Shown: one piece after another, positions 1 to 64,000 of the stretch
How the letters are laid out: the number at the start of each line of letters is the position of its first letter
How positions within the stretch are numbered: position 1 is the stretch's first letter
From: a virus
IMG/VR virus record: IMGVR_UViG_3300032753_000007
Span: 1-64,000 of that record
DNA length: 64,000 nucleotides
Strand: one strand, 5' to 3'
The notes under the pieces: generated by a model
What the model was told of the DNA's origin: nothing
The model's database searches: none
What the model saw: only the letters and a program-made list of their open reading frames with translations
Made by a program: the position numbers and the translations under genes

Positions 1-2176
1 TATAGGTAGCTGTACCGCCATTTGCATAACCTGTTCCACCATTAGTAGGTGTACAAAAAGGTATCCAACTAGAAATATAGCCATTAGTAATATTAATAGT
101 AGCAGTAGGCATAATACTAGGCAGTGTGCCGCTATAATAATTTAATGGCACGTTTGTATAAGTAGCTGTACTGGTTGGCGTATAGCCAGAACCTGAATTA
201 GTAGGTGCATATGACATGCTACCTACTATTTGAAATACGTACCATGTATTAGGATTAGCATAAAATATTTTAGCAGTTTGTATTTGATTTTGAGCTTGTC
301 TTTGATAGTTATAGTTTTGATAGCTTACTGTTATTGTTTGGGAGTTACACCCACTATAGCCTCTAAATCCATTCCCACCAGTAGCAGCTGGTACAGTTGT
401 ACCAGTACCTGCAAAAGGCTGATTAGCAAAATATAAAACATTGGCATAACTAGAAGGTGCAAAAACAGTACCATCAGTAAACCCAAATTGATAACTCTCT
501 GAGGTACTAATGTTGGGAAAATAAACACAAGTTTCATACGTTACTGTAGTGCCATTAGGATTTAGTGGTGAGCTAGTAGGAGCTGGTGATAACGCGCCCA
601 TTTCAGATATAATAGCATTTCCAGCATTAACTATAGTAGATGATGTCGCTGCAGTAGTCGTTGTTAAACTAATTACGCCAACATTATTATTATTTTGTAA
701 TGATGTATTAGCGTACCAATATGGAGCAGTAGTCTGTACTGGGTAGAAAGGTGATAAATAGTTAGCGTCGTTATAACCTGATATAAAGTCACTAAATAAA
801 ATAGTGGTATTTCTACTAAAGCCACCTGAGGCGCCTGCTGGCCCTATAGGGCCAGCTAAGCCAGGTGCACCTGTAGCACCTGTAGCACCCATCATTGTAA
901 TAGAAATAGGTAATGAAGTGTTATATGTAACACCACCATAAATAACAGATAAGTTAATAGCGTTATTACCTAAAGACTGACTAAAATTAGTAGTCAGCGT
1001 AGGTGTAAATGTAGCACTAGTAGAACTACCTGATAGCATACTAAGACTAGGGTTAGCAATTGACCAGCTTTGACCAGTAATACCTGATGTAATAGTCGTG
1101 CCATTAATACTCAATATATACGAATATGCAGTAACACTAGGCGTAGGACTAGTGCCTAATGCGTTATAGATATATGTAGTAGAGCCAGAATTAATAAATA
1201 ATTGAGGCGTTGATCCATTAGTGCCATTAGTACCACTTGTGCCATTTTGTCCAACTTGAGTGATTGTAATGGGCAATGATGCTAAATAAGATATGCCATT
1301 ATATACAACGGTTAACAATATTGTATTGTTTGCTAAACTACTATTAAATGTAGTAGCCATATTAGGTGTAAAAGTAGCAGTAGCAATGGCATTATTGGTA
1401 CAAGATAACATACTAGTAGATGGGCTTAAAATAGACCATGTTTGTGTAGCACTACCCATAGCAGAAGTAATAGTAGTAGCACTACTGCCCGTACCAATAG
1501 CCAAAGTATAGCTATATGCTGATAAGCTAGGGCTATAACTAGTACCAGCCGCATTAAATAAAAATGTTTGAGGACCACTAATGGTTAACTGTACAGTTAC
1601 CATTTGCTGTGGGTTACTAGGGTCAATAAAGATATCCCCATACTGTGGTAATGCAGGCGCTGTAGAGAAATAGACTTTACTAGATAATGAATTAAATCGA
1701 CTATCATTGCCTTGTGCAAATGTACCAGCAGTAGTACCAAATATAGGTGCAATATTATTGCCGTTTGTTGAAAATGCTGTAGAGTAGGTTACTGATGCAG
1801 CTGATTGACTATTAATGTAGTTAATGGCTGATACAATATCGGTTCTACCACCAGGTAAAAAAGCAGTATCACCTACATACGTTTTAATAGCTTTTACGGT
1901 TGGTATATGTAAGTCATCTACTGCAGTAAAATCAGTAGCTGTGGTAGCTTTTTGTATCCAGCCAGCACTAGTAAGACTATAAGTAAAGCCTGTATCTTGA
2001 CAGGTCGCTGTCATGCCTATAGCTAAACGAGCAGCTGGAATGTTAGCAATGCTTGTAAATGTATCTACTGTTTGATGACCGCCCGCGCCATAGTTGGCGT
2101 AATGGGTAGGGTATCCATCGTTTGTTGTAAACGGTACAATAGGTGCCGCTACATTTGTTCCTAATATATTACTCAT
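1..2176 (-). CDS. Tail fibre-like virion protein, partial (runs off the window start; absent from the ORF track)
   Basis: ATG at 2176 overlaps the TAA of the upstream gene (TAATG). Translates as MSNILGTNVAAPIVPFTTNDGYPTHYANYGAGGHQ... with no stop seen to base 1. Ser/Thr/Gly-rich, with a short collagen-like stretch GATGATGAPGLAGPIGPAGASG at about 826-890. Confidence 0.8.
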   Translation of the reverse strand, partial: MSNILGTNVAAPIVPFTTNDGYPTHYANYGAGGHQTVDTFTSIANIPAARLAIGMTATCQDTGFTYSLTSAGWIQKATTATDFTAVDDLHIPTVKAIKTYVGDTAFLPGGRTDIVSAINYINSQSAASVTYSTAFSTNGNNIAPIFGTTAGTFAQGNDSRFNSLSSKVYFSTAPALPQYGDIFIDPSNPQQMVTVQLTISGPQTFLFNAAGTSYSPSLSAYSYTLAIGTGSSATTITSAMGSATQTWSILSPSTSMLSCTNNAIATATFTPNMATTFNSSLANNTILLTVVYNGISYLASLPITITQVGQNGTSGTNGTNGSTPQLFINSGSTTYIYNALGTSPTPSVTAYSYILSINGTTITSGITGQSWSIANPSLSMLSGSSTSATFTPTLTTNFSQSLGNNAINLSVIYGGVTYNTSLPISITMMGATGATGAPGLAGPIGPAGASGGFSRNTTILFSDFISGYNDANYLSPFYPVQTTAPYWYANTSLQNNNNVGVISLTTTTAATSSTIVNAGNAIISEMGALSPAPTSSPLNPNGTTVTYETCVYFPNISTSESYQFGFTDGTVFAPSSYANVLYFANQPFAGTGTTVPAATGGNGFRGYSGCNSQTITVSYQNYNYQRQAQNQIQTAKIFYANPNTWYVFQIVGSMSYAPTNSGSGYTPTSTATYTNVPLNYYSGTLPSIMPTATINITNGYISSWIPFCTPTNGGTGYANGGTATY

Positions 2177-3261
2177 TATTGCCAATCCACAGTTAAGGCT
2201 GATGAAGTTTGTATGCCATTAAAACGCAATACATAATAGTTTTGACTATAACCGCTCAAATTAGTAACTGATACAACATTATATGTCCAGTCTGAAAAAG
2301 ATAATCCACCTACTCTAACATTTGTTGGTAATCCTAAATTAGCAGGATAACAATAATAAGGATACATGCCACCAGTACAATTATAAACAGCACCTAATAA
2401 CGTATAGCTAGTACAAAAGTTACTATTGGATAAGGCTAATATATCTGCATTAGCTAATGCCGTATTACTGGATGCACCATAATAATATTTAGGATTAAAC
2501 TTAATAGTTGTATTAGCCGTAGCAGTAGTAGTGCCATCATTAACTGATAACGTATAGAGTGTATTTGTATTGATTGATAAACTATTTAATGTTAAACTCG
2601 TTTGATTAGCGGTTAATGATACACTCCCTATACCTGACAATGATTGTGAAACCATTGTTTTTGATAATCCCCATGTTAATGTAAACGATGAAACAACTGA
2701 TCCTATTTCTGCAGTACCAATAGTGTTTGTAAAGTTAGTAATAGCAGGATATTTATAAACAGATAATACGCCATTGACTATTTGAAAATCGTTACTGACT
2801 GTAGTAAAGGGTAATCCTCTGCCTGTAGCAGCATTAATAGCTGCGTTAACAGCAGCTGTAGTAGGATAGTGATAATTATCATTACTGGATAAATCAATAG
2901 CTTTATTAAAACGATTTTCTTGATAAAAACAATTCCAAGCACCATTATTTGAAACAGCAGTAGCCGTATCATATTGTGATGTTAAAATAATATTATTGGT
3001 AGGTGAAATAATAGGATGTGCTAATGAAGCTACTACAGTAACCGTATTAGCACTTGTATCTGTTTTAATAATAGTGCGTTTAATATTTGGATAAAGCGAT
3101 GCATTAGGCAACTCCATTGAAAAGCTACCATTAGATGCATCACAGTAAATGAAAGCCTCATTAGGTGTACCTGGAATAGCATAGCCTTGTGTACCCGTTA
3201 ACATAGCTGGCGTATACGTTGGTAATATTACGCTGCTAATAGGTTTTGTTTTAATATTCAT
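2176..3261 (-). CDS. Putative tail fibre-associated virion protein (beta-rich)
   Basis: 361-aa Thr/Ser-rich ORF within the tail cluster; N-terminal 'CDASNGSFSMELPNA...IIKTDTSANTVTV' module typical of phage tail proteins. Confidence 0.6.
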   Translation of the reverse strand: MNIKTKPISSVILPTYTPAMLTGTQGYAIPGTPNEAFIYCDASNGSFSMELPNASLYPNIKRTIIKTDTSANTVTVVASLAHPIISPTNNIILTSQYDTATAVSNNGAWNCFYQENRFNKAIDLSSNDNYHYPTTAAVNAAINAATGRGLPFTTVSNDFQIVNGVLSVYKYPAITNFTNTIGTAEIGSVVSSFTLTWGLSKTMVSQSLSGIGSVSLTANQTSLTLNSLSINTNTLYTLSVNDGTTTATANTTIKFNPKYYYGASSNTALANADILALSNSNFCTSYTLLGAVYNCTGGMYPYYCYPANLGLPTNVRVGGLSFSDWTYNVVSVTNLSGYSQNYYVLRFNGIQTSSALTVDWQ

Positions 3262-3263
3262 TT

Positions 3264-3416
3264 TTATTGACTCGCTATTTGAATTATAATATAGTTTCCT
3301 TGATCGTCTACAAGGTAATTACCTTGATCATCTGTAAGGTATGCATAGCCAGCAGGTAATTGATTAGCCATTACAGCGCCTTGATTCTGTGTTCTGTTTA
3401 AAAAACGTAATTTCAT
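3264..3416 (-). CDS. 50-aa small protein with tandem YLxDDQGN motif
   Basis: AAGGA RBS then ATG at 3416; MKLRFLNRTQNQGAVMANQLPAGYAYLTDDQGNYLVDDQGNYIIIQIASQ*; stop lies 2 nt before the next ATG. Confidence 0.7.
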   Translation of the reverse strand: MKLRFLNRTQNQGAVMANQLPAGYAYLTDDQGNYLVDDQGNYIIIQIASQ

Positions 3417-3477
3417 TTTAATTATCCTTTATAGTAAATATCTATATAATTAATATACAACTAGGGACATCCATAAA

Positions 3478-3515
3478 ATAACACCCTTACTCTATCACTA
3501 GAGTAAGGGTGTTAT
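3478..3515. terminator. 17-bp perfect inverted repeat (terminator or processing hairpin)
   Basis: ataacacccttactcta-tcac-tagagtaagggtgttat, just downstream of the 3527..4141 gene. Confidence 0.7.
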
Positions 3516-3526
3516 AGAGGATTATT

Positions 3527-4141
3527 TTACCACGCTATACTTTGTACTGCATTAATTATTTCTTGTACTGTGCCTGTATTATTGACTTCAGACACTTGAT
3601 TTTTTAAAAGTTGTGCTTTTGCAAAAGCAGCTAGCCCTTGATCATATACCAATTTAGCTAAATTTTGTACATCGGTTAGTGTAAAAGGAACAGGCGTTTT
3701 ATCTTCAGCTTGCCAAAAGAAATCAGACGACAATTGCCCACTAGACCCAATGAGTGTTGCTTGTAAGTAATTAGCAGCTATATCACTTGCTGGATATGTT
3801 TGTGTAATTCCACCAACACTTGTATATGTTACTGGCTTTGTTTTTGCTATTTGATAATTAGCTTCGATAATAGCACATTGATTAGCCTGCATAATGGATA
3901 AAAAATATGATGGATTTTTTGGAGTTATTGACAATACACCAAATCCACCCATAGTAAGTGGCGGGTTAAATGAATAACTATATTCACTGGGTGTTAAATA
4001 AATGGCTTGACGAGCATCCCAGTTATAGACTAAAAAAGCATCACTTGGTATTTCTGTAGTATCTGTTAAATAACTTAGATCAGTAACATCTAAGCCTACA
4101 CTATCATTATAAAATAAATTTGTACTTGGAGAATATAACAT
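3527..4141 (-). CDS. DUF4376-like tail fibre assembly/accessory protein
   Basis: Directly follows the tailspike; C-terminal 'FFWQAEDKTPVPFTLTDVQNLA...AVQSIAW' pattern is typical of DUF4376. Confidence 0.65.
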   Translation of the reverse strand: MLYSPSTNLFYNDSVGLDVTDLSYLTDTTEIPSDAFLVYNWDARQAIYLTPSEYSYSFNPPLTMGGFGVLSITPKNPSYFLSIMQANQCAIIEANYQIAKTKPVTYTSVGGITQTYPASDIAANYLQATLIGSSGQLSSDFFWQAEDKTPVPFTLTDVQNLAKLVYDQGLAAFAKAQLLKNQVSEVNNTGTVQEIINAVQSIAW

Positions 4142-7100
4142 CAGTAGCTTACCCTATATTCGATGTCGATCATTAAATAAACACTGTTATTGCTATTGAT
4201 ATTTGCTCCAGCAATATTTAAATAAAGACTAGGCGCCATAGTTTTGACAATTTCAGTAGATGGCCCAGTAACTAATGTTGTTAAATAACTTCCTGCGGCT
4301 GAGTTAATAGCTGCAATGCCTGTTGCTGCAATTAAATCAGTAGTGCCACTAGCTGTGCCTAAACCAACTGTTGGACTACCAGATGACGTTAAGGAGGTTG
4401 CGCCACTCGCAAAAACAACGCGGCATGTAACCATTTTAATGATAATGCTGCCGCCTAAATTATTAATTGGCAGATTTCCCAAAAAACTGTTGCTTACATT
4501 TGTAAATCGAGAAAAACTGATATTTAATGTAACGTTATTGCCATCGGGCCAAGTGTACATTAAAGTTGCTGGTGGTCTAAGAACAGTAGTAACCAACGCC
4601 GGATTATTAAATATATAGCCAGCGGCAATTAACGAGTTTTGGCATAAATTCGCTGAGCCATACAGTCGCCAAGGAATTTGACGCGCATTAGTGTTATTGC
4701 CATACATGCGAATAGGGCCACAATGACCAATTGTATAAATTGTGTTAGTCGCATTAGTGCTATTGTAATGTACGCCGTAAATGTACGTATTTGTCCCTTC
4801 AATTTTGCTTTCTATGTAATCAACATTTACACTTGATGCACTATCAGCAGCAAGTTCAACACACTCATAAGCTGCTGCGTCAGCAATGTTGACCAAGCCA
4901 TTCACCTTAGTTGACACATGCACATCGGTCATAGTGCCACTTGACAAAGCCACAGTAACTGCCGCACCACTTCCGGAGATCAATCCATAACCATTGGACG
5001 ATAATGCAAGCTGTACTGATGTTGTTGCAGCAACATATTTATTACCGTATAAACCAATATTTATAGCAACAATGCCGCCATTTACCACGCTAACAAATGC
5101 GCTCGCGCCCGTTCCTGTTGCACTATCAATAATGTTTACTGTTCCATAGCCATAAGCACTTAATGTTGGTTCACTTGTAGATCCATTTTGGCTGTAAGTG
5201 TCCCAATAGTTACCATAGCTATCTGTGCCTTTTGCAACTACATAGCCTGACCCACAATTGGTTATTGTCAACGCATTAACTTGGCCTTTCATGGCGCTTA
5301 TCATCGTGCCAATTGCGGTTACATTAGTATTGACGGGCATAACCTGATTGATAACGTTATTGTCGGTTATGTCACAGGTGTTAATGTTACCACACGAATA
5401 ATAAAATTGATTGCCACCGCAACTAATAGCCGTATTGCGCCTAACGTGGGTGCGTAAAGGACTACCGTCAACCTTTACCATACCCTGGCTAAACCCTACG
5501 CCATGGTTTTCATAAACGTCAACATCAGTGGATGAACCGTAAATCTGAATCGCCCATGCTCCGGCTTGATTTATGGCAAAAAACCAGTTGTCATGTACTT
5601 TTAATTGTTGTCCTAGCGGTGCGCCACTATTCTTACCCTTAATATTCATTGCCGCCGTATTGGTCGTGCAATCAATACCGATATTACCAGCAATATCACC
5701 AGTGTTGGCCTTAAAGTAAAAGCCTCCACAGCTATTGGTGATGTTTTCTGAATTTGCGTTTATAACAATATTATTATGAACATTGACACAATAGCCCATA
5801 ATAATAATCACTTCAGTAAACGTAGTAGTGCTGACGCTTGGGTTATAAACGTTTCTTAAAATATTGCCTTCACAAACAATATTGGTGGTTGCTGCCTGTA
5901 TTGCCGTGCCAACATCATTAGTGTCACCAATACTGATACCAAAAACATTAAACTCGCTGCCAATTACATAAGGCCAAACAGTATTGTCGCGCCCTATATT
6001 ATTGCCTAAATTGTTTAAAACAATAACTGAACCCAGCGTACACCGGACATAACACCCTTGTGAATTTTCAATGTCATTATTGCTGAAATTATATTTATCT
6101 ATATAACCAGTCCACCCATTACAAGCATCTGCCGCATAAACACCATACCCACGGTTTTGGTATAGTTTGCAATTGGTCATCGAGACATTGTCACAGTTGC
6201 CGTTATAAACAGTTGCAACGTGACTCCATTTTGCAAACTGCAACCCGTCAATTACAATTTGCGAGGTAACGCTCGAATCGGTCGATACAAAATCTACCGC
6301 ATTTCCGCCTGTACCCGGCCCGATCAATATCGTGCTGTTGCGGTCAGTGCCAATTAATCGCACATAACCCAATGTTAGTGTCGTCCAACTTTTAAAATTG
6401 TAAACCCCAGCCGCAAGCTCAATGGCATAGTTCCCTGCACTTGCCGCCGTTAATTCAGCCGCTAAAACACTGGTCTGGTCTGCGCCAGTATTAGGCACAC
6501 ATTTACTTTTTACCGCTATTTGCGTGGCGGTGGTAATTTGAGCTAAAAAATTGGCATAACCGACACTGCTCAAAATATTGCTTGCGGCGCTGTCCACAAT
6601 CGCCAGCAAATCAGCAGGTAACAGCGTGGATTTTGTCGCTGCATTGACAATAGCACCAATACTAGTTGCTGTTTCATTACCTGTGTTAATTCCAGACAGG
6701 TTTGGAGCAGCGATGTTTCCGGTAAACGTATCGCCCGCTTTGTTGGCTGGGGTATAGCCTAATGCTGATTGTTTGCTGTTAAATGCAGCATAATCAGTTG
6801 ATGATAAATAGCCTGATTGCGTAGTACTTGATTTTGGAATACTAAATACACCACCTACATTATCATAAGTTAATGGTGTTGTAACTGATAAGCTAGTTAA
6901 CCCAATGCCTCCTAATCCTGATAACGTATAAGTAGGATATGGCGGTATAGTCAATACATTATTTGTATAATTAGGATTTCCACTGCCGTTTGTAGAAATA
7001 GTAAAAGCAGGTTGATAATTTGATAATTGAGTAGTGATATATGTATAGATACCTGATACTGAAGGATACTTAGTAGTACTTGTACTATTATCAGTAATAT

Positions 7101-7596
7101 CACTTGTAATATTGCTAGTTAATTGAGCTAATGCAATAGCGTTAGTATTTGCAATAGCAGTAGCATTTACAGTTGATATTTGTGATTGTAAGTCATCTGT
7201 TTTACTGGTTACAAAATTATAGGTTGCTCTAGTACTAGGGTATGTTATATCCGATATAGTTCCATAAGTAATACCTGTTAATAGATTTGCTATATCTTGT
7301 TTAGCTAAAACAGTAGCGTATAGCCCGCCTATAGAGGCATTATTTATAAAGCTATTTAACGCAGTATACTCAGCATTTGTTAAGTGGTAGTATTCTCCAC
7401 CTAACGTTGTGTATTTTCCTCCTTGAAGATCTGTACTTTGATTATGCGGCATTCTAAATGTGCCTGTACTAATTAACTCGCTCATTACCTGTGAAACTAA
7501 TGCAGGTAAGGTATTTTTTATACTGCTAATAATAGCTAATAAATTATTATACTTAGTATAAAGATCTTTTAACCGGTCATTATCAATTAAACTCAT
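4141..7596 (-). CDS. Tailspike/tail fibre with right-handed beta-helix (putative depolymerase)
   Basis: 1151 aa. Fibre motif 'LGYTPANKAGDTFTG' is followed by 'GADQTSVLAAEL...IELAAGVYNF...VRLIGTDRNSTILIG' (pectate-lyase-like helix cap) and Asn-ladder repeats. Confidence 0.75.
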   Translation of the reverse strand: MSLIDNDRLKDLYTKYNNLLAIISSIKNTLPALVSQVMSELISTGTFRMPHNQSTDLQGGKYTTLGGEYYHLTNAEYTALNSFINNASIGGLYATVLAKQDIANLLTGITYGTISDITYPSTRATYNFVTSKTDDLQSQISTVNATAIANTNAIALAQLTSNITSDITDNSTSTTKYPSVSGIYTYITTQLSNYQPAFTISTNGSGNPNYTNNVLTIPPYPTYTLSGLGGIGLTSLSVTTPLTYDNVGGVFSIPKSSTTQSGYLSSTDYAAFNSKQSALGYTPANKAGDTFTGNIAAPNLSGINTGNETATSIGAIVNAATKSTLLPADLLAIVDSAASNILSSVGYANFLAQITTATQIAVKSKCVPNTGADQTSVLAAELTAASAGNYAIELAAGVYNFKSWTTLTLGYVRLIGTDRNSTILIGPGTGGNAVDFVSTDSSVTSQIVIDGLQFAKWSHVATVYNGNCDNVSMTNCKLYQNRGYGVYAADACNGWTGYIDKYNFSNNDIENSQGCYVRCTLGSVIVLNNLGNNIGRDNTVWPYVIGSEFNVFGISIGDTNDVGTAIQAATTNIVCEGNILRNVYNPSVSTTTFTEVIIIMGYCVNVHNNIVINANSENITNSCGGFYFKANTGDIAGNIGIDCTTNTAAMNIKGKNSGAPLGQQLKVHDNWFFAINQAGAWAIQIYGSSTDVDVYENHGVGFSQGMVKVDGSPLRTHVRRNTAISCGGNQFYYSCGNINTCDITDNNVINQVMPVNTNVTAIGTMISAMKGQVNALTITNCGSGYVVAKGTDSYGNYWDTYSQNGSTSEPTLSAYGYGTVNIIDSATGTGASAFVSVVNGGIVAINIGLYGNKYVAATTSVQLALSSNGYGLISGSGAAVTVALSSGTMTDVHVSTKVNGLVNIADAAAYECVELAADSASSVNVDYIESKIEGTNTYIYGVHYNSTNATNTIYTIGHCGPIRMYGNNTNARQIPWRLYGSANLCQNSLIAAGYIFNNPALVTTVLRPPATLMYTWPDGNNVTLNISFSRFTNVSNSFLGNLPINNLGGSIIIKMVTCRVVFASGATSLTSSGSPTVGLGTASGTTDLIAATGIAAINSAAGSYLTTLVTGPSTEIVKTMAPSLYLNIAGANINSNNSVYLMIDIEYRVSY

Positions 7597-7615
7597 AGAT
7601 TATCCTTGTAATAAA

Positions 7616-7649
7616 AGCCCACTACATACTATCAAGTATGTAGTGGGCT
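7616..7649. terminator. 15-bp perfect inverted repeat
   Basis: agcccactacatact-atca-agtatgtagtgggct between two tail genes. Confidence 0.7.
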
Positions 7650-7671
7650 ACTAATTAATATATTAAAATGA

Positions 7672-10600
7672 TTATCCTGTAAAGGATGGTGTAATTGTAA
7701 AGTAAGTAGACTTACGTGTAACTGCAGCACTCGTATTACCAATTGTTTCAGTAGTCGTTGTACTGCCGTCACTAGTAAACGCTATAGCTGTGCTGCCACC
7801 ATCTATAACTATATCTAAAGCATTTGTTGAATCGTGATAAACATATAATTCAAATATATCACCAGGCAATACAGTAATAGGTTGTGAGTTTACTGTTTGT
7901 ACAGTTATATCAGAATATGTACTTACATTATAGTAATAAATAGCACCAGCTGCTGGTTTTGTTGATATGCCGGCGTATGATGTTGCTGGAGATGATATTG
8001 TACTTATTGTCCCACCTATATTGCTATAAAATGTAACACTACAATTTGGATATAAAGTAGCATTATGATAACTATTATATAAGGCATTATAAGCTGATGC
8101 ATCTGCTGCAGTACCTAACCAAGTCATTGTACCGCCTTGTAATGTAGTGGTATTATTCATTGCAGGAACCATAGATTCTGCAATAATAGTTTTAGCACTT
8201 GAACGTGTTTGTACAATAGCTAATCTACGATTACCAGTAGATTGTCCTGATGTTAAATCAGGAGACCATGCTACTGATGCGCCAAAGTTATATTCTCCAG
8301 AATAGCTATCATTAATACAGAATACAGTAGGCTGACTAATATAACCTAATGTAGCATCATCTGCTGAAATATTAATAGCTGCATTACTAGTAAATGTAAA
8401 TGTATTTGCATTTACTAGTGTAGCTAAAACAACACCATTAGCTAATAACCCTATTGAATTTAAAGTAATATTAGTGCCTGTAAATCCAGATAACCGTACA
8501 TTGGATATGTTATATGATCCAGAAGTAGTAGTAGCGGTAGATAATGGATAAGGGGTAGTAATAGTTGCAGTTAATGCAGATGATGGTTTAGTTGTTACTG
8601 AGCTAGGAAATGTAATAGAAAATGCAGTAGCTGATATCCATGTTGCTGTATAAGTACCATTAAATGTAGCATTACCAGTATCTGATAATATTACTGATGT
8701 ATTAGGATTATTATACCCATTATTGGTAGTGATTGTTAATATAGATGATGCAGCAGGTACATCAGTTGCTGTTTGAATACTGTATAATGCGCCCGATACA
8801 ATTGTATTCGCATTAGCTACATATACACGAGTGACTTGTTTATCATATACTAATAAATCTGCAGTTACTGTACCTGAAGTACTAGTTAACGTTATTCCTT
8901 TATGACTACCATCCACATACCCACTGCCTCCATTAGTTGGTAATGTGTTAGTCGTACTACCTGTCCAAGTAAACCCACTGCCTGAATAAGTAGTTAAAGT
9001 AGCTGCTGATATAGTATCTACAAACGTATTATCTTTTAGTGTAACAGTAACAGTACTTGTATTACCAGCAGTTACTGATGACATGCTTTTAATAGCTGCA
9101 GATAAAATGATTGATGAGTTATTAACTGAACAATCTGCAATATTTGAACCAACATAGTTATATAAATACGTAAAGCTAGTACCACTTGTTACCCATACTG
9201 GATAAGTGCCATTGCCAATTGATACGCCACTACTGTTACTTGCATTTGATACAGTTACATATTGACCTGATGATAAATTATGATTAGTGCCACAGTTAAC
9301 TGTCATATAACCTGATACTACAATGGCCCAATTAGCAGCTGATTGGCCTGGGTTATTAACTAATGCATTATAAATGTTCCATGTATTTGTAGTGCTAGTG
9401 ACTACATTTACTAGCCAGAAATCACCTTTATTAATAGCACCACTAGTACCACTACCTCCAGTACTAGGATATGTATTAATAGCATAACTAAATATACCCA
9501 TATAGTTAGTTAATATTAACGTTGTACAAATACTAGGCTTAGCAGTAATACCTGATAACGTACCATTAGTAGCTGCTGTAAACGTGCTGTTAGCTGCATA
9601 AGTAACACCACTAGTGCCAGCAATAGTATTCCACTGTGCTTGAGTTACTGAGCCTGTACCACTATTCAATGAGTTAATAGTGTAGTTTACACCTACTACT
9701 AAACTGCCTAAAGCTATTGTATTGCTAACAGGCGCAGTATATGCCATACTACCATCATTAATAAAATGCGTATAACGATTAACATATGGTGATCTAGTAT
9801 CGTTACTCGTATCCCATGCTATTACACTATATTGCTTTATACTAGATGGTGCTACTGCTGGAATTTGTAAATTCTTATTATTTAATGTTAATGTATCAAA
9901 ACGGTATTTAGCATTACTGGTAATAACGTTACTTTCACTTAATGGTGATACCATAGCAACATGATAGGGCTTAGTAATTGAAGTATTTAAACCATGTAAT
10001 GTATTATTTGCAGTACTAGCTGCATAAACAATAGTACCTGCTGCAGTAGTATATAGAGTACCATCATAAACAATATCTTTAATATCCGTTGGTGTGATAA
10101 TTAACATATCTACATCAAGCTGATTAGTTGTTATGTCATTAATAATGTTTGCCCCTACACCACTATAATTTCTATTATTAACATCAGTTACTGTTAAGTA
10201 ATTAGATGCTGTTAAATCCGTATCACTTAATAATCTAACACGGCTACTCCATTCACCATAACAAACACCAGCATCATACGCATTACTAGCACTATTACCA
10301 GAAGCACTAACGTGTGACAGTGTCATTAATCCACCACCTGCTATATAAATGCCATTAAATGAATTTGATGAACCAGGCTCTTTCCAAAAAATAGAGTTAC
10401 TAATCCAGCCACCAGACATCCAAGTAATATAGAGTGAATTTATATTTGTATTAATATTACAATTACTGATGTTAATGCTATCACTACCTGTTTGATAGTT
10501 TACTACAATCCCATAGTTTGATCCAGCACCTACTACGTTAGCAATAGCCAAACCTTCACTGTATTCAGAATACAGTGTACCTAATGCTATCCATTGTTTA

Positions 10601-13600
10601 ACTGGTGTTTTAACAGAGGTTAAATAATCATCTAATATATACATTAGCACATAGACATCGCCAACATTAGGGAATATAGCGTTTTGTCCTGATGCCATGC
10701 TGGCTGCTAATGGATTAGTTAAAGTAACTTTTACAGTATATGGGTCTATTACCGTTAATGTAGAATAGTATTGCATATTGCTACTACTGTCTTTATAAAC
10801 CGTATTAAACGCAGTAGGAATAAAACCTGATGTCATACAGTGATAATTCCCATTACCATCTGGTGTACTATCCATATTTAATCGATGTCCTATGTTATCA
10901 TAGGTCACTGTAATGTATGCTGATGCACTGCCTACTGCTGGTGTATAAATGGCTGATATAATTTTACTAATAGAGCTACTGCCTGCTAAAATAACACCAT
11001 CATAACCAGTACAATTTATGTTACTATATATACCACCTGTACACATGTTATCGCTATACAGTGCTACTGAATTAACGCTATCGTACTGCGTAGCATTAGG
11101 CGAACTACCATTAGTCCATATGTCATTGACTTTACTATAGGGTATGTTTTTAACATGAACAGCTGTAGTAATAGAAGCAGTTGGCTGTGTTGTTGCACTA
11201 CCACCTAGACTAGTAGGCGGATTTATTTGATACCATGGACTTAATACAGAGTTAAAATTAATACGCTCAATAATAGCTTGTGTGCCACCTACACCTACTG
11301 ATCCCCATGCAGTACTTGATGCCATAGCACAAGTAATGCTAGTAGGTCTAGGTGCAGCTAACTGCGTGGCACTCAATTTAAACGTATAGCTATAAGGATC
11401 ACTGATATAAGTAATTACATCGCCATTACTCATTGCAGCATAGCTAGTAGTACTGTTATTTAAACCACCAATAATAAAGTCTGCTACACTGCCAATAAAT
11501 CTGCCATTTAAATAGAGTGCAGGATAATCCCTGTACTTTGCTGCTACAGCCATGTAATTGGTAATGAATGTATTAAAATCAGTTGCCAAATGTCCAGTGG
11601 TAGTGCCTTTAATGAATTTAGCTATAACTGGTGTAGCAATAACGCCTGGAATTGAATAGCTTGTACCAATTACATCAGAGTTATAAGGGCAACTATAATC
11701 ACTATAAGTTATTACATCACCAGCTGCTAAACCACTATTATAATCAGGCATAGCAGTTAAAGTAGTTGCTACGCCATTTTTTGTAATAGTTATATTGCTA
11801 CTGCCATAAACTCTTAAATAAACCTGCTGTAACTTAGTATAGGCTGCTGTATATGTAGCATAAGTATCACTTGTAGAGCCATTGTAATTAAATGTTTTTG
11901 TTTGAACAGAAGTGCCTGTATTTTTAATACCGGTAATATTAACTAAACGTCCTATAATACTGAACTCATGTGGAAATGCTAATGTAACAGTGGCTGTAAC
12001 ATTATCACTGTTTAATGAAACAGAATTAATAGGTGTTGTAGGTCTACCGCGCGTATTACCTGTATAGACCATTGAAAATGGTGCTAATACACTAATGCCA
12101 TTATTAACAGTCCCACTAGATCCTGCTCCTAACCAACCATTACTAAGTGCGTTCCATCCAGGTGAAGCGGGTGCAGGATACATGCCACCAATAATACTAA
12201 GGTCATGACACCTAATCGTAACGTTTCCATCTTCAGGTATAATAGTAATGCCATTAGAGCCAGTAGCACCTACTAATGTAATTGTACTGCTATTTCCATT
12301 ACCAAATAAAGAAAATGATTTAGCTGCACGTATTCTGAGTATATCTATATCTAATTTATTAGCACTAGTATTAGTCAATAATGTAGCGGCATTTATCCAA
12401 AAATTACCATCAGGTACAAATATAGAAGTACCATTATTACCTGAAGAGGCTAATGCTTTTGATAAGTTTTTTGCATTAGTAATAGCAATATCAGATAACT
12501 GCTGAGTAGTTATATTAAATCCACCTGCACCTGTCATAATAGTCCATGTAATTGAACCATCTGTAATAGTAGTAGTGCCGTCAGTTACATTACTAGGCCA
12601 AGTAATGCTATTGCCACTCGTCCAACTACTACCACTAATATAGCCAGTAGTACCATAAGCAGTCACGTTAGCTATCCATAAATAACTACCACCAACAACA
12701 ATACTGTATCGAGTATATGATGTGTTTTTAGTCCAAGATGGATAATTAGCACTGGTTTGATAATTTGTAAGATTAGTTACAATAGACTGAGTACCGCTAT
12801 AATAGCCTGGTGTAATAGCGACTAGCCCATAATCTACTTGTAAATTTTTAGTAGTACTTGATGAAGATGTTGTAGTACTAGTAGTAGTGCTTAGTGAATT
12901 AACAGTTGTTTGTAATGTTGATATTTCTGTACTGATTGTTGCTACAGTACTAGCTACGCCATTAATTGCTTGTGCTAAGGTGACAGGTGTTCCAGTAGCA
13001 ATAGTTGATGTAACCGCAGTTGTTAGATCGGTGGTAGAGCCTGTTGTTGTACTCAATGCATAGCTTGATAAACTAGCTATTGTAGCAAAGCTTTGTAAAT
13101 ACTTACCTAACATTCCAGCACTATAATTCACTAGCGATCCATCTGTATTAGTTAATTTAATACTTTGATTACCTAATCCAGTACTGATCTGACTAGAAAT
13201 AAAAGTACCAATATTAGTTTGCAAGTTATTACTGCTACTTGCAGTCAATGCTGTATTAACAGCAGCGACAGCTTCACTATCAATCAATGCATTAATCTGA
13301 CTAGATAATTCACCCCATGTAGTATAACCTAATGCAGTAGAATTATTTTTAGTATCAATTAATGGAAATTTATCAGTTGATAAATAGGATGACTTATCAC
13401 TACCACTTGTAATTGCACCAGTAACAGATGACGAATTAACTAAATTTGAAAGATCTTCCAAACCAGCAAATGTTATTGACTTATTAGGTAATTTATAAGT
13501 TAAACCACTTTGAGTTGCTATACCAGTAATGTAATTAGTATATAATGTACCACTAACAGAATTAGAAATAGTAATGTCATACCCATTTAAACCAACATAG

Positions 13601-15171
13601 CCATTTGATTGGTTCTTATTAGCTTGATTTTCTGGTGTATAACCAATAGAATGTAATGTAATTACCCAAGTAGCATTACCACTGCCATCAACGCCTGTAC
13701 AAGTAACTGTATCGCCACTACTTACAGTATTACCAGAAATACTACCACCTGTTCCACTAACTATCCATACCATGCCTGATGCTAATGCAACATCACCCAC
13801 TGTATTTGCACTAGTAGGATAACTAACAGCACCATTAACAGTATAAGTACCTTGAATCCTATAAAGACTAGAATTTGCAGCAGTTAGTTGCTGTACTGTT
13901 ACTGCATCAAGACTATTAACACCATTTGCGTGTAATGTCAATGGCCCTGTTAATGTGCCACCATTTGTTGTAAAGGCTGTTTGTCCAGCTGGAATGTAAG
14001 CAGGTATAGTAAGTTTTGCTGTAGCTGAATCATAGGTTGCAGGGCCACTAGTAGCGCTAGTATCTAGTGTAATTGGCGATTGATAATCAGTACCTGCGAC
14101 AGCTTGCTTAATATTGCCATTGCTAGATACACCATACATCAATCCATCTATTGTAGATGCTGCACTAACTGCACCTGTAGTCGATACAGTAACTTCCACA
14201 CCATTAGATGTAGCTGATAATGAATTATAAATATCTGTTTTAATATTACCTATTGTTATATTAGATAATGCATTATCATTACTTACATCAACTAATGGTA
14301 ATAAATCGCTATCACTAATAGATGTAGGCGCATTAGTTGCTACTGTACTAGCCGCAATATCTGTACTGCCCCCTGTAGGTGTATAGCTACTTAATGCAGT
14401 TGTTAATGCCGTTGTTGTTACTAAGTTACTAGTAGCATTAGTTAATTGAGTACTTGTAACATAATTACTCATTGCACTAGAGACAATTGTATTTAAGCTT
14501 TCTGAAATAGTACCCGTACTACTAATGCCTAACACTTGTGTTAAATTAGCAGATAGCTTATTAAAGTCATTACGTTGATTAGCGATTAATGCAGCAATAC
14601 CATCAATACGGCTCTGTAGTGCAACGCCTGCTAATGTTAATGGTCTACTGTTTGTTAAAGCACTCGTAATGTCTTCTAATGCATTGCGTAATGCTTCTAG
14701 GCTTGTTAAATCAGTTAAGATATTATGTTGATGTGCTGCGGGTGGATAAGTAGAGGGTTTATTTTGTACTGCACTCCAACTAACGCCTAAGCTATTATAG
14801 TAAGCGACTTGATTACGTAAATCATTAACTAAGCCATTTACGCCACCTTGAATACCGCCTACGCACTGATACTGTAAATTAATACTACCAGTAATACCAT
14901 CATTAATGAGTGCAATAGCAGCACAGCACTCGCTACCTGTCATTGCTGTAATGACTTCATCAAAGCCTTGATAAGTATAATCAGTATTTAAAACTAAAAC
15001 ACTGTTATCGCTAACACGTGTAACAACTAATGATGTTGTATAGTATAATCCTTGATTAGCAACCACTAAACGAGATGTTGCGTTTGATAAATCGTGTGTT
15101 TCTGCAATAATTAAATTGCTTCTACTATGACCAGTGCGATCATAGGTATAACTAGGTGTAACAGTAGCCAT
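7672..15171 (-). CDS. Giant (~2500 aa) multidomain tail fibre/adhesin with phiKZ-type N-terminal anchor domain
   Basis: Likely start is ATG 15171 (MATVTPSY, AGGA RBS) rather than 15240. N-terminus 'YDRTGHSRSNLIIAETHDL...NKPSTYPPAAHQH'; beta-helix-like and carbohydrate-binding-like segments follow. Confidence 0.75.
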   Translation of the reverse strand: MATVTPSYTYDRTGHSRSNLIIAETHDLSNATSRLVVANQGLYYTTSLVVTRVSDNSVLVLNTDYTYQGFDEVITAMTGSECCAAIALINDGITGSINLQYQCVGGIQGGVNGLVNDLRNQVAYYNSLGVSWSAVQNKPSTYPPAAHQHNILTDLTSLEALRNALEDITSALTNSRPLTLAGVALQSRIDGIAALIANQRNDFNKLSANLTQVLGISSTGTISESLNTIVSSAMSNYVTSTQLTNATSNLVTTTALTTALSSYTPTGGSTDIAASTVATNAPTSISDSDLLPLVDVSNDNALSNITIGNIKTDIYNSLSATSNGVEVTVSTTGAVSAASTIDGLMYGVSSNGNIKQAVAGTDYQSPITLDTSATSGPATYDSATAKLTIPAYIPAGQTAFTTNGGTLTGPLTLHANGVNSLDAVTVQQLTAANSSLYRIQGTYTVNGAVSYPTSANTVGDVALASGMVWIVSGTGGSISGNTVSSGDTVTCTGVDGSGNATWVITLHSIGYTPENQANKNQSNGYVGLNGYDITISNSVSGTLYTNYITGIATQSGLTYKLPNKSITFAGLEDLSNLVNSSSVTGAITSGSDKSSYLSTDKFPLIDTKNNSTALGYTTWGELSSQINALIDSEAVAAVNTALTASSSNNLQTNIGTFISSQISTGLGNQSIKLTNTDGSLVNYSAGMLGKYLQSFATIASLSSYALSTTTGSTTDLTTAVTSTIATGTPVTLAQAINGVASTVATISTEISTLQTTVNSLSTTTSTTTSSSSTTKNLQVDYGLVAITPGYYSGTQSIVTNLTNYQTSANYPSWTKNTSYTRYSIVVGGSYLWIANVTAYGTTGYISGSSWTSGNSITWPSNVTDGTTTITDGSITWTIMTGAGGFNITTQQLSDIAITNAKNLSKALASSGNNGTSIFVPDGNFWINAATLLTNTSANKLDIDILRIRAAKSFSLFGNGNSSTITLVGATGSNGITIIPEDGNVTIRCHDLSIIGGMYPAPASPGWNALSNGWLGAGSSGTVNNGISVLAPFSMVYTGNTRGRPTTPINSVSLNSDNVTATVTLAFPHEFSIIGRLVNITGIKNTGTSVQTKTFNYNGSTSDTYATYTAAYTKLQQVYLRVYGSSNITITKNGVATTLTAMPDYNSGLAAGDVITYSDYSCPYNSDVIGTSYSIPGVIATPVIAKFIKGTTTGHLATDFNTFITNYMAVAAKYRDYPALYLNGRFIGSVADFIIGGLNNSTTSYAAMSNGDVITYISDPYSYTFKLSATQLAAPRPTSITCAMASSTAWGSVGVGGTQAIIERINFNSVLSPWYQINPPTSLGGSATTQPTASITTAVHVKNIPYSKVNDIWTNGSSPNATQYDSVNSVALYSDNMCTGGIYSNINCTGYDGVILAGSSSISKIISAIYTPAVGSASAYITVTYDNIGHRLNMDSTPDGNGNYHCMTSGFIPTAFNTVYKDSSSNMQYYSTLTVIDPYTVKVTLTNPLAASMASGQNAIFPNVGDVYVLMYILDDYLTSVKTPVKQWIALGTLYSEYSEGLAIANVVGAGSNYGIVVNYQTGSDSINISNCNINTNINSLYITWMSGGWISNSIFWKEPGSSNSFNGIYIAGGGLMTLSHVSASGNSASNAYDAGVCYGEWSSRVRLLSDTDLTASNYLTVTDVNNRNYSGVGANIINDITTNQLDVDMLIITPTDIKDIVYDGTLYTTAAGTIVYAASTANNTLHGLNTSITKPYHVAMVSPLSESNVITSNAKYRFDTLTLNNKNLQIPAVAPSSIKQYSVIAWDTSNDTRSPYVNRYTHFINDGSMAYTAPVSNTIALGSLVVGVNYTINSLNSGTGSVTQAQWNTIAGTSGVTYAANSTFTAATNGTLSGITAKPSICTTLILTNYMGIFSYAINTYPSTGGSGTSGAINKGDFWLVNVVTSTTNTWNIYNALVNNPGQSAANWAIVVSGYMTVNCGTNHNLSSGQYVTVSNASNSSGVSIGNGTYPVWVTSGTSFTYLYNYVGSNIADCSVNNSSIILSAAIKSMSSVTAGNTSTVTVTLKDNTFVDTISAATLTTYSGSGFTWTGSTTNTLPTNGGSGYVDGSHKGITLTSTSGTVTADLLVYDKQVTRVYVANANTIVSGALYSIQTATDVPAASSILTITTNNGYNNPNTSVILSDTGNATFNGTYTATWISATAFSITFPSSVTTKPSSALTATITTPYPLSTATTTSGSYNISNVRLSGFTGTNITLNSIGLLANGVVLATLVNANTFTFTSNAAINISADDATLGYISQPTVFCINDSYSGEYNFGASVAWSPDLTSGQSTGNRRLAIVQTRSSAKTIIAESMVPAMNNTTTLQGGTMTWLGTAADASAYNALYNSYHNATLYPNCSVTFYSNIGGTISTISSPATSYAGISTKPAAGAIYYYNVSTYSDITVQTVNSQPITVLPGDIFELYVYHDSTNALDIVIDGGSTAIAFTSDGSTTTTETIGNTSAAVTRKSTYFTITPSFTG

Positions 15172-15261
15172 AGTGAGTAATCCTATATGCAAACAAAAAA
15201 TACAGTAATTTCTGTAATAAATAAAGCTTTTTACATACAATCATATACATATTTTTATTAC

Positions 15262-15297
15262 TTCTACTTCTACTAGGTATTCCTAGTAGAAGTAGAA
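15262..15297. terminator. 16-bp perfect inverted repeat
   Basis: ttctacttctactagg-tatt-cctagtagaagtagaa. Confidence 0.7.
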
Positions 15298-15312
15298 AAA
15301 GATATATTTAAA

Positions 15313-18300
15313 TTATTTACCTATTGCAATCCAGCCATAGTTAGTAGCTTCATAGACTTGACAATAACCACCACCCCAATCGGTATTAGAAGTAACAGTG
15401 CCTGTTGATAATGTACTGCCAGTAAGATATGTTGCACCTGCGTTACCAGCTACAAATACGCTGCCATTGGTCGGTGTAGTACTAACCGTACCTACTGTTC
15501 CATTATTAGCAGCAGGAGTAACAAACTTACCATTAGCAGAAACCGCTTGCCATTGAGCTGTCGTATTATTTCCAATATTACTAATTGTATAACTGTTGCC
15601 TGGTACTAGATTACCTAATGTTAATGATGTATTATTACTGCCTAATACAGTTAATGATGGTATAAACGCATACGCTGCAAACTGTTGTAAATTAGTTAAT
15701 GTAGGTTGCGCAGTATAGTTATTAATAGGATAATATTGAGGCACTATCATGCCAGCGCTATTACCAGGATTACAACCAGGCCATACATTACTTGAATTAA
15801 AGCCAAATGTCATGCCAGTAATGCGCGATCCTGGACCTTGATCTGAAGGTATTAACGTATATATAGCAGTTGTAAAAGGTATAGGAAACGTAATGGTATC
15901 GCCCATACCAGTAGGCAATAGCATACTGCCACCTTGTATTAAAAAACCACCTAACCAACTAGGCAATTGTAGATACCAATTTCCATAATTAAAACTAGTA
16001 GTGACTTTCCAAGCATTACCAGTAGTACCTGTTGCACCAGTTGGATGAGTAGCAGTTGCTTGAAACATATCGCCTACTGCAACAGTCGTAGCAGTATTTG
16101 GATAGCCTACTGATTGCCATTGTGCTAATGTAGTAGTACCTACGCTATTAATAGTATAATAGTTATTTACTACTAAAGAGTTAACACTGACTGTAGCTGA
16201 GTTATCATATACCCATGGATTTGTGTGAGTTTCTGACCCTGTAATATAGCCAAATCTAATGCCCCATGTTAATGCGACTGGCGTTACAATACTTGTATTA
16301 TCTGTTAAATCAGTAGTGCCTGTTAAAGCGCTTAATATTGACGCTGTTGCTGTTTTAGCAATACCCATAATGGTAGAGGTAGCCTGTGCAATTGCACCTA
16401 ATGCAGAGGTAGCATTGGGCGTATTAGGTGTACCTCTTGTACCAGGAAAGAATGTAGGGCTATTGCCAGGTACAGTAATAATTGCACTGGTATTTGCAAT
16501 ATAATTATAGCCTGTTACAGTGCCATTACTGCCACCCACATTAATAGTGCCACCAAGAGCAATGATATTTGCATTGGTATCCGCATAGGCAAATGCGTGA
16601 CAAATGAAATTAAATGAAGGCTTAATAGTTATTGTAGGTGTTTCGATCGTAATATTACCTGATTGTAGACTTCTTAAATGTTGTCCTGCATGGCCTGCAA
16701 TGATAATGCCAGTACCATTATAAGCTACATTACCGTCTTGTAATGCTGCAATGTGTGCACCATTAGGAATAAATGTAGCAGTTGATCCACCTGTACTAAA
16801 GGTAACACCTGACATTACTGAATTACTAGGTACTGTAAAATATTGACCAATATAAGGAGAAGCTGAAGTACCTGTACAAGTAAGCCATTGTGCTGTAGTA
16901 TACCCAGAACCTAAACTAGTAATAATGTAACTATTACCTGCTACTAAATTAACCATGTTAATAGTAGGACCCATTTGACCAAACGTAACATTATTTCCAA
17001 TGGTTACTTGACCACCTTGTCTTGCACGAATAGCAGTAGGGTTATTCAATGTAGCATTATCTTGAAGATAAATGTTTTGATAAGTAACTGCATTAATACT
17101 AATATTTGATGAGCCATTTAAAATAACATTATTTACATTATTAGGTGCTGTAAATGTGTAGTTACTGCCTGAAGCAGTAGCACTATTATAACCTTGAATA
17201 ATAATATTAGTTTGACTAGGTGCACTAAGAATATCACAGTTAGTATACGTATTAGGTGTAGATGTACCTTCTAATAAACTAATGTAAATACTTACACTAG
17301 TAGCAGGCGTAGTCACTGGATAATAGTATTGAATTAATTCAATAGCTTTTGCAAAGCTAGCTACAGGTGATGTAGGCGTAGTACCCGTATTACTATCGCT
17401 GCCTAATGGAGAAACAAATATATAAATATTGCTTGTTACCATTTGCATGTAATTTACATAGTATGGCTGATAGCATATGTAATGAGGCATAGATACAGTG
17501 CCTGATACAGTATTTGCTAAATTAGGTACATTAAATTGACCTGTACCAGCAGTAGTATAATACGTATTTCCTATTTTATTATAAAGCAGTGAATAGGTTG
17601 TTTGTGATACCGCTGAGCCATCACATGGAATCCAATTTGAAGATATTGTAGATAGGCTACCGCTATCTATTTCAGATATTAGCTTAATATCACCTACTGA
17701 TGCAATAGTAGGTGCAATTTGCAATGAGGTTAAACCAACCCCTTGTGTTAAGTTATTAATATCGGCTTGTAAAGAGTTTACTGTTGATTGTAATCCAGTT
17801 ACTTCAGAATTGAGTGTTGATATATTAGTATCTAATGTTTGTTTATAGCCATTAGGGGCTTGTAATGCTAATGCAATGCTATTTAAATTACCCGATAGTA
17901 TATTTACAGTATCTGTATTTGTTAAACTGTAATTACTGCCTACTTGGCCTAATGTAGCTAATTCACCTGTAAATGTTTGCCAGGTTTCTAAATTAGTTTT
18001 ATCAAATGTGCCTGCAGCTACTATTTGATTAATTAATACTGTATCAGGATCACCACCGACTGCTTGATAGTTTAATGTAATGCTTGTCCAGTTAGTATAG
18101 TTAATTAATAAAATATAAGAATAAACTTCTTTACCTGTATCTGCAGAACGGGTTGCAAATAATGGACTCATTACATAATCGGTAAACTCTACTAATGCAG
18201 TAGGCCCTGATGTTGAGCCTACTGCAATACCAGTAACAGATAAACCGAGTTTATAAAAAGGAGTAGATGCAGAGCTACCATCACTGCTATTAGTAACGAG

Positions 18301-18399
18301 TTGTGAAGGCCAAATATCGGGCTCTGTAATAGGGCTGTGTATTTCATTAGTAATGGAATTACTAGCTAGTAACCCACTAGGGTCATAAACGAGTGTCAT
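15313..18399 (-). CDS. Tail fibre protein with phage tail-collar domain and gp53-like C-terminal domain
   Basis: 'WIPCDGSAVSQTTYSLLYNKIGNTY...FNVPNL' matches the collar domain; 'YLQLPSWLGGFLIQGG...ITFPIPF...WIAIGK' is a common fibre C-terminal domain. Confidence 0.8.
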   Translation of the reverse strand: MTLVYDPSGLLASNSITNEIHSPITEPDIWPSQLVTNSSDGSSASTPFYKLGLSVTGIAVGSTSGPTALVEFTDYVMSPLFATRSADTGKEVYSYILLINYTNWTSITLNYQAVGGDPDTVLINQIVAAGTFDKTNLETWQTFTGELATLGQVGSNYSLTNTDTVNILSGNLNSIALALQAPNGYKQTLDTNISTLNSEVTGLQSTVNSLQADINNLTQGVGLTSLQIAPTIASVGDIKLISEIDSGSLSTISSNWIPCDGSAVSQTTYSLLYNKIGNTYYTTAGTGQFNVPNLANTVSGTVSMPHYICYQPYYVNYMQMVTSNIYIFVSPLGSDSNTGTTPTSPVASFAKAIELIQYYYPVTTPATSVSIYISLLEGTSTPNTYTNCDILSAPSQTNIIIQGYNSATASGSNYTFTAPNNVNNVILNGSSNISINAVTYQNIYLQDNATLNNPTAIRARQGGQVTIGNNVTFGQMGPTINMVNLVAGNSYIITSLGSGYTTAQWLTCTGTSASPYIGQYFTVPSNSVMSGVTFSTGGSTATFIPNGAHIAALQDGNVAYNGTGIIIAGHAGQHLRSLQSGNITIETPTITIKPSFNFICHAFAYADTNANIIALGGTINVGGSNGTVTGYNYIANTSAIITVPGNSPTFFPGTRGTPNTPNATSALGAIAQATSTIMGIAKTATASILSALTGTTDLTDNTSIVTPVALTWGIRFGYITGSETHTNPWVYDNSATVSVNSLVVNNYYTINSVGTTTLAQWQSVGYPNTATTVAVGDMFQATATHPTGATGTTGNAWKVTTSFNYGNWYLQLPSWLGGFLIQGGSMLLPTGMGDTITFPIPFTTAIYTLIPSDQGPGSRITGMTFGFNSSNVWPGCNPGNSAGMIVPQYYPINNYTAQPTLTNLQQFAAYAFIPSLTVLGSNNTSLTLGNLVPGNSYTISNIGNNTTAQWQAVSANGKFVTPAANNGTVGTVSTTPTNGSVFVAGNAGATYLTGSTLSTGTVTSNTDWGGGYCQVYEATNYGWIAIGK

Positions 18400-19418
18400 G
18401 CGGTTAATCCTATGGCAAAGTATGTAATCAATCGACGAGGGTTAGTGCCTACAGGTGGCACTGCTAAATTAGTAACGGTAGGGGTATGGTATTGAATAGT
18501 ACAGCTTACTTTTGTAGGCGTAGGTACACCAAAGAATATTTGATCTTGTGTAGGTGGATCATAGCTATTTGATGAAGTAACGTTACCAATTGCAAACAAT
18601 GGCCTGCCTGACATAGGCGGATCAGTAAAAAACAATTCAGTAGGCTCTTTACCTATTTCATATTCATAGCGACCTGTTTTAAATACAAAGTTACCAAAAT
18701 AAGGAATATTATAATGTTTATCAGTAGTACTAATATTCGATAAACTCATTTGTGGTTGTAAAAAAGATAACAATGATGCAATAGCTGTATCACTGTTATT
18801 ATTAATTATACCGATAGCACCCATTAAATTAGCAATAGGATTAACAGTCGCTTTTAAATTAGCAAAAGCAATATCAAATACATCATCAAACATAATGCCA
18901 CTAGGTCGTTTAGTAACAGCTGCAGCAATATCATAAAGTGCTTGATATATTTGTGTCATGCCAACGATACCCGATAACTCATGCTTATGTGGTATCGATG
19001 GGAATGTGGTCGGTGCAGTACTCCAATCAACATTAACATATTGATTTAATCCACCACAAATACCAGACTGAATAGTATTTAATGGTGTCGTTACATATTC
19101 GCCACCAATTGTTCTATAGACTAATCTATAATTACCAATTAAATAACCATTTTTTATTGTAATGCTCCCATATACATCTTTACCAATATTAGTGCTAGCT
19201 TCAGTCCAATAATGTGATAAAACATAATCGCTATTTACATTAAGTGGCACGCCCGTTGTGTCAATAACAACCATGCTATCGCCATAAAATGGCGTAGCAT
19301 CAGGTATAATAAGATATGCGTTTATTCCATTAGCTGTATTAATTGTAACTACTTCATTATTAATGTAGTTAGAAGAAAATGTACCAGTAGGATCATACGG
19401 ATAAGCAATCGCTGTCAT
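18396..19418 (-). CDS. phiKZ-like virion/tail fibre anchor protein
   Basis: 'YPYDPTGTFSSNYINNE...IIPDATPFY...YRTIGGEY...FPSIPHKH' is paralogous to the N-termini of the two downstream fibres. Confidence 0.7.
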   Translation of the reverse strand: MTAIAYPYDPTGTFSSNYINNEVVTINTANGINAYLIIPDATPFYGDSMVVIDTTGVPLNVNSDYVLSHYWTEASTNIGKDVYGSITIKNGYLIGNYRLVYRTIGGEYVTTPLNTIQSGICGGLNQYVNVDWSTAPTTFPSIPHKHELSGIVGMTQIYQALYDIAAAVTKRPSGIMFDDVFDIAFANLKATVNPIANLMGAIGIINNNSDTAIASLLSFLQPQMSLSNISTTDKHYNIPYFGNFVFKTGRYEYEIGKEPTELFFTDPPMSGRPLFAIGNVTSSNSYDPPTQDQIFFGVPTPTKVSCTIQYHTPTVTNLAVPPVGTNPRRLITYFAIGLTA

Positions 19419-19487
19419 GTTGTGTCCTTATTAATTATAATTTCATATGATATGTGCTTTATAACCGTTTTATAAATAGGATTAATT

Positions 19488-20696
19488 ATGCTAACCATCA
19501 CCTCTATTTTAGCTAAAAATTATCCATCTTGGATAAATTTACCTGATACCACTTTAGTTAATACATTGCTTAATCAATACACTAGTGTATTGATTGATAT
19601 ATCAGATAGTACAAATACACCATTAGGACAATTTAATATAAGAAACCTAATAGGAATTAATGATGTGCCAAATACAGTAACAATCAGTAACTTTATTGCT
19701 AATTATAGCTATATTTTAATAAACGAAATAACTACACCAAAATCATTGTTAAATAAAAAAAGAATACTCTGTATGCAGCCTTGGTGGAAGAATGTAAATA
19801 TAGATGCAGGTAATATGCGTTTACAAGCTGTTAATGTATCAGGTAATAATGATGATGTAGTTGTACATTTTAATCAGCCTAATACTTTAACAATGAATGA
19901 TTATCATAATTACTTTTTAATGACTATTAATGGATTAATTTTCTTTGAAACTATTTTAGGTAATTATGCTTATTTACCTAATGGCATGAAATACGTTTGT
20001 AAAGAAGAATTACAAGGTTTTTCTTTATTAGATTTTTCAGCAGTGTCACCTATTACTAAAACAGTTATTGAAAGTAACCATATTACAATTAGCCATAAAA
20101 CAGTAGTAGGCTGTACAGTAACATTAACAATGCCTACAGCATTTACTAGTACTGCATTCTTTTTAGTTTTAAATGGTAGATTAAAGTATGCAAAAAGTGA
20201 TACGTATATTATTAATAGCAATAGTATTTCGTTTCCACTTTTATACAGTGAAATGAGTAAAGAAGCAACAGGCATTGATAGTTTAGATAGGGGTTGGATT
20301 CCTGCTGCTGATGGTTATGGTAAAGGGTATAACTGTTCAGCAATCAATGTTATTAACTATTTAACAAACGGTATGACAGGCATTATTAGTTTATCTGTTA
20401 AAGATTTGTGCTATGATTTATTACCTTGTTTACGTACTGATTTAAAAGGTACTTATAGATTGCCATATGGCATAGCGACTAATGGATTTTTAGTTTTATC
20501 AGATGGGCGATTAGCAGAATACAATGCAGTGCAAAAAACAGGTTATGGTACAGTACTCAATACAACGAATACTAAATACAATAGAGCAGCTACACGTACA
20601 CAGCCTATAAATAAAATAAAAGTTGACTTATTAGCAAATTACGATTATAAATCAGATTACACAATGGGCAGGTATATTGACTTTTATGTTTTATAA
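19488..20696 (+). CDS. Hypothetical protein, probable virion structural protein
   Basis: 402-aa ORF with AGGA RBS, divergent from the tail cluster; function inferred from context only. Confidence 0.5.
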   Translation: MLTITSILAKNYPSWINLPDTTLVNTLLNQYTSVLIDISDSTNTPLGQFNIRNLIGINDVPNTVTISNFIANYSYILINEITTPKSLLNKKRILCMQPWWKNVNIDAGNMRLQAVNVSGNNDDVVVHFNQPNTLTMNDYHNYFLMTINGLIFFETILGNYAYLPNGMKYVCKEELQGFSLLDFSAVSPITKTVIESNHITISHKTVVGCTVTLTMPTAFTSTAFFLVLNGRLKYAKSDTYIINSNSISFPLLYSEMSKEATGIDSLDRGWIPAADGYGKGYNCSAINVINYLTNGMTGIISLSVKDLCYDLLPCLRTDLKGTYRLPYGIATNGFLVLSDGRLAEYNAVQKTGYGTVLNTTNTKYNRAATRTQPINKIKVDLLANYDYKSDYTMGRYIDFYVL

Positions 20697-20732
20697 CCTA
20701 TTATTATTGTGTGTAATCTTTAAGGAATTAAA

Positions 20733-22139
20733 ATGACAACACATACCGTAACATTATATACTGATGGCAGTACAGCGCCTAAAAACCCTGGCCCATCAGG
20801 CTATGGGTTTTATGCTGTATATGAAGATGGATCTGCTTATGATGGGTATGGTCCAATAGGAGAGTTAAAAACAAATAATGTAGCAGAATTATTAGCTGCT
20901 TTTCATGGCATTAGTTTTTTATTAACATTACCTGATATTAAAAAGATTATTGTTATTTCAGATAGTAGCTATTTTATTGATGGTACTAAAAGTTTAAATA
21001 AATGGAAATTAAAACAATGGAAAACGAGTACTGGAAAAGAGGTTGCTAATAAAGAAGAATGGATACTATTAGACAATCTATTTAGTACAGCTAAAAACAA
21101 TACTATTGAATTAGTCTTTAAATGGGTTAGAGGACATAATGGTAATGTAGGCAATACACGTGCTGATAATAATGCTAATCTAGGTAGAAAAGCAGTATTA
21201 GATAAAGCATTAGAACCTGTTATAATTTTTAATGAAGCCAGTGATAAATCGATTGCAATCATTACGGATACAGCTACTAAAAAAGCTAAAGCTAAAACAA
21301 TTACTGAATCGCGTATTAATCCATTAGTCAATGCGAATAAATGGATGTTTGATACTAATAGGAATTATTTTGATACTGCTACTGGCTATTATGTTTATAC
21401 TTTATCGTCTTATAAAGAGAGTGATAAATTAGCAGGTAAAAACATTGGTAAACCTAATCCTAATACACGCTATAGCATTGCCTTATTAAAAGAACCTATT
21501 AAAGAATTAGAAAAAATTAAAGTAATGTATAACAATGCTTTTGAAGGTGGTAATGTGCCTATTAGTGGTGATTTAGCTAAAATTACTCAAAGTAAAATTT
21601 GGGGTACATTAATGGATGATAATGCAATGACATTAAAAGGCAGAACGATTGTACATGAAAGTAGTACAGCATTATCTAAAATCATCTATCCACCTTTATT
21701 AGTATTTAGATTAGAAGAGATATTTACTAAAGGTATGCTATTATTAAGTAAAGCTTTCATTAGTAAAACAAATACAGATTCATTTATTGTTGATATTACT
21801 GATAAATTAATTGATGTATCTGATAAAGGAAAGCTTTCTGTTAAATCTAGCTATACTAACACAGCACGCATATTAGAAATTAATGACATTGCTATTAATG
21901 AGGCTATTCCTACATTTGATGTTAAGCTAATACCAGGCACTGATTTAATTACCCGTGGTGGATTATCCAATCTAATTAAGTATTATAAAACAGATATTAA
22001 ACTGTATTTGTTATTGACTGATTTAGTAATTAAAGATACACCTATTAAAAGTTACAATGTTGCCACTGTGATTGAAGCCGGTGGTGATAAAGCTATTTAC
22101 TATTCCGCAGACTCCAGTTATCGCATCATTAAACAATAG
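20733..22139 (+). CDS. rnhA: Ribonuclease HI with long C-terminal extension (phiKZ gp155-like)
   Basis: Motifs 'LYTDGS', 'TNNVAEL', 'ISDSSY', 'KWVRGHNGNVGNTRAD'. Confidence 0.9.
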   Translation: MTTHTVTLYTDGSTAPKNPGPSGYGFYAVYEDGSAYDGYGPIGELKTNNVAELLAAFHGISFLLTLPDIKKIIVISDSSYFIDGTKSLNKWKLKQWKTSTGKEVANKEEWILLDNLFSTAKNNTIELVFKWVRGHNGNVGNTRADNNANLGRKAVLDKALEPVIIFNEASDKSIAIITDTATKKAKAKTITESRINPLVNANKWMFDTNRNYFDTATGYYVYTLSSYKESDKLAGKNIGKPNPNTRYSIALLKEPIKELEKIKVMYNNAFEGGNVPISGDLAKITQSKIWGTLMDDNAMTLKGRTIVHESSTALSKIIYPPLLVFRLEEIFTKGMLLLSKAFISKTNTDSFIVDITDKLIDVSDKGKLSVKSSYTNTARILEINDIAINEAIPTFDVKLIPGTDLITRGGLSNLIKYYKTDIKLYLLLTDLVIKDTPIKSYNVATVIEAGGDKAIYYSADSSYRIIKQ

Positions 22140-22149
22140 GACGCACTTC

Positions 22150-23481
22150 ATGCTATATAATACCTTAACTATTGCAGCTTATGTTAATAATGCTGCCAAC
22201 ACTATTAGCCCTATTGGGGAATTTAGTGAAAAGTCATATACCTTTGCAACAGATACTATTCAAACGTTTGCTAGTGGCGTTACATTAACGACTTATGATT
22301 GTGATAGTGCAGATACGTATACTATTAATAATAGAGCAGCTGTATCTCAAGCAGTTGCTAATTTAATGCCAGCTGTTATTACTGCTATGACTACTGTGAC
22401 TACTGGTGGTGCATTAGCCATCATTAGTGCCGCGTTAGGTAATACAGCAAACAATGTAGTTACTAGCAGTATATTAGTCCCTATTAGTGTAACATCAAAT
22501 GGTACTACGACTACCATTGATTATCCTGAATACTTTAGTTTTTATTTATCAATAAACAGCAGTACTGTACCTGTTACTGTATTTTTAGCAGATGAAGCTT
22601 TTCAAAGAGATTATCCATTTGGCACTATTCAAATAATCTCGCCTATTAATTTACAAACTATCTTAAGTAATTATAGTGCTGCTGCCGCTACTGTAAGCGC
22701 TATGACACCTACTACATTATTGAGTTTAATTAATAGCACGGTTACTAATCCAGTAACTAAAATAGATGTTATTAATTTACAAGTTTACAATACTAATAAT
22801 CCATCACAATCATTTGATCTGCCATTAGCAGTAGCCTGTAATGGTGGTAATACGTATTGTACGATGTCAAATTACTTAATAACATTACAAAACTTATTAA
22901 CAAGTAATGGAAGCTATACGACACAACAATGGCAGGCCGTTATACCTGGCTTATTACCTAGTAATACCTATTGGATTATACCAAATTGGGCTAATGCAGC
23001 TATTAGCAATATTGCAGTAGGTTATCCCATTATCAATCCTACAATTCCTATTAATTTATATAATACAATAGCGACTAATTATTTAGCATGGTATCCATCA
23101 AGTGATATAGTCCCTAATATGTGCTATACCGTTGCTCAGTATAAGTCAATAGGTTTATTTATTGTGCCTGATACAGGAAATACAGATGGCATTATTAGTT
23201 GGTTAAGTAAATTCCCTGACTATTTCTTGGTAGCGAGTGGTTCACCAACGGCAGGACAAATGAGTGCACTGACATTAGAAACAGTAACCTTATTAAATGC
23301 TTTGTTAACTACTGCTGAACATTATTCAACAGGCACTGCACTTGCTACAGGCATTTCCTTAGTAATACAAGGCACTAATGCTAGTGGCAATACAACTCAT
23401 TACTTATCACAAAAAATTACTACAGCAGCAGGTACACCAGGCGACATTACATTAAACATTTTAGTTAGAGCGGATCAATGA
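22150..23481 (+). CDS. Probable virion structural protein (phiKZ gp157-like)
   Basis: ATG 22150 after an AGGA RBS; 'ISPIGEFSEKSYTF' and 'YWIIPNW' motifs; sits next to RNase H as in phiKZ-like phages. Confidence 0.55.
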   Translation: MLYNTLTIAAYVNNAANTISPIGEFSEKSYTFATDTIQTFASGVTLTTYDCDSADTYTINNRAAVSQAVANLMPAVITAMTTVTTGGALAIISAALGNTANNVVTSSILVPISVTSNGTTTTIDYPEYFSFYLSINSSTVPVTVFLADEAFQRDYPFGTIQIISPINLQTILSNYSAAAATVSAMTPTTLLSLINSTVTNPVTKIDVINLQVYNTNNPSQSFDLPLAVACNGGNTYCTMSNYLITLQNLLTSNGSYTTQQWQAVIPGLLPSNTYWIIPNWANAAISNIAVGYPIINPTIPINLYNTIATNYLAWYPSSDIVPNMCYTVAQYKSIGLFIVPDTGNTDGIISWLSKFPDYFLVASGSPTAGQMSALTLETVTLLNALLTTAEHYSTGTALATGISLVIQGTNASGNTTHYLSQKITTAAGTPGDITLNILVRADQ

Positions 23482-24083
23482 GTAATGTAGTAATAGCCAT
23501 TAATACCTATGGCATATTTACAGTAGCATCGCCCTTTACAATAGCCAGTGGTAATTATAGATGTGGATCAGTACAATTAATTAGCGCATTAGTATCCAGT
23601 GGTGTAGATGTTTATAATACCTATTATGCGCCTAATAGCATTAGCTCAGCAGCATTTAATACTGATCTAGCTAATGGGGTAACTATTGTTGTTTTGATTC
23701 CTGATAGTGGTGCTACAGTCAGTATTCCTAGTAGCTACATTACTAGTGCGCCTACTGACCTAGCAGTACCTTATAGTAAAATAGTATTATCTATTGATAT
23801 TGGTTTATTACCTGATAGTTTAGACTTAACACAATTAATGAATGACCTATCGGAGTTAGCACAAACAGAAATGGGTATCACTACAGCTACTGCTCAATTG
23901 CATAAAATTTCATCTAATTTAAATTACACGGTAGCAGAGAGTCAAGTATTGGAAGCTGCAAGATTAGCTAATATAGAAAGTTATGTATCAAACATTACAG
24001 CAAAGAATAATGCATTGACTGAACTAGTAGCGTGTAAACAAAAAGTACATGATTTAGAATTAGCATTAATAAATAAACCCTAA
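23478..24083 (+). CDS. Conserved phiKZ-like hypothetical protein
   Basis: 201 aa, ATGA overlap with the upstream gene, C-terminal coiled coil. Confidence 0.55.
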   Translation: MSNVVIAINTYGIFTVASPFTIASGNYRCGSVQLISALVSSGVDVYNTYYAPNSISSAAFNTDLANGVTIVVLIPDSGATVSIPSSYITSAPTDLAVPYSKIVLSIDIGLLPDSLDLTQLMNDLSELAQTEMGITTATAQLHKISSNLNYTVAESQVLEAARLANIESYVSNITAKNNALTELVACKQKVHDLELALINKP

Positions 24084-24089
24084 TAAATA

Positions 24090-24132
24090 AAATTCAAATA
24101 TTTTTCATATGGATATTGTGTTTATGAGTAAA
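24090..24132 (+). promoter_or_regulatory. Putative early (virion RNAP) promoter, copy 1
   Basis: AAATTCAAATATTTTTCATATGGATATTGTGTTTATGAGTAAA aligns without gaps to 33885-33927 and 37871-37913. Confidence 0.7.
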
Positions 24133-24169
24133 TAGCTTTACTCGTTTCTTTAGTACCTTAGGAGGTAAC

Positions 24170-24580
24170 TTGAATAAGAAACAAATCATTGAAACGCTAA
24201 AAGCGTTTCACGCCGAAACAAAAGTGTCAAGAGTAGAAATGCTCATTGGCGCTGGATCGGCGCTTTGTTTGTATGGTCTTAGGGAAGAGACCAGTGATAT
24301 TGACGGGGCTTTACCCCGTCACTGGTTTGAGAAATTCGTGAGGGAAGGGAAGCCTACTCACGAATTTAAAATTCATGGCACCAGCGTGCCAGTGTGTGAA
24401 TGGTCAGAGGTAATTGACCTGCACATCCTGGCTGCAGGAGCCTTAAATAAAACTAGTTGGGTTGAGGGCATTCAGGTGGAAACACTTGAGGGCATCTTGG
24501 CCCACAAAGAATCTATGAAACGTTCTAAGGATCAAGAGGACATTCGCAGAATCAAAGAGCGCCTAGGCATTAAGTCCTAG
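24170..24580 (+). CDS. Small Pol-beta superfamily nucleotidyltransferase (AbiEii/DUF6036-like)
   Basis: 'GAGSALCLYGLREETSDID' (GS...DxD) and C-terminal 'K...RSKDQED'; TTG start after AGGAGG. Confidence 0.75.
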   Translation: MNKKQIIETLKAFHAETKVSRVEMLIGAGSALCLYGLREETSDIDGALPRHWFEKFVREGKPTHEFKIHGTSVPVCEWSEVIDLHILAAGALNKTSWVEGIQVETLEGILAHKESMKRSKDQEDIRRIKERLGIKS

Positions 24581-24619
24581 GCTTTATTAACCTCTTAAAA
24601 GGAGGACTCTATACTACCT

Positions 24620-24715
24620 ATGAAGGTAGTAGGCCTGCTCATTACCTTTATAGGTATCTGGGCAGCAACAGGATTATTGGGCATCCTGTTGTTTATAGCA
24701 ACATTGCCCCAATAG
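24620..24715 (+). CDS. 31-aa hydrophobic membrane peptide
   Basis: GGAGG at 24601; MKVVGLLITFIGIWAATGLLGILLFIATLPQ*. Confidence 0.55.
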   Translation: MKVVGLLITFIGIWAATGLLGILLFIATLPQ

Positions 24716-24751
24716 GCACCATGACATGGATGTCGTGGATTTATTAATCAT

Positions 24752-24772
24752 TTCCACGATGAGTGGAAGGAG
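24752..24772 (+). promoter_or_regulatory. GAUGA-pentaloop hairpin abutting SD, copy 1
   Basis: ttccac-GATGA-gtggaa-ggag, ATG at 24779. Confidence 0.8.
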
Positions 24773-24778
24773 ATTCAG

Positions 24779-25153
24779 ATGAATCTTGTAAGGCGTACAA
24801 ACTTGGACAATGCTGTAAGGGGCATGTGTCCAAGACCTGTTCAGGATGAAGGGGTCTTTTTAGCTATGGATGGCATCAATGATTTACGTATACTGGGACA
24901 AAATCCCGTGTACGTAAAGTACGCCAACCTAGACCACCTACTTAAAGTAGGAAAGGTTTGGGTTGGCAAAGCTGGGGTAGATCCTGAATGGATGGAAATA
25001 AGATCTGTTAAGGATCTACCAAAATTTGCAGTATACGTCATCGAAGACTACGATGCGTGCGCTGCAAAAATCGATGCGGCACCTTACATGCCGCAGTTCT
25101 TCTTTACTCCTACCAATTTTAGAGGTAGGAAAACACTAAAAAGAATCCGCTGA
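24779..25153 (+). CDS. Hypothetical early protein
   Basis: 124-aa ORF with AAGGAG RBS; GC-richer, hairpin-dense CDS. Confidence 0.7.
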   Translation: MNLVRRTNLDNAVRGMCPRPVQDEGVFLAMDGINDLRILGQNPVYVKYANLDHLLKVGKVWVGKAGVDPEWMEIRSVKDLPKFAVYVIEDYDACAAKIDAAPYMPQFFFTPTNFRGRKTLKRIR

Positions 25154-25166
25154 TGAAGCGGAAGGA
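25146..25166 (+). promoter_or_regulatory. GAUGA-pentaloop hairpin abutting SD, copy 2
   Basis: tccgct-GATGA-agcgga-agga, ATG at 25173. Confidence 0.8.
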
Positions 25167-25172
25167 TGTAGT

Positions 25173-25330
25173 ATGAAAAAAAAAGATTATGGAGTCTTTT
25201 GGTCAGGGTGGAACAACACCCTGATCGGTATCCATCAGGATACCACGCCCGTGTAATGCGGGCGTTGGAATTACGCAGGAAGCGTGATTCCAAAATTTGG
25301 CTATGGAGAGCCAAAGCTGCTGAAGAGTAA
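25173..25330 (+). other. Small ORF interrupted at an A9 run (27 aa in frame; 52-aa Arg-rich peptide after a -1 slip), or a structured ncRNA
   Basis: ATG-A9-G. Frame 0 stops at 25256; the -1 frame is open to TAA at 25330, just before the terminator. Six consecutive hairpins cover the region. Confidence 0.45.
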
Positions 25331-25339
25331 AACTCTTTT

Positions 25340-25392
25340 ACTATAGACTGATCTATTAATAGATCAGTCTATAGTCAGCAGTATTTTTTTTT
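25340..25392 (+). terminator. Intrinsic terminator of cassette 1
   Basis: actatagactgatcta-ttaa-tagatcagtctatagt followed by cagcagta and T9. Confidence 0.85.
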
Positions 25393-25396
25393 GTAT

Positions 25397-25435
25397 TTAA
25401 AAAATATTTAATACATACATTATTTAAATGAAATA
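25397..25435 (+). promoter_or_regulatory. Weaker copy of the early promoter motif
   Basis: TATTTAATACATACATTATTTAAATGA keeps the spacing of the TTT..ATAT..ATAT.....ATGA consensus. Confidence 0.4.
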
Positions 25436-25468
25436 ACATCATTAATAACTATTGAGGGTAAAAAATGA

Positions 25469-25690
25469 ATGAGGCTTAAGTTTATATGTGGTAGAATTGC
25501 TTTACATATGTGCGATGAAAGAATATGTATATATATTGGCTGGTGTACTGGCTTTTATATATTAAATAAAAGAGGAAATTATATAATCCAAGGAAGGATA
25601 TGGCATGGAGATTTCTTTCCTGTCTATGTAGATTTTAGTTTTTACGATTATTATCGAGAATACTGCTTTTTTCGTTTTCTTGAAAAATAA
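25469..25690 (+). CDS. Hypothetical protein (aromatic-rich)
   Basis: 73-aa ORF with GAGGG RBS. Confidence 0.5.
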   Translation: MRLKFICGRIALHMCDERICIYIGWCTGFYILNKRGNYIIQGRIWHGDFFPVYVDFSFYDYYREYCFFRFLEK

Positions 25691-25713
25691 CATTTTTATG
25701 AAAGGAGTAATAA

Positions 25714-26415
25714 ATGAGCGATACATTTTCAGCAGGCACATTTTCACCAGCATTACCGATTAATGCTGTTAGTGAATTTGAAATTAAATTACTACAATTA
25801 TTTGGTATTGAAGTAAAGATTAACAATGATAGCATTACTGATGCTTTTTACTTTTATGTACCAGATGGGTTTAAATCCTTGTATCTAGACGACATTAATA
25901 TTGAATATTGCTGTAGCAATCTAGTAAACAACTATGCTAACTTAAATGATCCTTTAGCATTACGTTTGCTAGAAACAGCAAATAAGCTAAAACATAAAGG
26001 ACATACGATAGCTTCAATTATTTCTGCATTTAGTAATTGGACAGCTATTTTTCAAAAAATACTAAATAAGCCACCTTGTAAAGATATAGACTACATTAGT
26101 TGTAGTGGCAGCTACTGGTCTAATAAGTATTTACCTGATGAATTTGGTGGCATATATTACGTTATCACAAAAACAGGGTATCAGGAAATATATGGAAGAG
26201 AGGTTATTGATGAGTTACTAGAAAGAGAACAAAGAAAGAAAGATTTAATTACTGTAGTTACTTTCATGGAAAAATTATCCATAGTAGATAAAGAGTTAGA
26301 CAACACATTGTATCGATTAAAAGAACACATAGGCGATTGCTGTGAATTTTCCGACGGCTATTCAATAGAAGAGTTACCAGGTCTTTTTCAACCAACTGAG
26401 GAATTAAATGTTTAA
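25714..26415 (+). CDS. Hypothetical protein
   Basis: 233 aa, AAGGAG RBS; motif 'DEFGGIYYVIT'. Confidence 0.65.
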   Translation: MSDTFSAGTFSPALPINAVSEFEIKLLQLFGIEVKINNDSITDAFYFYVPDGFKSLYLDDINIEYCCSNLVNNYANLNDPLALRLLETANKLKHKGHTIASIISAFSNWTAIFQKILNKPPCKDIDYISCSGSYWSNKYLPDEFGGIYYVITKTGYQEIYGREVIDELLEREQRKKDLITVVTFMEKLSIVDKELDNTLYRLKEHIGDCCEFSDGYSIEELPGLFQPTEELNV

Positions 26416-27136
26416 ATTATATATTAAAGATATTGATCTTATAGTTTATGCGGATAGATTAAGTACTATCCTAAATGTAGTTGAACTAGCACGAGTACAT
26501 ACCGACGTTACAGCTACGTCAATTGAAAGGGTAGAAAAACTGCCATACTTTAATACGGTTATTAAATATACCACACCTGGCAGACTCGACAATTACATAA
26601 ATATATTTAATGAGTTATGCAAAACGCATACTTTGTTTATAATGGCTGTAGTTAAAGATGGCGTATACAATGATGCGCTCTATTACGCAGATAAAGAAAA
26701 AAGCAATTCTATACCGGATAAAGATGCTGAAGATGCTTTATACGAAACACTTAAAAAACTAGATGATTTACAAAAAGCAGTAATTGAAACGTTTTACTAC
26801 ATAGGTAAAAAGGAAACAAACGCCGTAGATGGTATATTTCATATTTTTGAAAAAATAGAAAATTTGAAAACCACAATAAAATTGATAAAAGAATGTGGAT
26901 CTGATAACTTGGTAAGACTAGATCCTTTAAATGAATCTGAAAATCAAAATAAATGCACTAAAGATAATAATAGATGGAATCGGGCTGCGCCGACATCATT
27001 AGGTAGTTATTTAGCTAGGTGCTCATGCAATATCCCAAGAGACTTTATTTCAATAGATGAGCAGCGTTTAAATCAGATAATTGCCAAAGCAGTTTCTGAG
27101 TCTATTCGGGTATTACAACCGTATAAACGTAATTAA
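26408..27136 (+). CDS. Hypothetical protein
   Basis: 242 aa, GAGGA RBS, overlaps the upstream stop. Confidence 0.65.
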   Translation: MFKLYIKDIDLIVYADRLSTILNVVELARVHTDVTATSIERVEKLPYFNTVIKYTTPGRLDNYINIFNELCKTHTLFIMAVVKDGVYNDALYYADKEKSNSIPDKDAEDALYETLKKLDDLQKAVIETFYYIGKKETNAVDGIFHIFEKIENLKTTIKLIKECGSDNLVRLDPLNESENQNKCTKDNNRWNRAAPTSLGSYLARCSCNIPRDFISIDEQRLNQIIAKAVSESIRVLQPYKRN

Positions 27137-27161
27137 TCTAATTTAGTACTTTATCTTTTAC

Positions 27162-27191
27162 CATACACATGCATTTAAATGCATGTGTATG
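27162..27191. repeat. Perfect intergenic palindrome
   Basis: catacacatgcat-ttaa-atgcatgtgtatg, no U-tract. Confidence 0.7.
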
Positions 27192-27221
27192 AACTTACCC
27201 TTACCACAATAGGAAAAAACA

Positions 27222-27917
27222 ATGGCTGCTAAAAAATCTACTAAAACCGAATATAACTTTGATGAAAAAAATGAAATAAAACCAACATTTAATGATCTAA
27301 TGAATAATTGGAATAATTATTTATATCATCAATATCATGCACATAATGCTTATAGGCAGCAGCAAGAGCCCGTCACCCCATTAACTGCAAGCGTACAAAA
27401 TTCACCTTGGTATACACCAAATCACCCACAAGCATTTTATAGCATTAATGTGCCATTTGGCAACGTTACTATTAAAGATGTTATTGCTGGCATAACCTTT
27501 AAAGTTAACTCAATTGATGAGCGCATAGTTTTAAATACGCAGTTTCCTGAAAATAGCATTATCTATAAGATACTGTACTATTCACCACGATCACTCATTG
27601 ATAAGGGATGGAAAACAGGGGATATTAATTATATATCAGATAGCGATATAGTTAAGTGCTTCAAAAAACTAGAAACTGAAGCTATAGTAAATGTAGAAAA
27701 TTGGATATATGAATGTGAAGAATATGGTAAGCTTATAAGTCATTTTTACTATTGTGTAAAAAGAGAATACGCAAAAAGATATTTAAATGACATAGTATTG
27801 CCACATGCCTTTGAGTTTGAATTGCAGTATCCAATAATCAAAGAATATGTAGCAAAGTGCCTAACACTATACATGGATGAATACTTTGATAAGTTAAAAG
27901 ATTCTGTAAAAGAATAA
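27222..27917 (+). CDS. Hypothetical protein
   Basis: 231 aa, AGGA RBS. Confidence 0.65.
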   Translation: MAAKKSTKTEYNFDEKNEIKPTFNDLMNNWNNYLYHQYHAHNAYRQQQEPVTPLTASVQNSPWYTPNHPQAFYSINVPFGNVTIKDVIAGITFKVNSIDERIVLNTQFPENSIIYKILYYSPRSLIDKGWKTGDINYISDSDIVKCFKKLETEAIVNVENWIYECEEYGKLISHFYYCVKREYAKRYLNDIVLPHAFEFELQYPIIKEYVAKCLTLYMDEYFDKLKDSVKE

Positions 27918-27982
27918 TCATTAATACTGTTGTATGTAGTAACCTAAATAAACTTTTACCACAATCAATTAAGGAAAAAATA

Positions 27983-29635
27983 ATGAACAATATTGCTAAT
28001 ACACAACCACTGTATATTGTTAAAACTAACTCACTCACAAATCTTTTTGTAGGTCAAGATAGCGTGCAACATGCGCTTGAGGTACATAGAAGGATGTCTT
28101 ATGTTGTCAATGAATTTAGTATTGACATTTATGATTCACTATCTGACCCACGTAAAACCATGCTTTTGGCATCAGAGAAGATTCACAATGACCATATTTT
28201 AGGTGATTCTTTTAACATTTATTGTAGTGAATTAGTTGATCCATTATCAAGAAATAATAAATGTATTTACATATATGTTAAAAAGGATTTAAAAGAAGAT
28301 GATTTAAGTGAGCTGTATAAAATCCATGATAAAAATACCATATATGGGTATATTCATGGCTATGCTAATGCTTTAAAATTAAAAAATGATATATTAAAAG
28401 TATTATCTAATCATGCTAATGATATATCATTAACAAAAAAAATATTATCTAATTTTGCTGAAGAACCAGAAGAATCTATTAAAGTTTTATTAGACGTACC
28501 TCATATTGAATATGATAAAAATGTTTATAATGGGTTAATACCTTTAATTGACTATACAGACGACATTAGTATTATGGATTATGACCTTTATAAAACATAT
28601 AAATATGTTATTTATACTAATGAATATAATCATAAAATATTTGTTCCAGAAAAAGATATAAAAGAGTTTAAAGAATGGTTAGAGTCAAAAACATTAATTG
28701 AGTGTAGAGATGAGATTAACTCTTTAGAGCATAACTTTTGTACTACATATGGTAATAATAAGTATGATAATGCGTTAAAAAAGGATAATATGTCTACTTT
28801 ATATTTACTATCAGGAGAGTTTTTTGGATATGTTCATGGATATGATAATGCAATAAAGGTAAGAAACATTGTAGCAAGCATTTTAAATATAAGTAAAGAC
28901 TTAATCAATGTTACTGAATTTAAATGTGAGGAAAGTGTTAATATTTATAAAGAATCACTAAAAGTATCTGAAAATGGATTAATTGAAGGGCATACATTAC
29001 ATACCTTGATGAAAAAGCATAACTATAGTATCTACACAACTGATAGTATGCGCCCCATAATTATCCCATCAGAAGATGTAGAATGTTTTGATAAGTGGCT
29101 AATGTCAGACTCTAAGTCTGATCGTGGTGCCACACCATCTTTTGCTATAATGGATGAAACTAAAAACAATCTATTAACTAAAAACATTAGAGATAGAGCA
29201 ACTTATGTTGAACGCGGTTTAACATCAATAACTTATACGCAGGTATTTACTGGCTATGTCATTGCTGAATATCATGATGATAATGACGATAACTCTCATG
29301 TAACGCGTATATTAGTAAAAGAAGACGCATTTAGTTGGAATAAAGAACCATCGTCAGAGGAATGCTACATAGTCATTCAAGATCACTATGTTAACGGGAA
29401 TCTTAGCAGCCGAAAAGCAGCAGAGCTTGATGCACGCGATGTGCCTATGTTAGTAGGTTACTTTAGTCTAAAAAAGGCATACCAAGCAGGAATAAAACTG
29501 AATGCAAATGAAGATGTATTTGATAAATCCAATAAAGAAAAAGAACTTGCTGAACTACGTAAAACCATCCATGATATAGAAAGATGGTTAATTGACAGTG
29601 ATATTGAGTTCGTAATTGATGATCTAATTAGTTAA
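27983..29635 (+). CDS. Hypothetical protein with internal duplication
   Basis: 550 aa; repeated 'GY(I/V)HGYxNA(L/I)K...YxIYT...IxxPxxDxxxFxxWLxS'. Confidence 0.65.
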   Translation: MNNIANTQPLYIVKTNSLTNLFVGQDSVQHALEVHRRMSYVVNEFSIDIYDSLSDPRKTMLLASEKIHNDHILGDSFNIYCSELVDPLSRNNKCIYIYVKKDLKEDDLSELYKIHDKNTIYGYIHGYANALKLKNDILKVLSNHANDISLTKKILSNFAEEPEESIKVLLDVPHIEYDKNVYNGLIPLIDYTDDISIMDYDLYKTYKYVIYTNEYNHKIFVPEKDIKEFKEWLESKTLIECRDEINSLEHNFCTTYGNNKYDNALKKDNMSTLYLLSGEFFGYVHGYDNAIKVRNIVASILNISKDLINVTEFKCEESVNIYKESLKVSENGLIEGHTLHTLMKKHNYSIYTTDSMRPIIIPSEDVECFDKWLMSDSKSDRGATPSFAIMDETKNNLLTKNIRDRATYVERGLTSITYTQVFTGYVIAEYHDDNDDNSHVTRILVKEDAFSWNKEPSSEECYIVIQDHYVNGNLSSRKAAELDARDVPMLVGYFSLKKAYQAGIKLNANEDVFDKSNKEKELAELRKTIHDIERWLIDSDIEFVIDDLIS

Positions 29636-29645
29636 ACGACTATAC

Positions 29646-29690
29646 GTACTCTAGACTGGGATATATCCCAGTCTAGAGTACTGTTTTTTT
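29646..29690 (+). terminator. Intrinsic terminator
   Basis: gtactctagactggga-tata-tcccagtctagagtac followed by tgT7. Confidence 0.85.
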
Positions 29691-29732
29691 GGTTAATTAT
29701 ACCCATCATACTATGTCACTTTAGGAGATAGT

Positions 29733-32189
29733 ATGAAAATCTTATCGGTATATTTACGAGGATTTAAACCATTAGCATTACGAAATATCAATGAAATCAC
29801 TATTGATTTTACAGAACAAGTCACTTTAGTATTAGGTAGAAATGGTTGTGGTAAATCATCATTATTAAGAGAATCTACACCATTGCCTGCTGTCATGGAA
29901 GACTATTATGAAAATGGTGAAAAACGAATTACATTAGAGCATAATGGCCATCACTATGAACTAGTAACTGTATTAAAGAAATCAGCTAAACACAGTTTCT
30001 ATAAAAATGGCATTGCTTTATTAGAACACGGCATTACCAGTACACAACAAGCTTTAGTAGAAAGCGAATTAAACTATACTGATTTAATACATAAACTATT
30101 AATTGGTAAACTAACATTTACTACTATGTCAGTTGGTATGCGTCGTGATATATTAACAATGATTTCACCTTTAGATTTAAATTATGCTATTGAATTACAT
30201 AATAAAATTAAAGTACAAATTAGAGATAATCAAGCTATTATAAAACACCTTAATAGTAAACGTGGTGAAATAGAGCATAAGTTAAAAGACCTTAATCAAT
30301 ATAAGTATATTGAAGAGCAAAAAACTAAATTAGAAAATGAACTATCAGTAGTCATGCCATTTGCTTTATTAAAGTCATTACCTAGTCATCAGATACAAAA
30401 AAACATTAATGAAAGTCAACACTCATTAATGAGTTTACATAAACAACTACATAAAGAAGATGGATTATCAGTGCCTACTCGAGGTATTAATAATGTTACT
30501 GACTTAACAACTTACATTGGTCAATGCAATGGTGAATTAAACGCACTACAATCACGTATAAACGATCTTTATACAGAACTTGATGGATTAGTAGGGGTAA
30601 CACAATCGCTCTCTAATAATCATTTATCTACAACTGATATAGAAAGCTATATAGCACAATGTGATGCTATTATTAACGATTTTGTTGCTATGCAAATGCC
30701 TAATGTTGATGGTAATCTATCACTCTATAGTGACCAGTTAATTACACTTTATGATAGTTTTATTTCATTAGATGACATGTTATCTAAAACACATTACTTT
30801 ACAGTAAATGAAATTAAAGACATTAATCATGCTTATAATAAAATAAGTACGTTACAAGCACATGCTATTAATGAATTAGATAGCATAAAAGAAAAAGGTA
30901 ATCATTATAAGAATAATCATAGTGCTATTGAATGTCATCAATGTAAAACTAAATTAACATTAGAAGGGCAATCAGTTGAATTAGTCATTAATGATTTACG
31001 TAATAAAGCAACTGATTTAATTAAACAAATTAAATCATATAAAGAACAATTAGACATACTCACACCACAAGTAGAACATATCCAATTATTTAACCAAGTC
31101 ACTAATAGTCTTATTACATTAAAAAATAACATTACATTACCGAGTTTATTTTGGAATGAATTTACAATAGAGTCAATATTACAATATCCATCACTATTTT
31201 CTACGCATATTGTAAGATGGCAAAAAATAATTGAACAAACAAAAATAAAAAATAAAGCATTAGCTGATAGAGAAACTTATAAAGATGCATTATCAGCTTA
31301 TCAAAAATGTGGTGGTAGTGTTAGTATTCATATTGAAAAACAAAATAAGCTATTAGATCGTTTATTATTAAAACAACAAATTATTAAAAAAGATTTAGTC
31401 ATTTGTCAACATGTATTAAAACAATATATGCATTATACAGAAATGCATGATAAACATATTCAGTTATCAAGCTATATAGACATTCAATATAAATCGTTAA
31501 TTAATGCTTATATAAAAGAAGATGCTGAAGAAAAACGATCTAAGCTTTACCAAACATTATCAGATATTAACAATATCGTTACTAAAAAAGAAACATTAAC
31601 TAATGCACTTAATGAACTCAATAAAGAATACCATGCATTGTGTGGTAATCAAGAATGTTTATTACTATTAGAAAAAGAACTATCACCTAAAACAGGCATT
31701 GTAGCTGAACAAATGTTAGCGTTTATTACTAGTTATGTTGAACAGCTTACTGATATTTGTTCTCAGGTTTTTACTTATGATTTAACTATTAATCCTTGTA
31801 ATATGGATAATGGTAAGTTGGATTATACATTTAGTGTATTAGTAAAAGATGCTTTAGTAAAAGACATAAATATTCTTAGTTCAGGTCAAGCTGAAGTTGT
31901 TAATTTAGCGTTTATGCTAGTGCTTAGACAATATTTAAATCTAATGGATTATCCTTTATATTTAGATGAAATTGGTATTCATTTTGATTCACAGCATCGC
32001 AATAATCTTTCATTGTATATTAAACAAATATTACAAGAAGGTTGTTGTAGTCAGTTGTTTATTATAGAGCACTATACGCATGTACAAAACTTTTTACCTA
32101 ATCATGATACTATTGTGTTAGATGCTACTAACATTACTGTACCCGATAATTATAATCAACATACCACCATTAAAACAGGAGTAGATTAA
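29733..32189 (+). CDS. sbcC: SbcC/Rad50-like SMC ATPase (phiKZ gp165-like)
   Basis: Walker A 'GRNGCGKS', coiled coils, zinc hook 'CHQC', signature 'LSSGQ', Walker B 'LYLDE', H-loop 'IIEH'. Confidence 0.9.
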   Translation: MKILSVYLRGFKPLALRNINEITIDFTEQVTLVLGRNGCGKSSLLRESTPLPAVMEDYYENGEKRITLEHNGHHYELVTVLKKSAKHSFYKNGIALLEHGITSTQQALVESELNYTDLIHKLLIGKLTFTTMSVGMRRDILTMISPLDLNYAIELHNKIKVQIRDNQAIIKHLNSKRGEIEHKLKDLNQYKYIEEQKTKLENELSVVMPFALLKSLPSHQIQKNINESQHSLMSLHKQLHKEDGLSVPTRGINNVTDLTTYIGQCNGELNALQSRINDLYTELDGLVGVTQSLSNNHLSTTDIESYIAQCDAIINDFVAMQMPNVDGNLSLYSDQLITLYDSFISLDDMLSKTHYFTVNEIKDINHAYNKISTLQAHAINELDSIKEKGNHYKNNHSAIECHQCKTKLTLEGQSVELVINDLRNKATDLIKQIKSYKEQLDILTPQVEHIQLFNQVTNSLITLKNNITLPSLFWNEFTIESILQYPSLFSTHIVRWQKIIEQTKIKNKALADRETYKDALSAYQKCGGSVSIHIEKQNKLLDRLLLKQQIIKKDLVICQHVLKQYMHYTEMHDKHIQLSSYIDIQYKSLINAYIKEDAEEKRSKLYQTLSDINNIVTKKETLTNALNELNKEYHALCGNQECLLLLEKELSPKTGIVAEQMLAFITSYVEQLTDICSQVFTYDLTINPCNMDNGKLDYTFSVLVKDALVKDINILSSGQAEVVNLAFMLVLRQYLNLMDYPLYLDEIGIHFDSQHRNNLSLYIKQILQEGCCSQLFIIEHYTHVQNFLPNHDTIVLDATNITVPDNYNQHTTIKTGVD

Positions 32190-33022
32190 TGACACCTAAT
32201 AGTAACTTAGTATCAGTAGGCATTGGTACTGTAGCACAAGATAAAAATGATAATAGTCGGTTTATATCTGTTTATTTATCAGAACAACATCCTTTTTATG
32301 AAGGTGATGTAACGAATGATGTTGCTGAAATAGAAAGAACGGTTATAGATGAACATGGCAATAGTACTAAACTAAATCTCTATAAAACAATGGCTGTTAA
32401 AGCTGATTGGTTAGAAGATGAAAGTAATAGAGAAACAGCACCCCATGTAAAAAAAGGTGAATCCGTTAATGTATTTGAAAAGAAAGATACAAGTGAATAC
32501 TATTGGCAGCCTCGTAAAAAGAATAACCCTACGCGTAGAGCTGAAGCCGTTACGTTTGCATGGAGTGCTGCTAGTCAAAGTAATGACATAGATATTCCTA
32601 AAACAGCAGATAATCATTATAGCGCTACTGTTGATGGTATTAATGGCCATATTACCATTACTACATCGAAAGATAATGGTGAAGTAGCTAAATACACTAT
32701 ACAAGTACAAGGTAAACAAGGACATGTTACTGTAGCAGATGATTTAGGTAATCTGATTCAACTAAACTCATCTACAAAAACAATTACATTATCTAATGGT
32801 GATAATACTTATGTTCAATTATCTGGCCCTAATATACTAGCAAATGCAAATGAAACTATTTTATTAAAAGCAAATAATATTGTATTGGACAGTAGTACCG
32901 TATCTATAACAGGTACAACACAAACTAACAATAACGTTAATGTAACCGGTGATGTTAGTGTAAGCGGTACTACTACAACAAATACAATTAATGCTTCGAC
33001 TTATATAGGGGATAATGATTAA
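32189..33022 (+). CDS. Baseplate central spike/puncturing protein (phiKZ gp164-like)
   Basis: OB-like N-terminus 'TAPHVKKGESV', beta-helical C-terminus 'VNVTGDVSVSGT'; adjacent to SbcC. Confidence 0.7.
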   Translation: MTPNSNLVSVGIGTVAQDKNDNSRFISVYLSEQHPFYEGDVTNDVAEIERTVIDEHGNSTKLNLYKTMAVKADWLEDESNRETAPHVKKGESVNVFEKKDTSEYYWQPRKKNNPTRRAEAVTFAWSAASQSNDIDIPKTADNHYSATVDGINGHITITTSKDNGEVAKYTIQVQGKQGHVTVADDLGNLIQLNSSTKTITLSNGDNTYVQLSGPNILANANETILLKANNIVLDSSTVSITGTTQTNNNVNVTGDVSVSGTTTTNTINASTYIGDND

Positions 33023-33483
33023 TGAGTACTAAAGTGATAGATAAAGAAATAGTAAGCTATAGTATTAAAAAAACAGAAGAGTTGACATTATCTGCTAAGC
33101 CTATTGTTCCTGAAGAACGTCCTGAATTATTAGAAGGCGTTACTTATAAGTTTAAAGCATTAGAGTTTGCTTATTATGTTACTATTAATGACATGGTACT
33201 AGAGAATGAAGATGGTAGTAAAACATATATTCCTTATGAAATATTTTTAAATAGTAAAAATGTAGAACACTATCATTGGATAGTGTGTACGATGCGAATT
33301 ATTTCTTTATACTTTAAAGCTAATGGCGATATAGTTAAATTAATTAGCGAATTAAAAGAAACACACGATGCTAGTGGTGGTTATTTTAAGAAAGGTGGAG
33401 GCAGAATGCCATCTGTTGTAGCTGAGTTAGGGTTTGTATTAGAAAAACACATTAATCGTTTTAAATCTGGAGATAAAAAATGA
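33022..33483 (+). CDS. nrdJb: NrdJb-like/TSCPD-type subunit of a split class II ribonucleotide reductase
   Basis: 'ERPELLEGVTYK...YVTIND...PYEIFLNSKNVEHYHWIV...ELK..HD..GGYFKKGG..MPSVVAELG' closely follows proteobacterial NrdJb. Confidence 0.8.
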   Translation: MSTKVIDKEIVSYSIKKTEELTLSAKPIVPEERPELLEGVTYKFKALEFAYYVTINDMVLENEDGSKTYIPYEIFLNSKNVEHYHWIVCTMRIISLYFKANGDIVKLISELKETHDASGGYFKKGGGRMPSVVAELGFVLEKHINRFKSGDKK

Positions 33484-33866
33484 ACATCAATCAAATCGAT
33501 CAAGTGCCTGTAGCAGTGTTGCCTAGCATATTGCCTTTAATAACTGCTGCTATTAAGTCAGATATGTTCATTAAATTATCTATTATTGATAATGAGTTAG
33601 ATAGCTTTGAATTAAAATCTAAAGAAACAGGAAAATGCCTTTATATGGATCCATTAAAGTTTTTAAATGGTGAAACACATGCAGAAGCTTTAATACCTAC
33701 ACCACGTAATATTCCTGAACATAATCCACATGCCGTATATCAACCAAACATTAATGTAAGAAAGTGGGATACTGAAGGACTAAAAATCAGTGATTATCCA
33801 CCTGGTGCATCGCCCAGTGTATCTACTGTAGCTACTAATAACTTTCCAATATCACGCGCATACTAG
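33480..33866 (+). CDS. Hypothetical protein
   Basis: 128 aa, GGAG RBS, ATGA overlap. Confidence 0.6.
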   Translation: MNINQIDQVPVAVLPSILPLITAAIKSDMFIKLSIIDNELDSFELKSKETGKCLYMDPLKFLNGETHAEALIPTPRNIPEHNPHAVYQPNINVRKWDTEGLKISDYPPGASPSVSTVATNNFPISRAY

Positions 33867-33884
33867 CATAGTAACGCAGTTTAT

Positions 33885-33927
33885 AAATTCAAATAATTTT
33901 AATATAGATATAGTTTACATGAATAAA
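33885..33927 (+). promoter_or_regulatory. Putative early promoter, copy 2
   Basis: AAATTCAAATAATTTTAATATAGATATAGTTTACATGAATAAA. Confidence 0.75.
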
Positions 33928-33970
33928 GAATAATCTTTATTAACGTATCGTTACGTTTTAACGAATTAAA

Positions 33971-33989
33971 TCCCTGATGAAGGGAAGGA
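33971..33989 (+). promoter_or_regulatory. GAUGA-pentaloop hairpin abutting SD, copy 3
   Basis: tccct-GATGA-aggga-agga, ATG at 33996. Confidence 0.8.
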
Positions 33990-33995
33990 AATAAC

Positions 33996-34331
33996 ATGAA
34001 AACTTTATATATCTGTAATGCCTTTTCTCTTCAAATGCTTGCGTTTGAAGAGAACATGATACGGGTAACCCCCGTACCATCTCCAGCCGCATGGTTGGAG
34101 AATGTCGAACCATTGTTCGACATTCTCCACTCTGCCGTCGGCCATGCCGACACAGCTGCTATATTTTCTTCCGTATTAAATATGGAAGTAAAAGAAAACA
34201 GGACTTCAATATCGATGTCGAAAGACATAGAGCTATTGGTGGGCCAGTACAGCGGCCCACGCTTGCCAGAGGGGGCAACAACGCTCCCTCAGGGAGCAAC
34301 AATTAAGTGGTTCCATGTTAAGCTAGTATAA
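33996..34331 (+). CDS. acrIII-1: AcrIII-1 / DUF1874 (STIV B116-like) cyclic tetra-adenylate ring nuclease, anti-type III CRISPR
   Basis: Family motifs occur in order: 'Y..NAFSLQML', 'SAVGHADT' (catalytic GH), 'NR..I', 'Q...PRLPEG..L'; 111 aa. Confidence 0.88.
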   Translation: MKTLYICNAFSLQMLAFEENMIRVTPVPSPAAWLENVEPLFDILHSAVGHADTAAIFSSVLNMEVKENRTSISMSKDIELLVGQYSGPRLPEGATTLPQGATIKWFHVKLV

Positions 34332-34349
34332 GCTAGCTTAACATGGTTA

Positions 34350-34410
34350 GCTAGGCATCAGTGATTAATCACTGATGCCTAGCCACTTTTCTTTTTTCTA
34401 TTTTTTTTTT
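34350..34410 (+). terminator. Intrinsic terminator of cassette 2
   Basis: gctaggcatcagtgat-ta-atcactgatgcctagc followed by T-runs; preceded by a 14-bp hairpin at 34313-34346. Confidence 0.85.
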
Positions 34411-34542
34411 CATTTACATTATATAACTATATTATTACTAAGGTAAATAACATATCTATTAAGTTTAGGAGTATAAATAATGGATACGTTTTCAAAACCT
34501 AATACCAAAGAAATCATATAATGCAGTATATCACAATAAGGA

Positions 34543-35181
34543 ATGAGTATAATGAATTTTAATTCTCAACAAGCAAAAAATAACACAATAATACATAAAC
34601 CATATACGTCTTTGTATTTAAATCAGTTATTAGCAGATAATAAGTTAATACTTAATTCGCGTAGTGAAGAAGTATTCTTCCCGTTAGAGATTGCACCTGC
34701 TAACGCATCAGTTAAAATTCCATGTCTTTATGATAAATCTATTTGTAAAAATAAACCAATATCTTCTAAATGGTTTTATAAAATGGAAGATCTGTTTAAT
34801 GATTTATTAGATGAAGAAAACTGGGATTGGGGTTTACCTTATCCTACATTAAATGCGTTTCAAGCTTTCTTTAACGTGCTGAATGATTTAGACCCACCAC
34901 GTAAACCAACTATTGGCGTTACATCTGATAGTGCGTTAACAATGTATTGGATTAATACAAGAGCTACTGTAGTCATTAAATTAAAAGACATCGATAATAT
35001 AACTATGCGGTTTAAAGTAACTAATGATGATTTAGTAGAGCTAACATCCGATTACATTAATAAAGCAGAATCATTTAAATGGATTTTTGAAATTCATAAT
35101 TTAAATGATGTATTACTGGATATTAAAATAAAGTATAATATTATACCTAATGTTTTTAAAATTGACGGTTTAATTAATTAA
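34543..35181 (+). CDS. Hypothetical protein
   Basis: 212-aa ORF. Confidence 0.6.
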   Translation: MSIMNFNSQQAKNNTIIHKPYTSLYLNQLLADNKLILNSRSEEVFFPLEIAPANASVKIPCLYDKSICKNKPISSKWFYKMEDLFNDLLDEENWDWGLPYPTLNAFQAFFNVLNDLDPPRKPTIGVTSDSALTMYWINTRATVVIKLKDIDNITMRFKVTNDDLVELTSDYINKAESFKWIFEIHNLNDVLLDIKIKYNIIPNVFKIDGLIN

Positions 35182-35193
35182 AGGAAATCAGTT

Positions 35194-35376
35194 ATGTCTA
35201 TTAAAGAAATACTTAAACTATTTGTTTATACATTAACACTATTTATTGCTGTTAATGTTTTGTTTTATATTCAATTAGCAACAGTTGATGCAGAAACACT
35301 TATTATATCAAGTATAGTTTGTGATTTGTATTTTTTAATCGTTTATCTTTATCGAGTGAGATTTCTATGGAAATGA
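35194..35376 (+). CDS. Small membrane protein (2 TM)
   Basis: 60 aa, two hydrophobic segments, AAGGA RBS. Confidence 0.55.
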   Translation: MSIKEILKLFVYTLTLFIAVNVLFYIQLATVDAETLIISSIVCDLYFLIVYLYRVRFLWK

Positions 35377-35492
35377 TTAGGTATGTAAGATTTTGTATGA
35401 TCCCTATAGTAATTGGCATAATCGCATTTTTGATTATTACTTGGGATGGATGGAGTGATGACAATGGCGACGATTACAAGCATGATATATAA
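35373..35492 (+). CDS. 39-aa single-TM peptide with acidic tail
   Basis: ATGA overlap; MIRYVRFCMIPIVIGIIAFLIITWDGWSDDNGDDYKHDI*; fills the gap before DHFR. Confidence 0.5.
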   Translation: MIRYVRFCMIPIVIGIIAFLIITWDGWSDDNGDDYKHDI

Positions 35493-35504
35493 GGAAAACA
35501 GATT

Positions 35505-36335
35505 ATGAAAAAAATAGCATTAGTAATAGCCGCTACTGAAGATCATTTGATTGGATTAGATGGCAAAATACCCTGGCACATTACAAAAGACCTACAGCGA
35601 TTTAAACACGTCACTATGGGCGGTGTCGTTATCATGGGCAATAATACCTGGAAGTCATTAAACTGCAAGCCATTACCAGGTAGAATTAATATTGTTATTA
35701 CACATGAAGATAATCTATTGCCTATACCTGAAGTACCACAAACAGATGTAGCGTATAGATTTATGTTTAATTCAGATACACCTACACCTGAAGCCTTATT
35801 AAACTTACCACAATTTAATGATTATAAACTATTTATTATTGGCGGCGCTAGCCTATATAGTAAATTCTTTAAATACTGTAATGAAATACATTACACTCAT
35901 ATCCATGATATATTAGGTACTGAAATAGATCCTGAACATAAAGGCGTTTATTATGAGTTACCTGAAATACATGAAGATGAATGGACTCAAGCTATTGTAA
36001 GTGACTATACTGATCACTCCTACGAACTCTTTATAAAAGCCAAAACACCTGATACACTTGAAGAAGCGTGGAATAGGTTTTATGATATTTTAATATCTAA
36101 TAAGGATAACTACGATGAGCGTTTTGTAAAGGCCGTTAAAACGACCTATATGAAAGGTGCATTAGATGCATTACAGATTTATTCATTAATGATAATGGAT
36201 GGTAAATGTGATTGTCCATCAACTATAACTGAAAAATTAGTTGGTCCTATCACAGTAACACTGGGTGTCGATAAATTTATTGGGTTATTGACTAAGCTGA
36301 TTATGGAACCAACTGCAGAGAATGAAAATGAGTGA
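35505..36335 (+). CDS. folA: Dihydrofolate reductase with C-terminal extension
   Basis: 'IGLDGKIPWHITKDLQRFK..TMG..VIMGNNTWKSL..KPLPGRINIVIT...IIGGASLY'. Confidence 0.92.
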   Translation: MKKIALVIAATEDHLIGLDGKIPWHITKDLQRFKHVTMGGVVIMGNNTWKSLNCKPLPGRINIVITHEDNLLPIPEVPQTDVAYRFMFNSDTPTPEALLNLPQFNDYKLFIIGGASLYSKFFKYCNEIHYTHIHDILGTEIDPEHKGVYYELPEIHEDEWTQAIVSDYTDHSYELFIKAKTPDTLEEAWNRFYDILISNKDNYDERFVKAVKTTYMKGALDALQIYSLMIMDGKCDCPSTITEKLVGPITVTLGVDKFIGLLTKLIMEPTAENENE

Positions 36336-36383
36336 TGATAAATTACCAAATACTCTTATACCCATTCCAAAGAGAAAAAAATA

Positions 36384-36737
36384 ATGAATGACGATTACTT
36401 TATTTCAAAGAAAGCAAAACTTTTATTTATCTTGTTTAATACATCAGGTAAACTACGAAGAGAATTGTTAGGTGTAACTTATACTACGTATATAACTGTA
36501 GCTTCAGCTAAGCTGTGGTACGATGGTACACTTGCTGTATTAGAGTGTCCAACCACATTAAATGAAAATGAATGCGATAGTGAGGCAATGCTTTCAGCTA
36601 AACTACAATTAGCACGTGTATGTGAGGATGAGGGCGTTTATCATCCTGAAGTCATTTCGTCAGCAAAATCCATATTACGTTGGATTTATAAAGAAGAAAT
36701 TTTAACCTATCATCAATCTTACTTACAAACAAAATAA
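36384..36737 (+). CDS. Hypothetical protein
   Basis: 117-aa ORF in an operon. Confidence 0.6.
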   Translation: MNDDYFISKKAKLLFILFNTSGKLRRELLGVTYTTYITVASAKLWYDGTLAVLECPTTLNENECDSEAMLSAKLQLARVCEDEGVYHPEVISSAKSILRWIYKEEILTYHQSYLQTK

Positions 36738-37009
36738 TGACATTAGTTATTCAAGAAAAATACTTCTCATTTGAAACAGAAACCATTAAAGAAAAAATAG
36801 AACGATTAACAGTACATCGCAATAACCTCATGGAGCAATATGGCAATACTGCTGCAAGTGAACGAGAGAAATGCGTGTTATTAGAATTTGATAAAGATAT
36901 TAAAAGACTCAAAACACAATTGAGTCCTAAAAATGCTGCTAAAGAAAAAATAGAAAAGGAAGAAATTGATAAAAAGAATTGGGGATATTTAGGTAAAGTA
37001 CATGGTTAA
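36737..37009 (+). CDS. Hypothetical protein (helical, charged)
   Basis: 90 aa, TAATG coupling. Confidence 0.6.
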   Translation: MTLVIQEKYFSFETETIKEKIERLTVHRNNLMEQYGNTAASEREKCVLLEFDKDIKRLKTQLSPKNAAKEKIEKEEIDKKNWGYLGKVHG

Positions 37010-37169
37010 AAAAGATATTGTTCTTGGCGGAACAAGATATAATGTTACATATGAGCAAAAAGAAAATGAAATCATAATTCATTCTTTAATTGCTGGTGAT
37101 AAACCCATGTCAGTAAATCTTTGTATGCCTAGCGTATTAGCGTTAATTAAAAAGAAGTTAACAGAATAA
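37002..37169 (+). CDS. 55-aa hypothetical protein (not in ORF track)
   Basis: AGGT RBS; MVKKDIVLGGTRYNVTYEQKENEIIIHSL...KKKLTE*; ends just before a hairpin. Confidence 0.55.
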   Translation: MVKKDIVLGGTRYNVTYEQKENEIIIHSLIAGDKPMSVNLCMPSVLALIKKKLTE

Positions 37170-37177
37170 ACTAACCA

Positions 37178-37209
37178 CTATACTAGATGTCATATGACAT
37201 CTAGTATAG
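37178..37209. repeat. 32-bp perfect palindrome
   Basis: ctatactagatgtca-ta-tgacatctagtatag. Confidence 0.75.
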
Positions 37210-37229
37210 CCTTATTATAGGATAATCAA

Positions 37230-37553
37230 ATGAAATTTATAGATATAATAAATCATTCAGTACCAAAACATAATCTAATTGATGTAGTGCATCATTCTTG
37301 GATAATGTGCTTTGGTCATAAAACATCAAGTAATAATGACTTTTGGTTTCCCTATCAAGGTTATGGCCCAAAAAGAATGCGTATACCTATTAGGTGTTTA
37401 TCTATTGATAATGATTGGACAAAAGTTTATAAGCGTTCAAGAAAACCGTTTTGTGATATAGTCGCAAAACGATATTATAATAAGCCTGTAGCTATATCAG
37501 GTAAGTGGATTAGTAAAAAAGAAAAAGCTAAACCATGGGGCTATATTAGATGA
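37230..37553 (+). CDS. Basic hypothetical protein
   Basis: 107 aa, AGGA RBS, K/R/W-rich. Confidence 0.55.
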   Translation: MKFIDIINHSVPKHNLIDVVHHSWIMCFGHKTSSNNDFWFPYQGYGPKRMRIPIRCLSIDNDWTKVYKRSRKPFCDIVAKRYYNKPVAISGKWISKKEKAKPWGYIR

Positions 37554-37882
37554 GCTATATTAATAATTGGCTATATCACCATTTGCGTGATATTCAGTTT
37601 AATAAGATACTAAAGATTAATAAAAAACGCCCTAGAGTAGAAAAGAGAATGAGGAAAAGAATTAAACCTACTAAAACTAAACTATTTATTAATGTAACCT
37701 ATCGATCTTATCCTCTTATAAGGTGGTATAAAGAGCTATTAAGAGAAGAGATAGATGATATTATTTTTAATAAACAAAGACTATGGATTAAAGATAGTAT
37801 TAGAGAGCGCTATAACTGGTACAGTGGGTTACGTGCTAGAGTGATTGCTTGTAAAAATAAGGATTTTTATAAATTCAAATAA
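37550..37882 (+). CDS. Highly basic hypothetical protein
   Basis: 110 aa; 'KINKKRPRVEKRMRKRIKPTK'; its stop codon lies inside promoter copy 3. Confidence 0.55.
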   Translation: MSYINNWLYHHLRDIQFNKILKINKKRPRVEKRMRKRIKPTKTKLFINVTYRSYPLIRWYKELLREEIDDIIFNKQRLWIKDSIRERYNWYSGLRARVIACKNKDFYKFK

Positions 37883-37913
37883 TTTTCATATATATATAGT
37901 TTATATGAATAAA
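37871..37913 (+). promoter_or_regulatory. Putative early promoter, copy 3
   Basis: AAATTCAAATAATTTTCATATATATATAGTTTATATGAATAAA. Confidence 0.75.
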
Positions 37914-37957
37914 GAATAATCTTTATTTAGTTAACGTTAACTATTAACGCATTCATA

Positions 37958-37978
37958 TGCTGCGATGAGCAGCAAGGA
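37958..37978 (+). promoter_or_regulatory. GAUGA-pentaloop hairpin abutting SD, copy 4
   Basis: tgctgc-GATGA-gcagca-agga, ATG at 37988. Confidence 0.8.
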
Positions 37979-37987
37979 TATACGATC

Positions 37988-38326
37988 ATGAACAAGTTCA
38001 ATAAATTTGCCACTGACTTTTCAACAGGTTTCAAAGTGGGTTATCAAAACCCTCATCGCCTGCCAATGTATTGGGGAATGCTGAAGCTGCATTGGTACGC
38101 AGCTTTTATTAAAGCCTCATATGAGGCTAAACACTCAATTGAAAAACAAAAAGTCCCCCAGTGGGCACTGGGGATCGTGCACCGCGCTTGCGCGGTGCAC
38201 GATAAAAGAATCAACTGGGCTACCAAAAAATTTAATGGAATAGTCTTAGATGGTTGGATGGACTTCGGCTTAGAAGCGCTTAAAGCGCATCTAAGCAGAC
38301 AGATAAGGAGAGCCGAAAGAGGCTAA
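37988..38326 (+). CDS. Hypothetical early protein
   Basis: 112 aa with its own promoter and terminator; hairpin-dense CDS. Confidence 0.7.
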   Translation: MNKFNKFATDFSTGFKVGYQNPHRLPMYWGMLKLHWYAAFIKASYEAKHSIEKQKVPQWALGIVHRACAVHDKRINWATKKFNGIVLDGWMDFGLEALKAHLSRQIRRAERG

Positions 38327-38337
38327 CCTTACGTCGG

Positions 38338-38412
38338 CTTCCAGATTACTTTAAAGTAATCTGGAAGTCAATACTGCTGCAGAGATTAATCTCTGCAGCA
38401 GTATTTTTTTTT
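38338..38412 (+). terminator. Double hairpin terminator of cassette 3 (probably bidirectional)
   Basis: cttccagattact-ttaa-agtaatctggaag, then aatactgctgcagagat-ta-atctctgcagcagtatt plus a T-run; lies between convergent genes. Confidence 0.85.
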
Positions 38413-39259
38413 ATGCTAAATCTTTATTTATTTTTTTGCTTGTTTCTGATTGGGCATAGCCTACTAGCTTTACTTGAAATAATACAATAGAAAACAGTTC
38501 TAATGCTTTAGCACAGTTTAAGATATATTCTCTTAATTGTTCTAATTTAGCTTCAGGTAATTCTTTTAGTATTTGCTCATGCTCTTTACTAGAGGTTAAT
38601 TTAGTAATGTAATCTAATAGTCTTTTTAATCTAGCGGTAATTTCAGCAGTATTTACTTTAGATGCAGTATCAATTAATAAGGTAACTTGTTTAAAGCATT
38701 TCTCATAGCCTTCTACATCACCGTATAAATCAATAAATAAACGATTATGAATACCATTATCAACGGACTGATTAAAATGCTTCATTAACTCATCATTGTG
38801 TTTTTTATAATCTAATGCATGTGGATCTAAGTTAATCCATACTTTATACAATGTTTCAGGTTTACTAATACAAATAGCTAACCATTGCTCTAATGGCTTT
38901 AATAATAAGTTATCTATATTACTCAATGTATCTAATGCTTGATGTAATGTCTCTACATAAGCAGGTAAGTCTTTATCAATATAAGCAGGTGCACAAACTG
39001 TATAGGTTGTTAATGCAGTTCTACCTAATTTATTGATATTATTAACACTCGTTTTAAAACCAGTATTATCTAAAAAGTTTAATCGTAGTGCTTTGTTATT
39101 TAACGAAGCTGATTCATCTGACAATACAGAGGTTACTTTAGTAAAGAAACCTACTGCAAAGTTTTTAACAGAAGCAAAGTCAAAGCCTTCCATAGCGACT
39201 TCAACTAAATCTTCATCTGTATATCCTAGATTTTTTAAAATAGCGTTATTTAAGCTCAT
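38411..39259 (-). CDS. Probable virion head protein (phiKZ gp153-like)
   Basis: Divergent from UvsX; acidic N-terminus ending 'VAMEG', fitting the prohead protease A-x-E motif. Confidence 0.6.
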   Translation of the reverse strand: MSLNNAILKNLGYTDEDLVEVAMEGFDFASVKNFAVGFFTKVTSVLSDESASLNNKALRLNFLDNTGFKTSVNNINKLGRTALTTYTVCAPAYIDKDLPAYVETLHQALDTLSNIDNLLLKPLEQWLAICISKPETLYKVWINLDPHALDYKKHNDELMKHFNQSVDNGIHNRLFIDLYGDVEGYEKCFKQVTLLIDTASKVNTAEITARLKRLLDYITKLTSSKEHEQILKELPEAKLEQLREYILNCAKALELFSIVLFQVKLVGYAQSETSKKINKDLA

Positions 39260-39338
39260 AGTTTTCTCATTTTATTTAATTAGTAACCCCCATTATTTTA
39301 TAGACAATCCGTTAACTTAACAAATTGGATATATAATA

Positions 39339-40838
39339 ATGAATCTATTATCAGGTTTTACATCAGTACCGGCTATTACGCCAGCTTTTAATGTAGGTGG
39401 TGGTTTTGATATTTTAACCGGTGCATACTATATTGGTAGATGGGGGCAATCTATATTAAACGGTGGTTTATATTCTACAGTATCTATCGCTGGCCCTGCT
39501 AATTCATTTAAATCAGCTCTCATAGATTACTTACATTTAACAGTATGTGATAGAATTAAACCGTATCAATTATCTAAGTATTGTACTGAGAATTCATCTA
39601 CTTATAAACGGTTACAAGCACTTTGTGCTAAAATGCCTAATATGTCTAAAATAGATCACTCAAATGAATTTTTAGAACCTGAAGAAATAAAGATACGACT
39701 CACTACTATTAAAGAAGAAATGGGCGATGTGTATTTTTCTAAGATGAGTAAGCTATCTCGATTTAAAGCATCTGATAAATCTATAAAACGTTTTACTACA
39801 CCTTTTAGAAATGCTAAAGGCGATCCCATTACTATGATACAGCCTACTGGCCTTATCATAGACTCTATATCAGCTTTCATGACTACTAATGTAGAAGAAG
39901 GGATGATTGCTAATAATAACTTAGGTAGCTCTGAACAAAATACAGTATGGATGCGTTTAGGATTAGCTAAAAAATTATTAATATCTGAATTACCTGGATT
40001 ATGTTCTAGAGGCTCTATGTTTGTTGGTTTAACGGCTCATGTAGGCGAAGAGTTTGAATTAGGTGGCCCAATGGCACCTAAGAAACATAAGCTCACACAT
40101 GCTAAAAAAGGCACGACTATGAAAGGGGCTTCAAAAGCATTTGAGTATATAAATACTGTTTTATTTGAAATACAAAATGTTTCATTACTCAATAATAAAA
40201 CGTATAATACAGGTGTACTTTATCCAGCTAATGCAAGAGATAGAGGTGAAGAAACCGCTGATTTAATTTTAATTAAACTCATTGCTATTCGTAATAAAGA
40301 AGGTGGTAGTGGCAATAGATTAAATGTAGTTGTTTCACAACGTGAAGGTTTATTGCCTCATTTAACACAATTTCATCATTTAAAAGAATCTAAATTTTTT
40401 GGGTTAGTTGGAAATGATAGAAATTATGCATTAGCATTATTGCCCGACTTACCATTAAGTAGAACAACAGTAAGAAATCTTATTGACAATATGCCTGAGT
40501 TAAGAAGAGCATTAGAGATTACTGATGAGCTATTACAAATAAAAGAATACTGGGATACGCCTAAAGATGATTTACTCTGTACACCTGAAGAACTATACAA
40601 TGACATTATAGCATTAGGCTATAATTGGAAAACATTATTAAATACTAGAGGATGGTGGGTGTTTGATGAGCATCTTAATGATAATCTTCCTGAATTATCT
40701 ACCTGGGATTTATTGCGCATACGTAAAGGTTTATATAAGCCTTATTGGCTAAGCAGAAGTTGGGCTAAAACAGAAAAGCCAAAAGGACTCTTATTAGATG
40801 TACTATCACAAATATCTGAGGATGAAAAATATGACTAA
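39339..40838 (+). CDS. uvsX: UvsX/RecA-like recombinase (phiKZ gp152-like)
   Basis: 'FNVGGGFDILTG.Y..G..G.SILNGG', P-loop 'GPANSFKS', Walker B 'IIDSIS', 'LTAHVG'. Confidence 0.8.
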   Translation: MNLLSGFTSVPAITPAFNVGGGFDILTGAYYIGRWGQSILNGGLYSTVSIAGPANSFKSALIDYLHLTVCDRIKPYQLSKYCTENSSTYKRLQALCAKMPNMSKIDHSNEFLEPEEIKIRLTTIKEEMGDVYFSKMSKLSRFKASDKSIKRFTTPFRNAKGDPITMIQPTGLIIDSISAFMTTNVEEGMIANNNLGSSEQNTVWMRLGLAKKLLISELPGLCSRGSMFVGLTAHVGEEFELGGPMAPKKHKLTHAKKGTTMKGASKAFEYINTVLFEIQNVSLLNNKTYNTGVLYPANARDRGEETADLILIKLIAIRNKEGGSGNRLNVVVSQREGLLPHLTQFHHLKESKFFGLVGNDRNYALALLPDLPLSRTTVRNLIDNMPELRRALEITDELLQIKEYWDTPKDDLLCTPEELYNDIIALGYNWKTLLNTRGWWVFDEHLNDNLPELSTWDLLRIRKGLYKPYWLSRSWAKTEKPKGLLLDVLSQISEDEKYD

Positions 40839-41130
40839 AGATGTTTTAACCACTACAATAGATATCATTGCTGATGTCTGTAGTCATCGTGCCAGTGAAC
40901 GCTTTAAAGCTATGGTAACTAAAGCACGTTTTACACTAGATACTGAATTATCAGAAGCATTACAAGTCAAAGCTATTAATGTATTTTGGCGTAATCTTTT
41001 ATTAGATTATCCTAATACCATGCAAATTAGAATGTGGCTATGTGATTGTGAAACCATTGCAGCCTATGCACATGCATTTAAGTATTCGTGGTTACCTATG
41101 TTAGATGGCATTGGTATTTTCCATGACTAG
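40831..41130 (+). CDS. Conserved phiKZ-like hypothetical protein
   Basis: ATG 40831 after GAGGA; lies between UvsX and the RNAP fragment. Confidence 0.55.
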   Translation: MTKDVLTTTIDIIADVCSHRASERFKAMVTKARFTLDTELSEALQVKAINVFWRNLLLDYPNTMQIRMWLCDCETIAAYAHAFKYSWLPMLDGIGIFHD

Positions 41131-41785
41131 ACATGAAGTAGAAAAATGGTTTTTAGATTACATTGATGAGTTAGATCCAGGCAATGATAATGTTAAACTC
41201 TATAAAGAATTCTTTGCTACATTGAGTTTTAAAGATTTACAAAACTTAGGTAGACGATTAGTCAATAAAGAAATTACATTGCCGTATTATGCCGCTAATA
41301 TGGTAAATAGAGATATACCTGTTGATAATGCTTTAAAGGTATTAGATAAGTTAGGCGTTAATGTATTTCAGCGTGTAGAAGTAACTGATTCAGTAACAGG
41401 TGTTAGATATAAAAGTGCTGTTAAATATATGATATTAACATTACATGTTAGACGACAATCACAACATAGTTTAAAAGGTAAATCAACTGCTACAGATAGC
41501 GTTCATATTGACTATTTGACAGGTCAAGCAAGTGGTGTATCAGATACAACTCATTTATCATTACCTGAAATCATGAACTTAGAATCTGCTGGATTACATA
41601 AAGGCATTCAAGAAATGGTTAATGTACGAGGTGGTAATCAAAAAGGATTTAATGAAGCCAAACAACGTATTTATCAAACCGGTGGTTATAGCTTAGATTC
41701 TATTTTAGAATTAGGCTATAGACCTACTTCTACTGAAACGTTTCATGCATACTTACTTGGTATGCATTATGACAATAACTATTAA
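41123..41785 (+). CDS. rpoB: Virion RNA polymerase beta subunit, C-terminal part (phiKZ gp149-like)
   Basis: 'YMILTLHVRRQSQ...IDYLTGQASG...LSLPEIMNLESAG...IQEMVNVRGG' parallels the RpoB C-terminal 'VTQQP...GEME..L.AYG...LQE.LTV' region. Confidence 0.8.
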   Translation: MTRHEVEKWFLDYIDELDPGNDNVKLYKEFFATLSFKDLQNLGRRLVNKEITLPYYAANMVNRDIPVDNALKVLDKLGVNVFQRVEVTDSVTGVRYKSAVKYMILTLHVRRQSQHSLKGKSTATDSVHIDYLTGQASGVSDTTHLSLPEIMNLESAGLHKGIQEMVNVRGGNQKGFNEAKQRIYQTGGYSLDSILELGYRPTSTETFHAYLLGMHYDNNY

Positions 41786-41799
41786 ATAGGATAATAGTA

Positions 41800-42588
41800 A
41801 TGTTAAAGCAAGGTGATACCTCTGTAAAAGTTAAGCAATTGCAATTAGCAATTGGTCTGAACAATATTACTGGTTACTTTGGCGTAGAAACAACTAATCG
41901 AATTAAACATATACAGCGAGATAAAAACATGATACCAACTGGAACAGTCAGCGATGATTTATTTAAAGAATTAGTACATACTACTGATATTAAATTAAAT
42001 CAACTTGTTAACATTTTACCTACTACTATCGTTAAAGAGCTCTATGCTTCTTTAAATCTTATACCAGAAATAACTGCTGCTAATATAGCACACTTTATAT
42101 CACAATGTATGGTAGAGAGTAGTAACTTTACACGCTGCGTAGAAGATTTAAGGTACTCAAAAGAAGGTTTATTAAAAAACTTTAGTAAATACTTTACACC
42201 TACTGAAGCCCATATATATGCTGGTAATGAAGCTAAAATTGCTAATCGCATTTATGCTAATCGCAATGGTAATGGAAATGAACACAGTGGTGATGGTTGG
42301 AAATATAAAGGCAGAGGCTATATATCACTAACATTTAAAGATAACTATAAAGAGTTTAGTGAGTATGTTAAACAACCTGCTATTATGACATCACCTGATT
42401 TAGTAGCTACTCAATACCCATTAGAGTCTGCTATATTCTTTTTTACTAAAAATAAATTATGGGGATTAAATGCACCTGCTAATAACCATGGTGTAATGAT
42501 TGTTAGAGAGCATGTTAATGGTGGCACAATTGGTTTATCAGAAGCCATTAAATGTTTTGATAAAGTCTATACTGCTATTAAAGCATGA
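41800..42588 (+). CDS. Modular endolysin: peptidoglycan-binding domain plus glycoside hydrolase family 19
   Basis: 'LKQGDTSVKVKQLQ...TGYFGVET...IQ' PG-binding domain; 'AHFISQCMVES...EDLRYS', 'GDGWKYKGRGYISLTFKDNY', 'VNGGTIGL'. Confidence 0.9.
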   Translation: MLKQGDTSVKVKQLQLAIGLNNITGYFGVETTNRIKHIQRDKNMIPTGTVSDDLFKELVHTTDIKLNQLVNILPTTIVKELYASLNLIPEITAANIAHFISQCMVESSNFTRCVEDLRYSKEGLLKNFSKYFTPTEAHIYAGNEAKIANRIYANRNGNGNEHSGDGWKYKGRGYISLTFKDNYKEFSEYVKQPAIMTSPDLVATQYPLESAIFFFTKNKLWGLNAPANNHGVMIVREHVNGGTIGLSEAIKCFDKVYTAIKA

Positions 42589-43316
42589 AACACCACAAAC
42601 TACTTATACCCCTAGATTGTTTGTTTGATACTTATCTAGGGGTTGTTGATGCCCTGTATCCAAAAACCATCATCTCATTATTGAGTGATGGTTATTTTGG
42701 ACGTGTTCATAACAAGTTATCGGCATTTAATAAAAATATTGATGATTTAGCAGTTGCTAAAAGGTGGTCTAATCGTGATATAGAAATATTGCGAAATAGT
42801 AAACGAAGTGCATTAGTATCTGTATTAATGAAGTACTTTACTGATGTAAATAATAGTAATGAAGAAAATCCATTAGCTAATACCTATACAGTAGTCATTA
42901 ATACATGGCCTTATGATTTAGCTAATCAAGAATTAGTTGAGTTATTTTCTTTATTAATTGATTTATTTAACATTGGTGATATTAAACACATTCATGTAGC
43001 AATGGCTGATTTAACACCTGAATATATTAAAGAAAAACAATATACAAAATTCTTTTTATATGATTGGAATGAATGGCACTATCATCATAAATTAGCATTA
43101 CAGAAATGTAAAATACCTAAAATAACATGTGTATTTCCATTAACCTATATTAATGGCGTAACTACAGCTGAACATGAAGAAGAAGTAATAAAATGGACAG
43201 CAGCAGGTGCTTACTTACATATTGATTTAGAGATCGTTAGATTAGCAGATATGTCTATTGATGCTGAATTACTATTAAATGAACTAAAGGAAATTTATGA
43301 CCCACAAACAAATTGA
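42585..43316 (+). CDS. Conserved phiKZ-like hypothetical protein
   Basis: 'LIPLDCLFDTYLG...INTWPYDL...LYDWNEW' pattern. Confidence 0.6.
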   Translation: MKHHKLLIPLDCLFDTYLGVVDALYPKTIISLLSDGYFGRVHNKLSAFNKNIDDLAVAKRWSNRDIEILRNSKRSALVSVLMKYFTDVNNSNEENPLANTYTVVINTWPYDLANQELVELFSLLIDLFNIGDIKHIHVAMADLTPEYIKEKQYTKFFLYDWNEWHYHHKLALQKCKIPKITCVFPLTYINGVTTAEHEEEVIKWTAAGAYLHIDLEIVRLADMSIDAELLLNELKEIYDPQTN

Positions 43317-43830
43317 ATCTATTTTACAAATACTAAATAAATGCATTAACACAAAACAAGCATTTAAAGATATTGCTGATTATCAAATTGAAATGAAATC
43401 TTTAAAAGGGAGTAGTTTTGCATTTGTTGATGATGATGAATCAGTAGCATTAATTAAATTAACATTAGAAAACATTACAATGCCATTTAGTGATGCAATA
43501 GAGAGAGATAAGAATAATGAAAGTATTAATTTTCCATTATTTAAAGAATTAGAAAATTTAACCTATGAATTTAGTTTTGTATCTGGATTATCATTAGATG
43601 ATTGGTCTGTATTAGCTACCTATATGGTTATGGCACATGAACGTAGTTTAAAGTATGTTTATGACATTGGTATATTAGATAGTAAAGTTAGATTACTATT
43701 AGGTAATCCTTGGTTATTTATTTTACTTTTATTAGAGTTAACACCATTTACATTGTATGCTGATATTGTAGAAACTGAATTATTAAAAATAGCTATTAAT
43801 CAACGTGTTGATAAACTCATAGCTACTTAG
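43297..43830 (+). CDS. Hypothetical protein
   Basis: 177 aa, AAGGA RBS. Confidence 0.6.
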   Translation: MTHKQIESILQILNKCINTKQAFKDIADYQIEMKSLKGSSFAFVDDDESVALIKLTLENITMPFSDAIERDKNNESINFPLFKELENLTYEFSFVSGLSLDDWSVLATYMVMAHERSLKYVYDIGILDSKVRLLLGNPWLFILLLLELTPFTLYADIVETELLKIAINQRVDKLIAT

Positions 43831-44215
43831 TAGTTTCTACTAATACCATAAAATCATTGTATGTTAATGATGATAGTTTTGTAGAGGTTTCATCTGGCAA
43901 TGGTACAATAGCAGGTACTTCAGGAGATTGTATTACTTTACTTTGAACAGTGTCTATTCTAAATGGATCACTCATTAGTTTAGTAAAGTGTTGTGCCATT
44001 GCAATAGATAGTTGTTTATTGCTTTCAGCATTAGATTCTTCTTGTTTAACTTTTAATTGGCCTAATGCAGTTGTGGTTAATCCAGCCAATAATAAGGCTT
44101 TATCTTTAGTTGACATTTCTTCTGTTGCAAGAATTTCTAATCTTTTTTGTTGTGCATAATTAATCACGTCTAATGGATTAGCTACATCAACAAGTGGTAA
44201 CTCATTTGTTTCCAT
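43823..44215 (-). CDS. Hypothetical protein
   Basis: 130 aa, AGGA RBS, convergent with the previous gene. Confidence 0.6.
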   Translation of the reverse strand: METNELPLVDVANPLDVINYAQQKRLEILATEEMSTKDKALLLAGLTTTALGQLKVKQEESNAESNKQLSIAMAQHFTKLMSDPFRIDTVQSKVIQSPEVPAIVPLPDETSTKLSSLTYNDFMVLVETTK

Positions 44216-44235
44216 TGTAATATTCCTATTATTTA

Positions 44236-44270
44236 ATAAATTTTAAGCCATATATTATCTATATGATAAT
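44236..44270 (+). promoter_or_regulatory. Early-type promoter motif (weaker copy)
   Basis: ATTTTAAGCCATATATTATCTATATGA has the same spacing as the consensus; TATATTAT resembles the phiKZ early TATATTAC element. Confidence 0.5.
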
Positions 44271-44291
44271 TCAAAAACTAAGGTATAGCTA

Positions 44292-44795
44292 ATGCAATTA
44301 GTAAAAAATATACAAAAAGGACTATACGCAAAAAGCACAATTAAAAAAATGAAAGATAAAAACCTATCTATTTGGAATAGAGCTGTATTAGGTATTGATT
44401 TAATTACTGAAGATAATGCACCTACAGTAACATGGGTTTGGATGCAAACTTATATTTGGTCACCAGCTATTCCTAATTTAAATAAATTTGTTAGTCACAT
44501 AGAGCATGTTGTAACAAGCTATGATAAGCGATTACTCATCGATCACATCGCGCCTTATGCGCCAATTGATATTCGGTTAGATACGTGGTGCTATGCTGAA
44601 AACAATAACAACATTGGATTATTAGAGGGCTATTTTATTGTAGCGAGTTATATTAAACACATGAAAGATGCTAAATTAAAAGAGCATGAAATATCCGTAT
44701 TATCTCGAAAACTATATACGGTTTTAGCAACGTTTATTAAATTAACCATTATATTGGTGGAGTTAAAATATGGCAGAAAAAGAAGTTGGTTCTAA
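44292..44795 (+). CDS. Hypothetical protein
   Basis: 167 aa, AAGGT RBS. Confidence 0.6.
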   Translation: MQLVKNIQKGLYAKSTIKKMKDKNLSIWNRAVLGIDLITEDNAPTVTWVWMQTYIWSPAIPNLNKFVSHIEHVVTSYDKRLLIDHIAPYAPIDIRLDTWCYAENNNNIGLLEGYFIVASYIKHMKDAKLKEHEISVLSRKLYTVLATFIKLTIILVELKYGRKRSWF

Positions 44796-45177
44796 AAATC
44801 CAATGATTGATGTAATAGAATCTGGATTACAAGGAATACATAGTACAACCAATGTTTTAGCATTTATCTTTAGAAAAGTTATTTGGGATATTAATATTGA
44901 TGCACCTACTTGGTACAAGTTGTTAAATGATTGGCAAATCATGTTAAGTAAATCTGAAATGACTCAGAAGCAATTAGCGAGTGATAGAGGAAATACTATT
45001 AGACGACTCGCTAAAGATAAGTTGCAATGGAGTGGTTTTATGTTAGGGCTGCATATACTACAAATTGAAAAAGTTGATATTGAAATGGTATTTCATAGAA
45101 ACGATACTATCCTTACCACTGTAAAAGTTACGGTACCCATTGTTAGAAAAAGTAAACCAAAACCAATTAATAAATGA
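44770..45177 (+). CDS. Conserved phiKZ-like hypothetical protein
   Basis: 'LAFIFRK...RGN..R.L.K..L.W..F..GL' pattern; GGAG RBS. Confidence 0.6.
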   Translation: MAEKEVGSKNPMIDVIESGLQGIHSTTNVLAFIFRKVIWDINIDAPTWYKLLNDWQIMLSKSEMTQKQLASDRGNTIRRLAKDKLQWSGFMLGLHILQIEKVDIEMVFHRNDTILTTVKVTVPIVRKSKPKPINK

Positions 45178-45183
45178 ATAATC

Positions 45184-45224
45184 ATATGTGATGAGCCTCA
45201 TAAGCTCATCACATATTTTTTTTT
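45184..45224 (+). terminator. Intrinsic terminator
   Basis: atatgtgatgagc-ctcataa-gctcatcacatat plus a T-run. Confidence 0.8.
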
Positions 45225-45244
45225 ATCTTTATAAAGGAGTAAGT

Positions 45245-47818
45245 ATGGCTGATGTACAAGATCCAGAATATCAAGCAAGATTAGATCAAGCCAGTATTAA
45301 CGTTAACGGCACAGCTCAAGGTGGAGACAGTATCATTTATAATGGGGTAACTTACAACAAAAGCATTGTATTAGTTAATCCAAAAATTAATCCTGGAGCA
45401 TCACCAGATGGTAATTGGATAGCAGATATTACCCCTACACCAGGAGCAGCATTTGGATCTGATGGTGGCATTTCACCCACTTCAAGTATTCCAACATCTA
45501 CTAATGCTGCTAGTGGCTCTTTACTATCTGGCATTAGCAGTTCTGCAAACAATGTTGTTAGTGGTATATCTAGTAGTGCAGGTAATGCTGTAAATGGAAT
45601 TTCAAATACAGTAAACGGCGTTACTTCTCAAGCAAGTAGTTTACTAAATGGTGCTACTGATACAATTAGTAATTTACCTAAACAAGCGACATCATTATTA
45701 AGCGGTATATCTAGTACTGTATCGAGCGGCATTGGTAGCGTTGAATCGCTATTTAATTTTAGCTCAACGCCCTCTCCAGTAGTTACTCCTAATCCAGTAC
45801 CTACTCCTGTTGCTAAATTATCACCTACTAGTTTTCAAACATCACCTTTTGCTGAAAAAGTATTAGTAGATCCTTACCAAACATTTAATTTAAATAAACT
45901 CACATTACCAGAATTATCTATTGATAAAACAGTAGATTATTTAGAAAGCTTAATACCTACTGACATTATTAGCAATTTAAAAAAAGCACCAGACTTACTT
46001 AGCTTTTTATCACAAAAAGCAATGTCATTAGAAAATTTTGTAGGCTCATTAAGAAATATGATGCCGTCTAATTTTTCATTAGATGGCATATTAAGAAAAT
46101 GTGGTGCTTTAGATTTATTTAATAATATAAATGATATTAAAAACGTATATAGTAATTTAGGTGTAGAACTCAGTACCATTGGGCCAGATGCATTAGCTAC
46201 TGCTACTAATTACATATCTAATATAGAAGGTCAATTTAGTTCTGTATCTCAACAATTTTCATCATTAGGTGGAGGGCTATTAGGATCATATGGTAGCAAT
46301 AGTTATGGTAGTGTGCCTTATAGTTACAATGCATCGCCTATTGTATCTACTGCAGCTACATTAAGTTACGTTAATGAGTTAGCTAAAGTAACACCATCTA
46401 ATAGTGATATACTCTCTACAGTAGGATTAAATAGTATAAACAATAACAAACTATTAAATAGCACTACTAGCAGTACATTTACCACAATAATGGGAGCAGC
46501 TCAAACTATTGGTGCTTCTAATACGGCTAATATAGCTAATTCAGTATCGACATTAAATCCAGCATTAGTAACTTCTATTTATACACAAGCAGTAGCAAAA
46601 CTAGGAACAGCAAATAGTTCAGGAAATCTGCCTACTACAATTCCTAAAGTAGTAGCTTCTGGTATAGCTGCAGTAACTAAATTAGGTACAACTAATAGTA
46701 ATGCTATTTGTGCTATGACAACAACTCAATCAGCAGTTATTTTATCAATTGCTACACAATACGATACATTATCTTCTAAGTTCATTACTACGCTAACTAC
46801 ACAAATAGCAACGCATGGTAGTGCTACTATACAAACAATAGTTAATGATTTAAATACAGTTATTTCTACTACTGGTGTAACGCCATTATTAACGTTACTA
46901 AATACAGTTTATAAAACAAATAGCACTACTGCATTATCTACTGCTACAAATAGCAGTATTTATACAACGTTAATATCAGACATTAACGCCTATGGGATTA
47001 GCTTTATTTATTCACTTGCACAAAGCATTGCTGTTAGTGGTCAAGCTACTGTTATTTCACTAATTACAAATATTAGTGAAATAACGCCTGCTGTATTATC
47101 GCCTATACTAGCATCAGTATCCACTATACAAACAACAATGACTAGTTTAATTGCTGATATACAGACATTAACACCCGCACAATACACAGCTATTACAGAT
47201 ATATTGTCTACTTATGATCCTGGATTAATTAGTGCACTAGCTACTGCAAATACTACATTAACAGCAGCACAAGTACTACAAACTATCAATGCATTTACTA
47301 ATGTAGATCCTACTGTATTAAGTAATAGCATTATACAATTAACTAATCAGTCTACATCAACGCTAACTACTATTGGTAAATTAATGGCAGTTAATGAACC
47401 CTATAGCATTGTTAGTAATTCTGTGTATGGTGATCCAATATTACTACATTACGCAATAAAAGAAAGTTTAAAAATTTATTCATTAAAAGGTAATTATAAT
47501 GCTGTTTTAAATCTATTAACTAATTATAATGGCACTATTGTAGCCAATGATTTATTAACAGTTATTAGTAACCTATTAACTAATTATAAACAGACTACTT
47601 CTGATTTATTACTGGGATTAACAGAAGCGGGTGCTAATTTATTAAACGCTTTAAATAGCATTTATATTAATTGGTTTACTGTACTCAGAAATGGCATTAG
47701 TATTGAAAATACTTATATACTAATTGGCGCTAGTAACGATGCTTTAATTTTATTACAAACTCAACCATCCACAGCTATTGGGGCTACTTTAGTACTTGAT
47801 AACAACTATACAAAATAA
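45245..47818 (+). CDS. Large Ser/Thr-rich probable virion protein
   Basis: Likely start is 45245 (AAGGAG RBS; 45188 lies inside the terminator); low-complexity amphipathic repeats. Confidence 0.6.
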   Translation: MADVQDPEYQARLDQASINVNGTAQGGDSIIYNGVTYNKSIVLVNPKINPGASPDGNWIADITPTPGAAFGSDGGISPTSSIPTSTNAASGSLLSGISSSANNVVSGISSSAGNAVNGISNTVNGVTSQASSLLNGATDTISNLPKQATSLLSGISSTVSSGIGSVESLFNFSSTPSPVVTPNPVPTPVAKLSPTSFQTSPFAEKVLVDPYQTFNLNKLTLPELSIDKTVDYLESLIPTDIISNLKKAPDLLSFLSQKAMSLENFVGSLRNMMPSNFSLDGILRKCGALDLFNNINDIKNVYSNLGVELSTIGPDALATATNYISNIEGQFSSVSQQFSSLGGGLLGSYGSNSYGSVPYSYNASPIVSTAATLSYVNELAKVTPSNSDILSTVGLNSINNNKLLNSTTSSTFTTIMGAAQTIGASNTANIANSVSTLNPALVTSIYTQAVAKLGTANSSGNLPTTIPKVVASGIAAVTKLGTTNSNAICAMTTTQSAVILSIATQYDTLSSKFITTLTTQIATHGSATIQTIVNDLNTVISTTGVTPLLTLLNTVYKTNSTTALSTATNSSIYTTLISDINAYGISFIYSLAQSIAVSGQATVISLITNISEITPAVLSPILASVSTIQTTMTSLIADIQTLTPAQYTAITDILSTYDPGLISALATANTTLTAAQVLQTINAFTNVDPTVLSNSIIQLTNQSTSTLTTIGKLMAVNEPYSIVSNSVYGDPILLHYAIKESLKIYSLKGNYNAVLNLLTNYNGTIVANDLLTVISNLLTNYKQTTSDLLLGLTEAGANLLNALNSIYINWFTVLRNGISIENTYILIGASNDALILLQTQPSTAIGATLVLDNNYTK

Positions 47819-47830
47819 AAGGTGATTTAT

Positions 47831-48454
47831 ATGTTAATTAAGTTTGCAATTGAAAACGGCTATGCTATCATATTTTGGCTCTATGTAACATGGCACTCTA
47901 TTTTAATTATATATAACTTAGTAAGAAAAAAGAACACAGCTGTTAAAGTAGCAAAAGCATTAAATGAAGTATTAGAGAATAATCCTAGAATTGTTTTTAC
48001 TAAGCATGAAAGGAAGATACTAAAAGAAACAATGCCGTTAATGAATGATGTTTTGTTATTAAAAGTATTTTTTGAATTTCCTAGTATTAAATCATTAAGT
48101 GATAATAACTTAGTATCAGATAGAGTAATTAGTTTATATGAGTTAGGTAAAGATTGTAGCCCTAAAATACAAGAAGCTATTGTTTGGTTATTAATGTTAC
48201 AGACTAATATAAAATGTCATGAAGAATATTATCATAATAAAAAAATAGTCGTAAAAGAAGAAGTCTATAAAATACCTAAAACAAAAGTAGATTTATTGCA
48301 TCAGCTAAATGCTTTAAATGGAGAATGTAGTCGATTAAAAATATCTACCGATGCATTTACTGAAAAGGGCATTACATTTATGTATGGATTAGCAGTTGAA
48401 TTAAATCTATGCAGAACTCATGAAGGAAAACGTTTAAATTGGACAACGCATTAA
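47831..48454 (+). CDS. Hypothetical protein with N-terminal TM segment
   Basis: AGGTG RBS before ATG 47831; hydrophobic N-terminus. Confidence 0.55.
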   Translation: MLIKFAIENGYAIIFWLYVTWHSILIIYNLVRKKNTAVKVAKALNEVLENNPRIVFTKHERKILKETMPLMNDVLLLKVFFEFPSIKSLSDNNLVSDRVISLYELGKDCSPKIQEAIVWLLMLQTNIKCHEEYYHNKKIVVKEEVYKIPKTKVDLLHQLNALNGECSRLKISTDAFTEKGITFMYGLAVELNLCRTHEGKRLNWTTH

Positions 48455-48465
48455 CTGCATATAGC

Positions 48466-48499
48466 ATCACTACAGAGCCAATTATGGCTCTGTAGTGAT
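48466..48499. terminator. Bidirectional terminator between convergent genes
   Basis: atcactacagagcca-atta-tggctctgtagtgat. Confidence 0.8.
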
Positions 48500-48507
48500 T
48501 GTATATA

Positions 48508-50649
48508 TTAAAAATCTAATCGACCTTGTGCTGCTATACTCATTATGTTGCCTGGTAATGTATCATTGGCAAACCAACACAATAAGTTATTTACTGATAC
48601 ATAAGTATCAAAGTTTTGTTGTGCTCTTGCTCTTCTTAAACGCCATCTATTAGTAGGATAATATTGCTCTGCTAATCCTAAACTACCTAATACAGCCATA
48701 TAGTCAGTAAACATAGTATCTTCATCAAACATAGATGTCCAGCCTTGCAATACGTCTGATGTACTCAATTCAGATGTAATAGGGACATGCAGCATTTTAG
48801 ATAAGTTAATAATACTAATTGTTAAATCAATCCCTAAAGGCTGTTGCTGTATATTCCATCCTACGTTACCAGTGCCTCTACGAATGCTTAAATTACTCAC
48901 TATAGCGAGTTGATGTTGTACCCTACCCTTTTGCCATAGCTTTAAAAGAAAAGGCCCTGTCCAGCTATTTCTACCCGTTGTACGTGGCGCTGCGGCGGCT
49001 ATCCACATTGCAGTAGGTACTAATAAATCTTGTAAAATAGAAATGGGGTTTCCATAAGGCGTTCTTAATTTAATAGTATAGTCACTTGTTGGTAATGAGG
49101 TACTACAGCTATCCCAAAAATCAGGTATGTCAACAAAGGCTTTACCGCCTAACATAGCTAAACCACTAAAGCCAACTGATGCAGCTACACCAGACATAAT
49201 ACTACCAATTCCAGATATAGCTGTTTCTAAACTATTAGCAATGATATTATCAGCAATATTGCCATTTGCAATATTAAATAAACTGCTGCGTGCTGATCGA
49301 CTCGTCTCATTCATTTTAGATGCAATTTCAGATTCTTTAGTACTATTAGAGAATGATTCACCCGTACTCGCATCCCAATCTACAACAAAAGAAACAAATG
49401 CCTGCCCATAACCTAAGTCACCTTGTAATACTTCTGAATATTCAGCTAAATGTCGTGTTAAACCATTCCATAAATTAACGACTTCACCGCCCATAGTAGT
49501 AGTTGCTGTAGCTGCTTCATTAACTGATGTTTGTGCATCTTTTACAGTAGTATCAGGCTGTTGATCAGGTGTTGAATTATTATTACCAGAAACAAGATCG
49601 CTTAATTGATCCAATAGCCAATGGCCAGTCGCTGAAGCACTGTTTATATACGCATCAATTGTTTTAGCAAAATCAGGTTGATCTTGTATATCGCTTTCTT
49701 TTAATCCACCGCCATCTATATACGCTTTAATAGCAGCATTAGCAGATGCTGTATCTAATGAGTCTTCTCTAATTTTATTTATTATTTTTTGATGAGCATG
49801 TGTTAAACGATGGTATCTGTTAGCTACTTCTCTAATGTCTATGCCGCCATTATTGTTTAACCAAATATCAGGTAAAATAGTGCTGAGTGTTTTTATATCT
49901 GCAGCGGATTGTCCAAATGCAGCTGCATTCATAGTAGCCTTTTGTCCAGGTGTTTTAGATATATCGCCTGATGCTACGCCTTGTGCTAGTTTCATATTAA
50001 CGCTTAATGCATTAACAATAACTGTTACAGTAGACCAGTAAAGACTCATGGCGGGTTTCATGTAATAGAACTTACTCATAGGGCGCTGTTGTAAATCAGC
50101 AATCGCTTTTACTGCAGTACCATATAACACATTCATTAATGCTAATTCAGGTACAATATACCAGATCATAATGAAGCCAGTAAACTGAGCAATGGTTTTT
50201 AATAGATCGCCACCTACCTTACCACTGTTAGCCATGTTGCCGTGCATAGGATCGTAAAACGATGTAAAGAAATTAGTTAAACTATTATAAGCAGGTACGC
50301 CACATTGTATGGTAATCCGTGATGCATTTTGATCGACTGCTTCAGCATAATATCTACCCATACCCATACAAGCATTTTTAGCAGGACGTGTACTATTTTC
50401 TACACGTGCTATTAGCGATGGTAAATTAGGATCTGCATTTTCTGTATACTGATAGAGTGGGTTAATAGAGCGGTTTCCACCTAATGAGGTATCAGAATAG
50501 TTTAGCGTATTATAACTAAACTGCTTACTAGCTGCCATTTCTTTTGTGCGAATATTGTTATCTCTTGTAGCACCTCTACTAGGTACAAAGAATGCTTGCC
50601 TTATCCAACTTGCATCCGTTACATTTACTGTATTTGTATATAATGCCAT
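48508..50649 (-). CDS. Virion/baseplate structural protein (phiKZ gp182-like)
   Basis: 'DTSLGGNRSINP', 'GMGRYYAE', 'GVPAYNSL', 'LRTPYGNPIS', 'RGTGNVGW'; adjacent to the gp181 homologue. Confidence 0.7.
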   Translation of the reverse strand: MALYTNTVNVTDASWIRQAFFVPSRGATRDNNIRTKEMAASKQFSYNTLNYSDTSLGGNRSINPLYQYTENADPNLPSLIARVENSTRPAKNACMGMGRYYAEAVDQNASRITIQCGVPAYNSLTNFFTSFYDPMHGNMANSGKVGGDLLKTIAQFTGFIMIWYIVPELALMNVLYGTAVKAIADLQQRPMSKFYYMKPAMSLYWSTVTVIVNALSVNMKLAQGVASGDISKTPGQKATMNAAAFGQSAADIKTLSTILPDIWLNNNGGIDIREVANRYHRLTHAHQKIINKIREDSLDTASANAAIKAYIDGGGLKESDIQDQPDFAKTIDAYINSASATGHWLLDQLSDLVSGNNNSTPDQQPDTTVKDAQTSVNEAATATTTMGGEVVNLWNGLTRHLAEYSEVLQGDLGYGQAFVSFVVDWDASTGESFSNSTKESEIASKMNETSRSARSSLFNIANGNIADNIIANSLETAISGIGSIMSGVAASVGFSGLAMLGGKAFVDIPDFWDSCSTSLPTSDYTIKLRTPYGNPISILQDLLVPTAMWIAAAAPRTTGRNSWTGPFLLKLWQKGRVQHQLAIVSNLSIRRGTGNVGWNIQQQPLGIDLTISIINLSKMLHVPITSELSTSDVLQGWTSMFDEDTMFTDYMAVLGSLGLAEQYYPTNRWRLRRARAQQNFDTYVSVNNLLCWFANDTLPGNIMSIAAQGRLDF

Positions 50650-50670
50650 TAATTAAAATCCTGTAGTAAT

Positions 50671-50700
50671 TAGATAGCATAGCAATTGCTATGCTATCTA
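50671..50700. repeat. 30-bp perfect palindrome
   Basis: tagatagcatagcaattgctatgctatcta. Confidence 0.75.
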
Positions 50701-50706
50701 TAAAGG

Positions 50707-53700
50707 TTAATAGGTTCTACCACTACTAATAACAGGCGATAGTGTTTGTTTAGCAGATGATGCATTAGCTACAATAATATTTTGAGCAGGTGTATTTGCT
50801 GTTGACTTCATCGTAGTTAATATTTGAGCCAATAGATCATTAGTAGTAGACAATTTAGTAAGATGCTCATCATGTCTATTAGCTGAATCTTTATTAGCTT
50901 GTACTAATTTATCTTCAATAGGTTTAGTATTGAGTGCTGTTTGTGTAGTAACACTAGATAGCGTTGTTGCACTAGGTACAGGCGGCATATCGTTAGCTGT
51001 GCTTGTAGTTGTAGATTTAGATGCAGCTGCAATAGGCGATGTTACCGCATTAGCTGGCGTTACTGAGGTAGCAGGCGTAGGCATTACACTAGATGTAGGC
51101 ATTGGTGGCATGTCATTGCTTGCTAGTGATGGGCCATTTCCTTTAGTTGCAAATGCATCAGCAGGGGGTAAGCCACCTGTATTAATAGGCACATTTGTAT
51201 TAGCAATGGCATTACTACTAGACGATACTGCTACTTGATAGGCTTCATCTTCAGACATGCCTTTAGATAAGTTAGCTTTATATTGCGCTCTACTGACATT
51301 CATTGCAGTAATTACACGCTCAGCTGATACTGAAGCTACATTACCATGCCCGTGCTTACTTCTGCCTGTATTAGGGTCAGCTAAACTCGCCCATTCTTCA
51401 GCAGCAGCATTAGCAGCAGCAACTGGATTATCAGTTTTACCTTTAATATAGGCTGATATTTGAGGTCTTTTTTTATCTAATAAATATTTACTAAATAAGA
51501 GTTCTTGTGTTTTAGCATCAAACTTAGTTGTATCTGGATTTAATCCTAATTTCTTTATGCCGTCTATTAATGTTGGTGGAATCATTTGATACTTACCTAC
51601 AGCAAATAAACGACGCTCATCATTAGCAGATCTATTCATATCCGCTAGTATTTCAGATAATGTCATGCTCGTTAAATCACGATTACCTACTGGACCTAAA
51701 ATCTTATTACCAGAAGTACCACGATTATAAGCGTTATAGCCTTTACTGCCTGATTCAGCATTTTTAATTAAACCAGCTAATGAGTTAACTACCGGTTCAA
51801 CTAAATTAACTTTAGCCCAATCAATGCCTTTACCGGCTGCTGTTTTACCTAATGTGTAAAGCTCTTTAGCTTTATCACCTACTTTACCAGCAAAGTCTTT
51901 AATAGGATTTAATAAGTTTTCTTTACTCCAATCTACTGCTTGATCAAACATAGATTTCTTAGGTGTACCATCTGGATTAACGCCTTGCTGTCTATCTCTA
52001 TCATAGTTAGGTGGTAATACTGGTTTATCTTTATCTAGTTTAGTAACAGTAGGATGTAAATTAATTGCAGATACTTTCTTTAAGTTATCTGCTTTAGTAT
52101 CATTATTTCTATTAGCTTGATTCCTAAGTTGTTCTACTAATACGTCAATAGTACTTTTATTATCACTTAACGTTATATCATGCCAAGGACTATTTTGTAT
52201 GCCATAAGGATTCATACCTAAGTTAGCTTCAACAGAACCAAACTGTACTAAGTTAACAAACTTAATTATATCTTCTTTTTTTAATTCATCGTCAATATTG
52301 TCTACTTTACTTTTACCAAATTGCTGTAAGCTAGCTTTATGTTTAATATAAACAGGTAAAAACCGTTTATATAACCAGGTATTAAAGTTAGTCTTATCAG
52401 TCATGTTGTCATAAGTACAACCAAAATCTTTATAGTACTTTTCCCATACTTCTTTAGGCAATAAATCTATTTTAGGAATATTTTTAGTGAGTGTAATATG
52501 GGGTGTAAAATCAGATTCAAAATTACGCATATCTGCTACTGCTTGACTATTATCAATAGGTATACCATATTGTAAAAATCTTAATTTTTCTAAAGGCTCT
52601 AATGCTGTTCTATTCATTATATATTTAGTGCCTTTATATAAGCCATAGCCAGCAGCACCAACAATAATAGCCCAGCCTACTGGATTAGATAACAATAAAG
52701 CACTTTCACCTAACGCTGCGCCTGCCACGCCTAACTCACCAACAGTAGCTAGTCCAGCGCCACCTTCAGCAGCTGCAGTAGCAGCGCCTGCTGCAGTAGC
52801 AGCGGCTTCACCGCCAGCTAGTGCTCCAGCTCCAGCTACTCCTGCTGCACCTGCACCACCAATACCTAAAGCACCTAACGCTTTACCGCCCCAGCCTTTA
52901 GCATCTTTTACTAGATCACCTGCTTTACCAAATGCATCTAATATACTACCGCCAGTAGGAGTCACAATTGGTGCTGGTTTCTTATTAGTAGGTACACCCA
53001 TTTCACGTAATTTTTTAGCAGTTTCTTGTTTAGCTTTACGTTTTTTAATAATGTCTTGAAACCCACCTTCACGATTAGCTTCTTTTTCTTCACTATTTTC
53101 AGTAGGCCACTTAGTGCTAATATAGTTTTTAATATCTTTTAGTGTAGTATTAATGGTATCTAGTTTATTACTGATCTCATTAACGTTTTCATCTACTGAT
53201 TTAGTTTTCTTTCTATTTTTAAAGAAGCTGCTAATGCTGCCTACAGGATTTTTTAATACACCACCTAATTTACTAAACCAATTGCTAGCATCTTTTTTAT
53301 CAGGTTTTCGTTTACCCATAGCAGCAAATAATAAATTAGACATTACTTGAGTAGTGCCTGTAAAAGCACCCCAACTTAGTTTACCTAATGTACCTACTGC
53401 TCTAGCTGCACGCTTAGGTGCTTTCTTAGCAGACCACCATATTAGATTGCCTAATAGCTTTGCTGGGAGCAATGCGAGTTTAGCACTACCAATGCCTAAT
53501 TTAGCAGCTAATGGACCTAATACTTTAGCTACTGTCCAACCAACCTTAGCTAGTCTTTGTGCTCTTTCAGGGGCTTTCATTAGTTGTCTTTTTAAAAATC
53601 CACCACCTTTCCATAATGTTCTGCCTGTAAAGCCTAACATTGTTTTAAGCGGATTATAAGCAGCCATAGCTAAACTAAATGGTAGCTTTGCAAGTGTCCA

Positions 53701-56700
53701 AGGTATTTTTATTAATGCTCCGCCTTTATCTACTATAAAGCGGCTAATGCCAGATAAGCGTTTAAATGAATTACCAAATTTAATACCTAAATTTTTACGT
53801 ATACTAGGATCACCATCTGGAGAAGGGGCTGCATAGCCCGCTGATGGAATGGTAGCAATAATGGTTTGTAATAGTGTATTAGTGGATGTGCCTGTTTCTG
53901 TCAAAACAGTCATTAGATCTTTATGTTGATCTTTTAATTGTTTAGATAATGAAGTTAATTCATCAGGATTACTGCTATTGAATAAACCATTATGTTTTTG
54001 ATTATCATCATTATTCCATTTAGGTAAATTTAATTTAGGCAATTCTATTTTATTACCGTATTTATCATAGAGCTCAGTGGCATTTGTTTTTAATGCATTT
54101 ACGCCAGTACTCCATCTATTTTTAATGTTCTCTTTTATATCAGAGCCTTTTACTTTTTTTGCTTTATTTTTAATAAGCTCTTTTACTTTATTAACACTGC
54201 CATACTTTTCTTTAAGGTTATTAAACGTAGTTTCTCTGTTATCAAAAGCATGTGTTAATGCAGCATTAATTTGATTAGGTGTTAATCCTTTACTTGTTAA
54301 GTTTTCAAATAGTTTTGGATTTTTTTCTTTTATTAAAGTTTCTAAATTTTCTACTGTTGGTTTATCCGGTAATTGATCTTTATGTTTATCATAGAAACCA
54401 CGAATAGCAGTAGTAGCTGTATTAACTAGCTTATCTTTTCTTTCTAATAAATTAGTTTGTAAAGCTTTAGCATCAAAAGGCGTATGGATTACCTTATTAG
54501 CTTCTTCTAATTTAGTCTTTAATAAATCTTCTATTTCTTTTTTATTAAACCCACGTTTTTCTAATTCAGTAAATAGTTTACCACTTTGTGCAGTTAGTTG
54601 CTTACCGATTTCTTCAGGTTGTAATTGAGCGGGTATTAAATGTTTATGTTTATTATAGAAGGCTTTGCTTTGTTTACTTGCTTCAGTAATGTGTGGTGCA
54701 ACATGTTTTAATAAACCACTTTTAACATTTTCTATATTTTGAGATAATGGGATAGCTGTTAGTTTTCCTTTAGTATCTTGAATATAAGTTGATAGCCCTT
54801 TTATCCGCTTACTGCCAGCACTATATACGCTATTTAAATGTTTAGATAATTCACTTGGTGTGGAAGTATAATTAATAAATCCAGCACTAGGCATTAAATC
54901 AATCATGTTTTGTAGCAGGGCATTATTACTGCTGCTATGTGCTGCTAACGCCTTTAACATATCGCTATGATTAAAGCTCATTACATTAACTAATGTAGTA
55001 ATATTATCATTACTAAAATTAACATTAGTAGTAGGCGATATCCCCTCATTAATGTTAACTGTAGAGGATGTAGGCAATAATGAATTATTACTAGATAATG
55101 GTGTAGGGTGAATGGTTTTACCTGCCATTACTTTCATTCTGGCTTTAGGTGATTTATTTTGATCGCCATATAAAGCGTCAATTAAATCCCAACGATATTG
55201 TTGATTAACAGCACCTTCATTATTGATTAAATTACCTAATAACTCTTTAGTACCTGTTGCATTAGCTTCATTAAGTACGTCACCAAAATTACCCACGCCA
55301 TATCGCAAAGCATTATAATTTCTGCTAATGTCTTTTTTTAATGTAGCAGTTTCTATATCATTGCTTGATACAGTCTTTATTCCGTTTTCATTAAACTCTT
55401 CAGTAATTTTAAACTTTTCTATAAATAAATTAGCAATTTTATTACGAGATTCATATGAGAGTACAGCAGGTAAGTTATCAGGCGATGCATAGTCTATTGG
55501 GTCAAAGTTAACACCTTCAACCGCTGATTGTTTCATAAAGAAAATACCTAAATATTTTCTTTCATTGGCATTTAGTATATTTTTATCAGGATCAATTAAA
55601 TCAATGATATAATCAGCATTTGTTTTTAAATCAACACCGACTTCTTTTTTTAATAGCTCACTAACTCGTTTTTTAGCACTAGATAACGTAGTAAACTGTT
55701 CAGTACGTGTATCAAACGTCAATCGTTCTGCTATTTCACCATTGCCTGATGTGTAGTTATAGAGTTTAGTTTGTTGTTCTAATATACGAGAAAGATAGCC
55801 TGGAATAATCTCTATTAATGAGCGACGTGATATTAAATCCCATGATACTGTTTCTGTAGCATCACTCATTAAATTCTTATTAACAGATTCGCCTAATGTG
55901 CCATTATCGCCACCATTAAATAGCTCGCCTACTGAGCCTACTAATGACCCGTATTCTGCATGTTTAACTTTACGATTAATTATACCTGGTAGATCACCAA
56001 ACCAGCGTGCTAGATCTTGTCCTACTGCATTAGTTTTATTAATGGCGCTAGTGCCTCTTTCACCAAGCACATTTTCAACATGTTTTTTACCATTCTTTTT
56101 TATCCAACCTGCAAATAACTTTCCAAGACCTTCACGCGCTTCATCGCCTGCCATACCTGCTGCCATTTCAGCAGCAGATGGCATAAATTCATCCATGCCA
56201 TCTTCTTGAGGTAAATTAGAATTTATAGCACTAGCAAATTCACTAATTTGTGTTTTTAGATTATTTTTAATACGATTAGGCATATCACCTAATCGATTAC
56301 TAATACTCTTTTGTACACTACCAATGATGCGTCGTTTACTTTCATCTCTAAACTTTTCAGAATTAGTTACTTTAACTTCATTAGGTAATGCTGTATTTTT
56401 AACAACATCAGCTAATAATGTTAATGTTTTACTATTATGAGAAAGCGTATTTTCTAATATGTCTTGTGTAGCAAAATAATGGAGGTATTGTACTTCTAAT
56501 GACTTTTTATAATAAGTAGCTAATATCTTATCTTGAAAACCAACTATTCTTCCAATACCACTAACTATTTTATGCTGATACTCTATACCATGTTGAAATT
56601 TAGCTTTATCTAATTTAATGCTATTTAATTGAATAACATCATCGCGCTTTCTTTTTAACTTACCTTCAAGTTGTTGAGCACCAAAGATAGTTTCTAATGT

Positions 56701-57180
56701 ATCTTTTAATCCTGTTTCTCTTGTATTTGAAGACCGTCCATAATCGTATGAATCGGATTCTTTTCCTACATGAGACATGTCTTTTATTTTATTAGTCACT
56801 TTATTAGGTAAGAATTTACCTAATGTAGGGAGTGCTTTTTGTACTTTTTTATCAATAACATTTAGCGCAGGTGCAAGTTCTTTTCTTGCATCATCAAACA
56901 TGCTCTCTGCATCATATTTAAATGACATAATAGAGCTATAAGCGTCGCCGTAACTACCTGGTAATACATCTTTAATTAACTTACCTATAAAGCCAATGCC
57001 ATGCTCTTTTGGATTAAAACTGCTTTTTAATCCTGACGCTATATCGCTAATAGGTTTGCGATCTTTTTTAATATCAGGATCTGAATCATCAAAATCACCA
57101 AATTCAGATCCAAACTCTTTCATAAAGTCATCATAGTCATCATCTAAATCTAACTTTATATCATCATCTTTCTTTGCCAT
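50707..57180 (-). CDS. Tail tape-measure-like protein with C-terminal lysozyme domain (phiKZ gp181-like)
   Basis: 2157 aa; 'KNTALPNEVK', 'SLIEIIPGYLSRI'; lysozyme motifs 'AESGSKGYNAYN...AVGKYQMIPPTL...FDAKTQE...EWASL'; Gly/Ala hydrophobic stretch. Confidence 0.85.
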   Translation of the reverse strand: MAKKDDDIKLDLDDDYDDFMKEFGSEFGDFDDSDPDIKKDRKPISDIASGLKSSFNPKEHGIGFIGKLIKDVLPGSYGDAYSSIMSFKYDAESMFDDARKELAPALNVIDKKVQKALPTLGKFLPNKVTNKIKDMSHVGKESDSYDYGRSSNTRETGLKDTLETIFGAQQLEGKLKRKRDDVIQLNSIKLDKAKFQHGIEYQHKIVSGIGRIVGFQDKILATYYKKSLEVQYLHYFATQDILENTLSHNSKTLTLLADVVKNTALPNEVKVTNSEKFRDESKRRIIGSVQKSISNRLGDMPNRIKNNLKTQISEFASAINSNLPQEDGMDEFMPSAAEMAAGMAGDEAREGLGKLFAGWIKKNGKKHVENVLGERGTSAINKTNAVGQDLARWFGDLPGIINRKVKHAEYGSLVGSVGELFNGGDNGTLGESVNKNLMSDATETVSWDLISRRSLIEIIPGYLSRILEQQTKLYNYTSGNGEIAERLTFDTRTEQFTTLSSAKKRVSELLKKEVGVDLKTNADYIIDLIDPDKNILNANERKYLGIFFMKQSAVEGVNFDPIDYASPDNLPAVLSYESRNKIANLFIEKFKITEEFNENGIKTVSSNDIETATLKKDISRNYNALRYGVGNFGDVLNEANATGTKELLGNLINNEGAVNQQYRWDLIDALYGDQNKSPKARMKVMAGKTIHPTPLSSNNSLLPTSSTVNINEGISPTTNVNFSNDNITTLVNVMSFNHSDMLKALAAHSSSNNALLQNMIDLMPSAGFINYTSTPSELSKHLNSVYSAGSKRIKGLSTYIQDTKGKLTAIPLSQNIENVKSGLLKHVAPHITEASKQSKAFYNKHKHLIPAQLQPEEIGKQLTAQSGKLFTELEKRGFNKKEIEDLLKTKLEEANKVIHTPFDAKALQTNLLERKDKLVNTATTAIRGFYDKHKDQLPDKPTVENLETLIKEKNPKLFENLTSKGLTPNQINAALTHAFDNRETTFNNLKEKYGSVNKVKELIKNKAKKVKGSDIKENIKNRWSTGVNALKTNATELYDKYGNKIELPKLNLPKWNNDDNQKHNGLFNSSNPDELTSLSKQLKDQHKDLMTVLTETGTSTNTLLQTIIATIPSAGYAAPSPDGDPSIRKNLGIKFGNSFKRLSGISRFIVDKGGALIKIPWTLAKLPFSLAMAAYNPLKTMLGFTGRTLWKGGGFLKRQLMKAPERAQRLAKVGWTVAKVLGPLAAKLGIGSAKLALLPAKLLGNLIWWSAKKAPKRAARAVGTLGKLSWGAFTGTTQVMSNLLFAAMGKRKPDKKDASNWFSKLGGVLKNPVGSISSFFKNRKKTKSVDENVNEISNKLDTINTTLKDIKNYISTKWPTENSEEKEANREGGFQDIIKKRKAKQETAKKLREMGVPTNKKPAPIVTPTGGSILDAFGKAGDLVKDAKGWGGKALGALGIGGAGAAGVAGAGALAGGEAAATAAGAATAAAEGGAGLATVGELGVAGAALGESALLLSNPVGWAIIVGAAGYGLYKGTKYIMNRTALEPLEKLRFLQYGIPIDNSQAVADMRNFESDFTPHITLTKNIPKIDLLPKEVWEKYYKDFGCTYDNMTDKTNFNTWLYKRFLPVYIKHKASLQQFGKSKVDNIDDELKKEDIIKFVNLVQFGSVEANLGMNPYGIQNSPWHDITLSDNKSTIDVLVEQLRNQANRNNDTKADNLKKVSAINLHPTVTKLDKDKPVLPPNYDRDRQQGVNPDGTPKKSMFDQAVDWSKENLLNPIKDFAGKVGDKAKELYTLGKTAAGKGIDWAKVNLVEPVVNSLAGLIKNAESGSKGYNAYNRGTSGNKILGPVGNRDLTSMTLSEILADMNRSANDERRLFAVGKYQMIPPTLIDGIKKLGLNPDTTKFDAKTQELLFSKYLLDKKRPQISAYIKGKTDNPVAAANAAAEEWASLADPNTGRSKHGHGNVASVSAERVITAMNVSRAQYKANLSKGMSEDEAYQVAVSSSSNAIANTNVPINTGGLPPADAFATKGNGPSLASNDMPPMPTSSVMPTPATSVTPANAVTSPIAAASKSTTTSTANDMPPVPSATTLSSVTTQTALNTKPIEDKLVQANKDSANRHDEHLTKLSTTNDLLAQILTTMKSTANTPAQNIIVANASSAKQTLSPVISSGRTY

Positions 57181-57205
57181 TTTTTATACCTATAAAAAGG
57201 ACATC

Positions 57206-59302
57206 ATGTTAAGTAAAAAAGAACCCTTTAATATATTTTTATTAAGTAATCAGAAATCACGTCTGATGGGCCTATTGCCTGTCCAATCAATGGACATTAA
57301 AAACATTGGTGGAGAATTTCATCCACAAGGGCTATACAGTATTGAAATATTTGGTGCACTAGGATCTAGGCAGCGTCAAAATAAACACGCCTATATTGAT
57401 ATGCGCTGTTATGTCATGCATCCTAAAATCTTTAGTGATTTAGAAAAACTAAAAGGACTCTATGCAGGCATCATGAGTAGAAAACAATATGCATTATGGG
57501 ATAATAACATAAAAGACTTTGTTAAGGCTGATGCCATTGATGGTAAAACAGGTTATTCTTTTTTTATGTCTCATTTTGAAGATATTCAGTTTCCACGTAA
57601 TGAGTCAGGCATACGCGATGCACGTATTGATCTATTAATACAAGAACAAAAAAAATGTATGTATCGCTATTTAGTTGTATTACCTGCAGGATTAAGAGAT
57701 TTGACTTATGATGAAAAAGGTCAAGAAGTAGAAGACGAAATTAATCCTATCTATAGAAAAATATTACGTACAGCTAATACTATTTTAGTAGATAATAACA
57801 ACATAAATCCAACAAATATTGATGTGGCTAGATGGACATTACAGACATCATTTAATGAGCTTTATGATTACATAGAATCAATCCTAAGTGGTAAGAAAGG
57901 ACTCATATTATCTAAATTAGCAGCACGCGCAGTGCATGGCGGTACACGGGCTGTATTGACGGCGGCGGATCCATCACCTGCTCATTTAAATGCGCCTGGT
58001 GGCTTTACTGTAAATGATACATTAGTGGGTTTACATCAATATATAAAAGGTACAGTAGAGTTAACTATTTATGGTATTAAAACAGGGTTAGCTAAAGACA
58101 TTATTGATAGATTACCTGGTGAAATATCATTAGTTAATAAAAGCACTTTAACTAAAATAACATTAAACCCATCAACTGATACAGTTACATTATGGGGTGG
58201 CGAAGTAGGATTAGAAAAACTAATTAATAAGTTTGAAAAACCTATTATACGACATAACCCTATAATGATTGATGGTCATTATTTAGCTTTGTTATATAGA
58301 GATAGTACGCATTTTAAAGTACTGTATGATATTACTGATTTACCTAAAGAGTTTAATAAAGCTAACGTAAAACCTATTACATGGGCTGAGTTTTTTTATT
58401 TAGCTGTTTATGAGCGCGTTAAAGATGTAGCAGTTTATGTTACGCGTTATCCTATTACTGAATTAGGTAGTATTTATCCATCTATGGTTAAATTACAAAC
58501 AACTGTACAGTGTGAAAAGCTAATACCATTAGATGATGATTGGAAACCTATAACTACTAATGTAAATGAAGTAACTGCCTACGCAATGCCTGTTTTAGGT
58601 AAACCCTTTTATGATAGTATCTCTGTACATACTACAAAGCTTCTTGAATTAAACGCAGATTATGACGGTGATAAAGTAAATGCTGTATTTGTAATGTCTA
58701 AAGAAGCAGTAGATGAAGTAAAAAAATACCATCATACAAAAACTACTTTTTTAAATAGTAGTGGTAGTTTACGGTATGGTGCTTGTGGTGTTAAAGATCC
58801 ATTAATTGGCTTGATATTACAAGGACTAACATCCGGTTTAGATAAAGATAAAATAATTACTATAGAGCCATTAAAAGAGAGTGAAACTAAAAATTATATT
58901 CAGTTAGTTGAACATAAATCACATGACCCTTCATTAGGTGGCATTGTTATTGATAAATTAAAAGCTGAATCTATTTATAGTAATTTATCTGATAGTGCTA
59001 ATATAGGCTATACATTGAAACGAGGTAGTGCTATAGTTGGATTTGCTGTTTTTATTCGATCAGGCGTTTCTATGTCAGGTGAATTATACTGTATTGTTTT
59101 AGATATTTATTCAGGTAATAACTACGGCTATAAAATACTTAAAACATTATTAAAGCAATTAAAAACACTAGGTGTTAAAGAAGTCATTACTACTGTAGGT
59201 AAAGACGCATCTGCTGGTATTGTTTTATGTAAAAAACTAGGCTTTATGTATGTGCCAATTAAATCACCTAATGTAATAGAATATCGTTTGAGGTTATTAT
59301 GA
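57206..59302 (+). CDS. rpoC: Virion RNA polymerase beta' subunit (catalytic; phiKZ gp180-like) with C-terminal GNAT-like domain
   Basis: 'FHPQGLYSIEIFG', 'VLPAGLRD', 'SGKKG', 'TRYP', 'NADYDGD'; the extra ~150 aa has a GNAT pattern. Confidence 0.9.
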   Translation: MLSKKEPFNIFLLSNQKSRLMGLLPVQSMDIKNIGGEFHPQGLYSIEIFGALGSRQRQNKHAYIDMRCYVMHPKIFSDLEKLKGLYAGIMSRKQYALWDNNIKDFVKADAIDGKTGYSFFMSHFEDIQFPRNESGIRDARIDLLIQEQKKCMYRYLVVLPAGLRDLTYDEKGQEVEDEINPIYRKILRTANTILVDNNNINPTNIDVARWTLQTSFNELYDYIESILSGKKGLILSKLAARAVHGGTRAVLTAADPSPAHLNAPGGFTVNDTLVGLHQYIKGTVELTIYGIKTGLAKDIIDRLPGEISLVNKSTLTKITLNPSTDTVTLWGGEVGLEKLINKFEKPIIRHNPIMIDGHYLALLYRDSTHFKVLYDITDLPKEFNKANVKPITWAEFFYLAVYERVKDVAVYVTRYPITELGSIYPSMVKLQTTVQCEKLIPLDDDWKPITTNVNEVTAYAMPVLGKPFYDSISVHTTKLLELNADYDGDKVNAVFVMSKEAVDEVKKYHHTKTTFLNSSGSLRYGACGVKDPLIGLILQGLTSGLDKDKIITIEPLKESETKNYIQLVEHKSHDPSLGGIVIDKLKAESIYSNLSDSANIGYTLKRGSAIVGFAVFIRSGVSMSGELYCIVLDIYSGNNYGYKILKTLLKQLKTLGVKEVITTVGKDASAGIVLCKKLGFMYVPIKSPNVIEYRLRLL

Positions 59303-59565
59303 AAGAAGAGTATAAAATTAAATTATTAGCATTAGTAAAGTTAATAAAAAAACGTTTATGTAAATTAGTAGGCTGTAATTTTTCATTAGTTGATGAAGTC
59401 ACTGTAAACGCTATTAGTAAACACCAATCTTATACTAAATTTACATTAAGCTGTAAACGCTGTAAAGGTGATATGATGATTGGTATGCTAGTGCCTATTA
59501 CTGAAATAGAGTTAGAAGATGCTATTTTATTAGAAAAATTTAAAAAGGGGTTAATTGTAAAATGA
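59299..59565 (+). CDS. Small Cys-motif protein
   Basis: 'LCKLVGC...SCKRCK'; ATGA-coupled on both sides. Confidence 0.6.
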   Translation: MKEEYKIKLLALVKLIKKRLCKLVGCNFSLVDEVTVNAISKHQSYTKFTLSCKRCKGDMMIGMLVPITEIELEDAILLEKFKKGLIVK

Positions 59566-62500
59566 CACTATTATCTACAGATGCTTTTACAACACAATTT
59601 GTTACACGACAATTAAATAAACTCAGCACTGTATCTCGTTTACGATCAGTTGATGATTTTGAATTACCTGAAAATGCGATTATTCATTATGTTAGTGATA
59701 GCGATCAGGTATTAGGCATTACTAAATCTAACGATATGATTAGAAGTACTAGCGATGTTTATACTTATCACGTTGATGCATTAGAGGGTAAAGAAGGCCA
59801 TTATAGTAAATCAGAAACTACACTAAATGCTTTAATTACAAAATACCATCAGTTTAATTTAGGTATTAAACGCATTAATAATCTGTCAAGTGTATTAGAA
59901 AAAGTTAAACAGCCTATTGTAGTTAACTATAGCATGTTACCTTCTTTATACAAATATACTGTTTCTTCATTATCAGTCTATTACGAGTGGTTAAATATAC
60001 GGACTACTATTTGGCACCATATTAAAGAAATAGGCAGCGATAAGCTTCATTTTATAGTTTATAAAATACCTGAAGTATTAATTACTAAAAATGATTTAAA
60101 CAAATATGCCCATAATTTTAAACCTGATGCGTTAGAATTATTTACTGATATTAATAATTTAAACCTATTAGAGCTATGGCGAATGTTAGGCGAAAATAAT
60201 ACTACATTAGAAAGTGAAATGGATGAATTACTTTTAAGTAAAGTACATATCGTATTTATTGAAAGTAGACATATCGGTATTTTTACATTAAAGTCTTTTA
60301 TTGATTGGGGTAAAAGCGATGGCTCTAAAGCTAAGATAGAGTTTTATAATTTCTTAGATAATTTAATTGCTAAACGCTCTAACTTAGAATCTGAAAAACT
60401 AATTAAAGAAGCAGGTGAAGAGCCTGAACAAGGTGAAATTAATAATGATAAAATTCATCAATTAATTAATGAAAAAGCAGAAAACGGCTTATTATCTACT
60501 AATGAAAAGAAAGCTTTATTAAAACTATCTGAAAAACATAAAACAGTAATAGACCCTGTTACTGGTTTAACGTTAGATAAAATAGCTGTTAAAAATACTG
60601 AATTAGTATTAAAGAAAAAACCACTCATTAAAGATAATAATACTATTTTTGATAAGTCTATGCTATACAGTAGCATTAGAGATTTAGACAAGCAATATAT
60701 TGAAGAAGGCTTATTACATCGGCATATGATAGAATCCGTAATGATGTTACATCCAGCAGGTGTCATTGTTAAAGATATGCGTGTTAAAGATAAAATGACA
60801 GCCGCTACTAAAGCAACTGTATATAGTTTTTCTTTACAGCCTATTAATGGGCCTTCATCTACTATTACTTTTCCTATCCCTAAAATTAATCCAGATGGTA
60901 CATTTTTAGCTGGTGGTGTTTTATATCGAATGGATAAGCAACATGGTGAAATGCCAATTGCTAAAATTAAACACGATACAGTTAAATTAACTAGCTATTA
61001 CGGCACTATCTTTATTAATCGATCTGAAAGTACAGTGACTAATCTATCTAAATGGATAGTCAATGCATTAGTTAAATTGACTAAAGCAGGATCAGTTACT
61101 AATTTAGTTTATGGTATTACTACTAAATTTGATAAAAACTTACCTAGACAATATACAGCCATAATGAAAAGTATTAGTCGGTTTAATTATCAGACTACTG
61201 AAGTTAATTATAGCTTTTATTTTACCTATAGTAAGCTTAGTAATTTCTTTTCAGAAACAGAAATAGCTAAATTTGCTAATAGTAAGTTAGTAGGTTGTGG
61301 TAGAAATGAAAAGACAGGTAATCTATTAGTCATGGATGAGTTAGGTGATGTAATAGAGTTACAAGATAACTCACCACTTAACTTAGGCAAGATACAGAAT
61401 ATACTATCTGATACAGGTGGCCCTATTGAATATACTGAAATGGGTTTATTAAATAGACGTATTCCAGTAATAATGGCTATGTGTTATGTACATGGATTTA
61501 CTAAAATTTTATCTGAATTAAAAGTACCTCTTGTTCAACATCCAGCAGGCACTAGAGTGCCCTATAAGCCAAAAACTTATGTATTAAAATTTAAAGATGT
61601 CGTTATTGAATTACCTTATAGAAATGTAGAAGAAGAATTACTATTCGGCGGGTTTATGCCATTTCGTAAAGATTTAATCAATTTCCGTAGTGGCGATTTA
61701 AATAAACGAACTGCTTATTCTAATTTATTAAGTGGTAATGGATTATCTACTTATCATTTTAGAGAATTATTATTAATGTGGGATATGTACATTGATCCTA
61801 TTACAGCTGCACTATTACGAGAAACTGATGCACCTACGGACATCTTTAATGTTATATTAGCAGCTAATCGTTTATTAATTAACGATGCTATGCCTGATTA
61901 TACGACTGTACGGTATAAAGGCTATGAAAGACTATGTGGGTTTATGTATAAAGAGCTTATTGGTGCAGTTAAAGCACACCGTGCTAAAGGCGCTTTAAGT
62001 GATGTAGGCATTACTATTAAACCTAATGGTGTTTGGTTAAATATATTGGAAGATCAATCTATTGTCTTAGTAGAACAAAGTAACCCTATTCATAATTTAA
62101 AAGAGCAAGAAAGCTTTACTCATGCAGGTGCTGGCGGTAAGTCCGCCATTACTATGGTAGCTGCTACACGTGGTTTTAAAGACAGCGATTTAGGTGTTGT
62201 ATCTGAAGCTACACCTGATTCTGCTAAAGTAGGTATTAGAGCTATGTTAACGCCTAATGCTAATATTGTTAATCTATTAGGTATGGTTAAACAATATGAA
62301 GAAGATAAAGATGGTATTAGTTCAGTTATATCTACAACTGCTATGTTAGCACCAGGCATTACCCATGATGATGGAAAACGATGGAACTTTAATAATGTTC
62401 AAATGTCACATGGTGTAGCTGCGATTGGTTATCAACCGTTACCCTATCGTACTGGTTATGAGCAAACAATTGCTAATCGTGTTAGTGATTTATTTGCTAC

Positions 62501-63512
62501 TGTAGCTACAGGTAATGGTTTTGTTTCTGAGATTAAATCATCTGGCATTACAATTACTTATGATGATGGTTCTAGTAAAACGTATTTCTTAGGTGTTAAA
62601 CACGGCATTGTATCGGGCAGTACTATACCACATCACATTGTAACGCATTTAAATAAAAATGATAAAGTTATTAAAGATCAAGTCATTTGTTATAATGACG
62701 GGTTCTTTACAACAGGCGAATTAGATCCAAAAAGCATTATTTATAAACACGGCGTTATTTGTAGAATCGCATTAGCTGAAGATAGCGATACATTAGAAGA
62801 CGGTTGCGTTATATCAAAAGGATTAGCTGATAAACTATTAACACCTACATCAGAAGTCTATGGCATTGTTTGTGACTTTAGTATGGCAATACATAATTTA
62901 GTTACTATTGGACAACGCGTTACACCTGAAACTATTTTGTGTATTCTTGAGCATAGCTATGAAGGTGCTGCAGAAAAAGATTCTGATGCAATTTGGGCAT
63001 TAAGTCAATTGAGCAATATATCGCCTAAATGTAAAGTCTATGGTACAGTCAGCGATATTGAAGTAGTTTACTTTGGTAAGCTAGAAGATATGTCACCTTC
63101 TTTAGCTGAAGTCGTTAGACACTACGATGCAATACGAAATCGTAATGTTAAAACCTATTCTTTAAATGAAGCTAAATCAGGTGAAATCGATGAAACAATT
63201 CGTGTATCAGGTAAAAAGCTAATTAAGAATCAAGCAGCTATTAAGATATATGTGGATTATATTTTAGATATGGGTGATGGCGATAAGATCGTTATAGGCC
63301 ATCCATTAAAAACAACCATTAGTCGAGTAGACATTAATCCTATGACAACTGACGATGGTGTTGAAGTAGATGCTTTATTTGGCGCTCAATCGGTATCAGC
63401 GCGTATTGTAAAATCTGCTGAAATATGTGGATTATCAAATGAAGTAATGTGTAAATTATCAGTAGATTTTGGTGAAATGGTTTTAAAACTTAATGAAGGA
63501 GATAACAAATGA
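59562..63512 (+). CDS. rpoB: Virion RNA polymerase beta subunit (phiKZ gp178-like)
   Basis: 'NPIHNLKEQE', 'SEATPDSAKVG', 'HDDGKR', 'YRTGYE', 'TLEDG', 'GDGDKI'. Confidence 0.9.
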   Translation: MTLLSTDAFTTQFVTRQLNKLSTVSRLRSVDDFELPENAIIHYVSDSDQVLGITKSNDMIRSTSDVYTYHVDALEGKEGHYSKSETTLNALITKYHQFNLGIKRINNLSSVLEKVKQPIVVNYSMLPSLYKYTVSSLSVYYEWLNIRTTIWHHIKEIGSDKLHFIVYKIPEVLITKNDLNKYAHNFKPDALELFTDINNLNLLELWRMLGENNTTLESEMDELLLSKVHIVFIESRHIGIFTLKSFIDWGKSDGSKAKIEFYNFLDNLIAKRSNLESEKLIKEAGEEPEQGEINNDKIHQLINEKAENGLLSTNEKKALLKLSEKHKTVIDPVTGLTLDKIAVKNTELVLKKKPLIKDNNTIFDKSMLYSSIRDLDKQYIEEGLLHRHMIESVMMLHPAGVIVKDMRVKDKMTAATKATVYSFSLQPINGPSSTITFPIPKINPDGTFLAGGVLYRMDKQHGEMPIAKIKHDTVKLTSYYGTIFINRSESTVTNLSKWIVNALVKLTKAGSVTNLVYGITTKFDKNLPRQYTAIMKSISRFNYQTTEVNYSFYFTYSKLSNFFSETEIAKFANSKLVGCGRNEKTGNLLVMDELGDVIELQDNSPLNLGKIQNILSDTGGPIEYTEMGLLNRRIPVIMAMCYVHGFTKILSELKVPLVQHPAGTRVPYKPKTYVLKFKDVVIELPYRNVEEELLFGGFMPFRKDLINFRSGDLNKRTAYSNLLSGNGLSTYHFRELLLMWDMYIDPITAALLRETDAPTDIFNVILAANRLLINDAMPDYTTVRYKGYERLCGFMYKELIGAVKAHRAKGALSDVGITIKPNGVWLNILEDQSIVLVEQSNPIHNLKEQESFTHAGAGGKSAITMVAATRGFKDSDLGVVSEATPDSAKVGIRAMLTPNANIVNLLGMVKQYEEDKDGISSVISTTAMLAPGITHDDGKRWNFNNVQMSHGVAAIGYQPLPYRTGYEQTIANRVSDLFATVATGNGFVSEIKSSGITITYDDGSSKTYFLGVKHGIVSGSTIPHHIVTHLNKNDKVIKDQVICYNDGFFTTGELDPKSIIYKHGVICRIALAEDSDTLEDGCVISKGLADKLLTPTSEVYGIVCDFSMAIHNLVTIGQRVTPETILCILEHSYEGAAEKDSDAIWALSQLSNISPKCKVYGTVSDIEVVYFGKLEDMSPSLAEVVRHYDAIRNRNVKTYSLNEAKSGEIDETIRVSGKKLIKNQAAIKIYVDYILDMGDGDKIVIGHPLKTTISRVDINPMTTDDGVEVDALFGAQSVSARIVKSAEICGLSNEVMCKLSVDFGEMVLKLNEGDNK

Positions 63513-63727
63513 GTGCAGTAATGACAACAGGCATTAATGATGTGCCTGGTAATGGCGACGTTATTGAACATGCTAGAGCAGCACGCGTAGGTGCTTGTGC
63601 AGTGAGCTTAGGCGTAGCTATTGTAAAAGAGTTAATTGGTAATGAAATTGGTAAAGAGGGCTTTAGTGATGAGTCATTGCCTGATATGATGGCTGCCGCT
63701 ATCAATAGCCATATTAGAGGATTATAA
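63509..63727 (+). CDS. Hypothetical protein
   Basis: 72 aa, AAGGAG RBS. Confidence 0.6.
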   Translation: MSAVMTTGINDVPGNGDVIEHARAARVGACAVSLGVAIVKELIGNEIGKEGFSDESLPDMMAAAINSHIRGL

Positions 63728-63729
63728 TC

Positions 63730-64000
63730 ATGTTAACAGTAAGAGCAGCAGAACTCGGTACTGATATGGCATTTTCTCTTTCTACGTGTTGCGAAAATGA
63801 TCATAATCAGAAACGAAGGACTTTATATTCCAAATCAGGCACACCTGTTAATAATGCGTTATTAACATTAACCCCTATTGAAAACACTATTAATGCTAAG
63901 AGTATTTCAGATGATTCTATTGCTACTAAAAGTAGTTATGGTAATCATGCGGATATTCAAAATCAAACTGCTATTAAAGCTTCGCATACTATTGCTAATA
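63730..64000 (+). CDS. Hypothetical protein, partial
   Basis: GAGGA RBS; MLTVRAAELGTDMAFSLS... open to the window end. Confidence 0.6.
   Translation, partial: MLTVRAAELGTDMAFSLSTCCENDHNQKRRTLYSKSGTPVNNALLTLTPIENTINAKSISDDSIATKSSYGNHADIQNQTAIKASHTIAN

Follow-up and report, generated by a model that had tools for sequence, protein, structure and literature searches.

A hairpin with a fixed loop at the ribosome-binding sites of six accessory genes

An uncultured, phiKZ-like jumbo phage from a lake carries one small RNA hairpin, with a variable stem and a fixed GAUGA loop, directly at the ribosome-binding sites of six small accessory genes. The contig is 110 kb long (41% complete); four of its six R-AUGA hairpins lie within the window, that is, the whole 64,000-nt stretch of DNA that was analysed, and two lie beyond it. 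The four hairpins with GATGA loops reported by the initial annotation were present exactly as claimed. The six copies and their target genes are as follows:

hp1, 24752..24768, plus strand: TTCCAC-GATGA-GTGGAA, intercistronic; covariance model score 32.3 bits, stem probability 0.98; SD GGAG at 24769-24772, 124-amino acid ORF with ATG at 24779
hp2, 25146..25162, plus strand: TCCGCT-GATGA-AGCGGA; 32.4 bits, stem probability 0.94; SD AGGA at 25163-25166, 27-amino acid ORF with ATG at 25173
hp3, 33971..33985, plus strand: TCCCT-GATGA-AGGGA; 32.9 bits; SD AGGA at 33986-33989, ATG at 33996
hp4, 37958..37974, plus strand: TGCTGC-GATGA-GCAGCA; 33.7 bits; SD AGGA at 37975-37978, ATG at 37988, the cargo being an ORFan (37988-38326)
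hp5, from 67911, plus strand, same contig outside the window: GCTGC-GATGA-GCAGC, followed by AAGGA
hp6, from 91783, plus strand, same contig outside the window: GCTGC-AATGA-GCAGC, followed by AGGAG

All six stems are perfect, with 5–6 bp, and every loop has the sequence R-AUGA. The loop had been described as invariant, which is true of the four window copies but not of the whole contig, where five copies have GAUGA and one has AAUGA. The SD, (A)AGGA(G), follows directly 3′ of the stem, and the ATG is located 10–14 nt past the 5-bp core stem; measured from the end of the full stem, the distances for hp1 to hp4 (10, 10, 10, and 13 nt) agree with the 10–13 nt given originally. The junction between hairpin and SD is also invariant, with the 5-bp core followed by A and then by (A)GGA in six of six copies. 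The stop codon of the ORF 24779-25153 is located inside hp2, in the closing U and the loop, and can be read as a tandem TGA TGA. The cargo ORF of hp3 (33996-34331) encodes an STIV B116-like protein (DUF1874, AcrIII-1 family), which matched Pfam PF08960 with 32.1 bits versus a cut-off of 26.

Frequency, covariation, and predicted folding

R-ATGA hairpins with at least five perfect pairs occur seven times on the plus strand of the contig and not at all on the minus strand, while the number in 300 dinucleotide shuffles averaged 0.95, with the two strands counted jointly. Six such hairpins abut an SD, compared to 0.007 expected from the shuffles, a pattern well in excess of chance. When both strands were scanned without regard to loop sequence, for perfect stems of at least 5 bp with loops of 3–8 nt abutting an SD and an ATG, the output consisted of the six R-AUGA hairpins and one further match at 61973, where no gene starts.

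The stems differ in sequence and yet pair perfectly, as had been noted: four of the five core pairs are changed on both sides, every core cell pairs (100%), and the observed covariation score was reached by none of 500 shuffles. One stem, GCUGC, is common to three of the six copies, so that the independent observations number four. The flanks of hp1 and hp2 show no similarity to those of the other copies. It should also be kept in mind, as a caveat on independence, that the cassettes are paralogues of each other. In native context, the stem pairing probabilities predicted by RNAfold were 0.81–1.0. The element works at the level of RNA, given that each of the six copies lies on the coding strand and that its loop is not a palindrome. 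The R-AUGA hairpin falls under no Rfam family; it is a real and undescribed element, confined to one phage lineage, with functions that are candidates.

Architecture of the cassettes and exchange of their cargo

The hairpins are part of cassettes with a common order, in which an AT-rich promoter-like repeat is followed by a 5′ hairpin, an AU-rich linker, the R-AUGA hairpin, the SD, a small ORFan or AcrIII-1-like cargo gene, and a palindromic terminator. The following elements were located, all on the plus strand:

24088..24134, plus strand: most diverged copy of the promoter-like repeat, heading the unit 24170-25392
25340..25392, plus strand: terminator of this unit, in which an ATTAAT-centered palindrome lies inside a CTGCTGA/TCAGCAG stem and precedes T9
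33883..33929, plus strand: promoter-like repeat of cassette 3, of the form ATTCAAA-N5-TTnATATnnATATAG...ATGAATAAAGA
33922..33941, plus strand: first leader hairpin of cassette 3, AATAAAGA-ATAA-TCTTTATT, which begins inside the conserved end of the promoter repeat
34350..34395, plus strand: terminator of cassette 3, in which a palindrome of 15 bp centered on ATTAAT precedes a T-rich run
37869..37915, plus strand: promoter-like repeat of cassette 4
37908..37927, plus strand: first leader hairpin of cassette 4, identical in sequence to the cassette 3 copy
38370..38414, plus strand: terminator of cassette 4, in which a palindrome of 16 bp centered on ATTAAT precedes T9; this terminator is also the right edge of cargo swaps

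Four of the hairpins are in leaders of the promoter-like repeat, and the other two (hp1 and hp2) are located between cistrons of a fifth such unit. Hence, the observation that the hairpins occur only in these cassettes holds, and the proposal that they mark one set of genes, as in a regulon, is supported. The first gene of the unit headed by the repeat at 24088 is preceded by a 5′ hairpin (24126-24143) and by a long SD, AGGAGGT, but by no R-AUGA hairpin. Transcripts of cassette 3 probably begin at or close to its first leader hairpin. The promoter-like repeat has no clear match to sigma-70 promoters (spacing 15–16 nt), and it is probably read by a phage polymerase. AT-rich conserved motifs upstream of early operons are typical of jumbo phages encoding their own RNA polymerases (PMC7598289).

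In variants from lake metagenomes the cargo is exchanged just past the SD, and the leader up to the SD is kept. Variants of cassette 4 have several substitutions and insertions in the linker (37941-37956), while no difference is listed within 37957-37981, which contains the hairpin and the SD; the unrelated cargo starts at 37982, 7–8 nt past hp4.

Range of the element among related phages

A relative with a genome of 220 kb, whose DNA polymerase is 47% identical, has cassette promoters homologous to those of this phage. A short GC-rich hairpin of 4 bp, with an AUA or UAAA loop, lies 1 nt before AGGAG in six of its seven leaders; these hairpins are weak, and they are not always found in the minimum-energy fold. 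The position of the hairpin is thus conserved and its loop is not. In both phages SD-abutting hairpins are rare at non-cassette genes. It had been suggested that a covariance model would find the element just 5′ of early-gene SDs in this genome and in related jumbo phages. The six contig copies score 32–35 bits, whereas a scan of the relative and five cultured jumbo phages gave nothing above 17.4 bits, and nothing similar to the R-AUGA hairpins was seen in the cultured phages. Judging from these genomes, the R-AUGA motif is not a shared jumbo-phage feature. Since the relative has AUA or UAAA loops and one of the phage's own copies has AAUGA, the identity of the loop is lineage-specific and somewhat tolerant.

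Possible functions of the hairpin

We tentatively favor the explanation that the R-AUGA hairpins are RNA elements in the ribosome-binding module of portable accessory-gene cassettes, with the fixed loop read by a trans-acting factor that co-controls translation. The loop is constant over four unrelated stems and is under tighter constraint than the stems, which argues for sequence-specific recognition. The loop would most likely be read by a phage-encoded RNA-binding protein, or possibly by the 30S platform itself; the hairpin would lie stacked on the SD/anti-SD helix or directly beside it, and binding of the factor would either raise or block 30S loading. In PhiPA3, the protein ChmC binds to phage mRNAs close to their start codons, and no motif is known for this binding (PMC11077065). 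Pfam models of S21, T4 RegA, and CsrA had no match in the contig (41% complete) or the relative, and the cargo proteins examined gave no RNA-binding lead.

It is rather unlikely, although conceivable, that the hairpin is a purely cis-acting mark of the 5′ edge of the ribosome-binding site, with its loop kept for GNRA-like GA(U)GA stability or for 30S docking rather than for binding of a regulator. Such a hairpin could insulate the SD from the variable and strongly folded leader, strengthen a short SD by coaxial stacking on the SD/anti-SD helix, or be an obstacle to 5′-end-dependent scanning by RNase E. This explanation is consistent with the hairpin retained at the same position in the distant relative despite the different loop, and with the gap of 0 or 1 nt between hairpin and SD in all copies, including those of the relative. 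The 5′ UTR of E. coli ompA has a 5′-terminal hairpin and another one shortly before the ribosome-binding site, an arrangement that resembles the layout of the cassette leaders, with one hairpin at or near the predicted 5′ end and the R-AUGA hairpin beside the SD; the ompA hairpins, however, do not have a conserved loop common to several genes. The longest SDs are found in the two hairpin-less leaders (AGGAGGT, −10.8 kcal/mol, in this phage, and AAGGAGGA in the relative), and the hairpin-bearing leaders carry 5-nt SDs near the genome median, although only two hairpin-less leaders underlie this link. On the other hand, a structural loop should drift faster than paired stems, while here the stems are fully turned over and the loop is not, and the G-A closing pair of the GNRA-like fold is lost in the AAUGA copy. 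The earlier suggestion that the hairpin keeps the SD single-stranded found little support in silico, because the predicted SD accessibility increased only at hp2 (from 0.06–0.18 to 0.77) and was not improved at five of the six sites. Still less probable is a role in processing, in which a hairpin-specific endoribonuclease of the phage or the host would cut at the hairpin base, like Cas6f/Csy4 or like RNase III between T7 early genes, so that the released mRNA would start at its SD and the fragment upstream of the cut would carry a protective hairpin at its 3′ end. The Cas6f/Csy4 repeat hairpin also serves as a synthetic 5′-UTR insulator just before the RBS. The R-AUGA hairpin has the shape of a Csy4 substrate, with a pentaloop on a GC-rich stem of 5 bp, placed right before the RBS, and cleavage at its base would give context-independent translation; unlike in that system, the loop is not GUAUA, and no CRISPR context and no nuclease candidate were identified here. 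Processing would fit the exact bracketing of one cistron by hp1, located at its SD, and hp2, with its stop in the loop, as well as the 230 nt past hp2, a chain of hairpins ending in the terminator that could be freed as a separate RNA. In phiKZ, 17 candidate small RNAs from 5′ UTRs were ascribed to leader processing or early termination (PMC10914365), which also counts for this possibility. However, removal of the leader would take off the conserved 5′ hairpin, a stabilizer by its appearance, and the weaker 4-bp hairpins of the relative, with other loops, would require a different enzyme specificity.

The remaining explanations are all improbable. One is a signal at the DNA level, with R-ATG-A as a start-site motif of the non-virion RNA polymerase, which would provide the cassettes with a late promoter in addition to an early one, or with the inverted repeat as a recombination site at the left edge of the cargo. 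The late promoters of phiKZ have little beyond TATG at the start site (core T(-3)ATG(+1)), and the cargo swaps start near the hairpin. However, the base before ATG is A and the preceding base is G or A, instead of the required T-A, and selected pairing with free stem sequence is not a feature of known multisubunit-polymerase promoters or of double-stranded DNA binding sites. A stem of 5–6 bp is also too short for cruciform extrusion, and homologous recombination within the conserved promoter and leader of ~110 nt accounts for the swap edges equally well. An even smaller chance is given to a boxB-like nut element, whose pentaloop, in the nascent RNA, would be bound by an N-like, arginine-rich protein of the phage, allowing the polymerase to read through terminators. 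The likeness to lambda and P22 boxB noted in the initial annotation stands as to shape, with a 5-bp stem, a G-A-N-N-A type pentaloop, and several copies in phage transcripts; GAUGA could in principle take the GNRA-like fold with the third base flipped out, as in P22 boxB, and hp3 presumably deviates from lambda nutL boxB at a single loop position and at the outer pair. The hairpins are also downstream from a repeated promoter-like motif, and N bound at nutL also represses N translation. Membership in the boxB/N family is nevertheless unsupported, because the hairpins are always tied to an SD and not to the promoter, while nut sites have no fixed relation to SDs, no boxA-like element was found near any of the six copies, and the AAUGA copy is without the G needed for the GNRA-like fold. 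No N-like protein was identified in the phage, which carries phiKZ-type multisubunit polymerases (by jumbo-phage matches) that are independent of the host Nus machinery. Two of the hairpins are intercistronic, with no terminator before the next gene, and read-through would have no obvious purpose since the single terminator of each cassette stands at its own end. The least probable explanation is that the loop AUG is the true start of a tiny upstream ORF, whose termination at the main AUG would couple its translation to that of the cargo. The loop AUGs of hp1, hp2, and hp4 open ORFs of 7–8 codons with UGA overlapping the main AUG (AUGA), the hp3 ORF stops 1 nt before the main AUG, and the hp6 ORF is in frame with the cargo. 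On the other hand, there is no SD before the loop AUG, the hp5 ORF enters the cargo out of frame, and the loops of the relative are AUA or UAAA; a shared frame in three of the six copies is no more than chance would give (about 0.3), and short ORFs are expected in AT-rich sequence.

Relation to phage cassettes and translational operators

The cassettes resemble the PeSL modules of T4-type phages, in which repeated promoter and stem–loop units flank small ORFan genes and genes are exchanged between modules, as seen here in the cargo swaps bounded by leader and terminator (Arbiol 2010, PMC2839356; Comeau 2014, PMC4122927). In contrast, PeSLs combine a sigma-70-like promoter with a terminator stem–loop and have not been described with a conserved-loop hairpin fused to the SD (PMC2839356; PMC4122927). 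As in the T4 gp43 operator, a short hairpin directly precedes the SD, a position from which a protein bound to it would keep the 30S subunit out, and as in the T4 RegA regulon several unrelated phage mRNAs have a common signal (reviewed in PMC3014915). The gp43 operator, however, occurs only once, is autogenous, and has a loop of 8 nt, while the sites of RegA, located at the AUG, are linear, AU-rich, and free of hairpins. With a translational operator or enhancer read in trans, which is the explanation we favor, the mode of action would be likened to that of the gp43 operator, with the multi-gene reach of RegA, and all cassette genes would then be translated, or shut off, together, as under a regulon-wide translational operator.

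Results

Six hairpins with a conserved loop abut Shine–Dalgarno sequences

The window covers positions 1–64,000 of one virus contig of 109,752 nt with a GC content of 32.7%, whose 818-aa SbcC-like protein has matches only in phiKZ-type jumbo phages, at ~25% identity. The initial annotation had reported four GAUGA-loop hairpins fused to Shine–Dalgarno (SD) sequences, and their positions and sequences were exactly confirmed, while a scan of the whole contig added two copies. These elements, called R-AUGA hairpins here, have a variable, perfect stem of 5–6 bp.

R-AUGA hairpins (hp1–hp4, window positions; hp5 and hp6, contig positions)
24752, + strand: hp1, GAUGA loop
25146, + strand: hp2, GAUGA loop
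33971, + strand: hp3, UCCCU-GAUGA-AGGGA
37958, + strand: hp4, GAUGA loop
67911, + strand: hp5, GAUGA loop
91783, + strand: hp6, AAUGA loop

R-ATGA hairpins with at least five perfect pairs were found seven times on the plus strand and never on the minus strand, while the mean in 300 dinucleotide shuffles was 0.95 for both strands together. An SD sequence directly adjoins six of these seven, with 0.007 expected from the shuffles, which is not the background frequency and random placement that the initial annotation had named as speaking against the motif. The gap between hairpin and SD is 0–1 nt in all six copies. When both strands were scanned regardless of loop sequence, for a perfect stem of at least 5 bp with a loop of 3–8 nt and an SD core within 2 nt, followed by ATG, the output consisted of the six R-AUGA hairpins and one hit at 61973, where no gene starts; relaxing the scan to one mismatch or G-U pair gained only noise. 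The observation is real and statistically solid, and slightly larger than first reported.

A gap-free alignment showed that the A-U-G-A of the loop is invariant, and that the 5-bp core is followed by an invariant A and then by (A)GGA. All core cells pair, four of the five core pairs are changed on both sides, and the observed covariation score was reached by none of the shuffles. Because hp4–hp6 have the stem GCUGC in common, the copies represent four independent stems. A covariance model of the six copies (R1), the check proposed in the initial annotation for this genome and related jumbo phages, recovered all six at 32–35 bits, the next match in the 110-kb contig being one of 17 bits in coding sequence. 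It recovered none in the relative, a 220-kb contig (IMGVR_UViG_3300021142_000002; best score ≤15 bits), or in five cultured jumbo phages (1.48 Mb in total; best score ≤17.4 bits). By the latter scores the motif is not a common feature of phiKZ-like jumbo phages; it is confined to one lineage, and the phage is uncultured. As a separate observation, a single perfect 7-bp hairpin with another loop (ACTACAG-CAATG-CTGTAGT; contig 84445–84427, minus strand) abuts AGGA and an ATG.

The hairpins lie in small gene cassettes

Four of the six hairpins are located in leaders that belong to a ~47-nt AT-rich promoter-like repeat (33883, 37869, 67845, and 91715). The fifth copy of the repeat, at 24088, is more diverged and stands in front of a short operon, with hp1 and hp2 between its cistrons. 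The repeat reads TTCAAA, 15–16 nt, TATAGT/TATAAT, and ends in ATGA(A/G)TAAA, which is directly joined to a first hairpin. An AU-rich linker, in some units with another small palindrome, separates this hairpin from the R-AUGA hairpin, and the distance from repeat to R-AUGA hairpin is not constant. A sigma-70 consensus scan, which yields background counts in this AT-rich DNA, did not call the repeat. According to a review of jumbo-phage polymerases (PMC7598289), a conserved AT-rich motif can be located ahead of the presumed early operons of every such phage; the repeat thus fits an early promoter, its early class being presumed. The cassette genes encode 111–130 aa and are followed by a long perfect palindrome centred on ATTAAT (or TTTAAA) and then a T run. 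In leader hairpins and terminators alike, the centre is fixed and the stem is free.

Cassette terminators (unrelated stems; common ATTAAT centre, TTTAAA once; T run)
25340–25392 (window): palindromic terminator of the 24088 unit
34350–34395 (window): palindromic terminator, cassette 3 (with hp3)
38370–38414 (window): palindromic terminator, cassette 4 (with hp4)
68320–68360 (contig): palindromic terminator
92215–92250 (contig): palindromic terminator

Another motif, ATAT(T/C)ATTACTATGC, recurs at four intergenic sites (window 34431; contig 68383, 68504, and 86648). It includes TATG, which forms the core of late promoters in phiKZ, and may be another promoter class.

One cargo protein is STIV B116-like (DUF1874) and belongs to the AcrIII-1 ring-nuclease family (32 bits versus a cut-off of 26). 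The remaining cargo proteins matched no Pfam family, two of them matched PHROGs of unknown function, and a protein-atlas look-up of two cargo proteins gave no lead. In the 24088 unit, hp1 and hp2 bracket one cistron exactly, and the stop codon of that cistron lies inside the hp2 loop. Another hairpin, AGAUUC-AGAU-GAAUCU (24770–24785), directly follows hp1 and pairs part of the SD and the start-codon G of the ORF at 24779–25153, where the predicted SD accessibility is just 0.2. The first gene of the unit (24170–24580) has a TTG start and the SD AGGAGGT, without an R-AUGA hairpin; it matches phrog_12854 (E = 6e-22, function unknown), and its product appears by eye to have a GS...DxD motif like that of small nucleotidyltransferases. 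Downstream from hp2 (25163–25392) there is only a 27-aa ORF (25173–25256), within a chain of hairpins ending in the operon terminator, and this region may be a structured non-coding RNA instead of a gene.

Cargo is exchanged in lake populations

Positions 24000–38500 were compared with contigs of further lake and freshwater metagenomes. In three runs, contigs matched the cassette-4 leader as far as 37981/37982, a point 7–8 nt beyond the hairpin and within the SD-to-AUG spacer, and then jumped to 38352–38371 at the terminator; one contig carries a different ORF from 37982 on. Since the contigs diverge and resume at these points, the cargo has been exchanged with promoter, leader, hairpin, and SD retained. 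Two variant leader alleles have 3–5 changes each at 37941–37956 and, among the differences listed for the same contigs, none at 37957–37981, which is suggestive of the hairpin and SD being spared while the linker varies. A 7%-divergent strain is present in run X6. One contig of this run joins 38411, the end of the cassette-4 terminator, to 25394, the end of the 24088-unit terminator; because both terminators contain CAGCAGTATTTTTTTTT, this join may be a repeat artefact or a product of recombination between cassettes.

A relative has a hairpin at the same position with other loops

DNA polymerase searches of two collections returned one relative only, the same 220-kb contig in both (47% identity). 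Whole-contig repeat analysis identified in it seven homologous promoter copies, ATTCAAA-N5-7-TTCATGTATATA, each followed by a long first hairpin.

Cassettes of the relative (approximate positions)
190071, − strand: cassette
159507, − strand: cassette
150017, − strand: cassette
140099, − strand: cassette
116926, − strand: cassette
74793, − strand: cassette
24334, − strand: cassette

At six of the seven promoter copies, the leader closes with a GC-rich hairpin of 4 bp located 1 nt before AGGAG: CCUC-AUA-GAGG in three, CCUC-UAAA-GAGG in two, and CCCU-AUA-AGGG in one, the last being closely similar to hp3. These hairpins are made of anti-SD and SD-like sequence (CCUC/GAGG or CCCU/AGGG), are weak, and are not always in the minimum-energy fold. 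SD-abutting hairpins are rare at non-cassette genes (~1/60 in this contig, 4/150 in the relative), whereas six of the seven leaders of the relative have one, and the position of the hairpin is thus conserved across lineages. The loop sequence is specific to each lineage. The terminators also differ, with palindromes centred on CCTAGG in the relative and on ATTAAT in this phage.

In the viral contig collection the AT-rich promoter pattern gave 115 chance matches, none with the extended motif, and a stricter pattern gave none; a cross-lineage promoter pattern retrieved the relative's lineage only, plus chance matches. The exact hp4–hp6 hairpin-plus-SD pattern matched once, by chance, in coding sequence rich in GC, and no loci for the AcrIII-1-like cargo and its 212-aa neighbour were found among viral or metagenome contigs. 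A closer relative exists in Logan/ENA, where a contig of roughly 200 kb encodes a 92%-identical homologue of ORF 34543–35181.

Discussion

In the R-AUGA hairpins a fixed loop stands on stems that have fully turned over. A hairpin with a structural role alone should show the opposite pattern, so selection acts on the loop sequence itself. The loop is kept even at hp1 and hp2, whose flanks resemble no other copy. Because the helix always abuts the SD, translation initiation is the likeliest output. For these two reasons we favour a translational operator or enhancer common to the cassettes, in which a trans-acting factor would read the fixed loop; this is plausible, but it is a proposal that may well prove wrong. 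As in T4-type operators, the RNA element adjoins the SD or AUG region of a gene in all six copies. Its closest counterpart in function would be the T4 gp43 operator, in which a hairpin adjoins the SD, and by analogy with T4 RegA it would reach several genes. A search for the RegA family (PF01818) gave no match in the contig (41% complete) or in the relative (incomplete), a weak negative, as control genomes also gave none; S21 and CsrA family searches of both contigs found nothing.

A purely cis-acting role, as an insulator, stabiliser, or stacking partner, ranks second and is possible, if doubtful. The conserved position of the hairpin and the fact that the longest SDs occur in the two leaders without a hairpin agree with it, whereas the constraint on the loop does not, and no in silico gain in SD accessibility was seen at five of the six sites. 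The suggestion that the hairpin keeps the SD single-stranded thus finds little backing in these predictions, accessibility not being consistently raised; the SDs that follow the hairpins are about as strong as is usual in this genome. The exact bracketing of one cistron by hp1 and hp2, with its stop codon in the hp2 loop, would suit a processing or punctuation signal, as would the small RNAs that commonly derive from leaders in phiKZ (PMC10914365), and we take this unlikely third reading seriously. Under the operator or structural readings, cassette transcripts would instead have putative primary 5′ ends near the ATG/AATAAAGA junction and an intact leader. That the element acts in DNA, as a promoter or recombination signal, seems improbable.

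Antitermination of the boxB/N type, in which an arginine-rich N-like protein binds the loop, is very improbable. A boxB hairpin has a 5-bp stem and a GNRA-like pentaloop with G first and A last. The GAUGA loop of five copies is compatible with a fold in which the third base is flipped out, but the AAUGA copy lacks the G. A boxA (CGCTCTTTA-like, at most one mismatch) was found within 120 nt of a hairpin only once, 116 nt upstream of hp1, and at none of the other five; and whereas the place of boxB/nut is set by an early promoter and downstream terminators, these hairpins are tied to SDs, two of them between cistrons. With boxA otherwise absent, the position rule not followed, and one loop without G, the hairpins are most unlikely to be boxB/nut sites, and the boxB-like label is best dropped. 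An upstream ORF starting at the loop AUG is the most far-fetched reading. Such ORFs have 5–8 codons (24759–24782 at hp1, 25153–25176 at hp2, 33977–33994 at hp3, and 37965–37991 at hp4), their UGA overlaps the main AUG at hp1, hp2, and hp4 and stops 1 nt before it at hp3, and the loop AUG of hp6 is in frame with the cargo, but the frame counts do not exceed chance. No UCAUC partner for a kissing interaction is common to the cassettes, and no pseudoknot partner was seen when the sequences were read by eye.

In their behaviour the cassettes resemble the PeSL modules known from T4-type phages, in which a repeated promoter and a stem–loop terminator surround small non-core genes (PMC2839356, PMC4122927). 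Five promoter-like repeats, palindromes with T runs, and ORFan or AcrIII-1-like cargo make up such repeated units here, and exchange of the enclosed gene was seen at cassette 4 in three runs, so that leader and terminator form fixed modules with replaceable cargo between them. PeSL promoters are of a sigma-70-like early type. An Rfam search of the whole contig, C/D-box k-turn RNAs suggested by UGAUGA included, gave no match at the gathering score, the best near hp1 being sR58 (15.6 bits versus a threshold of 55). A literature search turned up no account of an element with a GAUGA pentaloop at ribosome-binding sites of phages; the hairpin-plus-SD element is undescribed there, but it is a variant of a familiar kind of device.

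The favoured operator or enhancer bears on the question of how jumbo phages set the timing and the targets of translation for their first mRNAs. Two factors are known in these phages, gp014, which binds ribosomes, and ChmC, which binds near start codons, and we know of no RNA motif tied to either. In the element described here, a short invariant loop sits on a stem that is free to vary, and the SD of an exchangeable accessory-gene cassette follows directly; at ~26 nt, hairpin and SD offer a concrete pull-down bait and lend themselves to simple reporter series of loop and stem mutants. The conserved cassette part that recombination carries between cargos includes this putative translation-control element beyond the promoter and terminator. 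With much reservation, we suggest that the R-AUGA hairpin is an address tag for a dedicated phage RNA-binding protein or hairpin-specific endoribonuclease, serving the whole early-cassette set. The factor would control whether the exchangeable early anti-defence cassettes of this phiKZ-like phage, the AcrIII-1-like ring nuclease included, are translated, processed, or exported from the nucleus, and tag and reader would co-evolve between lineages, with GAUGA here and AUA or UAAA in the relative. In such a post-transcriptional regulon, recombination could bring any new cargo under the control of the one tag.

Follow-up and report, generated by a model that had tools for sequence, protein, structure and literature searches.

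The stretch of DNA analysed here (the window) consists of the first 64 kb (64,000 nt) of the linear viral record IMGVR_UViG_3300032753_000007 (109,752 b). At positions 33996-34331 of the window an open reading frame encodes a protein that belongs by sequence, fold and active-site residues to the DUF1874/AcrIII-1 family. The gene, referred to below as acr, stands alone between a promoter-like element and a terminator, in a unit composed of the following features:

33883..33921, + strand: conserved promoter-like element, ATAAATTCAAATAATTTT followed by the core ATATAGTTTAC-ATG, common to four single-gene cassettes
33925..33938, + strand: leader hairpin 1, AAAGA-ATAA-TCTTT, present also in the cassette of ORF 37988; the cassettes of ORFs 67939 and 91789 have another stem in the same place
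33971..33985, + strand: hairpin abutting the ribosome-binding site (RBS), TCCCT-GATGA-AGGGA; the stems differ in the other cassettes
33985..33995, + strand: Shine-Dalgarno sequence AAGGA and spacer, read directly from the sequence
33996..34331, + strand: acrIII-1-like gene, predicted member of the DUF1874 ring nuclease family, 111 aa, H50 putatively catalytic by homology
34350..34412, + strand: intrinsic terminator, a perfect 15-bp palindrome (34350-34383) centred on GATTAATC and followed by a T-rich run

The acr ORF starts with ATG, with the Shine-Dalgarno sequence AAGGA located 7-11 nt upstream; short minus-strand ORFs inside the gene received no support. A profile HMM search against DUF1874, which had been proposed as a check in the preliminary description of the locus, matched the acr protein to Pfam PF08960 (STIV_B116-like, formerly DUF1874; E-value 1.3e-7) with 32.1 bits (curated cut-off: 26 bits) over positions 1-87 of the 101 positions of the profile. 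The protein also matched phrog_5063 (E-value 1.1e-14), and among the structures in the PDB sequence comparison returned SIRV1 gp29 (2x4i, and 6scf with cA4), AFV3-109 and STIV B116. The DUF1874 family comprised 1,816 clusters at E<=1e-3. The AlphaFold2 monomer model, calculated from 50 homologues, has a mean pLDDT of 95.7 and a pTM of 0.88, and the top 12 Foldseek matches of this model in the PDB are without exception AcrIII-1, B116, AFV3-109 or Crn2 structures (best matches: 6scf; 2j85, TM 0.80; 2x4i; 2j6b; Csx1-Crn2), the first unrelated match being reported with an E-value of 0.2.

The preliminary description had recognized all DUF1874 motifs including a catalytic GH, and the HMMER alignment agrees, since it places G49-H50 of acr on G46-H47 of SIRV1 gp29. 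In the latter protein H47 is the general acid and R85 locks the closed dimer, whereas cA4 is contacted by R66, N8, Q81, S11, T50, S49 and N13 (preprint 10.1101/778746). The corresponding residues of acr are H50 (for H47), R89 (R85), R69 (R66), Q84 (Q81) and T53 (T50), with N8 and S11 being the same in both proteins. Only two contacts differ, namely D52 in place of S49 and Q13 in place of N13, and both of these variants occur in AcrIII-1 of the bacteriophage THSA-485A. By homology, the residues of acr that contact cA4 would be N8, S11, Q13, T53, R69, Q84 and R89. The 14 invariant columns in the alignment of 50 homologues include S46, G49, H50, D52, A54, R69, Q84, G87, R89, E92 and G93. Thus, as predicted from its sequence, the acr protein exhibits all sequence-level hallmarks of the AcrIII-1 family.

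The gene had further been described as a monocistronic unit with a terminator of its own, and this is what we find: the stem at 34350..34383 contains 8 G-C pairs among its 15 bp, its predicted fold has a z-score of -6.5, and it is followed by the T-run. The accompanying claim of a dedicated promoter motif holds for the phage-specific element at 33883..33921, but not for sigma-70-like promoters, of which the scan reported 7 sites versus 5.7 expected, i.e. not above chance. The promoter did not emerge from a genome-wide analysis of over-represented k-mers, and the region 33000-35500 has no match in Rfam. A looser pattern, AATAATT-N5-12-TATA-N3-9-ATG, occurs 6 times versus 1.05 expected, and five of the six occurrences sit just upstream of genes on the + strand.

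The promoter-like element and the leader are not confined to acr. Near-identical copies (~45-90 nt) define four single-gene cassettes, and a variant of the cassette promoter precedes a fifth, bicistronic unit:

33883-34412 of the window, + strand: cassette of acr
37869-38420 of the window, + strand: cassette of ORF 37988
67845-68360 of the record, + strand: cassette of ORF 67939
91717-92250 of the record, + strand: cassette of ORF 91789
24090-25392 of the window: bicistronic unit with ORFs 24239-24580 and 24779-25153, neither with a Pfam match

The promoter elements of the three sister cassettes begin at 37869, 67845 and 91717 (record coordinates) and lie 36-81 nt before the respective small ORFs. 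One pair of repeats, 33880-33967 and 37866-37953, is 88% identical over 88 nt. The RBS hairpins of the cassettes have a GATGA or AATGA loop on co-varying stems, and the sister terminators are palindromes of the same type, centred on GATTAATC or GTTTAAAC. The three non-acr cassette ORFs (112, 123 and 137 aa) revealed no Pfam family and at most a marginal PHROG match. Contigs in the metagenomic runs X4 and X5 break exactly at 33883, which suggests that further copies of the cassette promoter are present elsewhere in the unassembled genome.

The record has a CheckV completeness of 41%, which implies a genome of ~270 kb; the nucleus-forming phiKZ-like phages have genomes of more than 200 kb. It encodes subunits of a phiKZ-type multisubunit RNA polymerase (msRNAP; phrog_2986 and phrog_3148, E-values 9e-171 and 0), which are ~32% identical to those of cultured phiKZ-like phages; of the two sets of msRNAP genes characteristic of phiKZ-like phages, only one is found within the window. 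The product of the gene at record positions 96944..98935 (663 aa) is a homologue of chimallin, matching phrog_4795 with E-values of 1.6e-19 and 3.8e-7 over positions 24-640 of 677, and phiKZ gp54 with an E-value of 2.8e-6 at ~20% identity. A PhuZ homologue is also present (phiKZ gp39, E-value 1.4e-29, 38% identity). The combination of msRNAP, chimallin and PhuZ identifies the carrier as a divergent, predicted nucleus-forming phiKZ-like phage, as the preliminary description had proposed. Its sequences are present in lake, freshwater and pond metagenomes of several studies, and none of the sequencing runs containing the phage is an RNA run. There are no tRNA genes in the record, and megablast of the acr locus against INPHARED reported no match. 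The genes that flank acr are ordinary phage genes (SbcC-like, baseplate, RNR-like) and not a type III CRISPR locus, and Cas10 was not found in the 110-kb record. One of the neighbors, a 153-aa ORF at 33022-33483, two genes upstream of acr, matches phrog_23565 (ribonucleotide reductase, E-value 3e-16) and, weakly, a TSCPD domain, and resembles a stand-alone, fragment-like RNR module.

Scanning IMG/VR with a profile identified 217 DUF1874 stretches. Among the best 80 of these, 16 are located on contigs of at least 100 kb, of which 11 show matches to the phiKZ-type RNAP beta subunit and 4 also encode chimallin, one of the latter being a complete 223.6-kb genome with terminal repeats. In the DUF1874 tree the copies from chimallin/msRNAP phages are scattered and do not form one clade; the tree is poorly resolved and requires 4 changes, the same number as with shuffled labels, and its supported branches force at least two origins. 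None of 11 cultured phiKZ-like phages (phiKZ, 201phi2-1, Eowyn, Xoo-sp14, FLC4-3B, vB_pir03, Viktualia, Yong-MS32, LucasX, RSL2 and sm033) yielded a PF08960 match above the cut-off, with THSA-485A as the positive control (48 bits). Searches with tblastn and two DUF1874 queries reported only records of at most 53 kb, with a low sensitivity, as the known homologues of S-CBWM1 and Fnu1 were missed, and single-protein searches of IMG/VR with acr, its baseplate neighbor and the major capsid-like protein found no related loci. As to chimallin, a five-sequence alignment was too divergent to be used as a profile seed, and an alignment of three sequences has 24% identity. In one 144-kb contig (G013, behind L083), the matches to chimallin and to msRNAP beta are broken by many in-frame TGA, TAG and TAA codons, which could reflect stop-codon recoding, introns or decay.

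That at least four small-gene cassettes have the promoter/leader in common is a new observation, and the core of this element resembles that of the chimallin gene: ATATAGTTTAC-ATG of acr and ATATTATTTAC-ATG of the chimallin gene match at 12 of 14 positions. A motif resembling the acr core, TATATTATTTAC-ATG, precedes the chimallin gene (record 96780-98935) as well as the genes at 65997, 68554 and 86691, and is a candidate early-promoter consensus of the carrier phage. For jumbo phages that encode RNAPs, bioinformatic analysis can find conserved AT-rich motifs upstream of operons; wherever tested, such a motif has been an early promoter, served by the virion RNAP (vRNAP), whereas middle and late promoters cannot be found in this way (PMC7598289). 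According to this rule and given the resemblance to the chimallin core, acr is likely to be transcribed early by the virion RNA polymerase. We infer early expression from the sequence and by analogy with these relatives; in the earlier description of acr as a dedicated early gene, "dedicated" is borne out by the stand-alone unit with its conserved promoter-like element and terminator, while "early" derives from the similarity of the cores.

The same observations bear on the possibility that acr encodes an active ring nuclease that is produced too late, or in too small an amount, to be an effective anti-CRISPR, and that it confers a mild or different advantage. There is a precedent for this in SIRV2 gp37, which is closely homologous to the founding AcrIII-1, but is expressed in the middle/late phase and for that reason does not act as an Acr in native infection (10.1101/2023.01.10.523387), and of 24 ring nucleases from crenarchaeal viruses only 2 are found behind the shared early anti-defence promoter (10.1101/2023.01.10.523387). 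Furthermore, the acr core ends with ..TAC-ATG, which recalls TATG, the signature of phiKZ late promoters (PMC7598289), so that the assignment to the early promoter class is not secure. However, acr possesses a dedicated and repeated promoter/leader, common to other small accessory genes, which is a feature most archaeal homologues lack; its core resembles that of chimallin, an early gene in the characterized relatives; and the conserved motifs that can be found at all are early promoters (PMC7598289). We regard the reading of acr as a ring nuclease that is ineffective as an anti-CRISPR in infection as unlikely.

The base composition of acr is conspicuous, with 45.5% GC versus 32.7% in the record and a GC3 of 0.47 versus a median of 0.20. 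It could be taken to mark foreign DNA, i.e. a recently imported passenger without function or an assembly chimera, particularly as DUF1874 genes are richer in GC3 than their neighbors in most other large phage contigs, those with msRNAP or chimallin included. This explanation appears highly improbable to us. Contigs from three other studies span the junction upstream of acr, and run X3 reveals 0 differences across the gene; since independent contigs bridge the junction, acr did not arise by chimeric assembly. The ORF is intact and its key residues are kept, also in a diverged allele as far as it has been called (see below). High GC3 is, moreover, common to all cassette genes, which occupy ranks 1, 2, 3, 5, 6 and 7 among the 98 genes of the record, and it mostly goes along with selection of synonymous sites for RNA structure. 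For this reason, we rejected high GC3 as sufficient proof of recent transfer. A horizontal origin of acr is nonetheless likely, because its nearest relatives reach only ~50% identity and are scattered across taxa; among cellular DUF1874 proteins, the nearest are at most 52% identical and come from Patescibacteria, Clostridia and Proteobacteria, and this scatter precludes naming a donor.

Identical copies of acr are present in several lake metagenomes, whereas a pond contig (X6, 4,730 nt) documents a second allele. Over 31000-34018 it differs from the window at 52 of 3,019 nt (98.3% identity). Between 34018 and 34137 the identity drops below the threshold of 85%, and the 244 nt of 34137-34380 contain 41 differences, so that the acr allele of the pond variant is ~78-83% identical and the region 34018-34380 represents either a local hot spot of divergence or an allele replacement. 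The length of this contig, 4,730 nt, is also the one recorded for the contig of P0002, the best database match of the acr protein (78% identical over 98 aa). P0002 retains H50, D52, T53, R69, Q84 and R89; its called start is M14, and hence N8 and S11 are not comparable, and the allele may be N-terminally altered. Thus, the turnover of acr has been ~10x that of its flanks, either because the allele was replaced or because it evolved rapidly, which is the pattern expected for an arms-race gene.

The cassette genes also stand out by the predicted structure of their mRNAs. The acr coding sequence has a folding energy of -134.7 kcal/mol, with a z-score of -9.1 against dinucleotide shuffles and of -5.7 against shuffles that preserve the protein and the codon counts. 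By the latter (synonymous) shuffling, the other cassette coding sequences have z-scores of -6.3, -3.7, -0.25, -6.4 and -7.9, the last two being those of ORFs 24239 and 24779, the unit with the highest GC3 of the record (0.50 and 0.40), whereas four non-cassette neighbors range from -0.8 to +0.2. The synonymous sites of most cassette genes appear to be under selection for base pairing, and at least some of their GC3 excess is accounted for in this way. In six unrelated msRNAP/chimallin contigs (L013, L017, L020, L024, L074 and L083) the DUF1874 ORFs have synonymous-shuffle z-scores of -7.6, -4.9, -4.5, -4.3, -5.0 and -7.1, with two exceptions elsewhere in the set. As a property of the whole DUF1874 family, we considered a hyper-structured mRNA and set it aside as weakly supported, given the modest shift of the median (-2.8 versus -1.75 in neighboring genes, p 0.017). 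We speculate that the structured acr mRNA would be shielded from ssRNA-specific RNases activated by cyclic oligoadenylates (cOA) or from pairing with crRNA. In L017 (IMGVR_UViG_3300027985_001318, complete, 223.6 kb), a small ORF at 4417-4728, directly downstream of the DUF1874 gene, has a z-score of -8.8 and may be the second gene of the same kind of early/anti-defence unit.

Altogether, acr is a well-supported member of the AcrIII-1 family in an apt setting and with an unusual expression cassette. In our view it probably acts as a stand-alone ring nuclease that disarms cA4-dependent type III CRISPR of the host and is delivered by a likely early cassette. By homology, its dimer would enclose cA4 at the dimer interface and cut it, without requiring a metal, to linear A2>P, with His50 as the general acid, and the removal of cA4 would keep off the CARF/SAVED effectors of the host (Csm6/Csx1, Can1/2, Card1, Cam1 and similar). 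The phage DNA would be enclosed in the predicted chimallin shell, where neither DNA-cutting defences nor the Cas10 HD nuclease could reach it, and the relevant arm of type III immunity would then be the accessory one that depends on cOA. Type III systems with cOA-activated accessory nucleases are the CRISPR route for which an action on nucleus-forming phages has been demonstrated. The only characterized defence of this type, in Serratia, uses NucC with cA3, which AcrIII-1 does not degrade, and RNases such as the cA4-activated TtCsm6 can substitute for NucC. The ring nuclease would close the gap for cA4-based systems only, and not for cA3/NucC or cA6; as an enzyme of the acr type is cA4-specific, it is expected to disarm only hosts with cA4-responsive effectors. 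The cassette, consisting of the putative conserved promoter, the structured leader, the RBS hairpin, the ORF and the palindromic terminator, is also used for several other small accessory genes. We infer the cleavage of cA4, the timing of expression, the type III system of the host and the benefit to the phage from the primary structure; the preliminary description had likewise supposed a host with cA4-dependent type III CRISPR.

Members of the family can do other things, and the main role of DUF1874 in this phage might lie elsewhere than in blocking host type III systems: in binding or inhibiting a host protein, in countering the cA4 systems of competing mobile elements or prophages, or in modulating a cOA-responsive protein whose gene would lie in the 59% of the genome outside the record. 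Such roles have precedents in gp37, which inhibits a host lysine methyltransferase, and in the Crn2 homologues, which are cellular regulators of type III loci, and only ~41% of the genome is in hand. Against them speaks the conservation in acr of all catalytic and cA4-binding residues, while the methyltransferase-binding residues have been reported only in a few rudiviruses. Moreover, no Cas10 was found in the 110-kb record, and the genes on either side of acr are ordinary phage genes. We judge a different main role to be improbable.

A more far-reaching and tentative extension of the ring nuclease reading, to which we assign a rather low probability, is that acr fills one slot of a modular system, in which horizontally acquired counter-defence genes are plugged into a standard early cassette, their alleles are swapped between strains, and their mRNAs form near-continuous hairpins that withstand cOA-activated RNases specific for ssRNA as well as pairing with crRNA. 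In that case, ORFs 24239, 24779, 37988, 67939 and 91789, which match no known family, would be new anti-defence genes, and ring nucleases would recurrently provide nucleus-forming phages with a second layer of CRISPR evasion that has not been reported before. Such a system perhaps extends to other chimallin phages.

Our literature search found no report of a ring nuclease gene in a nucleus-forming phage. According to a pangenome study from 2024, the ChmA/PhuZ jumbo phages have no verified Acrs (PMC11448039), and a 2026 review of jumbo phages, which presents type III systems as their remaining vulnerability, nowhere mentions ring nucleases (PMC13282480). AcrIII-1 has been recorded in 36 of 28,114 phage genomes (Hoikkala et al. 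2025), and a jumbo phage may have been listed among those 36. With this reservation, the occurrence of AcrIII-1 in a nucleus-forming phage appears to be new. Nucleus-forming jumbo phages are seen as physically evading DNA-targeting immunity yet exposed to RNA-sensing type III CRISPR; the finding of an intact AcrIII-1 homologue here, and of further homologues in at least four other chimallin phages, with nothing pointing to a single origin, suggests that in natural populations the physical counter-measure is supplemented by a chemical one. This leads to the prediction that the hosts of chimallin phages carrying DUF1874 use cA4-responsive effectors. For uses of jumbo phages in the manner of phage therapy, the finding implies that resistance based on type III systems need not be a fixed weakness. 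Owing to its dedicated, probably early cassette, acr also provides a testable case for whether viral ring nucleases are true native Acrs.

Among the known systems, AcrIII-1 of THSA-485A (Tsac_2833) is the closest: like acr, it is a stand-alone DUF1874 protein of ~100 aa encoded by a tailed bacteriophage, it shares 43% identity with acr, and the two agree at every catalytic and cA4-contact position compared (NAFSLQML, GHADTA, NR, Q, R-LPEG). In E. coli, it abolished cA4- but not cA6-dependent type III immunity (Athukoralage et al. 2020, 10.1101/778746). THSA-485A, however, infects a thermophilic Firmicute, has a genome of 42 kb and lacks both a nucleus and the cassette architecture, whereas acr resides in a phage with chimallin, PhuZ and msRNAP, behind a repeated promoter/leader and with a hyper-structured mRNA. 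SIRV1 gp29 (2X4I, 6SCF) and STIV B116 (2J85), the founding AcrIII-1 structures, share the fold of acr (Foldseek probability 1.00, TM 0.70-0.80), but come from archaeal viruses and are only 21-24% identical to it. Crn2 and Csx1-Crn2 (8Y7F, 8Y7G) have the domain and the chemistry in common with the family of acr; they differ in that they adjoin cas genes or are fused to an effector, as self-limiting regulators, while acr is found on a virus without cas10 in 110 kb. The arrangement of the cassettes recalls the crenarchaeal P_ADE (10.1101/2023.01.10.523387), where one conserved promoter, strong and early, likewise precedes several dispersed small accessory or anti-defence genes. P_ADE is unrelated in sequence, host domain and RNA polymerase. 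Finally, Tad1 of phiKZ, the sole AntiDefenseFinder report in that phage, is another case of a nucleus-forming jumbo phage neutralizing an immune nucleotide second messenger; it acts as a sponge on the signals of Thoeris and CBASS and enters the cell by injection with the virion, whereas acr is a predicted enzyme directed at cA4, the signal of type III systems.

Follow-up and report, generated by a model that had tools for sequence, protein, structure and literature searches.

A virion RNA polymerase subunit fused to a GNAT-fold domain

The window analyzed here is a stretch of 64,000 nucleotides within a 109,752-bp viral record (IMG/VR IMGVR_UViG_3300032753_000007), a metagenomic fragment that is ~41% complete and derives from an uncultured, giant freshwater phage. 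A gene present in single copy in this record occupies 57206..59302 on the plus strand (stop codon included) and encodes, as a single 698-aa open reading frame, a virion RNA polymerase (vRNAP) β′-N subunit followed by a GNAT-fold domain. The RNAP β′-N module, of the phiKZ gp180 type, spans 57206..58840 (+; aa 1-545) and contains the catalytic Mg-binding motif NADYDGD at 58652..58672 (+; aa 483-489). The initial annotation had the RNAP-like part ending in GLTSGL about 55 aa beyond this motif; we located GLTSGL at 58823-58840 (+; aa 540-545), 56 aa past it. From there the same frame runs on through a very short linker, DKDK (58841..58852, +; aa 546-549), which sits at the end point of the unfused subunit, into IITIEPLKESE and the further motifs quoted by that annotation. 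The GNAT-fold domain occupies 58850..59299 (+; aa 549-698), and the range first given for it, 58845-59302, corresponds to aa 547-698 plus the stop codon.

On the minus strand upstream, a divergent gene for a 2157-aa protein (50707..57180) is placed like phiKZ gp181 and Erwinia phage RAY gp162, by position and size only; the same synteny is seen in RAY, phiKZ and two further loci, L003 and L005. Both phiKZ gp181 and RAY gp162 are giant lysozyme-domain virion proteins. Downstream on the plus strand lies the gene for a 1316-aa vRNAP β subunit of the phiKZ gp178 type (59562..63512; phrog_3148, 1128.7 bits).

Profile comparison matched phrog_2986 to aa 4-525 of the window protein (E = 8.7e-171; profile positions 4-524 of 539), and this full-length match, together with the DxDGD motif, places the protein in the gp180 family. 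Alignment A2 shows no variation at D485, D487, G488 and D489, and its profile also matched the AR9 nvRNAP β′ chain 7s01_d; phrog_2987 gave only a partial match of 36 bits. The N-terminal segment is 35% identical to phiKZ gp180, and jumbo-phage vRNAP β′ genes are 37-39% identical, with alignments that stop at query aa 522-547, before the GNAT part, which answers the question raised by the initial annotation of where gp180 homologs end. The order gp181-like, β′-N and β (gp178-like) is the same in phiKZ and RAY; gp180 and gp178 are annotated as structural head proteins in the phiKZ record, and the syntenic RAY gene as vRNAP β′ subunit 1. Because gp180 is the sole phiKZ match to the window protein (E = 1.6e-92, with matches taken to E≤10) and the gp181/gp180/gp178 synteny is retained, sequence comparison identifies the window subunit as an ortholog of the virion RNAP set and not of the non-virion set, in line with the original assignment to a virion β′ subunit. 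Both phiKZ gp180 and RAY gp163 represent the same subunit as window aa 1-545, with DxDGD and the same gene order, but cultured gp180 homologs are ~540 aa long (the annotated phiKZ gene, 490 aa) and end where the window's GNAT domain begins. In the unfused relative L003, exon 2 stops 2-3 residues past the position equivalent to GL545.

The C-terminal domain is predicted to adopt a complete GNAT fold

The AF2 model of the C-terminal domain (pLDDT 70, pTM 0.71) revealed strands and helices in the order b1-a1-a2-b2-b3-b4-a3-b5-a4-b6-b7, the full GNAT topology, with strand beta1 beginning at aa 550-551. Foldseek comparison of this model with the PDB, a check named in the initial annotation, returned at least 500 matches at E≤1e-3 (best E = 2.6e-9, probability 1.00), and every match listed was a GNAT-family acetyltransferase; VIA aligned the model with solved GNATs at Z 18.2 and an rmsd of 2.5 Å over 150 of 166 residues. 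Profile searches were concordant, with PHROG acetyltransferase families matching the domain at E = 3.6e-5 and PF00583 (cut-off 20.7) scoring 22.7 bits when the domain was scanned by itself and 23.3 bits when the genome was searched, a small margin given that the whole 698-aa protein scores only 19.4 bits. Direct sequence searches of PDB entries were less productive: phmmer with the whole protein found no match, and the domain alone recovered only two GNAT chains (E 0.05-0.07). Collectively, the structural model and profiles predict that aa ~549-698 are a complete GNAT-fold domain, as the GNAT pattern read from the letters alone had implied.

The top NCBIfam match of the domain was RimI (TIGR01575; 21.1 bits against a cut-off of 86.4), as it was for the fused relatives P0045, P0005 and P0003 (30-50 bits, also under the cut-off), and the RimI structures 2cnm and 5isv aligned to the domain model at Z 17-17.6 (VIA). 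Judged by these scores, the window domain is RimI-like at most and no RimI ortholog. Structural neighbors comprised SpeG, RimI, phosphinothricin acetyltransferases and Naa30/50, a ranking among GNATs that does not discriminate between substrates. Screened at E≤0.01 against the PADLOC models of anti-phage defense systems, the window domain, three relatives and an 88-aa neighbor all came up without a hit, a negative that still leaves room for membership in a defense or GNAT toxin family.

The fusion recurs in independent assemblies

That two genes had been joined by a lost stop codon or in a chimeric contig is a reading whose sole point of support is the origin of the record as an incomplete metagenomic fragment, and we regard it as hardly credible. 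Contigs from three independent lake-water runs (X3, X4 and X5) showed 0 differences over 58300-59244 or more, and nine fused homologs from other assemblies (P0001, P0003, P0005, P0008, P0010, P0013, P0045, P0046 and P0029) share the window's junction. P0001, a 695-aa protein encoded on a 200-kb contig, is 95% identical to the window protein with the same architecture, and the eight further relatives retain that architecture at 40-46% overall identity. No stop or frameshift separates the RNAP and GNAT parts in the open reading frame, the independent contigs or the homologs, bearing out the in-frame fusion initially described and disposing of the lost stop near 58840 that was to be looked for. 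Nor did we detect an in-frame internal start with a ribosome-binding site from which the GNAT part could be expressed by itself, and matches resembling promoters or terminators showed no excess over shuffled sequence. Inspection of the junction by eye revealed no S/A/G-x-E, the prohead-protease motif known from phiKZ work.

Fused and unfused subunits are interspersed within one jumbo-phage clade

All fusions fell within one clade of uncultured jumbo phages, interspersed with unfused forms. Forcing the 10 fused rows into one clade cost 179 lnL units (AU test, p-AU = 3e-53), ruling out a single origin without loss; because the test rejects a single fused clade, the domain must have been gained or lost several times. 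One gain with several losses and several gains are both compatible with the tree. P0002 and P0020, two sisters of fused forms, are ~490 aa long and may on that account represent only exon 1 from an intron-split gene. The identical junction, the same length and an invariant Tyr640 suggest a common origin of the fused GNATs. Profile scores could not be used to argue for such an origin, since generic GNATs outscored the window domain: an HMM built from the relatives' GNATs gave it 31 bits, versus 48 and 64 bits for unrelated GNATs. We also rejected derivation from a neighboring gene, as the relatives' GNAT HMM, run over ~160 loci including flanks of 6-8 kb, matched only L005 and the window.

At near identity, a DNA search returned nothing from the phage collection. 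Using tblastn, the GNAT part alone had no match in 50,697 phage records, and of the 313 phage records hit by the whole protein not one aligned to the GNAT part. When 1.8 billion representatives were searched with the single GNAT sequence, only P0001 and two weak generic GNATs were recovered, and the canonical P0045 GNAT, used as query in a region search, recovered only itself. GTDB genome contigs contained no relative, no fused form above 1222 aa came up when such longer proteins were sought, and a metagenome scan added 80 β′-N loci with no further GNAT fusion.

Other domains occupy the same C-terminus. P0024 carries an inorganic pyrophosphatase (InPase, PF18823) at the end of β′-N, and in P0029 (L005 7983-11627) the RNAP part is followed by GNAT, InPase and a further GNAT, giving at least four modules; the InPase segments of both hit PHROG families that comprise giant virion proteins and DarB-like proteins. 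Among cultured jumbo phages, Ralstonia phage RP12 encodes a 664-aa vRNAP β′-N protein (ORF042, 'RNA polymerase beta subunit') with a ~125-aa extension at the same C-terminal site. This extension is not a GNAT; it resembles a ParB-like nuclease only weakly, with a PF08857 score of 20.6 bits that stays below the cut-off of 23.6. Candidate cargo of the site may accordingly be listed as GNAT, InPase, tandem GNAT-InPase-GNAT and ParB-like domains.

Cofactor and catalytic motifs are degenerate in the window lineage

Our alignments agree with the motif degeneracy first noticed, namely a degenerate motif A and replacement of the motif-B Asn and Tyr by Ala and Cys. The pyrophosphate-binding loop of motif A (59111..59128, +; aa 636-641; alignments A1 and A2) reads S636-G-N-N639-Y640-G641 in the window versus the canonical Q/R-x-x-G-x-G/A, with the last Gly alone kept, and Q/R/H-x-x-G-Y-G/N/S in the fused relatives; Y640 is invariant in 10/10 fused proteins. 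Within motif B (59207..59245, +; A668...C675...GF680), the window has A668, G671 and C675 where relatives have Asn, Ala and Tyr, and it retains only L674, G679 and F680 of the consensus N-x-x-A-x-x-L-Y-x-x-x-G-F. In motif B, the eight remaining fused relatives all have Asn and Tyr, and the Ala is present in all but one, which has Gln. The window and its 95% twin share four departures from the consensus, with S in place of Q/R, N at the first Gly of the loop, A at the Asn of motif B and C at the general-acid Tyr. The fused relatives mostly carry canonical cofactor and catalytic motifs, with PF00583 scores of 43-84 bits in the four scanned (P0003, P0005, P0045 and P0029), and their domain is most likely a RimI-like, acetyl-CoA-dependent protein N-acetyltransferase, which would be the function at the family level.

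Between the window and other fused proteins, GNAT identity is 13-26% versus 45-53% for the RNAP part. Compared with P0001, however close, the window protein differs at 7 of 153 GNAT residues, as against 24 of 542 in the RNAP part plus a 3-aa indel, such that at the protein level the GNAT part appears as conserved as the polymerase, a comparison that counts only 7 GNAT substitutions in protein sequence alone. Because four consensus positions are replaced, yet the domain is conserved like the RNAP part, we consider that it has probably become catalytically weakened or inactive and is retained for binding or structure; that it functions as a standard acetyltransferase seems doubtful. GNATs bind their cofactor through backbone amides, and in at least one solved GNAT-fold protein, 1y7r, the motif-A loop reads Q-G-Q-A-Y-G and lacks the first Gly, so loss of this Gly is no proof of lost binding. 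The Cys could serve as proton donor in place of Tyr.

The GNAT domain as cargo of a packaged polymerase

In infections by phiKZ-like phages, the virion RNAP is the earliest of the phage enzymes at work in the cell. In phiKZ, mCherry-gp180 is assembled into the vRNAP, packaged and injected, at 7 ± 4 copies per virion by fluorescence and ~10 by western blot (PMC10612078); the tag there is N-terminal on gp180, whereas the cargo in the window is C-terminal. Because a gp180-type subunit is packaged, with ~10 copies in each phiKZ particle, and enters the cell together with the DNA, its GNAT extension would travel as cargo, and by analogy with phiKZ we infer packaging and injection of the window protein. 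The domain would then be located in the capsid and subsequently in the early infection compartment, with newly made subunits carrying it in the cytoplasm late in infection. The vRNAP works within the recently described early infection vesicle (PMC13282480), and if it is confined there, it could not reach targets in the host cytoplasm at the time of injection. A RimI-like GNAT and an InPase are also typical modules of injected polyvalent proteins, including the N4 virion RNAP (PMC5512222).

We therefore favor, with a probability of about 0.6, the explanation that the GNAT domain is cargo on a packaged polymerase, of a likely active type in the relatives and probably weakened or non-catalytic in the window. 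The functional part of the initial annotation, an injected acetyltransferase as opposed to a dead scaffold, keeps the standing of an inference. A broader proposal, which we advance only tentatively, is that within this clade the C-terminus of β′-N, a natural β′ split point, is a swappable cargo site, that the polymerase doubles as a 'polyvalent' effector-delivery protein, and that the GNAT acetylates co-injected or defense proteins in the first minutes of infection. The split point follows Rpb1 domain 2, and going by general RNAP architecture the domain would lie close to the secondary channel.

Two readings differ from the favored one in what they make of the altered motifs. If the window GNAT were a working acyltransferase with a non-canonical site, modifying a co-injected or host protein early, Asn would stand in for the loop Gly, and the role of proton donor or acyl carrier would fall to Cys675. 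The complete fold with all strands and helices, the retention of the second loop Gly, Y640, L674, G679 and F680, the 95% conservation between two variants, the precedent of 1y7r and the active-looking sequences of the relatives are all consistent with activity, but four consensus positions have changed together in the window lineage only, the domain scores below unrelated GNATs on the profile of its own relatives, and the search of 1.8 billion proteins yielded P0001 and two weak GNATs only; we judge this reading somewhat unlikely. Conversely, the missing consensus residues, the low identity to other fused GNATs relative to the RNAP part, and repeated domain loss in related lineages would fit a functionless, decaying remnant of a once-active cargo domain. 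Decay is nevertheless quite improbable, given the absence of stops, frameshifts and truncations, the full predicted fold (pTM 0.71), an identical sequence in several lake samples, and a difference from P0001 that is no greater than in the polymerase part and consists of conservative changes.

A further alternative concerns the target rather than the chemistry. Here the domain would work in cis, with the machinery of transcription or DNA ejection as its target instead of host proteins, perhaps acetylating co-packaged inner-body proteins or polyamines to free the injected DNA, or the polymerase itself, in parallel to the same-site pyrophosphatase of relatives and in direct service to transcription. 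The 4-aa linker keeps the domain beside the polymerase core, the InPase has a proposed transcription-linked role in PPi clearing (PMC5512222), the vRNAP stays in the early vesicle alongside DNA and co-injected proteins (PMC13282480), and polyamine acetyltransferases of the SpeG type rank near the top of the structural matches. The structural ranking, however, is not substrate-specific, the best sequence family is RimI-like, that is, a protein N-terminal acetyltransferase, and many nested relatives dispense with the domain, which is unexpected for a core transcription role. We consider action in cis unlikely.

Relation to known systems

This natural fusion indicates that a polymerase subunit can carry an extra folded C-terminal domain and that one phage clade uses the site for various enzymes. 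It offers a handle on what is delivered together with the genome and how early infection is protected or primed, as well as on an attachment point for foreign cargo on a packaged phage protein, and the contrast between intact-motif relatives and the degenerate window constitutes a natural experiment on the transition from enzyme to pseudoenzyme.

Polyvalent proteins (Iyer et al. 2017, PMC5512222) combine virion-delivered enzyme modules, as the window protein would, and the module types agree, with a RimI-like GNAT in the window protein and GNAT plus InPase in P0029. Their carriers, however, are MuF- or portal-associated giant proteins or the single-subunit N4 polymerase, whereas the window domain is attached to one subunit of a multisubunit β/β′-type vRNAP; the window protein has only two modules (RNAP subunit and GNAT), compared with at least four in P0029, and its delivery is presumed. 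Among stand-alone phage GNATs, Rac of the phiKMV group acetylates the α subunit of host RNAP, and group 1 jumbo phages possess RimI-like GNATs (PMC7824862). These resemble the window domain in their GNAT fold, in a RimI-like affinity and in being proposed to take over or protect host or phage machinery, but, as compared by description, they are separate early products with canonical motifs, whereas the window domain is joined to a polymerase and degenerate. T4 Alt, an ADP-ribosyltransferase that the phage head contains and delivers along with the DNA (PMC5512222), embodies the same concept of a packaged protein-modifying enzyme, with another fold and chemistry and outside any polymerase. Bacterial RimI, the S18 alanine N-acetyltransferase, is the best family match, but the window domain lacks its conserved Tyr.

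Since injected GNAT modules and stand-alone jumbo-phage GNATs were already known, the advance is a moderate one. Our literature search found no paper reporting a GNAT-vRNAP subunit fusion, in keeping with the statement in the initial annotation that none was known in phiKZ-family RNAPs. What is new relative to these systems is the contrast between intact motifs in the relatives and degenerate motifs here, the repeated gain or loss of the domain, and the presence of other enzyme domains at the same site.

The virion RNA polymerase subunit and its neighbors

In the ORF listing, the fused gene (57206..59302, + strand, 698 aa) is preceded by an opposite-strand 2157-aa ORF (50707..57180) and followed on the + strand by an 88-aa ORF (59299..59565), whose start overlaps the fused gene's stop codon, and by a 1316-aa ORF (59562..63512) matching phrog_3148. 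The catalytic motif NADYDGD occupies aa 483-489 and GLTSGL, 56 residues further on, aa 540-545, after which the frame continues via DKDK into the GNAT segment; ORF and translation thus agree with the coordinates and residues quoted in the initial annotation. The gene is single-copy in its source record, a 109,752-bp IMG/VR fragment (~41% complete) from lake/freshwater metagenomes.

We assign the N-terminal part to the virion-type (vRNAP) beta'-N subunit by homology and gene order. Phrog_2986 ('RNA polymerase beta subunit') matched aa 4-525 (E 8.7e-171), and among phiKZ proteins gp180 was the sole match at E<=10 (E 1.6e-92); it is flanked by gp181 (tail-associated endolysin) on one side and gp179/gp178 on the other, and the phiKZ annotation marks both gp180 and gp178 as structural head proteins. 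The syntenic genes of Erwinia phage RAY bear the annotations giant lysozyme-domain protein (on the opposite strand), 'vRNAP beta' subunit 1' and 'vRNAP beta subunit 1'. A tblastn search with the window protein matched jumbo phages exclusively (313 phage records, 33-40% identity), and none of these matches reached the GNAT part; those listed ended at query aa 487-547, except that of Pseudomonas phage D6, which extends to aa 577 and spans two annotated genes.

The 88-aa ORF (59299-59565) shows ATGA overlaps with the adjoining genes at both start and stop, and its four Cys (C-x4-C ... C-x2-C) would possibly make its product a small zinc-binding protein. Pfam, PHROG and PADLOC searches returned no match, and ~85 related loci contained no homologue. 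One contig from sequencing run X6 carries an extra C after 59332 within this ORF. Several short contigs from runs X3, X5 and X6 align at 59318-59369 only and diverge beyond, pointing to a short element at this position that is repeated or shared.

The fusion junction

An assembly artefact was ruled out by identical contigs from other samples and by nine homologues of the same architecture. Over the fusion region, the Logan contigs of three further lake samples showed 0 differences: a 12-kb X3 contig spans 58300-59614, X4 contigs cover 58300-58888 and 58877-59244, and X5 contig coverage runs over 58555-59136. None of these samples has a stop near 58840, where the initial annotation proposed checking for a lost stop codon. 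The closest homologue, P0001 (695 aa), is 95% identical, and eight more distant proteins share the architecture: P0003, P0008, P0005, P0010, P0013 and P0045 (692-700 aa each), the N-terminally truncated P0046 and the longer P0029. PF00583 scored 43-84 bits in four relatives scanned. The junction lacks an in-frame start accompanied by a ribosome-binding site, and shuffled sequence gave promoter-like and terminator-like matches at least as often.

The closely related but unfused L003 (57% identical) sets the junction position. Its interrupted beta'-N gene region (L003:9474-10145) contains a group I intron immediately past the DFDGD codons (RF00028, 77 bits, E 1.3e-19, at 9607-9921). Exon 2 of this gene encodes 55 aa and stops 2-3 residues beyond the GL545 position, just before the beta gene. 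From this end and the lengths of canonical homologues (537-554 aa), the GNAT domain starts exactly at the normal C-terminus, after a 4-residue linker. In these phages beta' is naturally split at this C-terminus, beyond which general RNAP architecture would place the pore/secondary-channel domain as the next element; the Pfam match to Rpb1 domain 2 extends to aa 507. The window gene has no intron.

Homologues of ~490 aa, including P0002, P0007 and P0009, equal exon 1 in length and may be intron-split like L003. In phiKZ (NC_004629 186157-189258), annotated gp180 is only 490 aa, ending just past DFDGD; similarity to the window protein continues beyond the gp180 stop codon as far as query aa 510, through internal stops, and gp179 (357 aa) plus ~500 unannotated bases precede gp178. 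The arrangement suggests an intron at the same site with an ORF encoded inside it. The sole indel between the window protein and P0001 is a 3-residue C-G-V insertion (window 58784-58792, aa 527-529); it falls within the final conserved segment of the RNAP part, with ~20 residues left to the junction.

Fold and active site of the GNAT domain

For the window copy alone, the sequence signal was weak, yet above threshold: PF00583 scored 22.7-23.3 bits (cut-off 20.7), PHROG acetyltransferase families reached E 3.6e-5 and 4e-4, the best NCBIfam match was RimI (21 bits), and phmmer against PDB gave at best E 0.05. Structure prediction was decisive. An AF2 model built from alignment A1 (pLDDT 70, pTM 0.71), in which confidence is low only for model residues 1-15 and for the loop joining a1 and a2, has the order b1-a1-a2-b2-b3-b4-a3-b5-a4-b6-b7, and Foldseek returned at least 500 PDB matches at E<=1e-3 (best E 2.6e-9), every one among those listed a GNAT-family acetyltransferase. 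Structural re-alignment gave Z 18.2 and rmsd 2.4-2.5 A over 150 residues (model residues 17-166, protein aa 549-698). The fused-family profile matched PDB GNATs at E 1e-12, its N-terminal part matching the AR9 nvRNAP beta' chain. The C-terminal part is accordingly a GNAT-fold domain, as first proposed from sequence motifs.

The relatives carry the motifs Q/R/H-x-x-G-Y-G/N/S and N-x-x-A-x-x-L-Y-x-x-x-G-F, which in the window protein and P0001 read S-G-N-N-Y-G and A-S-A-G-I-V-L-C-K-K-L-G-F; the alignment bears out a degenerate motif A and the replacement of the motif-B Asn and Tyr by Ala and Cys. The window GNAT is 13-26% identical to other fused GNATs (RNAP parts, 45-53%), these being 22-38% identical among themselves, and it scored 31 bits against the relatives' HMM versus 48 and 64 bits for two unrelated canonical GNATs. 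Between the window protein and P0001, 7 of 153 GNAT positions differ, all conservatively, and 24 of 542 in the RNAP part, plus the 3-aa indel. Few differences from P0001 combined with divergence from relatives point to a domain that is derived and currently constrained. Loss of activity appears likely but not certain, because cofactor binding is backbone-mediated and a solved GNAT-fold protein in PDB has Ala at the first Gly position of the loop.

Distribution of C-terminal fusions

In the RNAP-part tree, all ten fused rows fall within one clade (38 of 71 rows, SH-aLRT 95), interleaved with unfused ~540-aa forms and with ~490-aa forms that we read, from their length and the L003 intron, as exon 1 only. 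With these ~490-aa rows left out, the fused rows still required ~5 state changes. A single fused clade was rejected (delta lnL 179, p-AU 3e-53), so the GNAT domain must have undergone repeated gain or loss. The identical junction, same length and invariant Tyr (Y640 in the cofactor loop, 10/10 fused proteins, absent there in the generic GNATs P0121 and P0122) suggest a common origin of the fused GNATs, which profile scores cannot prove. The fusion is rare: of the ~160 loci with a vRNAP beta'-N gene examined in IMG/VR and metagenome data, only L005 and the window have a GNAT within 6-8 kb.

Other domains occupy the same C-terminal site. P0024 (1000 aa) continues into an InPase domain (PF18823, 186 bits). 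P0029 (1214 aa), a single ORF at L005:7983-11627 (IMGVR_UViG_3300045806_000063) without the beta gene directly downstream, adds GNAT, InPase (PF18823), a second GNAT and an unassigned ~170-aa tail; we describe it as a polyvalent-protein-like virion RNAP subunit. In both proteins the InPase segment has PHROG matches among giant virion, minor-head and DarB-like proteins. In the cultured jumbo phage Ralstonia phage RP12, the beta'-N gene ORF042 (L166:1483-3477, annotated 664 aa) has a C-terminal extension of ~125 aa with a sub-threshold ParB-like nuclease signal (PF08857); L049:9597-10004 is grouped with this observation, and P0113 (657 aa), which bears phrog_17560, apparently belongs to this type as well.

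Proposed role in infection

The phiKZ vRNAP contains gp180 as its DFDGD subunit, at ~10 copies per virion; mCherry-gp180 assembles into the vRNAP, is packaged and injected, and co-localizes with injected DNA, and newly made gp180 is cytoplasmic and kept out of the phage nucleus (PMC10612078). The vRNAP acts in a membrane-bound early infection vesicle (PMC13282480). RimI-like GNAT and InPase modules are common in injected polyvalent phage proteins, one of which includes the N4 virion RNAP (PMC5512222). Given this published context, the beta'-N C-terminus would be an exposed attachment point that tolerates an added domain, which would accompany the polymerase to every place it reaches. For most fused lineages the GNAT is probably an active protein acetyltransferase; in the window lineage the retained domain probably has weakened catalysis or none. 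Confinement of the vRNAP to the vesicle favors co-injected or vesicle-associated targets at injection, and the cytoplasmic gp180 pool makes host targets possible late in infection. These results confirm the fusion reported in the initial annotation and support its interpretation as a virion polymerase, presumably packaged and injected, that carries an acetyltransferase-like domain.

Rac acetyltransferase and stand-alone RimI-like GNATs of phiKZ-group phages have been discussed (PMC7824862), and the RNAP subunit architectures described there do not include a GNAT fusion. No published report of a GNAT-vRNAP fusion was found in the searchable literature. In the fusion, the known gp180-type vRNAP is joined in a new way to a GNAT module of the kind known from injected phage proteins.
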